DNA of 64,000 bases from Tubulanus polymorphus (Eukaryota; Animalia; Nemertea), in contig NW_027437453.1 of the NCBI RefSeq assembly GCF_964204645.1, forward strand, positions 38,863 to 102,862. The letters are read 5' to 3'. Made by a program: the position numbers and the translations under genes. Below are positions 1 through 64,000 of this stretch, piece by piece. How positions within the stretch are numbered: position 1 is the stretch's first letter; every line of letters starts with the position of its first letter. Under the pieces are notes generated by a model. The model worked only from the letters and a program-made list of their open reading frames with translations, had not been told where the DNA came from and did not search any database.

Positions 1-136
1 ATAATTTCTGTGATTCATTTATATCAGTTAATTTCTTTTTCTTAGCTTTTTTTAATTCTGATGATCTTTTACCTAATTCTCTTGCCCATTTAATTTGTTT
101 CTCGGATCTAGCCTTTTTCTTAACTCCATCACTCAT
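1..136 (-). CDS. Small basic protein, partial (MSDGVKKKARSEKQIKWARELGKRSSELKKAKKKK...)
   Basis: ATG at 136 overlaps the stop of the 129..731 ORF by 8 nt; frame open to the window edge; not in the ORF track. Confidence 0.55.
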   Translation of the reverse strand, partial: MSDGVKKKARSEKQIKWARELGKRSSELKKAKKKKLTDINESQKL

Positions 137-731
137 TTATTTTAGTTAATTTTTGTTCTGATTCATTTTCTGTTTCGATGTTTTGTTGTAGTACATCTGT
201 TTCGTTCTTACCTGATTTATATTCCATATTCTTGATGTTCGAAAATGTTATGACGCCAGTAGAAATTAATGTCATAACCGATCCTAATTGGAATGAAGCA
301 TAACCGACCCATTTTTGTAATTCAGTCATAACTAAGTAGTCATTTTTCAAATCATTATATAATTTATTTTCATCATCAATTGGTATTAACTGGTTACATA
401 ACTTAGAATAACATTTGACAATACCATCTGAAATAGAATCATTTATTCTAGCTAATCTTGACTCTTCATAAATCTTAAAATATTTTATTACTTTTTCTTT
501 GTTCATATTATCTAATTCTTGAAAAGTTATTGTTTTACCAATAAACTCTTTAGTTTTTCCACTCGCAATCAATAGTTCTAGATGATGTTTACAATATAAG
601 TAGTATTCATAATCTATATTGTTATTAACTTGAATAGAATTAGTTACAACTGTATCTTTATTATCACTTATACCCAAATCATCTAATGTTTTTTCAATAT
701 CAATACTATTCTTATTAGATTTCTTTGACAT
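129..731 (-). CDS. Hypothetical 200-aa protein resembling conserved ORFs of invertebrate Polinton-like viruses
   Basis: Intact intronless ORF; LIASGKTKEFIGK..ELDNMNKEKVIKYFKIYE pattern with a hydrophobic C-terminal helix; family assignment is from recall only. Confidence 0.55.
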   Translation of the reverse strand: MSKKSNKNSIDIEKTLDDLGISDNKDTVVTNSIQVNNNIDYEYYLYCKHHLELLIASGKTKEFIGKTITFQELDNMNKEKVIKYFKIYEESRLARINDSISDGIVKCYSKLCNQLIPIDDENKLYNDLKNDYLVMTELQKWVGYASFQLGSVMTLISTGVITFSNIKNMEYKSGKNETDVLQQNIETENESEQKLTKINE

Positions 732-1034
732 TTATATTAGAGGAAAAAAGCAAAAAAAAATATTTTAAGTATTCTTCAAATGATACTAGATAGTTAAAGT
801 TAAAGAACTCTAGTATTGACTACTGATACTAGCTATTTGAATTTAAAGAATTTCTATTTGAATCTATTCAAAATATAAAGTATTCTTTTTTGAAAAGAAA
901 ATATTAAAAATATAATAGAATTCACAAGCTAGTTGAAGTTATTGTTTTTTAAATATTTTTTATTTAAAATCTATTTGATATCTCACTACTTTTGTTTATC
1001 TATTAGGAGCAGTAGTTATAACTGTCCAGATAAG

Positions 1035-1709
1035 TCATTTCGGATCCTTGATATCAAATTCCTCAACGTATTGTTCATTCTGTGGGTTACTATTCCACCA
1101 ATCAATAAATTTCCTTGCTTTATTCAACTGTTCCAAATATAATTGTAAATCTAGTTTATTAGATTTGATTTGATTTTCTTTCTTTTCTAAAGGCCTTAGA
1201 TTCTTCCAATTCCAAATAAGTTTTTTATTGTATTCATCATTCATGTTAAATTTAGATATTGGTAACACGTGATCAATATGGTAATAATCCCCATAATTAT
1301 CTATATTCATTTTATCATCGAATTGATATATTATCCATGATTTGAGAAATTCATCTGAACAACCCAATAAATTAGATAGTGTTTCTGAATGTGTTTCTTT
1401 GTTGAATAATTGTGTTAATCTAGACCTTAAGCATTGTTTCAATCTAAAATTAAGATCTGTTTGATATCTTTCTCTCATATATTCTGTCATATAATCATTA
1501 TAATGTTCTCTATTATCTTCTCGATATTGTTTGGTGTATAGTTTAGTACAAGTTTTACAACAATATTGAAAACCATCTTTGCTAATCTTACGCTTACTAA
1601 ATTCTGTTAATGATTTATCTAATTCACATTTAGAACACTTCTTGTAGTATATGTTTATAACACCAGTGTTATTTGTAATATTGATAATTTGTGGTTCTTC
1701 TGGTTCCAT
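1035..1709 (-). CDS. HNH/EndoVII-like endonuclease with N-terminal CxxC..CxxC zinc module (DNA-virus type)
   Basis: KKCSKC...CCKTC zinc motif; YHIDHVLPISKF...NLRPLEKKENQIKSNK beta-beta-alpha-metal motif. Confidence 0.8.
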   Translation of the reverse strand: MEPEEPQIINITNNTGVINIYYKKCSKCELDKSLTEFSKRKISKDGFQYCCKTCTKLYTKQYREDNREHYNDYMTEYMRERYQTDLNFRLKQCLRSRLTQLFNKETHSETLSNLLGCSDEFLKSWIIYQFDDKMNIDNYGDYYHIDHVLPISKFNMNDEYNKKLIWNWKNLRPLEKKENQIKSNKLDLQLYLEQLNKARKFIDWWNSNPQNEQYVEEFDIKDPK

Positions 1710-1867
1710 TTATTATACATATTTTTTCACTAAATTGGTTAATATTTTAGAATCCTCTTCCATTTCTTCGACCAACGTCATCCTTTTTCATTCTTCGTTG
1801 CTTTTGATAAGTTGTTTCGATTCCTTGATATCTAAATAATACCACTGGGCAAAACCGCTCTTATAGG

Positions 1868-2115
1868 AGCGCTTTTGCTTAATGCGCATGCGTTAATCAT
1901 AATTATATATTCATTCTGTAAATTCTGTAAAATAGAAACGACCGACATAAAATATCAAAACGTGTTCGCATTAAGCAAACCGCGCATTCATGCGCGCTTT
2001 TGCTTAATGCGCATGCGCTAATCATAATTGAAACGAATTATTATTGAAACGACTGAACATAAAAATTCACCAAACAGATTTACACAATACATTATACAAT
2101 TTGTTCAGTCGTTTC
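1868..2115. promoter_or_regulatory. Cluster of direct and inverted repeats inside the virus-like arm
   Basis: ~36-bp direct repeat GCGCTTTTGCTTAATGCGCATGCG(T/C)TAATCATAATT at ~1868 and ~1994; hairpin at 1967-2011; 14-bp inverted repeat at 2046-2059/2102-2115. Confidence 0.5.
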
Positions 2116-2824
2116 TTCCAATACATCATTTGATTTCTATAAATACAATTTATAATTACAAACATTTTTTCAATTGCTGGTAAATATTTAACTACATCAA
2201 CAAATGTTAAACTTAATCATTGGAGTCTTAATGTTTTTGAAATTCTTATATAGTTTCTTCGACGATCTTTTGGCGATTCTTGTGTTTCTTGTGCTAATTT
2301 CTATTGGTTCGATATCCATTGCTGTTGATTCCTCAGTCAGAAAGAGTATCTTGAGTTTCTCTATCACTTCTTGATGCGTATGGCGTTTTATTAATCTAAA
2401 AGATATTAGCGGTAACTCTAGCTATCTAAAAGATATACTAAATACACTTAAATATATCTAAAGGTTTCATATTTAATAGTCTTAATAACTACAACAAACA
2501 GTACTTACATTTAGATTTATAATTGTAAACTATAAACTCCTAATTTCGTTTCGAAAGATAGAATATCCTGAGCACAATATTACAACGTATATCCATTTCC
2601 GGGGCGATTTCTAGAATGAACACGTCGTTGATTATGCCACGTCATCTAGTTCGGGTTTAGAGTGTTCTACACGTTTCTGATTATGACGCGTCATAATGTC
2701 TCGTCGTTATAGTAACAACTGTAACAGCTGTGAATTTATAGATTTATTCTATAGCTCTGTATATTGAATGTATATAGGCTAAAATAGAATCATTTTCTAG
2801 TATAAACATCATATCCTCAATGTA

Positions 2825-3016
2825 TTATTCATTATTTGGATCAGTGTTCCATAATTCAATAAATTTCTTTCCTTTTGTTAACTGTTCTGAATATAACTGT
2901 AAATATTCTAGTTTCAATTTATTCTCTAAATGTGTTATAGTTTTATTGTGTCTTGCTTTTTGAGACTTATCTATATTTATCTTACATGTTGGGCAGTAGT
3001 ACTTATTTGCTTCCAT
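2825..3016 (-). CDS. 63-aa C2H2-like zinc-finger protein
   Basis: YYCPTC...RHNKTITH; C-terminal tail homologous to that of the HNH ORF. Confidence 0.55.
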   Translation of the reverse strand: MEANKYYCPTCKINIDKSQKARHNKTITHLENKLKLEYLQLYSEQLTKGKKFIELWNTDPNNE

Positions 3017-3100
3017 TTTAATACTATATTTTTTATTAAAATTGATTTTAGAAGTTCAATGATTTAAATGTTATTCATATATATATGAATATTTTAAGAG

Positions 3101-3364
3101 TAATAGGGATAATAGGCTTTCAAGCTAAAGGTTGAACGGGCGGGTGAGTAAAAATGAAAAACATAAAAATAATAACAATTTCTACTTGAATTAGGAGTGA
3201 AACTCATGAAAATGAAAAATAAATTCGAGCGTGTGAGAATTTATTTTTCATTTTTATGAGTTTCGCGAGTAATTCAAGTAGAAATTGTTATTATTTTTAT
3301 GTTTTTCATTTTTTAACGAGCTCGACCGTTCGACCTTTGGCTTGAAAGCCTATTATCCCTATTA
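3101..3364 (+). repeat. 264-bp imperfect palindrome (hairpin): arms ~126/128 nt, 10-nt loop
   Basis: TAATAGGGATAATAGGCTTTCAAGC...GCTTGAAAGCCTATTATCCCTATTA; arms 3101-3226 and 3237-3364. Confidence 0.95.
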
Positions 3365-3787
3365 GTGTTGTGTATTTTGTTAGTAGCTGGGTGTGTGCAA
3401 AACAAAGCATTCAGGGTCCAAGTTCAAATTCTGTCAAAGAAATGATTTTATTTCTTTAGTTTGGTTTGCTTCTTTATTAACGAAATTAATTGAATATCCG
3501 TTTGGTTGAATGACAGGACTTCATTTCATCTGATCTCTATTCTTGTGTAGGCCTATAGGCAATAACGAGCGTCAGGAAATAAACAGTCAATCTTTACTAC
3601 AATGCTGCATCAGTGCTTTGACTTATATTATAAATCTCCAGCAATAATTTATCATATGTATATGGAGATGATGATGCCCGCACAAATACCCGTGCCTAAA
3701 TCCGTATTATCGGGGTACTAAATGGTCTGATCGCTTTTGTTTTATATGGCGAATTAATCGAATTCAATCGAAAAACATACCCCAAGC

Positions 3788-3823
3788 AATATTGTTTCTG
3801 AAGTATACTTCAGAAACAATATT
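3788..3823. repeat. Perfect 36-bp spacerless palindrome
   Basis: AATATTGTTTCTGAAGTA|TACTTCAGAAACAATATT. Confidence 0.95.
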
Positions 3824-5825
3824 CTTTATTATTCTCAATTATCATTTGATCACTGTCACCTAAAGTTGATAAACAAGGTTATGAAATTGTAATTCTGATC
3901 GTAGTATTTAATTCGACGTAAGGATTGCATACTGCAGAGATTGGGAAACAGTGGAAACATGCAATATTTTAGAAACCCGTGGATAATATTTTTTACAACG
4001 GTGTTGAGGAATATATATATGTAAAATCATTGAATTTAGGTTAAATAGACATTATTCATTTTCACGTGACCTTTATTAGCCAATTGTCTTATTCTATGGG
4101 CTGAGGTTCGAATCTAATCAACAACTCGTACTCCTAGAATCAAAATATCCTCAAGTTATCATTCCTTAAAATGATTCGTGTGCTTCGCTAGCGTTCGCAG
4201 TACACTTTGAAGGGATTACTGTCGATCATCTAGTGCTCAGTAGAAATAGTAACATCGATAAATGTTTTTCTTAATCAAGATGAGAATCATCGATTAACAT
4301 GTTATGAAATTCAATTTGGAAGGGCTAGATTTTTATGTGGCGGATTATTACCCGTTACCCGGATAGACTCACGCTTATAAATCAACAACCGTATTAATGC
4401 GTTAACTTACTTGATAAATACATATTCAAATAATATCAGATTGCATAGACCTGCAATGGGCTCGATAACTAAATTATGTCTATTAATGTATATCGTGTAT
4501 TATTAATCTATAAATACAATCTTCGAAATTGAAGGTACAGTATTTGCCTAAAGATGTTCATTGCACATTTTAGATATCATCGTTTTTGATAGTGTGGTTT
4601 TTTCTATTTTCTCGAAAGACATGAAACAAAATGTAGAGATGTATTCGGATTTTTGTAGGTCCATTTTAATTGCAAAGCAGAGTACTGGATATTGGATCCC
4701 GTTGACTATTGACCTCCTCAGTTGTTTTTGTTATAGCGAGCCCATGGTGCAACTATGGCGATATCCTCTTGTTTGTGTATAAGGTAAAAGGCTTCAAATA
4801 GAAATGGCACAATTTATTTTGGGATGGATTAGAACTAAGTATTCTTGAGAGCACTTGAGAGCGGCTGAACGAGCAACCCTATTAGTTTATACAGTGAGAC
4901 CATCACCTAAACTGTCTCCTATGCGATCTTTCTGTAGGTTCATTGGCATAGATTTATCAAATACTGGTTGGACCACATGAAAAAATAATTTCTTTACTAG
5001 AATTTAGGGTGTAGGAGTCAGCACTCACACCCTATTTTTCATAGACTAGTTTTCATTACCGATACCTTTAATCTGTGTCGCATTAGACTGATCGATTTCA
5101 CTATTATCTTAACCGTAGCGTGCCTATATAGTCTATGTGTTAATATTAACTTTCGGACTATTAATTCATTGAAAACGAGAGCAGAAAAAACACAGTCAAT
5201 ATGGCTCAGTTATTTCAGAATTTCAAAGTAGGCCTATATATAATTATATAATGCCGACACTAAAAGCCCCAGATCGTTGCTTGCTGGTGCAGGTTGAATG
5301 GAATTATTTACTGAACTGGAATTTCCTAACTGGATGTTTTATATAAACTGAAATTTCAGTGAATCTGCGATAATCCATACATAGAATATTCGTTACCCCG
5401 AATTTTGACTTCAAAATCCGAGCCCGTAATTCAGTCCCGGCAGGAGTGGTGGGTTAGTAGGGACACACCAAATAAATAAGAGATAAGCTCTGAATAATGT
5501 TGAAGGTATTAAAATGATAACAAGATGACGACAGCGATTCCGATCTCAAAAGCCTATTTCAGGACTTTGAAACCCGTGAGGTTTGTTCCTATACCATATG
5601 CGTTGCCCGATTATGAGACAGATATCAGAAGATATTAAATGAGGACTTATGAATCAGGCATTAAAATCCATTTTTTTCAAATACTATAAAGTTAATTCTT
5701 CAACTGGAGGTAACTCAACTGTTCAAAGACTGTTCTGACAAAAATTGTTCTGCTGGTACAAGTACATTTATTCATGTTCACGGTCAACGTCAATAGAACA
5801 AATAGCTCACTAATATCACTGCATC

Positions 5826-8418
5826 GTGTCAATGTGAAATGTTTCACATATTATTTGATATATTTTCATGATATAGAATATCCATTCTATTTGTTTTGTT
5901 GTATGAAACCGGAACGTTCAATCATAAGTCCAATCTAATTGGCTCATACTCATAACAATGATAATCATATCTAATTTAACTCATTGTGATCGAAACTCAC
6001 TGAACATAGGCCTATTATTTAGATAAAACGAAACTTGCTTAAACTAGTGGATTAACATAGTGGATTTTCCATCTGAGTTCTATAAGGGTTTCTATTTTCA
6101 AGAAAATGAACAATTGAATCAAACGACCAATTGTAATTACTATACGAAAATTAAAATATCATTTGGTTTAATCTGATCACACCATTCTCGCATCAGAATT
6201 ACCACGAGCACCGGCTAAAACTATTAATCTAAATGTGATATTTCTTAGTGATGACACAACTATTTCGAATCAGTTGCAATGCCGCCTACTACTGGCCTGA
6301 TAATTCACATTATTTTGTAAATAACTTTCACATGGTTCGCTCTTTCTTCGAGACCATGCATTTGACCGCTGTAAAGACTTTCTTTGTAGGCCTATACTAG
6401 AGCATTTTATTTATAATTCCGTAACATTAGGACATAAAGCTATATAGACCGATAGCGACCAGGCCATTCCGTCTACCCGATAATACCTATTGCACATGGA
6501 CACTTAAACGAACTTCAATAATACACGCACTATACATCACTGCTGGATATTAAGAACACTTAAAAGTCAGTGTATACATTGAACATTCTCAGATTCGTGA
6601 TTATTTGCTACTTATGTCCTTTCTAGCTATTACATGGGCATATACAAATCATCTTTGTTATCGATTGAAGGTGATATGGGATGGCTACCGGTATTTATTA
6701 GGCATCGTATTGAGGTTTTGCGCCTATGGTTTCGTCTTTGTAATATGCCAGATACTAGATTAACCAAACATTTGTTTCTCTATGATGATGAACAGGCCTT
6801 TATTGGCAAAGCTAATTGGTGTTCATTCGTCAAGTCAGTTCTAACTGAATGTAATATGGAATATTTTTATGAGAACATCTATTCTAAATACCCATCAAAT
6901 CAAAAAGGTTTTGAATGATATTAGAATAATTTTATATAGAAACTATGCAATAACGTGGTCAAGAAATGTTCCTCTGCAATCAAAACTCCGTACTTATACC
7001 GTACTTAAGCCAAAATTTGGAACAGAAGACTATGTCAAATTACACACATCACGTTCAAACCGCTCCACAATAGCAAGGTTAAGAAATGGTACTTTCCCCT
7101 TGAACATAGAACTAGGTCGCTACCGTAATTTGCCAATTGAACAATATGTGTTGCATGTACAGCGAATGAAGTTGAAACAGAGGAACATTTCTTGTGCACT
7201 TGCTACAAATACGTTGATCTACGTAATGACCTCTTTTCTAAGATCAATGGTATCCTAGAACTAGATATCAATCTTTTGTCTAATGCCGTAAAAACTAAAA
7301 TTCTACTAAGTAATAGTCGTATCGTAAGTGTTTGCGGATTCATATCAGCCGCAATGAAACTTCGAAATTCTAAATTCTTTATTCTTAATCCAATGTCACA
7401 TGTTTGTTGTACTTGTAAATGTCAATGTGTCTTGTAAGCCTTATTATAGGCTGGCTTGTTTATCGAGATGACACGTTAATAAATATATATATTTATATAC
7501 ACTAATACAGATAAAAGAGCTGACATTCTATCTTTAATTAGTATTCAATCACCATCACTCTCATATAGCAATAGATCCGCTCGCGTATTGTGAATCACTT
7601 TGAAAATAACCCGACAGTGGAAAAAGTATAATACACTGTGTCATAAAAGATCCAGTTGCGAGACGATACTGCGATTCAGCTAAACAACTTTTCCATCAAC
7701 CCGTTAATAGAAATAAAAGCAAAAGTACATTTAGAATATATCAAAAACATCTGAATGTTTTGCTTTGCATGCTAGTAACAAAATAGATAACTGATTAGTG
7801 TTGAACCAGTTCCTTTAGGAATAAAATGAAAAGCTTATTTTGTGGTAGTAGTTCATGTCACGTAAATTCTGTTATGGCTTGTTTAACTGAAAACTTTAAT
7901 AATATCTATAATGCTGGGTATATATATATACACGTACGTGGGTAAGATGATAATTGTTCCGTATAATTTCCTACCGGTAAACTTTTATTCATTTATCAAA
8001 AGTTTTATTAATTCAATTTCGTGGGCGATTCCTTGGCGGGTTTTGAATATTAACGTCGTGTCAAAATGAGGTCCGCAAATTATTTGAGTAATTGAGTCTA
8101 TTGGGTCATGGTGGAGATGGGAAATTATCGAAGGCTGGGATTCCGACATTCCATGTCAAAATGAGTTCCCGGAACTCACTGTTGCTGGGTTTTTGGAAAC
8201 GCTCGCCATCGAGGATGGGAATTTGATTATACTGGTGTCCGTTTTGTGCAAATCAATGACATAATAACCCAACATCGCCTATTCTAAGCCGGCTTGAAAA
8301 TGAGGTTAAGTGGTTCCCGTGGCTTCAATTCAAAGAAAACAGGTTTTCATCTACTTCAAAATTAAGCCGAAAACAGGGAAATTAACTGTATTTTCCTTAT
8401 TTGTCGCATACACCCTTT
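5826..8418 (+). repeat. Segmental duplicate, copy 1 (matches 18662-20409; carries a LINE insertion)
   Basis: Highly similar from GTGTCAATG to TTGTCGCATACACCCTTT in both copies. Confidence 0.92.
6647..7494 (+). mobile_element. 5'-truncated non-LTR retrotransposon (ORF2 C-terminus, RTE-X/CR1-L2-type), frameshifted
   Basis: GDMGW..RLWFRL..KLRTY..ARLRNG..LNIELGRY..C..C..EEHFLC motifs across three frames; AATAAA and (TA)n tail; ATATACA duplicated at 6640-6646 and 7495-7501; empty site at ~19471. Confidence 0.88.
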
Positions 8419-9779
8419 GAAACGTTACTGAAAAAAATTCAATTTATTACTGATACCACTTTTCAGAGGTTGGCAGCCCTGCGTATACATACATTGGATT
8501 CAGAAGACGCTCATTTCTTTTGACATGTAACACTATTATTGGGCACTTGATTATGTAACTGTAATTGAATATACTATAAATTGCATTAAGGGAAAAATGA
8601 GGTTTATTCAATTAACATTCGATTCGTGTAACATGAGTGGATGGTTTTTCGAGCATGTGCATGCATTGTAAATTTGAATTATGAAACACAATAAAAACCA
8701 CCAACAAATTGATTGATATTTCGATTTTGTCTTGAAACATTTTGGTTATCGTTGGCCGGATGGATTTCCTCATTTTTCAGTCGGTGACTTTCGGTGGTCG
8801 CGGTAGTTTACAAAGAAAAAGACGATCAAGCCGCTTTTTGAAAAATTATTCAGCTGTTCCAAACTGGATTCACAAGTTCCGACAAGCAGAAAGTACATGC
8901 TTCACAAAGATAGCAGTACCTAGTGTATTATATAGAAATATCCCCAAAAAGCATATTCTAGATGATGAAACCCTAGTTCGAACTTTGGAATGCCGGTATC
9001 GAGCAGAAATATTGTTATGATAAACATTTTGGCGTTTGATGATGTCTAAATTATGGAGGCAGCAATCTTACATCACAATTTCTGTTCCTTTATCTCATTT
9101 CCGCAGTCCTTCCAAGATTGTATCTGAACAATACTCCAATAAAAGGAATAAATTCAAAATGCTTAAGTGATTAGGAAAAAAGGCCTATACACTGAAATGA
9201 ACCGTGTTAGATTCACATGCGAGTCACATTCTCACCAGCCGGGAGAAAAAAGAGGTTAAACAAAGCAGCACAATAAATCGAACCCATGATAATTTAGTTG
9301 GCGATGCTTTAGTCGAAAGTAACTTGAATTTCACAATCGGAATCAGATTTGAATAAAGGTTAATTAAGTTTTATTAGTCGCCAAGTATACCTTGCGACTT
9401 AATATGTGTAAGATGAAATCGGTGTGACCTAATTTCACTGTGCATAGTACATCTAGAAAATGGGATTCTTGTTTATCGCCCTGTCGCTCGGTGTTGTGAA
9501 CTGTCAAGTTTGATTAATTCGTAATTAGTGCACGGGCAAGACTAGTGTGGCAGGGTTTCTCAGCCGCGGCTGAGTCGTATACCGATGCCATCAGGTTCGA
9601 ATCGAGGTTCGAGATTCGAATCAGGTTCGCCGAGGGATAATGACATGAGGCATTTTTGAGACATATGTGGTTTAAGTCGGCCAGCCCCGTCGTTTTGTGG
9701 AGCCCACATCGCCCTGAACCTTCAATTTGAACACCCGTTACAACATACAACATGTCCTGTCCAATTAGAAAATGGGATT

Positions 9780-10743
9780 GAGTAGAAATTTCGGCGCTAG
9801 TCCAGTATACGACATTATAGTGCGTGTGTAGAGTTACACAGCGTTCTTCGGTCAGTGTTAACAGCGTTTGACAGTTGACAGTTGACAGTTAGAGTAAACG
9901 ACGAGACGAGCTGGCAACCTGTCAACCATGACTGCAGTGTGGCTTTTATTTCATCTGCCTTTTGCTGATATTTTTCTTCATTATAGATTGTCATTGTTTA
10001 TCATATATGCATTGTGTAAGAATCATAAGGTTGCGGATGACATAGGCCTATATATGTTTAATATTTCGAAAATACCAAAAAAGGTACATGAATAAAATTG
10101 CAAATCTATTTCCGGGGCACATTCGCATATACTTTAGCAATTTCACTGTCAAAACAGGCAAGTTCATGCGTGAATAAGCGTCCCCATATTTACCTATTTA
10201 AGTTCATGCTGCATTGAGCGTTACGTTATTTTGGTATAAAAACGAAATATCAACAACCAATCTGTCAGCACAGATAGCAGCTGATTCAAGCATGAAGCGT
10301 GTAGGGTGTCATCTGTCAACCGTCCTGTGGGGTCGTCACCTAACTGGTGTGTTGGGTGTCCACCTGTCAACCTTCCTGTGGAGTCGTCACCTAACTGGTG
10401 TGTAGGGTGTCATCTGTCTACCGTCCTGTGGAGTCGTCACCTAACTGGTGTGTAGGGTGTCATCTGTCAACCGTCCTGTGGAGTCGTCACCTAACTGGTG
10501 TGTTGGGTGTCACCTGTAAACCGTCATTTAGAGTCATCGCCCTAGTATGTAAGGTGTCGCGTGCCATCAGCTGTAGAATATGGATCCCAATCAAGGAATC
10601 TATTTTCATGAAACTTCTTTTAGTTCCATATTACTACGCTTTCATATTTCAGCTTGCGCATTAATTCCCCGATTTACTCCAAAAGTATCTCTACACGTTG
10701 CACTATAATGTCGTATATCGGACTTGGGCAGAAATTTCTTCTC
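9780..10743. mobile_element. Non-autonomous TIR element (~54-bp imperfect TIRs) with an internal minisatellite
   Basis: 9780-9833 is approximately the reverse complement of 10689-10743 (core TATACGACATTATAGTGC). Confidence 0.65.
10300..10545 (+). repeat. 50-bp tandem repeat, ~4.5 copies
   Basis: TGTAGGGTGTCATCTGTCAACCGTCCTGTGGAGTCGTCACCTAACTGGTG units. Confidence 0.9.
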
Positions 10744-10821
10744 CCCGTCGCGCTTTGAGAAAATTTCGCTGTTATTTGAGAGAGGAAAAAGATTTCAGTG
10801 AGACTTTTAGAGTTAAGTTTT

Positions 10822-10957
10822 GGCCGGTTCCATACTCATCGCTTAGACTTAAGACCAGTCTAAGACTATCTTAGTTCTATAGCTAATCTAACAGCTTAAA
10901 ACCAGTCTTAAGATTTAAGACCACTTTTGGACTTAAGTCTCGACTATGGAACCGGCC
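10822..10957. mobile_element. MITE with 13-bp TIRs
   Basis: GGCCGGTTCCATA...TATGGAACCGGCC, with internal CTTAAGAC repeats. Confidence 0.7.
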
Positions 10958-12030
10958 CCTGGTGAAGTAATGGAAGGGTTAGGTGCGCTACAGAGCTGCC
11001 AACTGTTTCACTGTATTTTCGTAGGGCAGTAGCTTTTTGCTTCTGCTGTGCCCAAAGCATTTCCTGATAGTATGTCTGAAATCGAATATGTCAGCGTAGT
11101 GACACACTAGCTGCAAGTGCTACTAAATTTATCGCGAGTATAATGAAATCTTTAAAAACCATATATTGTTATAAGCGGCTAAAAATTAATTAGGGGAAAA
11201 CTGTTACGCTCGCTTGACCAAATAACAACGAGCTACTTTATACACAAAAAACCGGATGTTCTATTCAATTTTCTTATTGCCATATATTATTTACCATTAC
11301 ATAATATTCATGCATAAAGGCCACCACCTTACAGTTTCCATATTCTAAACAAACAGATGCGCTTGTATGGCTACGCAAAAGAGATACCCTTGATTCTCAT
11401 CAGTCCTTTTTTGGGAAATGTGACGAGGGAGGCAGGTTTTCATTTTCACCTCAACTTTGAAAGAAAAATAAAAGAGGAACAAAAAGCCTTATATCATTCC
11501 AAATTCCAAAAGCAACAGTGACGAGGGCGACAATTTCTTATTTCCTAAATGAGGAAATTGCGTTATGAAAGGCGTCAACGACCTTGAATGGCGACGGAAA
11601 GCACTTCGTTAGCGAAATGCTCACCTGCCATTCATAATTAAAGTATCGACCGTCAGACAAAAACATTCAAAAGTGTCATTAGGTTGTTTATCGGGATGCG
11701 TTTACTTTAAAGAAAGAAACGAAGACAGCTTTCTGCATACGGGACGCATATTCATATTCTGCTTATTTCTTACTGAAGAACGATTTTTGGCGCGCCGAAA
11801 TGAAACCGATGAGAAACCAGCTAGCTATTATTTTTTGCGTGGCCTAATACGAGTATAAAGAAATGAATTTAAATAGAAGAAAATACAAGAAATGAACGTG
11901 AACGTGATTATTATCCCAACTAATGTATGATGACGTAATTTTCACTCTGGATACACTAGATCAACATAAGGTAGATGAATTACACAAGGTTTCAACCGGA
12001 CCTCGAATTATGGTTATTCATACGTGTTCT

Positions 12031-12927
12031 TCAGACGTTTCTGGCCAGTAAGAAGTTTTCCAGTGTCATAGGCAACATCGGGAACCCATAACTATATACG
12101 ACATGTTTACGGATGACATCCTGGATTTGTGCGCGCAACGTTTCTGCTAAGGTATCTAAATCTAGGCCAGTGATAAACGTCGGTATCGCGTGGCACATTT
12201 GACGAATGGCTGCTTCCTGTTTGTTGACGCATAATCTGGCTGTTTTCAGAGCTAGGTGCATCAGAAGTGCGGCCTCATCGGTGGAGCGCGAAACCACCTT
12301 CATCTTAGCCGCTTTCATGCGTAGGAGTTCATCTATGTCATATCGAATGAAGGGAATGGATTGACCGTCATCGGCGAGAGCTTGGATTTCTTGACAAACG
12401 CTGAAAACCTTTTCATTCGTCGTAGAAGTCAGGAACACTCGTCCACACTCGTTAGCTAGCTTATAGAGCGACACATCCAAACATTCTGCCGGATTGTCCA
12501 AGTATTAGAGCACGTGCGAAAAAATTATCAAATCATAGAAGTCATTTGGTAAGAAAGAAGGCGCCTCCTCGCTAGAGAACTTACGTTTATAGACCTCGGA
12601 TTCGAGGTTGTACTTGCTGGCGAGTGTATTCATTCGAGTCTCCAGCTCCCGTGCCATAGCGTCGTTTGGTTCAATACAGTCCATGCGTTCGAAACTCACT
12701 TCATCGCCGAGTTCGGTCACCACGTCTTCCAACAAATATCCGTGAGCCGAACCGACTGATAGCAGCCTCAAACCTCTCCACCTGCTATTGTCTGTTGCCG
12801 ACAGTTTGTCGCTAGAAGACTTACGGACAGCGCGAACGGCTTCACATAATCGCTTCGGTCCGAAATTATTTTCGCTGTGATGCAAACGAAATGATCGGAA
12901 AGCTTCGCTGTATTTTAGATCATTCAT
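12031..12927 (-). pseudogene. Intronless class I SAM-dependent methyltransferase (histamine N-methyltransferase-like) with one in-frame premature stop
   Basis: ORFs 12505..12927 and 12031..12501 share a frame and are split by TAA at 12505-12507 within HVL*YLDNP (expected HVLYY); motifs LLSVGSAHG, DCIEPN, YDLIIFSH. Confidence 0.75.
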
Positions 12928-13180
12928 CTTCCTGTCCTGAAGTGTCGTCTACCAAAGAGAAAATATGTTCTGGTCGAAACGAACGTCCGAAGATAATGAC
13001 GGAATCGGTAGAGAACAATCAGAACTAGCTTTCTGCGCTGCTATAATGCAAATTCTAGTTCAACTACACCGATTATTCCTAAAGCACCATATTGTTGGGT
13101 ATTATTGCTTTCTATGCATGAATATAAAGTAGTATAAGGCCAAATAAAAAAAGTTCTTTTTCGTTACATAAGCTCCATAT

Positions 13181-16100
13181 TCAGATTCGACAGCTAATCG
13201 GTAATAAACGCTCATGTATTATAACCACGTCACCAGTTTTCACGGTGTTAGCTTTCGCGCCATTTTTCTTAATTTCGTTTGCGTGGCGTTCACGCAGTAC
13301 TGCGAGGTACTCATTTTTGAAGCGCTTCTGAAAGTGTCGAACTATTTGCGCTCGGTGAAACGCCATTTTTTGAAGAGACTGGCTAACTTTACCTTGACCG
13401 AATTCTGGGTCGAAAATTTCGGTCTCATCGATACTTTCACACGGAATCAATTCGACTTCGCGACCAAACAGTAACGAGTTCGGTGTTATGGGTTTGATAT
13501 CCTCGATCTCTGTCGGGATGACGGTTAAGGGGCGGTTATTTATCGTAGCTTGTATTTCTTTAATCAAGGTTTGTAATTCGTCTAATGATACTTGTGCATG
13601 TGCTAGAACCTTTTTAATAGCGGTTTTGACGATGCCGATGCATCTTTCATGCATCCCCGCCATCCACGGCGCTTGGACCGGAGTATATTTAAACTTCATT
13701 CTTTTATCCGCGTAGATTTTTTGTGCGTTGTCGGATGAAGCGATTTCATACAGACGTTTTATCTCAACCTCCCCCGCGATGAAGGTCTTTGCGTTGTCCG
13801 AGTATATAATATTCGGAGCCGAATAAGAACTACAGAAGCGTCGGAATGCCCTGATGTAAGAATCAACGGTTGCGTCTGTAACTATCTCGAGATGAATTGC
13901 TCGAGTCGTACAGCATGTGAAAAGACAAATATAAACTTTATTTTCGCCGCGGACGTATAAATGGCCAGTAAAGTCGATGGCCGTAGCGGTGAATGGTTTT
14001 AGCTCATTGAGCCTGAAACTGGGTAATGGTGGTGGTGGTGGTGGTGCTAGATATGGGCGACCGTACAATCTTTTGCATGTCACGCATTTCCTCAGTATTT
14101 TCTTTGCTAGAGATCTAAGAGATGTGATCCAGAAACGTTTGCGGACTTTGTTGACTGTCATTCCTGTGCCGTAGTGAAATACCGATTCGTGTGCATCCCT
14201 GACAATTAATGACGCTAGGTACGACTGGTTTGGGATGAGAATGGGTTCTTTCCGTGCTTGGGTTATTTCAGCATTTCTGAGCCTGCCAGCACATCTCAAT
14301 GTTCCTTTCGCATTGCGATAGACCCCTAATTGTCGCACTATAGTCGGACACTTTGATGTCTTGTGGGTGAAGTAAGAGTGGTCTTCCGGATATTCCTTCA
14401 GTTGGACACTTTGTATCCAGATGACTTCTGCCTCCCGTATATCGTCTGCTGAAATGATGTTTTTAGATTTTAACCCTTTTCTGAAGGCTCGTTTGACCAA
14501 CGCGGTGACCCGTAATAGTCTTCGATAGTCAGTGAAGTCCTGAACCTGTATGATCTGGTCTATACCAGTAATTTCCGCCTGACCGGTCCTTGTCTGGAAT
14601 TCGTTTTCAATCTCTAGGCTAACGACGAGTATGACCGAGGTGTCTGGTTGGTCGTCGGGAGGTGGTTCGTCTTGGTTTTCCATCCACTCTGGGCCAGTAA
14701 TCCACATTGATCTCATGAGCTCGTCATATGTGGCCCCTCTCGAAAGGATGTCTGCTGGATTTAGCTTCGACGGTACGTGCTTCCACTCATGCACATTGCA
14801 GAGCTGTTTAATCGCTGTAACTCGATTTTTTACGAACACTTTAAGTTCCTTTTCTGATTTCAACCAGTACAGGGCTACAGCTGAGTCTGTGAAATAATGA
14901 TTGTCAATGCCCGCGTATTCCTTCTCGTAGATTCTTCTGATTGAATCGGCGTATTTCGCTGCCATAACCATGCCCTCTAATTCAAGGTTTGGGACTGTTC
15001 ACCCGGCCTTTGCTTTAGAGATGACCTTGTTTTTCGAGCCTATGAGACGTATTTTGTTGCCTTGCTTTCCATATATAACACAGCCTACCGCACTATTTGG
15101 GGCTGCGTCGCAAAATACCATAAGTTTAATCGGTGACTCGTTGTCGAATCCGAGCCACCTCGGAAATTCGATCTGATGAGTCTGATTTAGATTGCTGTGA
15201 ATGATGCTCCATTCCTTTAGCTCGCTTTGGTCTAATTCTTGATCCCACTCTTTGGACGACTGCCAGAGTTTGTTGATAAACACCTTAGCAGTAACTGTAA
15301 CTGGAGCAACCAGACCTAGTGGGTCAAATAATGCCGCTGTGCGTGATGCGACCTTTCGCTTTGTTATGGTGGCTTCAGTCTGTGTCATTGATTTCCTGGC
15401 TATAGTTATGACGTCATTATCTGCATTCCAGGTCATTCCTAGCAGTGGCACTGATGTTGTATCTCTCACATGGATATCTCGGTTGGTTGCCTTTTTCATT
15501 AGGAGTTGAGAGTTAGATGCCCACTGCCTCAGTCTGAAGTTACCCCGTTGCATTATCTCCATAGCTTCTTCGAAGTATTCAGATACTTGGTCTTCTTTGC
15601 TTAATGTACTGAGTAGATTGTCAACGTAGAGTTTCATACCCATGTCCTGTGCCACCCACGAGTCTCGGTGGGCGTCAAAGTGTTTCGACAGGACAGCCGC
15701 CAGCGTGAATGGGCTCGCCGTAGATCCAAATATGACAGTATTATGTTGGTATGGGACGATGCCCTTCGATGGATCGTTATCCTTATACCAAAGGAAACGT
15801 ACGTATCGTCTATCTTTCTCCGCTAGTTGGACTGACAAAAAGGCTCGGGCGATGTCGGCTGACATAGCGACTACACCCGTTCTGAACTGCATGATCAGTG
15901 AGGGCAGATCCACCAGCATATTGGGCCCTTGGTATAAACAGTCGTTCAGTGAGGGTGAACCTGCGCTCGCGTCAAATACTATTCTCAGTGGAGTTGTTGG
16001 GCTGTCTTTCATGATGAAGAAGTGTGGGATGTAATAACAACCCTCTTCCAACAAGGCTTGGTCTGGGTTTGGGATTTCCGAGACAGTTCTTCTCAATATG

Positions 16101-18355
16101 CTCTTGCATCACCTTGGTGTATGCGCCCATAAGTTCAAGGCGTTGTAGACGATTAGTTACTTGTTTTAATCTGTACCTACTCTGGGTTAGATTGTTTTGA
16201 AGTTCTGAGTGGTCTTCCTTCCATGGTAGCGGTGCGTAGTAGCAGTTATCCTTGTACTGGATTTTCTCTTTATAATCCTCTAAGAATATATTATCCTCTA
16301 TGCATCCTTGATCTTCGAAATGGCCAGGGAATTCGGCGGTATTATTCCTCAGGAATTCGTTGAGTATCGTGTCACTAAATTTTTGGTTAGCATCCCCGAT
16401 CTCTAGCATATCAGAAACTGCGGTAAGCGTGAATGCATGTGGATTGTGGTCATCTTTGTACTACGGACCATAAACAAAACAACCGAGATTAGAAAATTGG
16501 ATGATTGGCCCACCGGGGATATTTTCCGTACGGTTTTCGAGGAATAAATATAGTGACCGCAACCGATTAATATATCCACGGTGAATAACTCAGCTTCGAA
16601 ATTATCCGCGAGGTGGTCTAATCTAGATATTTCCGGAAACTCAAGACATTCGGCCCATCGTTTGCGATATATGGGCTTAACGATTTCATTCGATATGGCG
16701 ACATCGATATGTATCGTACCTTCGGTGGTAACGATGTCATACACGCGTTTTGAAGTATGACCCCCAAAACCATTTACGGTCAACGATCGTTGGTAGCGCG
16801 GTTTTAACCCGTGAGCGGTGGCTATATCCTTGCGGATGTAACTGAGCATGGAACCGTGGTCGAGAAGGAGATTTGCATTTTTAAACTTATGACCATTATT
16901 TTCCAGATTAATTTGGCCCGTTTCCAACAAAACTATATCGCTGGGAGCAACGGCAGCCTGAATCGCATTGCTTTCACAAGTATATTCCGATTGATTTTCG
17001 CATGTATATTCCGATTGATTTTCGCATGTATTTTCCGACTGATTTTCGCATGTATATTCCGTTGTTTGATTCGACAAACTTTCGCATGTTTCGCTCACAA
17101 TCTCGTGATTGTGGACTCGATTCGCATTTGGTTCGATTAATCCAATGTTTGTGTTTTTGTTTTGTATCGCTGCGCATCCAGTAGTAGTAGTTAAATTATC
17201 TCTGTGTAGACTCGTGTGGTGTTGTCTGTTGCACTTCATACATCTACCCGAATTCCGGCAATTTTTTACTCAATGGTTCGGTTTCAGGCAATTAATACAC
17301 AGTTGCCTCTCTTCAGTTTTCGCTTTTCGATTTTCGAGATTTAGATGACATCTGGTAGGTCCATGTTCTCCGTCGCAGAATGGACACTGGTATCTTCGCT
17401 GGTTTCCGACAAAGGACGTAGTTGTCATTCTCGGTCGCTGTTGGTTAGACGATGTTGATGTGATTTCTCCAATGTTTTCAAGTTGTTCTTCGAATTTCTT
17501 AATAAATTCATCGAGTTCAAAATCACCTGCTTGGCCACATGTGCCCATCTTTTCGAGAAAGACTCTCGGGATTTTCTTTTCCATTGATGTGACAATAAAT
17601 GAAGCACATGCGTTGACATCTACGCCCAGGTGTTGTAGAGATCGAATGTTGGCGTTGGCTTGATTGACGAATTGTGATAGAGACGCAAAGTTCATAGCCG
17701 CTGGTGGTAATTCGTGAAGGTTGTTTACGTGAGCGCGAACTATTTTACGTTTCTGTCCGAATCGATCCGTGAGTATTGATATTAAGGAGTCCAAATTAGA
17801 ACCGGACGCGTGGATACCCTTAACGGCATCAAGTGCGTTACCTCTCAGCTGCCCGATTATGTAGTTAAATTTAGTGATTTGTGAGAATTTACCCATCAAT
17901 ACGTCAGCTTGTATTGTCTCCCAAAATGATGTCCAATCAGTATAATTCCCGCTGAACGTTGGTAATTTCAGTTTGGGTAACTGCGCGGTCTTCTGGGTGT
18001 CGGTATCCTGGATCTGCTCAAGCTTGGTGTTCTGATGATTACGATTTTCGAGGTACTTTTTTATTTTCAAGAGTCCTATGCGTTCCTGGCTGCGTCTTTC
18101 ATTCGAATCTTTGATTTCTTTTTCGAATTCATCGTCGTCTTTTCGCATTTCTTGGATTCTTTCTGCTAACGTTTCTCTGGATTCGTGGACCAGTCGCATC
18201 TCGTCTAATCGTGCTTCGATTTCGGTTGCATCGTCTTCTGCGATATTGACTTCTTGCATAAGTATTAGGATTCGCTCGTAGTTCGTATCAAATGTGTCGA
18301 TATCCGCATTTCTTCGTTTTCGGAGCTGGTCCAGCGTTTCTTTTTCTTTTGGCAT
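13181..18355 (-). pseudogene. BEL/Pao gag-pol polyprotein broken by several frameshifts
   Basis: Gag LPKLKLPTFSG plus zinc knuckles; protease LLLDHGS; RT DIARAFL and YVDN; RNase H VFCDAA; IN HHCC, DFTG, SDNAKTF, HERCIG; probable ATG at 18355. Confidence 0.9.
16973..17096 (-). repeat. In-frame 24-bp tandem repeat (TCENQSEY-like x4-5) between Gag and protease
   Basis: TTTCGCATGTATATTCCGATTGAT units. Confidence 0.85.
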
Positions 18356-18386
18356 TTCTGATCGTCTAGAGGTTTTGGTTTGTGTA

Positions 18387-18404
18387 ATCCTGGTCACGGC
18401 ACCA
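18387..18404 (-). promoter_or_regulatory. Primer-binding site complementary to the tRNA-His 3' end
   Basis: TGGTGCCGTGACCAGGAT directly after the LTR-terminal ACA. Confidence 0.9.
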
Positions 18405-18661
18405 TGTCGTTACGAGTGTAACGGTGGAGAATTGAACATAGAAAAACGTGACTGCTTGGTTAAGATATCATAGCAAGAGTGTCCTTTATTTTACGTAATG
18501 ATAACAAAAGAGTATAGTACGCATGCGCGGGCCAGCAAAGATGAAGAGAAACCGCAGATATAAACCAGATGTAAACAGCTATATGCATGAATAGAATTAG
18601 TAACGCTTGACTTCAATATAGTTATGTAAGTTGGGTGAGAATTGGGACGCAGTTTCCGACA
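18405..18661 (-). repeat. 5' LTR (257 bp)
   Basis: TGTCG...CGACA termini, AATAAA on the minus strand, adjacent PBS, sharp junction with the duplicated segment. Confidence 0.88.
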
Positions 18662-20409
18662 GTGTCAATGCGAACTGTTTCACATATTTGATATATTTTC
18701 ATGATATAGAATATCCATTCTATTTGTTTTGTTGTATGAAACCGGAACGTCCGATCATAAGTCCAACCTAATTTGGCTCATTCTCATAACAATGATAATC
18801 ATATCTAATTTAACTGATTGTGATCGAAACTACACTGAATATATTAATATATTATTTAGATAAAACGAAACTTGTTTAAACTAGTGGATTAACATAGTGG
18901 ATTTTCCATCTGAGTTCTATAAGGGTTTCTATTTTCAAGAAAATGAACAACTGAATCAAACGACCAATTGTTATCACTACACGATAATTAAAATATCATT
19001 TGGTTTAATCTTATCACACCATTATCGCATCAGAATACCACGAGCACCGGCTAAAAATATAATTCTAAATGTGATAACTCTTAATGATGACACAACTATT
19101 TCGAATCAGTTGCAATGCCGCCTACTACCATGGCCTGATAGTTCACATTATTTATAAATAACTTTCGCATGGTTCGCTCTTTCTTCGAGACCATGCATTT
19201 GACCGCTGTAAAGACTTTCTTTGTAGGCCTATACTAGAGCATTTTATTTATAATTCCGTAACATTACAACATAAAGCCACATAGACCGAAAGCGACCAGG
19301 CCATTCCGTCTACTCGATAATACCTATTGCACATGGACACGAACTTCAATAATACACACACTATACATCACTGCTGGATATTAAGAACACTTAAAAGTCA
19401 GTGTATACATTGAACATCCTCAGATTCGTGATTATTTGCTACATATGTCATTTCTAGCTATTACATGGGCATATACACTAATACAGATTAAAGAGCTGAC
19501 ATTTTATCTTTAATCAGTATTCAATCACCATCACTATCATATAGCAATAGATCCGCTCGCGTATTGTGAATCACTTTGAAAATAACCCGAAAGTGGAAAA
19601 AGTATAATACACTGTGTCATAAAAGATCCAGTTGCGAGACGATACTGCGATTCAGCTAAACAACTTTTCCATCAATTCCGTTAATAGAAATAAAAGCAAA
19701 CAATGCATTTAGAATATATCAAAAATTTGAATGTTTTTGAACATTTGAATGTTTTGCTTTGCATGCTAGTAACAAAATAGATAACTGATTTGTGTTGAAC
19801 CAGTTCCTTTAGGAATAAGATGAAAAGCTTATTTTTTGGTAGTAGTTCATGTCACCTAAATTCTATTATGTCTTGTTTAACTGAAAACTTTAATAATATC
19901 TATAATGCTGGGTATATATATACACGTACGTGGGTAAGATGATAATTGTTCCGTATAATTTCCTACCGGTTAACTTTTATTCATGTATTAAAAATTGAAT
20001 TAATTGAATTTCGTGGTCGATTCCTTGGCGGGTTTTGAATTCTTAATGTCGTGTCAAAATGAGGTCCGCAAATCATTTGAGTAATTGAGTCTATCGGGTC
20101 ATGGTGGAGATGGAAAATTATCGAAGGCTTGGATTCCGACATTCCATGTCAAAATGAGTTCCCGGAACTCACTGTTGCTGGGTTTTTGGAAACGCTTGCC
20201 ATCGAGGATGGGAATTTGATTACACTGGTGTCCGTTTTGTGCAAATCAATGACATAATAACCCAACATCGCCAATTCTAAGCCGGCTTGAAAATGAGGTT
20301 AAGTGGTTCCCGTGGCTTCAATTCAAAGAAAACAGGTTTTCACCTACTTCAAATTTAAGCCGAAAACAGGGAAATTAACTGTATTTTCCTTATTTGTCGC
20401 ATACACCCT
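18662..20409 (+). repeat. Segmental duplicate, copy 2 (no LINE); lies upstream of the ParB-like gene
   Basis: Matches 5826-6646 plus 7502-8418. Confidence 0.92.
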
Positions 20410-20821
20410 TTTTTATCGCTTATGCGCGAAGAAACGTTTTACATTGGAATGTCCAACACCAAGATTTGCGGTCCAAACACGCATATGTGAGAAAAGGTCA
20501 AGAACAGAAAATATACAAAGCTACCGAACTGCGGCGGATGGTAGCAGATGCTGAGCGAAAACAGTGCATCCTGCTGTCAGTTTGTGCAGTCGTTGTAGGT
20601 CAACGCGTTATCAGAATCATTCGCACGATAGGTTTAATCGAGTGAGCATATCCGTTTGGAGCTGAGCAGCAGAATTTACTTATTCTTCTATTCGAAGGTA
20701 AGATTTTATCTATACTTAGTTATAATTAACGGGTTTTAGTATAAATACTGATATAAGTCTAACAGACTTTTGAATGACCAAGTCCGTGTAAATGGGTTAT
20801 CAATATCGTGCCTTCTTCAAA

Positions 20822-21383
20822 CCCGTAGCCAGGATTTTGAAAGGGGCGTTGTTTGAATTATAAAAAGGGCACTTCTGCATGTTTTGTATCCCAGGAAAGC
20901 GAGCATCGTGTGCTTAAAAACAGAATTCTGTAGTTATTCCACAAACAATAAAAACACAACAAATGCATTTCAGTATAACCATTTGAAATGTTAGAATGAC
21001 ATTTATTCACCGCTAATAGAAGTAACTCTGGATGTTCAATAGTTCAAATTAAAATGTTTGCTAACTACATTCGTCTTGGGTTTTTTCCCGCGTATATTTT
21101 CGCAACAGCTGGTGAATTCGAATCTGTTGCTGAGTCGCTGGTAGGATGTGGCCTACACTGAACATCTCAAGTGGTGCCTCTGAACCCTTTTACATATTCG
21201 ATAGCTCAGGCAGTAGTGTTTCGATTGATGCGCAAAAGCGATGATCAATTGACAACAAACAAGTGTAATAAAGCGTGTAATAATTCGTAACAAGTTGGCT
21301 GAAAAAATTACCAAAATCACTAAGGGCACTTTCTATAAAGGCGCGTTCGTTCGAACGGACAACCCCCCCCCCCTGGCTATGGG
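20822..21383. mobile_element. MITE-like element
   Basis: CCCGTAGCCAGG...CCTGGCTATGGG TIRs, internal AAGGGCACT repeats, poly-C near the end. Confidence 0.6.
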
Positions 21384-21556
21384 CTTGTTGTTAAAAGCAT
21401 CACTAGAAATGAAATACAAATGTTTTTCCCGATAGCAAAGACATTGAAATAGGATTTCCAGAGGATGAACCTTTTATATCTATAGCATATTAGATAAATT
21501 AGATACAAATATGATTGTTTTTTTTTTCAGTATCCGGAAATAAAACGAACGTGAAG

Positions 21557-24500
21557 ATGGATCGCAACATAAACGTCGAAGGACCGTGGGGTTTACGTTT
21601 CATCGGAAACGACGCATGGTTGGTTAATGACAACGATATCTCTGTACATATAAAAGACATAAAACAAGCCGGCTGGATTGGATGGGTGAAGGTATGTAAG
21701 TTCAAATTTCGCTTCTCTTACAGTGAACATGAACAGAGCTCTATAACGCAACCTTTTTTCCACAGATTTCGACTTCGAATACCACAAAGCGCTACAAGCT
21801 GTCCCAGTTGATCACCGAAAACCTCCCCGAATGTTTAAAGCGGACAGTGAACTCGAGATCAGAATTTGTGAAGGCGTTTAATGAGTTGTTATTAGAGGAT
21901 TCTCGTAAGTTACCTTAAGATTTTAGTCGAATAATTTTGTATCTAGTAACATAAGCATGAAATGAGAGATTCTACAATGGGAAAAATGACGATAACCGAG
22001 ATCTAGAAATATGTTCAATAGATCTAAAAATCGCCTGAGTTTTCGACGATGTGATCTCATTATATAAAAGGGAACCTCGCTTTATTCGGACACAGTAATA
22101 CTGGCAAACATTTGTTTGATATAGAATAATAATTATCTTTATTTACATTGAGATGATTGGAAGGTTAGAAAAATATGCCAGAAAGTCGAAAAATGATCTC
22201 TTTTAGTTTTGGAAAAGTATCCACAATTTAGATAATAACAGAAAAATTTCATATTTGATTACGTAGATCAGTTTAGAATGTACACGCTCGATTTCGGTTA
22301 ACAGGTTAACATCGTGTGTGTATAATAGATCTAAAAATCGCCTGAGTTTTCGACGATGTGATCTCATTATATAAAAGGGAACCTCGCTTTATTCGGACAC
22401 AGTAATACTGGCAAACATTTGTTTGATATAGAATAATAATTATCTTTATTTACATTGAGATGATTGGAAGGTTAGAAAAATATGCCAGAAAGTCGAAAAA
22501 TGATCTCTTTTAGTTTTGGAAAAGTATCCACAATTTAGATAATAACAGAAAAATTTCATATTTGATTACGTAGATCAGTTTAGAATGTACACGCTCGATT
22601 TCGGTTAACAGGTTAACATCGTGTGTGTAGCATCACACACTCGACTTTTTGAAGAGAAATTGAGTTGTCTCAAATTCTCGATTTCTCAACTTCTGATAGA
22701 AAAATAAACAAAGTTGTGTCAAAATGCGCGCGAATATGCTGTATGTTGATTGGTTAGATTACTCTCGACTCCTCGACTTCGTTACGCCCGATTTTCCTCG
22801 AAACAACTCTCGTCTTGACTAGTCGAGAGAAATACTTCTATATTGGCTAGAGAAAAATCTAGCCAATCTGGCGCATTTTTAATAGTCTTCCTTTCTGGTA
22901 AGAGAAGGCAATATATTTCTACAATAAAAAGACTATACCTTTGATAAAAATCGTATCGAATCAACTTCAGTGACTCTCAGATAGTTGATATAATGATACT
23001 CATTTCCTCTTTTAAAATTGATATCCGTAGTACTTGATGACTGATTTCGTTTATCGACAATCATATCTTTGATTATGATTTCTTGTTCATCCATGTATGG
23101 GTCAATGCACTGCTGCATCAACGCTCAGCTGGTGTTGTGTGTGTGTGAACAAAAATTTAGACACAAATTTTATTTATTTTGCCAACCGGGTCAACAATAA
23201 TTGAGAAATCGAGCTTCAAAAAGTTGTATGGTCGAACCATCGTGTGCTTGCCGGCAGATACGCGTGTGACCTGAACCCGCTTCATCTGCCTCATGTTAGT
23301 GGAGATAATGTATTTATTCGTTTTAGAGTCCGTGATTTATCTTAGCGACTTTTTGCATATAGCTATCTGTTTAAAAGCTAACGAACTTTTCCAAAGCGCG
23401 AATTTTCTATTTTTAGTTTATCCAGTCTAGTGGTCAACACAGGCCACGTGTGACCTAAAACCTTCAGCCGTTATCATAACAGACGCTCATTAGAAACTCT
23501 CAAATATACTGATCACCTCTCTCGCCCTGTAACCCTCTCTCCAGGCGTGGTTCCAATGAGAGAGTGCAGGCCGGGGGTCCCCTTCTAGACATTATTATCA
23601 AGTTGCGCTGAAATTTTACGAGTAAACGAGAAATATTGATACCAAGAGAAGTTTAAATTCATAAGTATTTCTAAAGAAAACTGTTAATTTTTGTCTATTG
23701 GTTTTTTTTCGGGGTCCCCTTTTTATCACGATATGCCCTATTCTTGGGGGGGGGGGGGCATTCCTCACTGAATCAGAGCCAAGATCCGCCGTTGCCATCC
23801 GACGTTGGCGTCAAATTCCCAAGTAAAGGCTATTATTACATCATTTTGTTAATCAATGATGTCTTGCTGTTTATCAAGTAATCAAACATTACTAAAGCGG
23901 ATAACAGGCTCAGCGTAGCCTTTTATAGATGCAGCGTTTTAGTTACGATTCGCAATTATAGACGTGTAAATAGATACACGTTTTCACTCTAATCTCGGTT
24001 TAAGAAAATGCAATACACTAAGGTCGAAAAATAAACCGCAACGACAAAATCCAATCCAACTACGCGGCAATAACTAACGTGAGATAATGTTTATATCGAT
24101 TGTATATTCAACATGAGATTGATTTTAAATTTTTACAGGTAATAAAAGTCCAATACGCCATGAAAAAAGTACTTCTGATGACACTTTTGAAACGAACGAC
24201 ATCTATACATTCAATGGTAAGGTTTCATTATTGACACCCAGAAGAACTCTCCGAGTAAGCATTTAATAAAAACATGAAAGGGGTGGAATTTTTCAAGCTA
24301 CTTATTATAAACATTTATAACAAGTAGTTTGCTGGATCCATGAATTTTGATTGCGAATTATTTGTCTATATTACATTGCAAAAGTACGCTCAGAATGCAC
24401 GTCATTGCCTACAGTAGACTCCGCCTATTCTCTGTTCTAATTCTATCGAATACCGACTCAAGAGTTCGGGGAATTTTTCGTTAACAGTAGATGTTTTGAA

Positions 24501-27500
24501 ATGTTACTTCGTACTGGATCGGCCATCACATTACATTTTGGCTCAAAGGGAAGGTAGCTGAGTTGATCCGTCACGTTATGAGTTTATCCCCCACGTTACT
24601 ACATTATACTTCAATTTTTGAGTTTATCCTTCACGTGATGACCTAAACTTCTGTTTGGCGGGGATGGCCGCCCATAACCTATTGCTTTAATTTTCGCAAG
24701 GCCCTTTTTTAAAATGAATCCGCCCATAACATCAGCCCCGGGTTGTTCTATGTCGAAATAAATGCTGAAATTACATAGGTCAATAATCGCATGGAATGAC
24801 ATGCCGCGACTTGAATTATTATACAAATTATAAAAAATGTCATTATTAATATAATCATTGAAATAAATTCTTAATTTGAAATGTATTGAGTTCATTATAT
24901 GACTTAGAATACAGTAGAATGCTCTCTAGTAGTTGATTATACTTTCCGACCTTAAGTGGTGGTAGACATGTGTCCAACTTGAGTGACGTCAAATTGAAAT
25001 GTGATAAGATATCCAAGTTGATCATATCTGAATTGAGTGAAGCGTTACATTTTTATCAAATTCCATTCTTGTTTTGTTCTATATTTTCGAGCGACTTTTC
25101 GAGATCATATCGATCGATAATCTCCCTCTTTTTAAAACAAAGTGTTAATCATCGATCAATCAAACAGGAACGTATTTAATTCAATGTTACAACAACTCCG
25201 GACACTACGAGTTGCTATCAGAATTCATTGAGACTTAACAATTTACAAATCTCATCTCTTGTAGGTTGTGATGAAGTAAAATCCCTTGAACCATCGGAAT
25301 TGTTAAAATGTCGTGATGGTAGGTCTTCATGTGTTACTTTCACTTAATTACTTTCGGGAAATAAAGAAATTCACAGACAAAAACAACATGCCATATAATT
25401 TGCTGAAAACATATTACGTCAATTTCCTCATTTCTGAAGTAATACAAAATTGGAAGAAAAAATTAGATTATCAAGTAAGAATCGAATTAGATTCAACATT
25501 AATGAGTTAAGTTATGGTGACACTTAGAGAACTATAATTAGATATTTCCATTCGTGGTATATTTACAGAAATGCATGTACAACAAATTGAAAATACATGT
25601 ACTGAAAACAGATCTTCATCGGTTTGTTCAGGTAAGTCGACCAGATTACATCTTGCATTTCATAATCGCTTCGAACAGATTATTCAATTATATCAATTTA
25701 ATTTATCCCCTTTCTTTCCTGTATAGATATGCTTCAAAAACAGATCATACGCTTCAGACAAGGTGAGCTGATTTTCAAATCGTTTTCGTTATCAGTGTCT
25801 AATTTCCGATGCATCATGCATCACCCTGGCTTTAATAGATAAGGCTAGCTACCATAAAGAAAATGAGACTATGGTCATCCCAAAAGAATCAGTCGTGCAT
25901 AATGTTTACAATTACCCATGGGTCACAGTTCAATCTGACAAATTTGTAAAACTTTCATATCGAGTTTTTAAACATCCAAAAAAAGAAAGAGTGAAAAACA
26001 TGTGAAATGATAACTATTTTTCTTTCCGTAGGTACATACAGAATAGCGACCGAAAAGCTAAAAGCTCCGTCGTGGCCACTCCAGGTGCGATGTGTGGATC
26101 GGAAACACGTGGACAGTCTGAGATGCTGGCACGCCCTGCATCAAACTTTATGTCCCTCGTAGGTCGTGCTACAGGGCCCATTATCTCTCCGTTAGAAAAA
26201 AATGTTATCGAAATATTGGGTGGAAACCACACCAGAATCGCGCTACAGGAGCTTTTGATTGAAGGTGCGTCACAGAATTGTACTACATTTGTTTAAAAGA
26301 ACAAATGCAGCATTCCTAAGAACCAATATTGTCTAACTTCGTGTTGCATTACACGCGATTTGAAATTAAGTCATTCATTTACTTTAAAACAAGCCCGACA
26401 TTAGCATTGATCAATTAGAATTGATCCGAATCTTTGCAGGTGCTGATCCGAATTTTTATGTCGATTCAAATTTTTGCAGGTGCTGATCCGAATCATTATG
26501 GTTCAGCGATGGTACACACCTATTCGTCGGACCTCCCGTACGACATGGCGAGGATGCTAGCTATTCAACACAACGCCGTGCACGAGAAATACCTGCCAGC
26601 TACATTCGCGGATCAGGTGTTAACCTGTCGGCGATGCCTGTATCACCACGCTGGCAGGACTGACCTGGAGGGTGACACTCCGAACGATCCCGAAATCGTT
26701 AAACGACGGAAAAAAGGGCTCGAAACAGTGTATCAGTTGAATGTGAGTTGTTTTCTCTTTGCTGTTGTTCTTCCAGTTTCAGAAATGAAATATCTGCACA
26801 TAATTGTTGATGATTATTTCAGAGAAAAGCACTAAACAACAAAATGAATGTCGCGATTTTTTTCGCCCAATTGGACAAACCAATATTTGACGCTTGGTCT
26901 AATCTAAACCAGAACTGGGCGAATGTTAAAAACAACAAAGGGCCGCTTACTCGACATGTGGCACGGAAATTTTTCCGTGTCAAATCAGGCAACAAGTTAC
27001 GGGCTGTGTTCGTCGATATGGCAAGGGGGCGATGGATTTATCCACTGCCTTGGAAATTTGCGCGTAAGTAAAAGAACGATATTCGGTGAATAAAATTGGC
27101 ACTCGAAATCATTTTATAATTTTCCTTAATGCATGTGCAAAAATGTTTTCTACTCTCTTAATCCGATATCGATAGGAACGAAATATCGGGAAAAAACAAT
27201 ATGTCAGTAGATGAGACGGAGGAGGAAAGTGTTAACGAAAATCAGGTAATTATGACCAAAAAAAACGTGACCTTAACATGCAACACCGAGAGACCGTCCT
27301 ATTCATATCTTTCATGCGTCAAATTCGATTAATTAAATATAGTGTTTGTTTGCTCTAGAACATCAATGAAAACCAACAAAAAGATGATGAAACGACAGCA
27401 CCATCCAATCATCGAGCTTTCACTGAAAAGGTAATTGTCGCATATTCCAACAGTTTTTCCATTTAATACCCACTGTTAGGTCGTTGATTATGATAACGTG

Positions 27501-29233
27501 ATAATATTTCTAATTATAGGTCACGAACACAGAAAGAAATGTTGTATCAAATGAAAATCTTGTCAAAATAAAGGTATAGAATTTTTAGAATCGGAAATGT
27601 AATAATTTTAGACTAAATTATAGAATTTAGCATCAGCCTATTAGAGCCTGTATATCTATTGTGTAGTTAAGGAGATTTCATTTCTTTATATTCCAGGAGA
27701 AAAACAACGAACTAAGATCGGCGGTCAGTGATCTGCGGTCAAAACTCAAACAACAGAAGGTACGTTTATCCCGAGTTGATATTCCGTTAAATAGAATATA
27801 CGATTATGCTGTTAATGTGTGCATTCGTCGTTCAATTGTAGGATGTGAATTCAGAGACGCTGTTAAAACTCAAGAACAGTGACCATACAATATCAGTATT
27901 GGAGGTAGGCATTTAAACCGAATGTGTAGGCTTAGTTATCTGATATATTTGAACTACATGGAATTAAAAACAATCATTTCATTTTTATGCAGAAAGAAAA
28001 GGAGTGCCTCGAGGCTAAAATAAACGAACTAGAAACCCAGCTGCAGGTAAATTATTCATCTTTTTGTTATATTCACAGTACCCGGTATAGCATGGTTTAT
28101 GTGCGAAACAGAATATGCTTTAGTTTAACGCAAAATATCCAGGCGGCGCTACGTACCGGTTTGAGTCGCTTCTCGGCCTATTGGCTAAGATCAAAGTCTG
28201 TATATCTTCCAGTGGTTTATTGAACCGCTACAAATGAACCCAATGAAGAATAATACACCGGTACACGCAATTCAGTGTTAATTATGAATATTTATTTTTA
28301 GAAGCGACCAGCAGTAACCACAAGCGCTACCTATGAAAGGCGACCGAAAAGACAGAAGGTAAGCGATTTCAAATAATGAAATTTCCGTCGTCAAAGGGTT
28401 TCAATCGTGTTGTTGTGGTGTTAGTGAAAACCGATCATTGGCAATGTGTTCTTGGTCTCTTCAATTCAGGTTGGGCAGGACGTAAATAAGACGTTATCGA
28501 CAAACTACAGTAAGTAACATTGTTGCTATAAAATATGTCTACTTGTCAGTCGATAGAATTAAGATAAGGATATTAAAATCGTTTCTATTTTCCCGCTCGT
28601 TTTAGCTGTTCCTGGCTTGGATATTAACGTCGTTTGCCCAGACGTTGGTGAAAATCTTCTCGTCAAACCGGGTATGCCATCGTGTTAACACTAGAGTGAA
28701 TACATTGGATACAATACGCTCATTCTACGAAAGCGTCCTGCGCACACATAACAACAAATCCAGGTTTATCCCGATTCGAAGTCACTTTTAACTGCTAACT
28801 TTTGACAAACTAGGGATAAACCTCGTAATGTTTTGTGCGCTGAGCGTTTCGACTGCGGTTTTTTACTCATCTAGAATGAAAACATAAATGAATGTGTTCT
28901 ACACTAAAACCCGTTTATGTATGTTATATTGCAGGCGAGGGAGCTAAGAATATCCAGGTCGTCGACGGAGACGTAGTTCTCGTTGATTGGGAAAATTACG
29001 GAATTTACGTGGCCGCGGTATCCAAAAAGCAATTAATTAGTTGTAGAAGGCCGGTCAGGAAATTATCAGGATCTATCGTACTCGATGATGACTCGTTATC
29101 AAATTTAGACGTTCACGATCGGCAGGAACTGAAACAAGTCCTTTTCGTGGTTCCCGGCGCCAGTGTCGTTGACGGAAAGAAAATAAACGGAGTCAATAGT
29201 TCGTGGATAGTGGCTGCCCTCACTTATTACTAG
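21557..29233 (+). CDS. Multi-exon ParB-like domain + coiled-coil + Tudor-like protein; two apparent frameshifts (possible pseudogene or assembly errors)
   Basis: Approximate GT-AG exons, phase-consistent once the two frameshifts are allowed: 21557-21691, 21766-21904, 24139-24216, 25265-25318, 25569-25631, 25727-25762, 26032-26264, 26480-26742, 26823-27063, 27176-27245, 27359-27430, 27520-27573, 27697-27759, 27842-27904, 27993-28046, 28302-28358, 28470-28509, 28606-28671, 28935-29233; motifs VRCVDRKHVDSL, EILGGNHTRIALQEL, ARMLAIQHN. Confidence 0.72.
22017..22629 (+). repeat. Perfect tandem duplication (period 307 bp) in an intron
   Basis: 22017-22322 equals 22324-22629. Confidence 0.9.
22640..23226. 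mobile_element. Degenerate TIR element in an intron
   Basis: ACTTTTTGAAG/CTTCAAAAAGT and CTCGATTTCTCAA/TTGAGAAATCGAG inverted pairs. Confidence 0.4.
28166..28197 (+). pseudogene. U2 snRNA 5' fragment (~32 nt) in an intron
   Basis: TCGCTTCTCGGCCTATTGGCTAAGATCAAAGT matches the U2 5' end (stem-loop I); similarity fades at the branch-pairing region. Confidence 0.85.
28728..28850. repeat. Small foldback element in an intron
   Basis: AGGTTTATCCC/GGGATAAACCT core inverted repeat plus outer CGAAAGCG..GCGCAC/GTGCGC..CGTTTCG. Confidence 0.5.
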
Positions 29234-30104
29234 CCTTGATTTTTGATTTTCGATTTCTAAATTAATTTACATTGTCCGTATTGTTTTGCTTATATTACAT
29301 GTCTCGGTAAACTATATTATGAAGGCTTTCTTACTGCTAACTACCACACAACAGCTGTCGGTGTTAGCTCATTTAAACGTTTTATTTTTACTCCTGAATT
29401 TTCCGTCTATCAAACCTTCGCGAAATCATCGAATAGACCGTATCTTATATTATATATCACTGCATGATTAATTTGGTCCCAGTAAGCCAAATTAACTAAA
29501 TTGTCGTCGAAACGTATCGGAAAAACGAAAGCTGCTGTAATGAGCTAAGATTTCGTGATCGGTTTTAATTCTTTGAAACTTCTACAGTAAATCCGTACAC
29601 CGTATTTTCAATATTTGGATTTGGGGTAGTTTACTTACAATGGGCTTGTCCGTAATGTTTTTCTTTAATTTTAATCACTTATGGATTTTTGATTGTAGAT
29701 TGCAATTTTGTGTGTGTGAATATTGTCTTTTTCCGATAACGATGCATGATGGTTTCCTTTGTGGCCTAGCTTATGATAGACTTAGCCCACGTTTAGCATT
29801 AATGTCGTATGAACGTTTGTAAAATACTTTCACCAGAAGATCTCCTGTTTTGGATATCCAATTCTCAGTTTTAAAAGTATCTATTAAGCCTGATTATCTA
29901 TCATACATGTATTCCATAAACCATGGTGGCTTTTTCAACTGGTTTTTCATCCGCGGCTCAAATGAGCTGAGAACTCAAATCCTCCTATCAAAATTACTAA
30001 TCTTGAATGAACGTTTTAAAATGCGCCCTGAAATCTGGTAAAGCAAATACTAAAATTAGTTTCAATACTGGAATCGAATGATTCATTAAGTGATCGTTTT
30101 AGAA

Positions 30105-30973
30105 CGTTAGAGTCCTAGCACGCAATTTAGAAAAGCAGATACTAAAATGAGTCTTAAGACTCGAATCTAACGATTCAAACCATTGAACATTTTAGAATGA
30201 GTCCTAGGACGCAATTTAGTAAAATGAGTCTCAAGACTCGCATCTGACGACGAATGAGTCCTAGGACGCAATTTAGCACAGCAGATACTAAAATGAGTCT
30301 CAAGACTCGAATCTAACGATTCAAAACAGTGAAAGTTTTAGAATGAGTCCTAGGACGCAATTTAGTAAAATGAGTCTCAAGACTCACATCTAACGATGAA
30401 TGAGTCCTAGGACGCAATTTAGCAAAGCAGATACTAAAATGAGTCTCAAGACTCGAATCTAACGATTCAAAACAGTGAAAGTTTTAGAATGAGTCCTAGG
30501 ACGCAATTTAGTAAAATGAGTCTCAAGACTCGCATCTAACGATGAATGAGTCCTAGGACGCAATTTAGTAAAATGAGTCTCAAGACTCGCATCTAACGAT
30601 GAATGAGTCCTAGGACGCAATTTTACACAGCAGATACTAAAATGAGTCTCAAGACTCGAATCTAACGATCCAAACCAGTGAACGTTTTAGAATGAGTCCT
30701 AGGACGCAATTTAGTAAAAGGAGTCTCAAGACTCGAATCTAACGATGAATGAGTCCTAGGACGCAATTTAGAAAAGTAGGTACAAAAATGAGTCTCAAGA
30801 CACGGTTCTAATTTCTTATCATATCAACATTGCAATTCCTAAAATGCATGTTTTAAGACCCGATACAAATAATACCTCAAACTAATTTTTGAAAATGCGT
30901 CCTGAGACTCAATTTCTTGTTTTAACTACAAAACTGGTATCATGTAACCCGATTGATTGAGTCTCAGGACTCA
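30105..30973. repeat. Complex tandem array of palindromic GAGTC-N4-GAC(T/G)C motifs
   Basis: Alternating GAGTCCTAGGACGC and GAGTCTCAAGACTC in short (~57 bp) and long (~90 bp) units; more than 20 motif copies. Confidence 0.9.
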
Positions 30974-32060
30974 AAGCTCTTGATTTTGTATGTAAGATTC
31001 TGTTTTATGTGAACTAATAAATGTCATTTTTACTCCATAGTCGACGCGATTCAGTTGTTTTTGGGTATGGAGAAGTGTATTCTGTGTTTATATTCATATT
31101 GCAGGAATTAGGACTAAAAAGGGAACTAAAAAGAAATTCCCTTTTTATTTGGGAAGGCCTTACTGTACTAAAGTCTATCCCAGAAGTTATGACCGCGGTG
31201 CATCAAAGAGTTGTTACACTAACATATCAGGATCCCTGTGGTTTCAATCACTCAGCCTTACGAGTAATTGAGGTCAAGCGACTACTGCATTCAAGAGTGA
31301 ATAATATACCATCAACTGGCCATTCATTAAAGGATATAAAATTCCAATTTTTATAATTTTACAAAATCCTTTCTTGGATTTTTAGTTTCATTTTGGGAAT
31401 AATCATGTCATGTGGCAAATTCAATCTGATTGATTTTGTACATCTATTAACTCCTCAGAGTGTGAGCATATATAATCTGGAATCATCTCATGAGTCGAGT
31501 GGTGTTGTTTTGCTTGAAACACCATCTAAATATAATCTTTCAACTTGTAAATTGGTTTTGACACTTCATAATGTAAACACTGACTTCAGCATCCAGCGAA
31601 AATATTCACTCTTGAATGCAACAAGACTTCAAAACTGAATTTTCATTGCTTATTACTTCATTTTCTTGGATTAAGTGTGGAAAAGTTTTGCTCTTTATTC
31701 ACTCTTGCCTGTAACCATAGCAACAAGCAGCTGGGGTCCAGCGAGTCAGCGATGCTCATGGTGAGTTTGACCACTTAAAGCTGTCAGTATCAATTAAATT
31801 GTTGTTGATACTGGCTCTTCGAGAGTGAAATGCCGCGGTCATAACCACTGGGATAGACTTTATATTGTTCAGTAAATAATTCTGAATCGCACTCTCAACA
31901 GTGTGCAGAATTAGCTAGTACTAATTCTATCTCAGTTCTATCAACCACCGCAACTCCATCAGAACCGTCTGGAATACAAAAAATAATAGATGTCGAGCAA
32001 TTCAATTCGCTGCATCAATTACTTCGAGTCACAGCATGTGTACTACGCTTTATTTCTATT

Positions 32061-33626
32061 ATGAAGAAGACATGTCAACCTAGACATAATCATATTACCG
32101 TGCCAGAAATACGTTTGGCTCGTACTACGTGGGTTCGCTCTTTGCAAGATGACGAATTTTCAAATGAAATTAAATGTATTCAGAAAGGGGGACGAGGTAC
32201 CCAATTGACTAAACGATTAAACCTATTCACTGATAAAGAGGGTTTAATTAGATGTGGCGGTCGTTTTCAAAACGCGAACCTTAACTACAACGATAAGTAC
32301 CCAATATTATTGCCATCGAAGCACCCATACACAAAATTAGTAATAACTGACGCCCATAAAATGGTTCTACACAGTGGGTTACAATCAACTTTGTGTTACA
32401 TACGTCAATCATATTGGATACCAAGAATTAGGCAAATAGTTAGCCCAATTATTAGAAAATGCTCGGTTTGCATTAGACATGATGGTAAATCATATCGTGC
32501 GCCAATCACGCCTCCGTTACCTGCCTGTAGACTAAAAGAAGCTCCACCCTTTACCATCACAGGCGTTGATTTCACTGGCCATTTATATTATCGCACGAAA
32601 CACTCAAAACAGAACAAGGCATACATATGTCTATTTACATGCGCCGTGTCCAGGGCAATACATCTGGAAATAGTCACTGATCTGACGCCTGCTTCCTTTA
32701 TGAGAGCATTTCGCAGATTTGCCAGCAGGAGGTCGTTGCCAAGTCAATTGATCTCTGATAATGGTTCAACATTTTTGTCTGCAGAAAACGATATCAAAGA
32801 AATATTCAAATCAACAAAAGTCAGAAACTTTCTGTCTAACAAACTTGTTACTTGGACTTTCATACCGAAACGCGCGCCATGGTTTGGCGGATTTTATGAA
32901 AGATTAGTCGGTATAACAAAAAACACTTTGAAAAAAGTAGTTGGTCGAGCGTGTATTACCTTGGACGAATTGTCGATTCTAATTACTGAAATAGAGGCTA
33001 CAATAAACGATCGTCCTCTAACGTACATGACAAAAAATGATGACGATCAGATCATTCCCTTAACTCCATCACATTTAATTTGTGGGAGAATGATTACTCT
33101 GTTACCTCAACCGGTAGTTGAAGAAAACGAACTAATTGATCCGAATTTTAACTTACCGCCCATCGGTTTCTCCGACGCGAAGAAACGCATGAAATACTTA
33201 GACAGTCTTTTCCAAGATTACTGGATACGGTGGCGAAATGAATATTTGCCAACCTTAAGGGAAAACCACTGTCAGACGCTAAAGCGGGGTGGAATTACGG
33301 AAAATCATGTCAAAATAGGCGATATAGTGATCGTTCATGATCACTCAAAAAAGAGAATCTCTTGGCAACTCGCTATCATTGAAGGTCTGAACAAGGGCAA
33401 CGACGGTCTTGTGAGATCCGCGGTAATTCGTACTAAAAATGGGATTACGAATAGACCTCTTAAGAAATTATACCCCTTAGAAATCAATTCTGATAGTGGC
33501 GAGAAAATGAATGATGAATCATCGCCTCTAATTAGTAATATTCAACCCCCAATGAAAATAAAACGAAATGCAGCATTGAACGCTAGAAATAAAATAAAAA
33601 ACTGGTGTGACAAACTGGTTGACTAA
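32061..33626 (+). CDS. BEL/Pao integrase (3' part of pol; frame is open upstream of the listed ATG)
   Basis: H..H..C..C zinc domain; GVDFTG, SDNGSTF, FYERLVG catalytic motifs; C-terminal GDIVIV..WQLAII..GLVRSA..RPLKKLYPLE. Confidence 0.92.
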   Translation: MKKTCQPRHNHITVPEIRLARTTWVRSLQDDEFSNEIKCIQKGGRGTQLTKRLNLFTDKEGLIRCGGRFQNANLNYNDKYPILLPSKHPYTKLVITDAHKMVLHSGLQSTLCYIRQSYWIPRIRQIVSPIIRKCSVCIRHDGKSYRAPITPPLPACRLKEAPPFTITGVDFTGHLYYRTKHSKQNKAYICLFTCAVSRAIHLEIVTDLTPASFMRAFRRFASRRSLPSQLISDNGSTFLSAENDIKEIFKSTKVRNFLSNKLVTWTFIPKRAPWFGGFYERLVGITKNTLKKVVGRACITLDELSILITEIEATINDRPLTYMTKNDDDQIIPLTPSHLICGRMITLLPQPVVEENELIDPNFNLPPIGFSDAKKRMKYLDSLFQDYWIRWRNEYLPTLRENHCQTLKRGGITENHVKIGDIVIVHDHSKKRISWQLAIIEGLNKGNDGLVRSAVIRTKNGITNRPLKKLYPLEINSDSGEKMNDESSPLISNIQPPMKIKRNAALNARNKIKNWCDKLVD

Positions 33627-34302
33627 TGCACAGGTTCAGCCCTATCAGAGTATAATTCAAACTTATGTTCATAATGTTTCTTAATATGAGTTAATTTCAT
33701 TTTTGAAGATTTATAATGTTAAGAATATGTACTTCTATGTTTTTCAATTATTAAAATGTGTAAATGACGATCACCATAGTATATATGTAAAATTTAATGT
33801 TAATTGAAATGTAAGTTGAATCTTAACAGTGAAAATCATGTACGTATACATTCAAGCACAAATTGTATTAATGTTATAATATATACTATGTAATTTCCTT
33901 TCTATTATATACCTGAATATATATCGGAGTAAATGTTCTTTTTATTTCTGATATTCACATGTTTTTAATTTCAAGAATACGTCAATCAATATTGCAATCC
34001 GTTATCTCATAATAATGCTATACAATATCCTAGTTATCATGTATACACCTATATTTTAGTTAAGACACAACGCAATGTCAAAGTTTAACGTCAAAGCTTA
34101 ATGTCAATGTTTAATGTCAAAGCAATTTCACTTTTGTGTTAAATGAAGATTAAGAGTAATGCAAACTTAATGTATCGAAGATTTAGTGATTCTGATATGA
34201 AATTGGAAATTGATTAATTTTTCATTTTTTACGTAGGCTTATTAACCTCATATGTATTCCTAATTGATTATACATCCTATTTTTTCTTCCCGCCGCCGGG
34301 AG

Positions 34303-34496
34303 TGTTTCGAAAGTTCGGTTACTAAGCCGCTCATCTGGTTTGTGTTTATATATTTACTGTGGATGACATCTTGTTTATGTTTATTCTGCATCTATGTGAA
34401 ATAAAATCAGTCACTTCCTAAGTTTCGTAGTAACCAGACGTGTTGCTTCTTTCTCTCGGATCTGTCCCCTCTGGTCGAATCGAACCTTTCACGACA
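34303..34496 (+). repeat. 3' LTR (194 bp)
   Basis: TGT...ACA termini after the PPT; internal TATA-like motif and AATAAA. Confidence 0.75.
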
Positions 34497-35650
34497 GGTA
34501 GTTTCAAACACTGACCCTTGTACCTCGGTATTTAAACATAGACCCCTGTACTGCTATATTCGAACAACATTCAAACAACGACCCCTACGATATTTCAACT
34601 TACCAAATATCATATTTCTGGCAAACATTTTAAACTGTAAAAATCAAAATTTAACGAAATTGGAATCAATTTCAATTCGATGAACAAATAATTGAAAAGA
34701 CAGAATTTGTGAAATATAAGTAAAGGCAGTAAATTTTACTTACGCGTTGACTAATTTTCAAGCCACAAAATCAGCGTCTGTTGTTGCTCAGAGATCACAG
34801 CTATAACTGCAGTGAATATTACCCATCTTTTATTCTTTTGAGTTGAAATTCACCTGTTTGTGAGCAGAAATCCACCTGTTTGTTGTTGGAATCCGCCATC
34901 AAGATGACACATGTCAAATCGGTTTTTTAAGTACATATACATAAATTACAGATATTATAATAGATATATCACTGCTTGTACGATACAGCATAGAATTTGA
35001 TGAAATTATTCCCGGCATATTAAACCGGTACCAAGCATCATTGGCCCGAAATGCCACATCGTACATCGCGTTTTGATTCCAGAAATATTTTCTGAATGTA
35101 TTAGAGAGCATAGAGATCGGTTTTTGTATCTGGGTTTTGATAATCAAGTTGTGTTGCACCTACAGGACAGGTTTTGATACTATAATCGTTCTTCGCTAAT
35201 TTGGCTCCTTGCTTTTTGGATATTTCATTTGTGCTTTATCAAATAGGCTCAGTGGGTTTTGATGTTTAAGTTGTGCTTCACCAACTGGGCTCCTTGGATT
35301 TTTAGGATCAACTGTGTTGATCCTTATAGAATGGTTCCGAGAGTAACTTTCTGTTAGTTCTTGGTGGCACAAATTGTACGTAACCAATATACACACCAAC
35401 CGATATTTAGTCATTAAGAGGGAAATAGGTATTGGAATTGATATGGCAAGTTTTGTGCATCAGCTCTAAGCCGTTTGGAAGTGCTGGGAGAAAATGTGCA
35501 AAACTTCACTAAATTTTTTCCGATCGACTGATTTTTTAATCGATGCTTGACCTTGTTTCCTGACATCACAGGGAAAGCCTTTCTGAAGGGCATTACTTGG
35601 AAATCCCTCTAGAAGGGATGTACTCAAAGGGAAAATTAGGGAAACCACTA

Positions 35651-35839
35651 GGTGGCATACGAGAGACAATTTTTTTTAACTATTTCCACTTATAATGTCG
35701 AATTTCGACATAATAAATCAACATTCGACTTAATAAGTCGAATACCAACTTAATAAGTGGAATTAAGAGTTAATAAAGTCGAAATTTGACTTATTAAGTT
35801 GAAATCGACTTGTTATTAAAGATTATCTCGTATGTCACC
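35651..35839. mobile_element. Nested palindromic MITE
   Basis: GGTGGCATACGAGA...TCTCGTATGTCACC with internal CGACTTAATAAGTCG repeats. Confidence 0.6.
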
Positions 35840-35982
35840 ATGAGGCTTCTGTACAAAACCCATTCTACCTTCTATCTATTACTGGCCAACTTCATCATGT
35901 TGAAGGTTTTTGCCAGGTACGGACTTTAGATGTTAACTCAGTGAGTCGACGAGCACTGATATGTGTCCTACCTGTATAACAT

Positions 35983-36071
35983 GGTTTCACAAGGATTCGA
36001 ACCCACAACCCCTCGGTTGACTTATAACCTCTCGGTTGTGAGTCGAACACCTTATCAACCATCCCACAGGA
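35983..36071 (-). mobile_element. tRNA-derived SINE head (not a functional tRNA)
   Basis: Minus strand has an A-box-like TGGGATGGTTGATAAGG and B box GGGTTCGAATCC; internal duplication; no acceptor stem. Confidence 0.45.
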
Positions 36072-36277
36072 TAGGACAACTTCACTGAATTACATTCCAT
36101 TACCATGTATATCATCAAAGTTGCTTACTACTCAGTCTACGATGGCTTCATCTTTAGCACGTGTTTGTACCACATGGAAAATCCAAGAACAAATCAATTT
36201 CTGTGCTCAAAACTATAACGTACTTAATTGATCCTACTGGAACCACGGTCCTTTATTAATATTTGTGACTGGTTTTA

Positions 36278-36712
36278 CTACCCCGAGTTGGCATCAAATG
36301 CTGGATAAGAGTTCGTGAAATACAGTAGACTCTTACTCGGACAAATTTAGCCAAGTAAAGTTTTACTCTGAGTTGGCGTCAAATACTAAGTAGGATATTC
36401 TGAAATACAGTAGACTTTGTCTATTACTGCGGTAAGGTTGAGAGGAATGTTATGATGTTAGGGTAAGATGTTGGATTTCACGGAAATGATCGGGGCGATG
36501 TTGGTAAAATTCTACTCCGAGTTGGTGTCAGATATAGAGTAGGACCTTTTGAAATCCAGCAGACCTCGTTTCTTACTGCACATTAGACTTACTGCGTTAA
36601 AATTGAGACTGGTTGAAATGTCGTGTCAAAAACTAATAAAGAATTAGTGCTAATTTGGGACTGATAAAATATTACCAGTGTTGGTGTCAAATACCGAGTA
36701 AGCGTTTGTGAA
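36278..36712 (+). repeat. Four degenerate dispersed copies of GAGTTGGYRTCAAAT...TGAAATACAGTAGAC
   Basis: Copies near 36278, 36364, 36512 and 36678. Confidence 0.6.
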
Positions 36713-38818
36713 GTCTTTCGCCATATAGATTTACATGTATGTAATCGACCAGTAGGCATGTTGTAAGAGATCAGTACAATACTATTATACATTATAACCC
36801 CTGAAAATCCATCTGTTTGTGATTGACGATACCCGGCGCTACCGTATTGAAATATCAATATTAGGTATAATCGTATCTCAATTCAAATGAATGAAAAGCT
36901 GGAGATCGTATATTATAACTTCCGGCCGCTGATTAGCCCATATGTTCAGATTTTGACTAGACTATATATCGGAAGGGGTTGGCCCGAATTTTGTTTCGAA
37001 ATTCGTTTACAGTGAGCAAGCGTTTAATTGGTGCGTTGTCTGTAGTAGCGGTTCGTCACTGTAAATTCTGTAGGATCAATTACGTATTTGTAAGTTGAAA
37101 TTTTGTTGGCTTTAATGAAGTCCATATTTGCTATCGCATGTCACTTTCTTCCTTTGCATAATCCTGTGAAATATGCATAGACTTAAAAATACGATTTGCC
37201 ATGTCATTTTGTTGGCGAATTCCAACAACAAGCAGGTGGATTTCTGCTTACAAACAGGTGAATTTCAGCTCAAAACAATAAAAGACGGATAAAATTCACT
37301 GCAGTAATAGCTGTGATCTCTGATCTACAACAGACGTCAATGATTTTGTGGCTTGAAAGTTAGTCAACACGTAAGTAAAACTTACTGCATTTACATATAT
37401 TTCATATATTTATTCTGTCTTACAAATATTTTGTTCATCGAATTAAAATTGATTCCAATTTCGGTAAATTTGATTTTACAGTTGAAAATGTTCGCCAGAT
37501 ATATGATATTTGGTAAGTTGAAATACGAGTTGTTGTTTGAATAAAGCAGTACCGGTCCAGGCCCCTAGAAAAACTGTGACTTGTATTTCTGCGTATTTAT
37601 CACAGAGGTCTGGGGAACCAAACCCAATACATATTTCAAAATAACATTTTAAGTGCCACGATTTTTATATTTTGTGGGTCGATTTCCGTAAAGACCCGAT
37701 CAACCATGTACTGATAACGGTACCACCTAAAAGCGTATCATGACTTGTAGGAATATATATTACTTGGATTGAATTGTGAGAATTGCGTTTACTAGTATCT
37801 TTAATCAACCTTTTATCAGAATGTGTACACATTACTAGCTATACATTAAAGCAATAAATCCGTAGACGTGATTTCACATATAAAAATTTTGAAACTCGGG
37901 TTTCTACAATGTTTTAATATCATGCTATATCAGTGTTGGGTTACGTTCTTTATGTGACATCCAAATTGGCGTCAGCTGCCATCGCATAAAGGCAAATTTT
38001 TTTTCGAGACCATGATATCAGGATTTCGATGCAGAAATGTTAGTATTTTTCTGAAAAGTTTTGAATTCGATTCTCCAGACACTTCCCTTATTAATGATTT
38101 GCAGAAGGACAATTCCAGATGAGAAACTAAATTTCAGTCGATTTCTTAAATTCATGAAATGCTTCTGAATTGTGATTTTCAAGTAGAAAACATTGTAGGC
38201 TTTCAGAATTTTGGCAAATTGTACCAGTTTACAAAGCATTTCAATATTTTTTTTTCAACATGGCAAGACGGGGTATTTCATGAAAAATTTGTAATGCATA
38301 ATAGCCAACTTCTTTCCACTGTAATATAATCACTGGATGTGTTTGTTTCAGTATTCCACTCTTGCAAATTAAGTCACCGTTAACGTGGAATAAAAATCCC
38401 TGTGCCACAATACCGAGTTCTCCCGTAATTCTGTTACCTGAAAAATAAGGTTTACTTTCACTACAACGAAAGTTTTCCCCAGATGTTTCTTTATTTATAC
38501 TTAGAACAATGTGTACCTTTAAAGAAAACACCCTAGTCTGCTTCAGTTTTTGCTGGAGATGGTAACGGAATCACGAAAGTAGTCTGGTAACGGGATTACA
38601 TATACACATTCTTTTAAGAAATATGAATTACTTTGCCAAGTATTGAAACTTATTCACTATAATAAGATGCTGAGTACATCTCCTATACCTCTTGCGTTGA
38701 AACAACATTGAATTTTAGATCGGATCAATTATATTTTATTGAAGTACAGGATCATGCAAAACCTGCAATAGTCACGAATTATTTCACAATAACCTATCAC
38801 ATAAATCAAAACATGATG

Positions 38819-40750
38819 AAACAATTTATCATTTCAACTGTCAAACAATTTATCATTTCAACTCTCATACAATTTATCATTTCAACTGTCAAACAATTTA
38901 TCATTTCAACTGTCAAACAATTTATCATTTCAACTGTCAAACAATTTATCATTTCAACAGTCGAACAATTTATCATTTCAACTGTCAAACAATTTATCAT
39001 TTTAACTGTCAAACAATTTATCATTTCAACTGTCTAACGATTTATCATTTCAACTGTCAAACAATTTATCATTTCAACTGTCTTATCATTTCAACAGTCG
39101 AACAATTTATCATTTCAACTGTCAAACAATTTATCATTTCAACCGTCAAGCAATTTATCATTTCAACTGTCAAACAATTTATCATTTTAACTGTCAAACA
39201 ATTTATCATTTCAACTGTCTAACAATTTATCATTTCAACTGTCAAACAATTTATCATTTCAACTGTCTTATCATTTCAACAGTCGAACGATTTATCATTT
39301 CAACTGTCAAACAATTTATCATTTCAACTGTCAAAAAATTTATCATTTCAACTGTCAAACAATTTATCATTTCAACAGTCGAACAATTTATCATTTCAAC
39401 AGTCGAACAATTTATCATTTCAACTGTAAAACAATTTATCATTTCAACAGTCGAACAATTTATCATTTCAACTGTCAAACAATTTATCATTTCAACTGTT
39501 AAACAATTTATCATTTCAACTGTCAAACAATTTATCATTTCAACTGTCAAACAATTTATCATTTCAACTGTCAAACAATTTATCATTTCAACTGTAAAAC
39601 AATTTATCATTTCAACAGTCGAAAAATTTATCATTTCAACTGTCAAACAATTTATCATTTCAACTGTTAAACAATTTATCATTTCAACTGTCAAACAATT
39701 TATCATTTCAACTGTCAAACAATTTATCATTTCAACTGTCAAACAATTTATCATTTCAACAGTCGAACAATTTATCATTTCAACAGTCGAACAATTTATC
39801 ATTTCAACTGTCAAACAATTTATCATTTCAACTGTCAAACAATTTATCATTTCAACTGTCAAACAATTTATCATTTCAGCTGTCTTATCATTTCAACTGC
39901 CAAACAATTTATCATTTCAACTGTCAAACAATTTATCATTTCAACTGTCAAACAATTTATCATTTCAACTGTCAAACAATTTATCATTTCAACTGTCAAA
40001 CCATTTATCATTTCAACTGTCAAACAATTTATCATTTCAACTGTCAAACAATTTATCATTTCAACTGTCAAACAATTTATCATTTCAACTGTCAAACAAT
40101 TTATCATTTCAACTGTAAAACAATTTATCATTTTAACTGTCAAACAATTTATCATTTCAACTGTCTTATCATTTCAACAGTCGAACGATTTATCATTTCA
40201 ACTGTCAAACAATTTATCATTTCAACTGTCAACAAATTTATCATTTCAACTGTCAAACAATTTATCATTTCAACTGTCAAACAATTTATCATTTCAACTG
40301 TCAAACAATTTATCATTTCAACTGTAAAACAATTTATCATTTTAACTGTCAAACAATTTATCATTTCAACAGTCGAACAATTTATCATTTCAACTGTCAA
40401 ACAATTTATCATTTCAACTGTCAAACAATTTATCATTTCAACTGTCAAACAATTTATCATTTCAGCTGTCTTATCATTTCAACTGCCAAACAATTTATCA
40501 TTTCAACTGTCCAACAATTTATCATTTCAACTGTCAAAAAATTTATCATTTCAACTGTCAAACAATTTATCATTTCAACTGTCAAACAATTTATCATTTC
40601 AACTGTCAAACCATTTATCATTTCAACTGTCAAACAATTTATCATTTCAACTGTCAAACAATTTATCATTTCAACTGTCAAACAATTTATCATTTCAACT
40701 GTCAAACAATTTATCATTTCAACTGTCAAACAATTTATCATTTTAACAGT
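38819..40750. repeat. 24-bp minisatellite, ~80 copies, with higher-order structure
   Basis: ACAATTTATCATTTCAACTGTCAA units with recurring variant and 17-bp truncated units. Confidence 0.97.
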
Positions 40751-40824
40751 CTATTAGATATTTTAATCATTTAACTCAATTCAATAATTATTTGACTATT
40801 TAATTTATTTCTAATGTAGAATTG

Positions 40825-41475
40825 TTACTCTTTACGCCAGTTTTTATGTTTAATTGTTTCATAATGCTTTGATTTATGTGATTTTGAATATTTACCTCCG
40901 CAATAACAATGAATTTTTTCATTAGAATTGAATTTTCTAAATTCATCATCTAAATTACATTGAACTGCAATATCTTTATATGATTTTTCATTATCTAATT
41001 CACATTGAATTCCAATATTTGATGAATTTTCATTATAGATAATTTGTTTATTATCAAAATTGAAATAATATAATTGTCTTTCTGCAATTCTTAAGTTAAT
41101 CAAATCATTGTAATCTGTTGAAAGTATTTTATCACCTTTTCTTTCATTGAAAGGGGTTTGAAGTATATTTATTATGTTTTCATCTAAAGTTCCTTTAAAA
41201 TTAAAAACTGTATTGAACATTTTAGGATTTTTGATTCCATTATCAAAAGTATCTACTAGTTCAGTAATTAAATATGTTTCATTTGATAATATTTGATTAA
41301 TCATAGTTATGTTATCGATTTTATAATGTCTTGCGGACACTAAATTTGTTGCTGAAATATAATTTCTAATGTTAAACTGTGAAAATGATTTATTGGTTTC
41401 ATTGATTTCGATTTTAAAGTTGGGTTCTTCTTCTTCTTTCTTCATTTTTATAACAAAATTTTTATTAAAACTCAT
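40825..41475 (-). CDS. 216-aa virus-like protein with a C-terminal CxCGGKY..H..H zinc finger
   Basis: Intact intronless AT-rich ORF; IHCYCGGKYSKSHKSKHYETIKH; same position relative to the hairpin as ORF 2825..3016. Confidence 0.65.
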   Translation of the reverse strand: MSFNKNFVIKMKKEEEEPNFKIEINETNKSFSQFNIRNYISATNLVSARHYKIDNITMINQILSNETYLITELVDTFDNGIKNPKMFNTVFNFKGTLDENIINILQTPFNERKGDKILSTDYNDLINLRIAERQLYYFNFDNKQIIYNENSSNIGIQCELDNEKSYKDIAVQCNLDDEFRKFNSNEKIHCYCGGKYSKSHKSKHYETIKHKNWRKE

Positions 41476-41512
41476 TCAAATATAAATATTCACTGTTTTA
41501 AATATGAATTAT

Positions 41513-41720
41513 TTCACTCACACTTTACTCACACTTTTAATGTTTAAAAATCTAACTCATACAAATATAAATATTGAAATATGTTTAAAATATAAACTAT
41601 TTCACTCACACTTTACTCACACTTTTATATTCTTTTAGTTATCCATTTATTTTACTCATATTTTTACTCGAAATCTGTTAAAATATGAATTATTTCACTC
41701 ACACCTTACTCACACTTTTT
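41513..41720. promoter_or_regulatory. Three copies of TATTTCACTCACACTTTACTCACACTTTT between the ORF start and the hairpin
   Basis: Copies near 41513, 41600 and 41693, ~90 bp apart. Confidence 0.5.
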
Positions 41721-41725
41721 CTAGC

Positions 41726-41880
41726 GAGTAGAAAATGAAAAATAAATTCGAGTGTGCGAAAAGTCTTTTTCATTTTTATGAGTTTCGCGAGTAATTCAAG
41801 TAGAAATTGTTGTTATTTTCATATTTTTTCATCTTTTACGAGCTTGACCGTTCGACCTTTGATCTAGAACAACTAAACCC

Positions 41881-41883
<3 letters not shown>
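41726..41883 (+). repeat. Second, partial copy of the terminal hairpin (inner left arm, loop, right arm)
   Basis: GAAAATGAAAAATAAATTCGAG...TTTTTCATTTTTATGAGTTTCGCGAGTAATTCAAGTAGAAATTGTT...GACCGTTCGACCTTTG...CCCTAT, homologous to 3208-3362. Confidence 0.9.
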
Positions 41884-42897
<1,014 letters not shown>

Positions 42898-42959
42898 TAT
42901 GTTATGTTATTATGTTAAAAGTAAAATATATATATTATTACACATCAGAATTCTAGATT

Positions 42960-43696
42960 TTACCATATTCCTATTTTTCAACTAATATATTTTATATTTT
43001 CAGCTAATATAATTTATACATTTCAACCAATATATTTTGTATTTTCAACCAATTTAACAGTCTATTTCTTAATTTGATTCATGTAATTTATCTTTTAGTT
43101 CGCGAATATATTTATGATTTCTTAAACTCTTCTCATTTTTATAGATTTATTGCATATTTCACAACACTTAATATTATTTATTCTATCCGAGATATAATTT
43201 ATGTTATCTTTTAATTCTATATATTTAATTTTGCAATTCATAATCAATCATAAAATTCTAACAGCTATTTCAATCAGTAAATTGAAAAAGAAACCATTCC
43301 AGAAACCATAACAATTAACTTAATGCGCTCTTGATTTTTATATATCAGATGTAATATTTCTAATACCTTACTTTCACTCATTTTTATAGTTAAAATATCA
43401 TAGATCAAATTAAAAGATGCTGTCTTTATTCACTAATCTGATTCAATAACTTTTTTATTATTTTTATTTCTATCATTATTTCCATTCAATTTCTTTAATG
43501 TCTTACTTAATTTCATATTTTCATTCATCACATCTATACTGATATTCTCATAATAAAAATATAATGCAGCCAATATTAAACATCCATCAACTAAATAATG
43601 ATTCAAATCACTTTTTCCAGTTGGAATGTTGAAATCATTCTCATTCAACAGTCTATTATTTGAAAATGGAATTATTAAAATTTGGAATCCCTTCAT
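42960..43696 (-). mobile_element. Decayed third segment of the virus-like element
   Basis: AT-rich small minus-strand ORFs (43433..43696; MSESKVLEILH from 43381; broken KCCEICNKSIK); TTTAACAGTCTATT flanked by degenerate TTTCAAC repeats, as at the 40750 end of the minisatellite. Confidence 0.45.
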
Positions 43697-43846
43697 TTTC
43701 GGGGATCCAACTTCCCGGTCAACGACTGTATTTTATTTGTGCGTGTTCAATAAAACGATTTACCAATTACTGCGATATAGTAAACCATTAATGCTCTTAT
43801 TGGCACGGCATGTCTGTTTCAGAAATATAAACACCAACTCATCTAA

Positions 43847-44432
43847 ATAAATAGTGAACCCGTGTCATAGATATATGAAGCTGGTCACCTGGCGGATGTT
43901 TTAGAAAACTAAATAGATAGTGAACCCGTGTCATAGATATATGAAGCTGGTCACCTGTCGGTTGTTTTAGAAAACAGAATAAATAGTGAACCCGTGTCAT
44001 AGATATATGAAGCTGGTCACCTGGCGGTTGTTTTAGAAAACAGAATAAATAGTGAACCCGTGTCATAGATATATGAAGCTGGTCACCCGGCAGTTGTTTT
44101 AGAAAACAGAATAAATAGTGAACCCGTGTCATAAATATATGAAGCTGGTCACCTGGCGGTTGTTTTAGAAAACGAAATTGATATTGAACCCGTGTCATAG
44201 ATATATGAAGCTGGTCACCTGTCGGTTGTTTTAGAAAACAGAATAAATAGTGAACCCGTGTCATAGATATATGAAGCTGGTCACCTGGCGGTTGTTTTAG
44301 AAAACTAAATTGATATTGAACCCGTGTCATAGATATATGAAGCTGGTCACCTGGCGGTTGTTTTAGAAAACAGAATAAATAGTGAACCCGTGTCATAGAT
44401 ATATGAAGCTGGTCACCTGGCGGTTGTTTTAG
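43847..44432. repeat. 66-bp minisatellite, ~9 copies
   Basis: AAATAGTGAACCCGTGTCATAGATATATGAAGCTGGTCACCTGGCGGTTGTTTTAGAAAACAGAAT units. Confidence 0.95.
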
Positions 44433-47110
44433 AACTTACTTGTGTGTATTGCACAGTGTAAATGCATGCCAGTGGGCCTTTTGTTTTAAAATGCAATGCA
44501 TATGATAAATTTCAAAATAGATAAAAAGTTGTCTTTATGTCTACATTCATGATGATCGCTCTATAATTGTTACCACCATATTAGTGAGTTTGCGCATATT
44601 TATTCAATTGATTTATTACTCCCACTCTTTAGATTAATGTTTCCACAATTACGTAGTTCTTCATCATGTCTTCTAATTCAGGAACGTATCCATATAACAC
44701 CGTGGATCATCATTTCCAATTTTAAAGGTAGCTCACAATGTTTAATCCGAACCAGAAGACTCAATCGGCTGCTTCAAATTGAATATTGCTCTTATAAAAC
44801 GTTTCCTGGTTTTTGTCAAAAAAGAACCTTAAAGTCAGAGGAAAATAACAAATGAAACATTTATATACGTGAGAGTTCACGTCAGAGCGGTTTATTCAAC
44901 ACGTATTACATTCTGCCAAATAATATACAATATGTTTTGACAGTAGAAATTACTTTTAACGTTTAAACGGTGTAGCATTAACTGAAGCCATCCAAACAAA
45001 CAATGAACTCAATTAAAGAACAACATGATGCGTTTCGGCAAATAAAGCTCGGGATTAAACACGACTACTGGGCCGGCCTTTTGGCGATATTGGATCAATG
45101 ATCGAATTGAACACTATAAATGCATACGCGTTAAAACATCTTACTATAATACGCATGGCACATGACTTTTATTCAGGTATATTCAAGTAAATTCATATAT
45201 AATTCAAGTAAATGTATATACATATTTATTTGCCACATCAAATTTACAAGAAAGAATCATTATTTCAACAATATTTGTACAATATATGTAGCTGGATATA
45301 CTAGAAGCCAAATTGGCTGTGAGCCCCTGAGGGGAACAGTATACCCAGGAATAAACATTATAAAAAAATATATGAACATATTTATGGGAGTGGTGAACAG
45401 GATGAACAATTACACAGGAAGATGCATACTGATTAGATTAATTTGGGCGCCTCTAGCAGAAAGATTGACAAATACATTTGTTATTTTCAAAGGCGGATAG
45501 AAACTAAGAAATAATGCCGATAGATTTAACTTTTACATCTTTCAAATACATGTAGACCACACCTATACGTAAGTTAGTGTAGGCCTACTGATGAAAATGA
45601 ATACATCCAATCGATATAGAATTGGCCAGCGAAACTTTTGATTGATTGCATACCAACGTAGTTGTATTAGATGTTTTCTTGAACAGTTGGTCACACTTAA
45701 TTCATTTGATTGTAGATTTGATATTGTACTACACGACACTAGCTTATAAAAGTCTTCTGAAATTTCATATATAATTCCACTGGACCTTTGTTAGATTCAT
45801 CATAGTGATAGGCAATGATTGTGTTGATAAGTAAGTAAATGACTCTACGGTCACTTTATAATTTCCATTTTGTCGATCTGTTGACTTTTCAAATAAAATC
45901 GAACGCAATTTCCATCGTAAAAGATGAATTCGCTCTATTTCGGAATATGGCTGCACAAATCAGTTAAATCGCTTGGTTCAATCATGGAGAGTGCATGGTT
46001 CAATTGAAAACATATATTGAATTATCGTAAGCCTATCTGAGATCAGAAATTTAAATACGTCATTGTACCATGAACTGAAAATTTTCAAAAGGCAGCTAGC
46101 AGAGCTATCAATCACTACTGTCAGTGACCCGGATTGGCTCAATCATCGACTCCCGACCAAGAAGACCGAATGCTACGGAAATCTGCGTACATAATTTTGA
46201 TTTGCGGTCAGACAGTGGTGTCTAGAAACAAATTTGTAACAGGTTGGCACTTTGAATTAACACATGTTTGGGATGAAAGATACTGGCCGTGTGTATGTTT
46301 TCGTATCGATTGCTAGCCATTACGATTATGTTTAGATCGATATCTGGATCATTCAATAAACATATCAATGTGAGCCTTGACCTCCTCCCCGCTTCTTCGC
46401 TCAGGATTTGACGAACTCTTTTTATATGTAAGATCCGTCATGTTTCATTTCATTTTTGATGTACGTATCAAAAATTCTCTCTTATGTTTGTCAATCAAAT
46501 CAAGTAACCATTTATGATGCCAATTATAAGTTGATGAATTTATATGGAGTTGAATTGAACTAAAATAGTCAGCAAAATGATTAACCAACCATTTTGCTTC
46601 AACAGAAGTCCAATTTGATTGTATTTGTCACGAATCCGTTGTTTGTTTCTAAACTGTTTGTTCAGCATTCGACGTCTGATGAGCGTCTGACATGACTGAG
46701 GTAGGCGGGGTCAGGGTTCACATTGATAGCTGCATAAAGTGTGGACGCTCTGCGTGACGTCACTGAGCTCGCTGACCTTAACAAACATTTGCGCGCTGTG
46801 AGCATCGGCTGTTCGTTGGTTATAAGTACTTCCCACCTCTCTGACTACACAGACGGCGGCTGACCCGAAATCGGCCTCTGCCTGGGTAATCTATATTCTA
46901 AATAATGGGCGGTTACTTTATAAAATGCGTGTATCTTTGCACTTAGCAAGATATTTTTGCGTACAAATATCCAGAAAGGTGCAAAGACCATTCTGTCAGT
47001 TGAAATATTTAGCTGCATTAAATATGATATAATATATGAGGCAAAAAACAACTTGGAAATTAGTCATAAATTGTTTTGAAGTTTACAGAGAACGTACGCG
47101 TTTTTGACTA

Positions 47111-50100
47111 CTAAAAGTCTGCATAAGCGTTAATGCATGCTTTTATTTCTGTTGTTAGGTATCCTTTTGGCGTAAGCTTGAAGCCCCATTTCCAAATTAC
47201 GGGCCGACTAACTTCCTCTATCCAGTCAATTTTTCCATTTCCTTTTTTGAATAGAACCTCCGGTTCTATCTTTCCAGTCAACCCCCCTTTATACCACCGT
47301 AGTTTTATAACTTCGTCATTTATTTCAATCACCTCGCCTATTTGAGGCCAGTAATCTGCATATTTTGCCATGTCTAATAAGCACAAATCGCCAACTACCA
47401 TTTCTCTTTCAACATCTTTGACCGTTGAAGTTCCGGATTTCTTACCAATTACAACCTAAAATTTCGAAAATAAAACGTTATCAAGCAACTTATTACAGCA
47501 CTGTCATTATATGATAATAGTTCATCAAAATGGATACCTTTGAAAGCAAAGGTTTTTTAGTATACTTTTAGCAGTTGGAGTAATTAAACTATGTTTATTG
47601 ATGCGTGACTGGTTGACTTTCGCCATACACTCGACGTCCAATCAATGAAAAATGAACGATGCGTTATTTTGATGCATTGTACAGCATCGCCATAGATGTA
47701 AGCAATAATAACTATTGGGCGTCCTGTTTAGCAAGCCGATAAAAATATCGATACGTAGAAGAAATGTTGGTGCAATTCGCCTTGTAGCGAGGCGTTTCAA
47801 CCCTTCAGGCCCATGTATCTACAAGCCTGTGTTTTCATTTGTTAGTTTTTCTAATAAAAACTAAAGCATTCGCTACAAAGTGAAAGCTTTTCCTGGTTAA
47901 CCGATACGGTATGTAATAAGTTAGTGCAATTACATGCACTTGTACAAAAGCGTCTGAAATAATATTTCGTCACATTTTATGTGTAGAAATCAAAAGAACT
48001 TGAATAGAAAATATTACAATTGCTATTACAATCCCGAGACCAAGTTAAGTAAACTAATGGATGGTTTTAGGCTTAGATTTTGTCATTTTGATAATTGGCT
48101 GTCCTTAGTTTTTGATTCAACTCGGTAACGAAGAAGAACCGGCATAAATTTGCAATGAAATAAGAATATGCTGCACTGCGATTGTAACTACTTCTTGGGC
48201 TCTGCTTCATTAAAAGAATAAGCGGGACAAATTAAGTAATCTTACACGGGGTATTGGCGAATCATCGTCAGATAAATCTGATAGCCCGTCGTCTGTATCA
48301 TCGTCAGCATCGTTCTCGGCTTCACACTGTTTTAGCTTGTTTTTGACAGCTTCGTCGATTTCTCCAAGCATCCACATGTCGGAAAATTCGTATGGATCTC
48401 CTGAAACATTTAACATTGTTTGTTTATGAAGAGTGTTATGCCAACTATTTCTTGTCTTAGAAAAAGGACGATGCATTGGCCGATACTCAGAGCTGAAACG
48501 CAATTAAGCCTTCTCAATACAGAACCTCAGCTTAACTTACCGTCTTCATTTATTCTAAGTTCCAATTCTTCGAGGTACTTTTTCCACCACGATCGATCTT
48601 CATTCGCCATAAATTTGAACGCACGTTCGACATCACTACGTAGCCGGTTGAATTCAATATTGTCGAAGTTTGGTTTGATCATATCCGGCACTCCAGAAGG
48701 AATTTTTCGAAGGAGGTGTCCAAACTTGTCTCCATCGCAATCAATCCACACGCGATCTGTTGACCATTTTTTTGTGGTCATCTTTGCTTGGCCATTCGCA
48801 TCTCGAGATATTTTAAATACATGAGGCTTCGAATGAAAAGAGATCTTTTCTATTTCCTCACTCAGCCATGACGAAATATTGTAGCAGTGGTCGATTTCGA
48901 TGCCTACTGGTGAATGTTTTTTGTCACATGCCTCAAAGGCAGAGATTAACTGTTGCATCGTAATAGCATCGTGTCTGTTCAGATATGTTGAAAAACGCGA
49001 GAAAAGCTGGTCGATATCCTCGTGAGTATGTCCTACCATCAGAAAGCTTACTTTGATTTTGTCAAAGATACGCATTTGCACAAGCATGTGCAGAAATGCA
49101 AAAACAAATCTATTCTTGTTGTCTCTCCAACAATTATCCATTTGCAAATACAATGTAGGGGGAAGATCTTCCTTATGAAGGAAAAGAATGTTCAAAATAA
49201 TATTCATTGTTAGATTTCCCGAATGCGGATATTCACATTTGTCGAAGAAACCGTAGACTTGTCTCCCATGTAGTATGACACCTGTTACATGCGTTTTCAT
49301 GCGCCATGCAGATGATATCGATTTCGGTACAGTTGAAAAATGGGGAATAAACGTCTTCGCTTGATCCATTCCGTCGATTATTAAGGACATGTATTTCGCT
49401 GGATTTTTCCGAGCTTTCTCGGCGTGTTTGTAATATTTCTGTCTCTCTACACTAGAACATAAAAAACAGAAAATTACGTATTATAAGTTCGTGCATTGGT
49501 AGAAAAATGATTCCAAAATTCCTCACGATTGCAGAATTTATGTATGATGGCAGATGGACATGGGGCATCATATTCTGATTTATCGGAAAAATTTCAAATC
49601 CTGAAAATAGGATTGTTTTCATGCCACAGAAATGACGTCAACAGTGAAGAAACCTGTTTTTATTACCTAACACGCATTGTTGTTAACGTTTTGTTTGCGT
49701 TTTTGATGTTTTTATGCGAATTGAAGAAATTATTAATCTCCAAAAGCGCTTCACAAAAGCGTGTTAGTAAATATTTTCAAGATTTGAGAAAAATGGATTT
49801 TTTTCTTATTAGACCCAATATATCATTAATACCCCAACGATCTATTTATGAATACAAAACTACTGCGCACTAGCTGCTGTCACCGCAAAGATGAGCACCG
49901 GGGCATGAATTTTTGTGGCAGTCAACCAATAAACAATTAATGCCACGGCCAAAAATAGGCGTGAAAACATTCAAATATAAGAACATTCAAATAGAATCTT
50001 ATCAGTTTGCATTCATTTGCATGAGAACATTCAAATAGAATCTTATCAGTTTGCGAGAATTTCAATCCAGACGACCATTGCATCAAAACACTGTTCAAAT

Positions 50101-51842
50101 ACTTAGCACGCGCTGTATGCGAATCAAAATCTAAATCTAAACAGTTAGATTTGGATGTGGCATTTTAATGATGTGAACATAAACATTCACTTACTTTTGC
50201 TGTCGTAAGTGTTTTTCTCGATACTTGAGTACTTTCTTGCGTTTTTTCTTATTTTTGGTCGCCTGTAGGAGATCTTTTACCTTAACGCACTTGTCACACT
50301 TTGAAAATCTACCGACCTGAAAATAGTTATGATAATAATCTATTACTTCTCTCCAGGATTGCTCAAACTCGAATCGATTTGAAATACACTTAAAATGAGA
50401 ATGTTACAGCATGCAGTAAAAAGAAGAATTATACCTTCGGGATAGAAACGTTCTCGAAATGATTTCTCCACAAATGATAAAAGTGTGATTCAGAACAAAC
50501 ATTATCTGTGCCTAGTTCTTCTTCACACATTCTGAACACGTCCCCTTTTGTAAGGCAGGATGGTAGATGCAGCTTCTCCTGGTTTGGCAATTTGTCAGCA
50601 AACTTTTCGCAGTATTCCCGTAGCCAAGCCATTGTAACTTGACTTGCCGATGTAAAACTACCCGATCTTGATATACCAGGAGGAGATATAGATTTTGCGC
50701 TACCTAAAATTGAAGAGAAATAGTCAGATTTTTAATCAGACAGTCTAAGATACGTTTCTAACATCCTCAGATTAAAATATCATTTTATAAGTATACCACC
50801 AGTATTCGTAATCCAAATAATTTCCGAGGAGAAAGTATCTATGAAAGACTTATGTCTTAGTTGTGTGGAAATTATTAGTATGTATGAAATATCTCATTAT
50901 GAGATGTTGGATGAATTAACAAAATAAGAGAGATATGAGAGGTTAATGTTTATTTTAGAATGACAAAATTCGAGAAAACTGAGACCCGAAAGTGAAAAAC
51001 AAAGATGCAACATACCTTCAGTAAATTCTCGTTTAATACTGTAGTATCTTGACTTCTTTATTCCTAAGGCTAACATCCAAGCCCGTGAGCAGGTTTTAAA
51101 AGCACCAATTGTGAAAATCACGTTTAGACTATCGGTATCAGTTTCTATAGAGTGATGTAGAAGGTAGTCTAGGATGAATTGTTTTTGCTCATACATTTTT
51201 AATGACTGAAAGTCGGATCTAACGTCGGATATTTTTTGCAAGGGAATTTCAGCTAAGCACCATTCATCGCAGCAGTGTGTTGAGCATAGCTTGTTGACAG
51301 GTATGAGACAGCGAGTTGCTGGAAAAAAAACAAAATCATGTTCGTTGGCTGAAACTTTGTTTGCGACCGTTTGGCCCCATATAAATTGTTTATGCCCGCT
51401 TTTTGCCTTAACATTAGTTTATAGGAAAATTCACTGCCACACAAAAAAAAATTCTCAAGACACTTCCCTGCGGCGACATAGCTAGTCTCGTACGAATATA
51501 TAGATTCTAAGTTTAAAGATGATGATAGACACACCGACAGACCTTACCGCTTTTATCATTAGACAAATTCTTGAGGTGAGTTGTCTTTGCTTTTTTTGTA
51601 GATCCTATTGGACGTCCTCGTTTGCGTTTAAGACCTATTGTAATATATAGTTAGATAGACATTAAAATCCCCGACATGCGATAGATTTACTATACTACTA
51701 TTTCAGATAGAAATGATCAGTTTTCAGAAGCCCAAAGGACTCAGTTTCACATTAAAGTTGAGCTTACCAGAGCTAATTGCTGGCGGCAGATTTTCTTCAT
51801 TTTCATCACTTTCACTGAGATCTGAGTCTCTAAATGGATCAT
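47111..51842 (-). CDS. Spliced Sola1-like (DUF7869-type) DDE/D transposase with AT-hook and C-terminal Tudor/PWWP-like domain; first exon lies further upstream
   Basis: Phase-consistent exons 51768-51842, 51548-51634, 51016-51318, 50435-50703, 50195-50316, 48541-49451, 48246-48400, 47111-47455; motifs KRKRGRPIGS, HCCDEWCL, FSKCDKC, IIDGMDQ, LQMDNCWRDNKN, FLMVGHTHEDIDQ. Confidence 0.82.
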
Positions 51843-53146
51843 CTGTAATTCAATACACAATACATCTGTAGGGAAATATGCGAAGAGATCTTTTTTGTGC
51901 GTAAAAGTTAACGCGTTATACGTTGTGTTGTACATGTAGTTAGAAATAAAAACTGTAGATTAGCTATAGGTATCAAAAGTAAAGTATTTTTATCATTATG
52001 ATCACTTGACATTTGATAAACGAGAGTTTCCGCCGAGACGTGTTAACATGTACGGTAATTGGAGCAATTCCCGTGATCAGAAAATCAATTAAATCGAACC
52101 TCTGTCCAAAAGATATTTCCCACTTAGTTTTTTGCTTTATTAGTATAGAATCTTAAATTGACTGTAAAACTGTATCTGCCAGATATGCATATTTGAGCCC
52201 ATTTTCCTTAATTTTAAACATGGACCCTTTAACAAATTAGAGTCCATGCAAATAATAAAAACAAAGAGTGCATGTTTACGTCCAGCCGATATGCAGTCTG
52301 TCCTTGACCATTCAAGAAAGCACTTGTTCCAGTCCCTGCGGGGGTTCGAGTACTCTCATGTACTGAAATGCTGGTGATCTTATCGTAGACAAATATTACC
52401 ATCAACCCAGCGTGAAAAGAAAAACTTTAGCAGCATGCAGCGGGATGGCCTAAGGCAGAGTGAGCAATACTTTAAAATGTGACTTCAGATGGGTAATTTA
52501 GAATGGATTCCGTCAATGTGGTGGATAAAGATATTCTCCTTTCGCGACCCTTGATCAAGACTCACATGCGTCAATCGCAGTTAAATTGGTAAAAATTGAA
52601 TAGAATCGGCTGTGTACAAAAAATAAAGCACAACGTCCGTTATCAGCCAAGGTGCAAGATTAGAAAATATGTAGATTTATGGTTCAAAATTTGACACTGT
52701 TTGAGTTTGGTTTAAATCACGTGCCTCAATGTTTTTGGACGTCATCTTCTTAGGTTCTTTCCTTAATCAACTAATAAGTGTCTATTAGGACACCATCAAA
52801 ATCAGAGATTGATCAAAAAGAACATGTTCACATGAATAGAAAACTCAATCTGTTTATATTTCGCTTATATCATATCAAAGAAATATGAAAAATTTCTGTA
52901 TGATACGTCTAAGCAGGTGTGCTCCTGTAAACATTGAACGGTTGTAGTTACTCTTCTCAAAATGTCAAGCACCACCGATTTGATATCTGCATATTCGACC
53001 TCTTATAAAACTGACCACCTATAATCTGTAACAGTTGGTACCTTAACCGCCAAAACTATCGCCGAAATTACAGGCAGTTTATAAAACCAGCTGTTCGGCA
53101 GCTCATTTTATAAATTATTTTTAGAACTTAAATGACTTTGAAGCAT

Positions 53147-53753
53147 TAACGCCACACCAAAAAAATCATGTTTCTCGGGCGGGGCAATCACCAAAATGGG
53201 TAGATAGGTGGGGGATATTTTTTCTTTTTATAGAAAACAAAATATTTGGTATACTTCTGAAAATGGGTAGGTCGCCGTAAAAACCTTTCACTGGACCAAA
53301 TTTTTAGTCAGGAATATGATTAACAGCTTGTAGACCACTATAATAAAAGGAAGTTCTGGCGTTTGTACAATTAACTATTCAAAAACTATATTTCACGGAA
53401 TTCCTGGAATTTTACAATTCAAGGTCGCTATCAATGTCTTATCAGCAAAATGGTCTGAGCATGGCTGTATCATTTCCAGAATCAAATTTATAAATCCGAT
53501 GTAATAAAGTATTTTTATGATGTTGATATCAGTGCTGACATCACAATTTGATTAAGAAAAAATATATTTACGAGAATTAGAGCGTTTTGTAGTCGGCCGG
53601 CCACATATATATTTTCAAAAGTTAAATCTATCTTCAAAATTTTGAAAAAGGGTCGGTAGGCAATTATATTCTAATCTGAAAATGATTATTTGAAACGACG
53701 AAATATCGGGTCGGTCGGGCCCGAGAAACACGGTTTTCTTTTGGCATGGCCTA
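53147..53753. mobile_element. ~600-bp non-autonomous TIR element
   Basis: GCCACACCAAAAAAATCATGTTTCTCGGGC vs GCCCGAGAAACACGGTTTTCTTTTGGCATGGC; internal GGGT(A/C)GGT repeats. Confidence 0.65.
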
Positions 53754-54074
53754 AAGATTTTTTTCATGCGTATTTCCAATGGATTACGCTAATCCATAGC
53801 ACGGTATTCGATAAAACCGGTGATGTCCAGTCGGCTGGTTATTTGAGTTGCTTTTCAGATTGGTTCAGTCTAATTTGCCGGTACTCTCAATTTCACAATT
53901 CTTAAATATCCAACTTGCAGCTTGTTCATTTACACGAGATATCACAAGAATGATATATTAAGGTGCATTTAATGTATTTGTATCCGTAAAATAGGTTGAA
54001 AAATGAATAAGAAAATGAAGATAAAATACACTGTATGTGGTAATCTAAAAGCACGTTCAAATCTTTATTGACTT

Positions 54075-55120
54075 TTAATTACTGTAACATATTTCAATTT
54101 GTTCAGCAGAATATTGAGCGGACGGTCGCAATGCACAATTGCGATCCCGACATGCATTGGAAAGGTTTTTCAACAAATCCAGACCACACAACGTAACCAA
54201 CACCTTCAAAATTCGACCAAACGAATACATATCGCTGGCGGCTGACTGTGCAGCTCCCCATACATTTCTCAATTCCCAACCAATGTGGCTATGCTTTCTG
54301 TTGTATATGTCTCTCTCCGCAGGGCTGAGATAGTATTTTCTCGGATTCGTTGTGAGAGTTGCGGAACCGAAATCAATGATTTTCACTCTGAGTGTAGATG
54401 GAACTAGTATATTATTGTCATGAAGGTCATTGTGTAAAATCTTTTCACCATGAAGGAAGGCTAATCCTTTCGCAATTTTCATGCAAACGAACATTAACTT
54501 TTCTTTCGATAACTTGTTATTTCTAATAACGTGACGAAGAGTACAGTCTTCGTCCGACACGAGTTCCATCACTAACATCTTGGACATTTCTCCATATAAG
54601 AATGGGACACACTCATGTTTGCCATTCAAGTACGCCAAAACCTTTAATTCACGCGAAAGGTCGCCCCCATCAAAGGTTTTTTTAACTGCAACGCGCACGT
54701 CTATCGCAGTCAGTTTTGATCGTGCAATGAATATTTGGCCATTTGCACCGCTCCAACGGGGATTCGAATCTACGTAAGTAAACAGTCCACTTTTCAGTCT
54801 AACCGGAACTGCACACAGTTCGCGATTCAATGCGCTGGATGACGAGTAACGGCTCTTTAAATGTGGTACTCTACTACCTGCCATTGAACGAACACTGGTC
54901 GACCGCATTATGACAGAAGAGAACACTTTTGTCACATTACAGTTAACTTTCCCTGGTAAAATAGTTTGCTTAGGGCATTTACTGATGGCATGTAACTGTA
55001 ACTGTTGCCGTTGAACGATCTCATTTAGGTTTGATAACTGCAAAGCCTGTTTTTGTTTATTGTTAGCTCGACGGCGACGATTCTTCCTGATGACCCTTGC
55101 AGCCTTTCCGTGGGCGATAC
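54075..55120 (-). CDS. Atypical protein kinase (main exon; candidate short first exon 55765-55786, MEQNHDL)
   Basis: VAVK, RELKVL, ILHNDLHDNNILV, IIDFGSA, SDMYSFG; acceptor TTCAG at 55121-55125 opens the frame. Confidence 0.85.
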
Positions 55121-55346
55121 CTGAAGTGATAGATATGAAAATAGTATTACTTCTATACGGTATTTTTCACTTGAAAAAAAATAGAAAGATGATTTTTGTC
55201 TTTCATAGACCGGTCATTGCTTTCCTGACTGACATGCAACTAAATAATGTTAATTATGACGAATTGAAAAATTAACCCAAACGTAACTTATAAAACCATG
55301 TCAGTATAGTAGGCCTAGTTTAACCACATGTAGGTTGGGCTGTAAA

Positions 55347-55630
55347 GTTATGACTTCAGTGATCCCGTAAGCTGTGGACAGACGTTAATTGAATCTACGC
55401 CTTTTAACCACTCTTATGTCGGTATTCAAGAAGACTATAACTTGATAATTGATAGGTTATGACTTCAGTGATACCTGACGGTGGATATTAAGCGTTTGTA
55501 TTGTATATTTCCTCGAAGATTTCGAATAAATCAGTGGCGCTTTTTAACCGCTCTAATGTCGGTATTCAAGAAGACATAACTTGATAGGTTATGACTTCAG
55601 TGATACCTGACAGTGGATAAAAAGCGTTTG
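55347..55630. repeat. Degenerate ~110-130-bp tandem repeat, ~2.5 copies
   Basis: GTTATGACTTCAGTGAT x3 and ATGTCGGTATTCAAGAAGAC x2. Confidence 0.75.
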
Positions 55631-56273
55631 ATTATTTCTAGAATGTTTGATACGTCAATTAATGACCCACAACCTTCGTATCCAGAAGACTCATGACTTC
55701 GGTACTAGACCCTTCACATATATCTAATTTGAATAGGCATTTTCAAGATGTTTAAATCGCTTACCTAAATCATGATTTTGTTCCATTTTTCTCAATAGCT
55801 CACTTAAGTATGTACAAGATCAACGTCTAAAATACGCGGGTTGATAAGACACGTGTAGACCGTATCACAAAAGTAACGATTACTACCCGGCGGCGTAACA
55901 GCTGGAATCAAATATTGTTACAATAATCTTCGTATCATTTTACTGACCGCAATTTTCCTTCGTTGAACTCTGAACGTTTTGTATGGGGCTTTCACTCAGA
56001 AAAAGTCGCTCCTTATGATGTCGCGGCGATGACTGATGATCTTCAACATCAAGGGAAAATATTCCTGCAATTTAAACGGACAATTTCAAATATCCACGAA
56101 TCAAAATTAATAGCAAACTCTGACGGAATATTATGACCAACACTGGTTTTTACTGTGGCATTGGGATTATTATATTTACATTATACCAGCAACAGTAAAA
56201 AGGTTTCAATATACTCGAGAAATCCCATAATAATTCAATTTACCCAAAAACAGAAACTTTTGATAGATGAGTA

Positions 56274-56457
<184 letters not shown>

Positions 56458-56791
56458 TTTTTCTACATATATTCATATAGTACATATGTCTATATCTTCT
56501 ATATCGAGAGTAGTGTCAAAATATTATCAAACCGAATCAAAGGTCCAACGATTTGGAACAATATACCACTTAACATAAAAAATGGCTCCTCTTTAAACTG
56601 TTTCAAAAGAAACGTTCAGCATTTACTTGCTTTGTATTATTAAGGTATTTTTCTAAAATTACCTCAGACTAATTTAATCATAAGAAATAATATTTCTACA
56701 TGATCGTTTTATAATTTGTTTAGGAAATAAAATGATGATGAATGAAAGAATATACGAAGCAACCTGAAATATAGATGATAGCAAAACTCAC

Positions 56792-56930
56792 CCGATATGT
56801 CAAAGACGTCCATTCTCCAGCGAAAATTCAATCAGCTATTAAAAATGTTCATGTATTCAATATTTCCCGCGAAATTTTGGTTCGTTCTCTCTGCGCATGT
56901 ATTTTTCCGCCAACTCCGTTGGTTGGATAA
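56792..56930 (-). promoter_or_regulatory. Candidate promoter with E2F-like sites and a first coding micro-exon (MDVFDIS, 56792-56813)
   Basis: TTTCCCGCGAAA at 56863-56874, TTTTCCGCCAA at 56903-56913; ATG at 56813 followed by a strong G|GTGAGT donor. Confidence 0.4.
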
Positions 56931-59900
56931 ACCTTAGGAGTGCTGTCAACATTTTGATGGATAGAGGCAAATCGTTAGAAACAGTGTGCCTCACGAAATT
57001 ACTTATATATATTTAGCCTACATACTGTAGTATATTCTTTATCCAATTGTATTACAATAATTCTTTCATAACAATGAACTCTTTTATAAAATGAAATGTA
57101 AGTTGCCATAACAAAATTGAATAATGGAATATTAAATTCACGCGGATACAAGCTCCTGCCAAATGTTTTCGCGAGGCATCTTGAAATGATTGAATTCAAA
57201 ATGTAGCCTCTGCGATGTGACCGTAACGAACATGTATAAACAACCAGTCGAGTTTTAGTTAAAGTGAACATTATGGTTGTACGTATTTTATCACGTATGC
57301 TCTTCGATTCCCGCAACGATAATAGAATTCTGTTTCATAGAATATATCACTCTCATCTTCTAAAATAGTCCTTTATATTACGGGGCACAATGAGTCAAAT
57401 GGAGTATACGGCTATACGCAATTTATATCAGTAATCTTTAAACTAATAATCCCTTATCACAAGCATGTTGCTTCTCTGGCACCTTAATCGATATTATAAC
57501 TTCTATAACTTATTTATATATCTATCTAACTATGTATCTAAAAAACTGAGTCTTATATTACGTTATAATTTCAATGAAAATAAAGATTATTATCATTATT
57601 ATTATTATCATCATCAATAATAAGTAGGGATTGTGAGTCCCCCAGCCCCTTCCACGAGCCTGGATACAGGGTTAATCTTTCAAGTGCTCCTACGCTTACA
57701 GAATCCCTTTGTACCAAAACTGCCAAATGAATTGCGAATGAAATTTTTATCAAGTTTACGTTGGCATTAAATGTACACAGCTAGCACTCGATATTCCTGA
57801 CACTCGAACTCCTTAATTAGTTCTTCCTCGGTCAGTGTTGGCTAAAATGCAGGGACCATTTCATTTTTCAAAGCGTTCTACTAGTAGGGAACAAAAATGA
57901 GTAAAAATGGTACTCATCGGCAATCTTCATATTATCTTAGGTGTGTCCCCTTACGATTCGTTCCTACGGCCTGGGTACCTAACACAATATAATACCAAGG
58001 ATGCAAGTTCCGTATTGACCTTATCACGTACGCGTTTTCGATGTAACACGCGAGATGATTTTGACCAATCGACAGTTACATGTAAGCCCGGAGCTCAATA
58101 CTTTCTGGAATTAGTCCCCAGTTAAACGCGGTCGATTCTTGCTCAATAAAATACAAAATACCCAAATTTTTTTTGGGAAATAGATATGTCATTAGATGTA
58201 ACATCCATGCGACTTTCGGCTAATCTTGTTGGCAAGTTTATGCATAAAATCCAAACGAATTTGAAACAATATTCGAGGTTTGAAATCGTTTTTTATCTGA
58301 TTTCAGCCACAAAGCAATACTTCATTCAGCAGCTGGACCCGCTGAGTTAATCTAAACATCTTCTAATGTTCAACACTTGAAAAGGGCACTTTGTTCCAAA
58401 AACGCGATTTTAGGTGCTCTCCTGCAGTGAAATGCACCATTTTTGTTATTAACAAAATGAAAAGGAGCACTCATGAATTGATCGACTAGTACAATCAATC
58501 TCACAAGTCCCACTGGGTCCGCCTCAGCCTGAAACAGTTTAAAATGTCTGACTTTAAACTCAGAATAATTCCACACTGAATTCACTCTGTCGATTCGACC
58601 CATTTTATTTTGATCTTGATGGGGACTGCTTATGGCCATATCTGTGACTCATGGTTTGGGACATAGACAATTTTTGGTTTTTGTGCAGTACATTTTTACT
58701 GCCATTACGATACAATGATTGATTTTCTAAACTCCTAATTCTAAATTAGAATTATGGACGATCACTTCAAGTTGATGTAAGTTTCATCACGGATTCTCAG
58801 TCTATTTATTTCCCATTTTAGTCGGGGTCCAACTATCGAGGGAGCAGACCGCGACCTAGTTTCGTCGAGGGTAGTAATTTTTGAAATTATAAAGGCAATC
58901 GCATTACGGGTAGAGAGTTATGTTCTAAAAAGGCACCATTCCTTAAATCACCTTTAGATAAAATACCGTATGATATGCCTAATAAGGCGATTTAGTGTAT
59001 TGGACACATTTTCAGTAAAAAGTGCATACGCAATTTCAATTCAAATCATTGCTCAATAAAGAAAATGTGTGCAGAGCAAAAACTAAACATTACAATAATT
59101 ACAATAAAACATACAATATGGCTTGACATGAGTAAGTGAAAAATTTCAATCCCTTTTTGCTAAAAATGATCAATTTTTCTGTTGGCACAGATTAACTTTT
59201 AAAATTTTTCAATTAAGTCCTATAATAAGTTCCTCAATTCGGATAGGAATGGAGACTGTAAAAAAATGAAATTTGTTGCAAACTTTGATCTGCCTGTTTC
59301 GACAAATCCCCTTTCGGTTTTGACAAATTTATAAGAATCGGCTATAGAAGAGATGGAGCACAACGTGTACCAGTCTTAAATATATTGGTATTTCAATTCA
59401 ATGAGTAACGTGAAATAAAGCTTGGAACAATAATTTTTCATGCGGGCTAAGTATTCGCGCATAAGTAAATGGCTTTTTGAGCGAGTATGACGGTTCTGAT
59501 ATAATAGGCTACGACCCTGAAGGTTTCCATCTTATACCCGTTTTCGTAGCTGAAGCAGATAAGGAGCATGGCTATCTAGAAGTCTTTTTTCAGGTTGTTG
59601 AAGCTTCTAATTCACTCTAATAAACCAGCAAAACTTGGCTTGTTATTCGGAAAAAGATATGGTATCAAGTTACTTATATATTCGTTACATATTCGTTACG
59701 CTTTTTGAAAACTTTCCTAGGAAAAAGACTATGTGTGATGCTAGTCCGTGTCTGATACGCTTCGACTGGTTTCTGTCACTCTGGCGACTGCGCGCTACGG
59801 TGTTCGAACGTCGCCGAACCACCAAATTCAATCAAAATCTAAAGCCTATTTAATCAATACAGCCAAATAAATGCAAAATGTAAATTTGCTATCGAGATTG

Positions 59901-62444
59901 AAGGGCGATTTCATGTAATGATTGACGGTAAGATAACACGTACGTATCTATGTTGTTTTGCTGCTTGCGATGATTAGTCCAATTTAAGTACTTTCTTGAT
60001 TTATGAAAGACTAAATTACCCTAAAGAAAGGGAAGATTCTCCCGACTGGACTTTATACATTGTTTTGCACCAGCAGGGCCGTCGCATGTCCCACTAATAT
60101 TTATGCATGGATATAGAATATCAGTCCTAACAGGAAGAGAACATTCGAAACTGCGAACTATGAATTTGCCAAGGTGCTTTAGAAAGCGCTGAGAAATAAC
60201 TCATTTATCGCGGTAAAAATGTCCCGTCAGGAGATTTATGTACGATTCCCGCCGTGAAACGAACAAATTCTTAGTAATCTATTTGTAGGTGTTTTCGGTG
60301 TGTCAGCGTTTTTAGTTGCTTCGGCAATTTTCAAATTCCCTTAGAAAAATACAACGTTAAAACGGCCTATTCTTAGTGATGCATTATTTATTTAATCAAA
60401 ACATTTATTTGTACCTTGCACTTGTACTTTCTAGATAATTAGTTTATTCTTCTCTTTAGTTACTTGGGAGCTGCTTAGAATACAGGAATAAAACAGCCCA
60501 ACTGTTGAAACGATAAACAACCATAGACGTTCTTATTTACGACAAGGTGTGCCTGGAGTGCATTGCTTGCGTTGATAGATTCAAACTTGATACGTAATCA
60601 TCGGTATTTCAACTATCAGAAAAAACAATTCTTATCAAGCCAGATTTTTCGAAATATCAGATCAACTAATGACTTATGTGCCATATTCTATTCGACGAAA
60701 TAACTATTTGGATAACAACGAACAGGTTGCATTTAAAACACAAATTCGGAGATGAGACCGATCATTTTCCTTCCTATCGCACCCTATCGTAAATGAATAC
60801 TTATTTTATTGCAAATGAATCTCGTGATTTTTTTTTAATTCGTCTGCTGTAAGACACGGTGAAATTCATGCATGTAATGTATCGTTTAACCCAAATATCT
60901 GTGAAACTGTTGCTTATTGATCACCTTGGTTCCTTTAGAAAGAACTAAATCTAAATTTCGAATGTACCGTTTACGTGGAATGGTATTGTATTACTTTTTC
61001 CGCCATCTGTTTAAACAGCATTTTGTCAGTTGAGAAGTATTAGGATTAAATGACAGACAGTACACATAAAGTCACAAATCTGTAAATATCAACGTATTTC
61101 GAAACATAGAAACTGTTCAAACAATCATGAGGCGCAATAACCATTCACGTATTTTATTTTTCAATATGTGTGGACTGAGCTGGAACTTTTTTTAGCGAAT
61201 TGTTTGTTTCCAATGAATTTTGAGTGATTTTTCAATCAAGTAATAAAATCAGCTGGTTTCGGTGTGCTTTCATCCAACTAACAAGACAAAAAAGAAAAGA
61301 AATCCTCAACCTTATTTCAAATTCAAAATTTAAATTTTATTGCAAAATACAGATTTTAAATGAGTAGTTATAGCAATCGACGTGTAAAATATACATTTAT
61401 ATATACATGTATGAAATTTTACCATTAACAATGAAAATGTAAAAATTCCCCATTAACATTCGCCCACTTCAACATCCCCGGCAGTTCGTTCAATTCAAAT
61501 AGACCTTCCGATAATTAAATGTTACATGCTACAAAAGTTGGAGAAGATTTGAGACCACCACTATATTGAATAGGTTTCTATAAAAGCTGTTGTTTCACTG
61601 ACAAATTCAAAAAGTGTTACTGTTTTGTTCTGCATGAAGTTTCAATACAATTGATGATAATGTTAATCATTAATAGTGTTAAAATATTGATAATAATATA
61701 TAACAATTGTTTTTTTAAACTGTAATTAAGACTGAACAATCCTAGACAGTCAGGTCAGATTTCCTAACGCTTTTGAATACAATAATTTTTAGTCATGAAA
61801 GTTATACAGAAATACGATCATATAAACAATGACCCCAGAGCCGCGCTGGCGGGAATGAATATATGGTCGACTTTTTGTGAGATGTGTGTAAATGAATTGA
61901 TATCTATCTTTTTCTTTCATATGTGTATTGATGGAGGTGCAGTGTTCTTTAATTGCGAATGCGCAGACTAGGAATCACTAAGCGCTCAGAAACCCAAGCT
62001 GTATTCATATACACAGTACTGTTTAGTCTTTAAACACACATGAAGTTTTCATCGCGTTCCCGCTTACCGCTCTTGAAACAATTTTGGCAAGATTCTGAAA
62101 AAACCCATTTTACTCATCTATTCGTGAAACTGCCGCTAAAAGGGTGCTGCTACTATTGCTGCTGCTGTTAAATCGACTTAGCTTGTCACTTACAATGCTT
62201 ATGTTGATATCGTGCACTAAACCATTGAAACTAATTTTGTCAATGCAAATTTTTTGTGGAAAATAAGATTATCTCATCTTATCATAAATCCATAAGATTC
62301 AATTTAGCCCAGGGGCAAGTATTAATCCTGCATAATTGTGGTGCCCATAAATGTAAACCCTACCGTAAAACACTACTTAAATCTTAATAAACAATAGCAT
62401 GTTCCACATACAACGATCATCGGGATATGCATGGTGTTGAGGAA

Positions 62445-62915
62445 TGTAGGTAAAAAAGTCCCGGAATATATGTCCCCGGAAAAAAATCCCATAAGGTAGA
62501 AAAAAATGTCTCAGTTTATCATTACTGATTCAGTACATTTTACATCAAAATAACCAGAGAACAAACTTGGTAATTATTGTGATAAATTGCACGTTAAGCA
62601 TTACAAAAAATTCATTGAGTGACCATGAGAATTGTAGGCCTAGAATTTTGGCATTAACTGATTTTGCCTATTGAGAACATGTGAACTCATTACATGATAC
62701 GTCAAATTTATAGTACAAAAAAATTAAAGTAGAGCCATTAGTTGTAATCAAAAGTTAAAATTGTAACAAAGAATGTATTACGAAGTTTGTTCTCTGGTGT
62801 TATTATGATGTGAAATTGACTACATTACCAATTTAGTGATGATAGACTGGGACATTTTTCCGGGGATATCTTTTCCCTGGGACATTTTTTCCGGGGACAT
62901 TTTAACCGTATACCG
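62445..62915. mobile_element. MITE with ~120-bp TIRs
   Basis: GTCCCCGGAAAAAA/TTTTTTCCGGGGAC and ACCAGAGAACAAACTT/AAGTTTGTTCTCTGGT inverted pairs. Confidence 0.75.
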
Positions 62916-63266
62916 GCGTAAGGATGATTACCTAAACGGGAATGTAGGCCCAAATCCCCCGTAAATCCCTGGATGGGGGATATTTACCGGGGGATTTTTA
63001 CCTGTTACCGCTAATCCGGTAATACAATCTATATAAATGTCTTGCTTTTTCTCCCTATACCCCCAAGTTCAGTTTTCTATCAAATTTAAGTATGAAACCT
63101 GAATGAAATAGATACTGCTTTATACAGTAATATTTACGGGCTACTAGACAATGTAGTAATGAGCAGTGAATTGATTAAATAGAAAAGTTCTACGTTTGAA
63201 AACGTCCGTGGTTTCCGCAGGTATTCTGCGAGTATATATAGATCAAAGTAAGATATCTCAGTGGAT

Positions 63267-63966
63267 TCAGGGCATTGACATTTGGCTGAGTGCGACATCA
63301 TCATCGTCATCTTCGATCGCAAATGCTGGTCGACACACCGGAATGATCTTGGACGTCACCCCAGAATTCGGGGACTCCATTCCTGAAGATGATGCCATAG
63401 TTGGTTCAATGCTGCTTTCATTTTCGGAAATATCTTTCACAATCATATCACTGTATTTCCGAATGATACGTTTATACAAATGACTTTGGTCGACACCACC
63501 CACTTTTACAGTTATATCAACCGACAAGGCATTCTGCGACTCTGAAGCACGACGACAAAAATCTAAAAATGCAGCTGGAATAGCTTTCTTTGACTTTGTG
63601 CCTGTAAAATTGAAATAGAAAGATGAATGATAAAGATAGATATTGCAAAATACACGTAATAACGAACGAAAAAATATTCATATCTAGAAATTTACTTTTC
63701 TTCTAAAATGCGTGATACTCACTTGTAGGGAAGTCTTTTAAAAATCCTTTTAAAATGTCATCTGTAGTAAAGGACGAAAATCGTCTCTTCGCCTCGACCC
63801 AGTCTCTGGTTCCAGTGATATTCACGAACGTTGCCCTGATCACATCAAATTTCTTTGTCTGCGTTGCCTTTCGACTGCATTCCGGGAAAGTCAAATACCC
63901 GTCTTTCACCTCCATCAGTAGTCGATAAATTTTCTCTTCGCCGAGTCCTTGGAACGGTTGAAATAC
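63267..63966 (-). CDS. 3' exons of a spliced gene, probably a second member of the ParB-like transposon-cargo family
   Basis: Exons 63723-63966 and 63267-63601 join in phase: FQPFQGLGEEKIYRLLMEVKDG..IRATFVNITGTRDWVEAKRRF..IPAAFLDFCRRA; family link is from recall. Confidence 0.55.
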
Positions 63967-64000
63967 CTTGAAAATAAATGCGATTTTTCAGCAAGACATT

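What the first reader, a model, noticed from the sequence alone, without database searches (positions are those of the whole stretch)
1..3364. Endogenous virus-like element with a defined hairpin terminus, found twice in the window
Seen: intronless, co-oriented AT-rich ORFs (basic protein overlapping a 200-aa protein, HNH nuclease, zinc finger) all read away from a 264-bp hairpin, beyond which virus-like ORFs stop. The same layout (zinc-finger ORF, AT-rich spacer, hairpin, end at CCCTAT) recurs at 40825-41883 with a different ORF. Known: Polintons and adintoviruses end in protein-primed TIRs, whereas incompletely paired terminal hairpins mark poxvirus/ASFV, parvovirus or protelomerase-type replicons. 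Inference: a mid-size animal DNA virus or transposon lineage with hairpin ends and a variable terminal gene, which does not fit the standard Polinton model.
Basis: partly seen in the sequence, partly recalled or inferred. Interest (0 to 1): 0.85.

Follow-up and report, generated by a model that had tools for sequence, protein, structure and literature searches.

The report
Polinton end with mirrored hairpin tip
This is the end of a many-copy virus-like jumping element whose genes match, in order, those of Polinton (Maverick) elements, and whose last 268 bases hold a mirror copy of its own tip that likely arose by fold-back copying and would let the single-stranded end pair with itself during replication.

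Summary
The hairpin is real (3101-3364; z -24.9) and marks the true end of a multicopy integrated element: 2,040 reads leave at 3364 into mixed flanks. But the element is a Polinton/Maverick, not a hairpin-telomere virus. A metagenome contig has the same genes in the same order (zinc finger, HNH, 200-aa ORF, basic ORF) with a protein-primed-type polymerase and rve integrase; sister contigs add packaging ATPase and a probable double-jelly-roll capsid. The hairpin's inner arm is an inverted copy of the tip (5'-AGTAAT, near the known (AGT)2 motif). It is not a free MITE: it is tied to the element's interior in reads, and four base pairs vary in mirror fashion on both arms. The window copy lacks the polymerase at its usual place; about 44% of copies share that junction. 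'Found twice' is only partly right: copy 2 shares 133 bp and has no long hairpin. Terminal palindromes are reported for protist virophages/PLVs (2026 preprint), and this scan noted two other Polinton ends with hairpins. I found no paper on them in animal Polintons. Function untested. Verdict: new variant of a known kind, moderate interest.

The parts
1..136 (-). 5' part of a basic ORF (45 aa visible, runs off the window); overlaps the stop of the 200-aa ORF; its homologues are followed by the rve integrase in L002/L003
129..731 (-). 200-aa conserved Polinton-associated protein of unknown function (helical; no Pfam or PDB match)
   Evidence: 8 close homologues, 53-68%; 295 clusters at E<=0.001; 71% to L002; no family
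1035..1709 (-). 224-aa zinc-binding HNH/endonuclease VII-like nuclease; 58% identical to the ORF directly behind PolB in L002
1710..2800 (.). spacer without a long ORF, with a 53-bp direct repeat (1852-1904/1977-2029) and a palindrome at 1960-2060; multicopy (depth 450-760 over 1961-2800)
2825..3016 (-). 63-aa chimeric ORF: 5' part matches the zinc-finger gene upstream of PolB in L002, 3' part (2814-2903) matches the 3' end of HNH genes; junction at about 2903, read as the scar of a deletion across PolB
   Evidence: 745 reads leave at 2903
3099..3224 (+). inner arm of the terminal palindrome; begins 5'-AGTAATAGGG, an inverted copy of the element's tip
3225..3234 (.). 10-nt loop
3235..3366 (+). 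outer arm, ending at the element's true end (3364-3366)
   Evidence: depth falls from 2,770 to about 100; 2,040 reads leave into mixed flanks
40825..41475 (-). second fragment: 216-aa ORF with a C-terminal zinc finger like that of an ORF in related contig L006; otherwise no homologue
41469..41883 (+). second fragment's terminus: three 46-bp repeats, short core palindrome (41732-41776), 133 bp shared with the loop and outer arm of copy 1, then a microsatellite at the tip; no inner copy of the tip

Best explanation
This is the end of an integrated, many-copy element whose genes match Polinton/Maverick contigs in order, and its last 268 bases contain an inverted copy of its own tip that was likely made, and is likely renewed now and then, by fold-back copying during end replication and would let the single-stranded end pair with itself as a local replication end. 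Shown: the hairpin, the end point, many insertion sites, the tie between inner arm and interior, mirror variation, hairpins of other lengths, and synteny with a PolB/rve contig. Inferred: (1) the family replicates by protein-primed strand displacement and integrates by rve integrase like other Polintons; (2) a strand that starts at the tip and folds at the short core palindrome (as in copy 2) copies itself back to the tip, which explains why the inner arm stops exactly at the terminal AG; (3) the folded end gives a duplex origin, or a paired 3'-OH, without needing the far TIR. The window copy belongs to a subfamily that likely lost PolB by a deletion joining the zinc-finger gene to an HNH tail, and is likely copied in trans. 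Odds: Polinton identity about 0.92; fold-back origin of the hairpin about 0.7; a working role in replication about 0.45.
For: Synteny and identity with L002 (zinc finger 68%, HNH 58%, 200-aa ORF 71%, basic ORF; PolB of 1241 aa between zinc finger and HNH). L003 continues with rve (PF00665, 36.4 bits, cut-off 32.6), A32 ATPase (PF04665, 49.4, cut-off 22.8) and a 415-aa probable capsid. Sharp end with mixed flanks: 2,040 of 11,763 laid reads have loose ends behind 3364, agreement 0.38. Depth just inside the hairpin (2,022 at 3070-3090) equals depth at 3109 (2,102), and no loose-end row before 3099 is among the 6 shown for that run (smallest shown 358). Of 23 listed variable places in the hairpin, 18 are paired; 8 form 4 mirror pairs in which an A-T pair is a G-C pair on both arms at like frequency (50/51, 50/46, 69/39, 69/57%), 2 more turn a G-T wobble into a full pair. 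A centre-symmetric 64-bp shortening (191 reads) and a strand switch near the centre (82 reads) keep a hairpin. Maverick end motif (AGT)2; terminal palindromes next to TSDs in protist virophages/PLVs.
Against: No core gene of the element lies in the window; membership rests on contigs from other samples. No related contig reached a terminus, so the hairpin is shown in one host species only. Copy 2 has the end without the long hairpin, and depth falls to 1,026 at 3133-3153, so at most about half of the interior-linked copies keep a window-like full inner arm: the long hairpin is not obligatory. 8 of the 18 paired variable places give a wobble or mismatch against the window's partner letter (partner rows may be among the 111 hidden). 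150-nt reads cannot phase the two arms, and some may be laid on the wrong arm (173 of 11,763 flagged). The arms of the window copy differ by 14%, so they are not recopied at every cycle. What the 745 reads leaving at 2903 lead to in this host was not seen.
Confidence: 0.6

Rival explanations
1. Polinton end as above, but the palindrome is a neutral by-product of occasional fold-back or repair at the end, carried along inside the TIR with no role.
For: Copy 2 and several read variants lack most of the inner arm (joints 3108/3109 to 3209/3216, 3151 to 3209); arm length is variable; mirror variation follows from recopying alone; the protist preprint names accidental annealing as an alternative.
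Against: Some inner copy of the tip is present in most interior-linked copies (depth 2,102 at 3109, 1,503 at 3123, against 2,022 just inside); shortened forms stay symmetric; long palindromes tend to be lost from chromosomes (recalled).
Confidence: 0.3
2. A lineage that has switched to hairpin-primed (parvovirus-like) replication by host polymerase, so the PolB-less copies are autonomous for priming; the HNH nuclease would nick the closed end.
For: The 3' end would pair flush with the inner arm; about 44% of zinc-finger copies share the PolB-less junction; protist palindromes go preferentially with non-pPolB elements; an earlier unchecked note reports a hairpin in a polymerase-less Maverick.
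Against: Copies that leave at 2903 (the other 56%) appear to run into the same end, so the hairpin is not specific to PolB-less copies; no flip/flop signature or terminal strand-switch joint among the rows shown; no HUH or SF3 gene among 23 ORFs of relatives scanned; complementation in trans explains PolB-less copies more simply.
Confidence: 0.1
3. The 268-bp unit is a palindromic MITE (or a mini-Polinton made of two ends) that inserted at the end of this element.
For: The unit has a tip-like sequence at both ends and its depth exceeds that of the interior.
Against: No direct repeat of 2-10 bp flanks 3099-3366; mixed flanks appear on the outer side only; depth runs on unbroken from the zinc-finger gene into the inner arm.
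Confidence: 0.05
4. One reading: an integrated virus with covalently closed hairpin telomeres (poxvirus/ASFV or protelomerase type).
For: AT-rich, incompletely paired hairpin at a genome end.
Against: The loop lies 130 bp inside the end and both arms are written in the chromosome, whereas a closed telomere has its loop at the very end (recalled); relatives have PolB and rve, no recombinase or D5 hit; no pile-up of free ends and no terminal strand switch shown.
Confidence: 0.02

Closest known systems
Polinton/Maverick elements (Polintoviricetes; adintoviruses of Starrett et al., PMC8502044; vertebrate Mavericks, PMC8097293)
   Same: Intronless genes; in relatives PolB, rve integrase, A32/FtsK-type ATPase, probable DJR capsid; tip close to the (AGT)2 motif; many integrated copies; a homing-nuclease domain inside PolB (noted for polinton PolBs in PMC11161782 passages). 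The weak PF03175 match fits the divergent 'Beta' PolB class but was not tested against references.
   Different: The outer 268 bp are themselves a palindrome with an inner copy of the tip; 'hairpin' does not occur in the main text of either paper. The window copy lacks PolB at the syntenic place. No protease was found in the partial contigs.
Halocafeteria seosinensis virophages and PLVs with terminal palindromes (bioRxiv 10.64898/2026.07.28.741278)
   Same: Palindromes inside the TIR next to the target duplication in rve-integrating elements; hairpin priming proposed there, untested.
   Different: Protist host; 52 nt in the figured subtype against 264-268 here; there linked mostly to non-pPolB replication genes, here the closest relative has PolB.
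Parvovirus/AAV terminal hairpins and adenovirus panhandle (recalled)
   Same: A single-stranded end that can fold to give a paired 3' end or a duplex origin.
   Different: No HUH Rep or SF3 helicase found; dsDNA element with integrase; bidnaviruses, which took PolB and TIRs from Polintons, do not form such hairpins (PMC4061559 passage).

Membership tests
Polinton/Maverick | [quoted passage not shown] | tested here: inconclusive
   Met in relatives: L002 ORF of 1241 aa shows Exo and Pol motifs by eye, 41% identical to L006 ORF that passes PF03175 (29.5 bits, cut-off 25.8); L002 itself had no PF03175 hit. Absent from the syntenic place in the window copy; rest of that copy not visible.
Polinton/Maverick | retroviral-like (rve) integrase | tested here: met
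   In relatives only: L003 PF00665 36.4 bits over cut-off 32.6, with chromodomain; L002 carries the same protein behind the basic ORF.
Polinton/Maverick | A32/FtsK-type packaging ATPase | tested here: met
   In relatives only: PF04665 49.4 bits over cut-off 22.8.
Polinton/Maverick | [quoted passage not shown] | tested here: inconclusive
   415-aa ORF of L001/L003/L004: Capsid_N (PF16903) in 19 of 59 homologues at E<=0.1, best 2.3e-4; Atlas hits 0.97-0.98, some clusters with Capsid_N/DJR-like families at 10-24%. Fold not obtained (pLDDT 34); no PDB sequence match.
Polinton/Maverick | adenovirus-like maturation protease | tested here: inconclusive
   No protease family among 23 ORFs of partial contigs scanned; contigs are incomplete.
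Polinton/Maverick | AG..CT end motif, commonly (AGT)2 | tested here: met
   Inner arm begins AGTAAT (5 of 6 letters of (AGT)2); its inverted copy stands where reads leave for mixed flanks. The window differs from 246 of 246 reads at 3365.
Polinton/Maverick | TIR at both ends, 5-8 bp target duplication, 13-25 kb length | not testable with these tools
   Far end outside the window; no genome held. Terminal depth 2-3 times the interior fits two ends per element but does not show it.
Hairpin-telomere replicons (poxvirus/ASFV, protelomerase) | covalently closed end with the loop at the terminus; resolvase or protelomerase | tested here: not met
   Loop is 130 bp inside the end; no terminal strand-switch among 15 joints shown (74 hidden), no free-end pile-up; no recombinase hit among 23 ORFs.
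Parvovirus-type rolling hairpin | HUH Rep/SF3 helicase; loop in flip and flop forms | tested here: inconclusive
   No HUH/SF3 hit among 23 ORFs; flip/flop cannot be read from the truncated tables.
Foldback MITE | target duplication and unrelated flanks on both sides | tested here: not met
   No flanking direct repeat of 2-10 bp; mixed flanks on the outer side only.

The most novel reading that the evidence does not exclude
An animal Polinton lineage whose ends self-prime like a parvovirus: the terminal palindrome lets polymerase-less copies be replicated by host enzymes, which would explain why a PolB-deleted subfamily makes up some 40% of the copies and would be the first hairpin-primed replication route for an animal Maverick.
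Probability: 0.12. Interest if true: 0.85.

Novelty: new variant of a known kind. Interest (0 to 1): 0.45.

Why it matters
How Polintons excise and replicate has never been shown; the model rests on pairing of the two distant TIRs. A family with hundreds of probable copies, in which the tip is mirrored locally, varies in step on both arms and coexists with hairpin-less and polymerase-less forms, is a natural test set for whether terminal palindromes are working origins. It extends a feature reported in 2026 for protist virophages/PLVs to an animal Polinton. If the palindrome is neutral, this is an ordinary new Polinton family.

Tried and rejected
No whole genome held, so no genome-wide count and no view left of the window. 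Viral contig scans found nothing: 200-aa ORF profile, 21-nt hairpin word, capsid, PolB, gapped end pattern, integrase. Prokaryote genome contigs: nothing for the 200-aa ORF; 2 short contigs for the capsid profile, not examined. Structure predictions were unusable: 200-aa ORF pLDDT 60.7/pTM 0.34, capsid pLDDT 34; no fold search was run. Atlas gave no usable hit for a homologue of the 200-aa ORF. PDB sequence searches: nothing informative. NCBIfam/PHROGs added only integrase and endonuclease VII hits. Cluster look-ups gave no informative names. The 216-aa ORF of copy 2 has no homologue at E<=0.001 among 93 candidates. No RNA holder listed; no statement on expression. A palindrome suggested at 888-969 is not significant (z -0.66). 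L004's first 124 bp resemble the A-rich arm units by eye but do not fold (z 0.2). Kapitonov and Jurka 2006 is not held; its model is cited through and PMC8097293. Rejected: cut-and-paste MITE with TA/AT duplication (the end lies beyond CCCTAT and the inner side has no mixed flanks), Helitron end (no terminal CTRR with short hairpin; relatives lack Rep/helicase hits), assembly artefact (reads of an independent 2026 run cover both arms and the junction to the interior).
Full report
1. Observation. The window begins inside an AT-rich block (GC 27% over 1-3366 against 34% in the flank) with intronless minus-strand ORFs: a basic ORF from 136 that runs off the window, a 200-aa ORF (129-731), a 224-aa HNH/endonuclease VII-like ORF (1035-1709; phrog_1035, E 1e-18) and a 63-aa zinc-finger ORF (2825-3016). 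The hairpin 3101-3364 folds at -112.9 kcal/mol, z -24.9, with 0 of 200 shuffles as stable; it has 120 pairs (114 Watson-Crick, 6 G-T) and a 10-nt loop, and its arms are 86% alike. The second copy is real but partial: 41731-41861 matches 3208-3339 at 90%, has only a short core palindrome (z -2.0; whole end z -2.4), no inner copy of the tip and a different 216-aa ORF with a zinc finger like that of an ORF in related contig L006. Both fragments point the same way, so they are not the two ends of one element.

2. The hairpin is the end of a multicopy integrated family. No genome is held, so I laid reads. In run X6 (raw genomic reads of 2026, same species label as the best holder, about 12% of the run read), depth over 1-3360 is 280-2,357 per 140-bp bin and 70-90 beyond 3500. 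At finer scale depth is 2,770 at 3343-3363 and 101 at 3385-3405; 2,040 of 11,763 laid reads have loose ends behind 3364 with agreement 0.38, i.e. many different flanks. The end is 27 times deeper than the flank, which is itself polymorphic; for an assumed genome of 0.3-1.5 Gb that is 430-2,150 ends. No place shows a pile-up of molecule ends, and none of the 15 joints shown (74 hidden) is a strand switch at the tip. Earlier unchecked notes call this genome a ribbon worm's; I did not test that.

3. The element is Polinton-like. The 200-aa protein has 8 close homologues and 295 clusters at E<=0.001. A metagenome scan gave 6 loci of 363 candidate stretches. L002 reads zinc finger, a 1241-aa polymerase, HNH, the 200-aa ORF, the basic ORF, integrase; identities to the window are 68% (28 aa), 58%, 71% and 47-64%. 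The polymerase shows exonuclease and polymerase motifs by eye and an endonuclease VII insert; it missed PF03175 but is 41% identical to the L006 ORF that passes it. L003 continues with rve plus chromodomain, A32 ATPase and, on the other strand, a 415-aa ORF. That ORF is probably the capsid: Capsid_N in 19 of 59 homologues, Atlas scores 0.97-0.98 with viral clusters, some carrying DJR families; folding failed. These are the hallmark genes listed for Polintons and adintoviruses (PMC8502044, section 3.1 and following text read; nematode preprint passages). The inner arm begins AGTAAT, 5 of 6 letters of the (AGT)2 end motif of vertebrate Mavericks (PMC8097293, section read), and its inverted copy stands at the end point. 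Against: none of these core genes is in the window, and no related contig reached a terminus.

4. The window copy lacks PolB where L002 has it. The 63-aa ORF matches L002's zinc-finger gene down to 2903 and HNH 3' ends from there on (78% to the window's own HNH tail): it joins the two genes that flank PolB in L002. 745 reads leave at 2903 into one other sequence (agreement 0.95) that resembles L002 by eye; by subtraction about 580 of 1,328 in depth (44%, rough) span the window's junction. The spacer behind it is also multicopy (depth 450-761). So a form without PolB at this place has been amplified. PolB could lie elsewhere in the copy; that cannot be seen.

5. What the hairpin is. It is an inverted copy of the tip placed 268 bp inside it. 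It is not a free MITE: no direct repeat of 2-10 bp flanks it; depth just inside (2,022 at 3070-3090) equals depth at 3109 (2,102); and no loose-end row before 3099 is among the 6 shown for X6 (smallest 358; 343 rows hidden). The arms vary in step: of the 23 variable places listed within 3099-3366 (111 rows of the table hidden), 18 are paired; 8 make 4 mirror pairs (3109/3356, 3114/3351, 3123/3342, 3165/3298) where A-T is G-C on both arms at 50/51, 50/46, 69/39 and 69/57%; 2 turn a wobble into a full pair; 4 give a wobble and 4 a mismatch against the window's partner. Shorter forms stay symmetric: a 64-bp central loss (3199-3264, 191 reads) and a strand switch at 3209/3217 (82 reads; could in part be a library artefact). 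Other forms drop most of the inner arm (joints 3108/3109 to 3209/3216 and 3151 to 3209, 29-44 reads each), and depth falls to 1,026 at 3133-3153, so at most about half of interior-linked copies keep a window-like full arm while about three quarters keep its first 25 bp (1,503 at 3123). Limits: 150-nt reads cannot phase both arms, and 173 of 11,763 reads fit two places.

6. Mechanism. Inferred: the family replicates by protein-primed strand displacement and integrates by rve. A strand that starts at the tip and folds at the short core palindrome (the state of copy 2) can copy itself back to the tip; this explains why the inner arm stops exactly at the terminal AG, why several loop positions exist and why subfamily variants appear on both arms. 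Once present, the palindrome would let a displaced strand form a duplex end locally, in place of the pairing of two distant TIRs in the standard model, or present a paired 3' end. The arms of the window copy differ by 14%, so recopying is occasional. I put a working role at about 0.45, a neutral by-product at 0.3, true parvovirus-like priming at 0.1.

7. What is known. A 2026 preprint on the protist Halocafeteria reports palindromes inside TIRs next to the target duplication in four virophage subtypes and one PLV subtype, mostly with non-pPolB replication genes, and proposes hairpin priming or accidental annealing (section read). Bidnavirus ends do not form hairpins (PMC4061559 passages). 'Hairpin' is absent from the main text of PMC8502044 and PMC8097293. 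In the listings of searches I saw no paper on terminal palindromes in animal Polintons; I read passages only of PMC11296320, PMC6431247, PMC11131425, PMC11161782, PMC2836005 and PMC3014272, none of which describes one. Subscription journals, Repbase and preprint supplements were not searchable. Two earlier unchecked notes of this scan report hairpins at Polinton ends in other genomes. Parvovirus, poxvirus and adenovirus end structures are recalled, not read.

8. Verdict. Observation partly confirmed; interpretation partly supported. A new variant of a known kind: a multicopy animal Polinton family with a mirrored tip and an amplified form without PolB at the usual place. Interest 0.45; the hairpin-primed reading has probability 0.12 and would merit 0.85.

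Noticed in passing
window 13184-18409 (-), with repeats 5852-8337 and 18685-20330: LTR-retrotransposon-like ORFs (gag, protease, RT, integrase pieces; BEL/Pao type by recalled motifs) lying between two 94-98% identical copies of a roughly 2-kb repeat.
   Followed up: no
window 54078-55166 (-): Intronless 363-codon frame with a protein kinase domain (PF00069, E 8.8e-19) and a basic N-terminal stretch; could belong to another mobile element.
   Followed up: no
window 48530-51418 (-): DUF7869 ORF (PF25273, E 3e-74) with upstream ORF pieces, probably a DNA transposon.
   Followed up: no
window 38819-40751 and 41891-42894: Copy 2 is wedged between an 82-copy 24-bp satellite and an 8-bp/4-bp/2-bp microsatellite run that starts at its tip.
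   Followed up: no
window 3788-3823 and 35651-35839: A perfect 36-bp palindrome in the flank and a 190-bp degenerate palindrome.
   Followed up: no
L003 3013-3125; L001 3542-3659; window 1960-2060: Intergenic hairpins in the related contigs between convergent genes behind the ATPase (z -8.1 and -5.9) and in the window spacer (z -3.7); may be transcript ends.
   Followed up: partly
L004 1-11483: A relative with another gene order (capsid, integrase, ATPase, 200-aa ORF all on one strand) and a deoxynucleoside kinase gene (PF01712, E 1.7e-31).
   Followed up: partly
window 12034-12948 (-): Two ORF pieces, one with a weak methyltransferase match (PF13489, E 0.004), next to the retroelement.
   Followed up: no
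L007, L008: Capsid homologues (33-39%) on short contigs binned into prokaryote MAGs, probably misbinned eukaryotic virus DNA.
   Followed up: no
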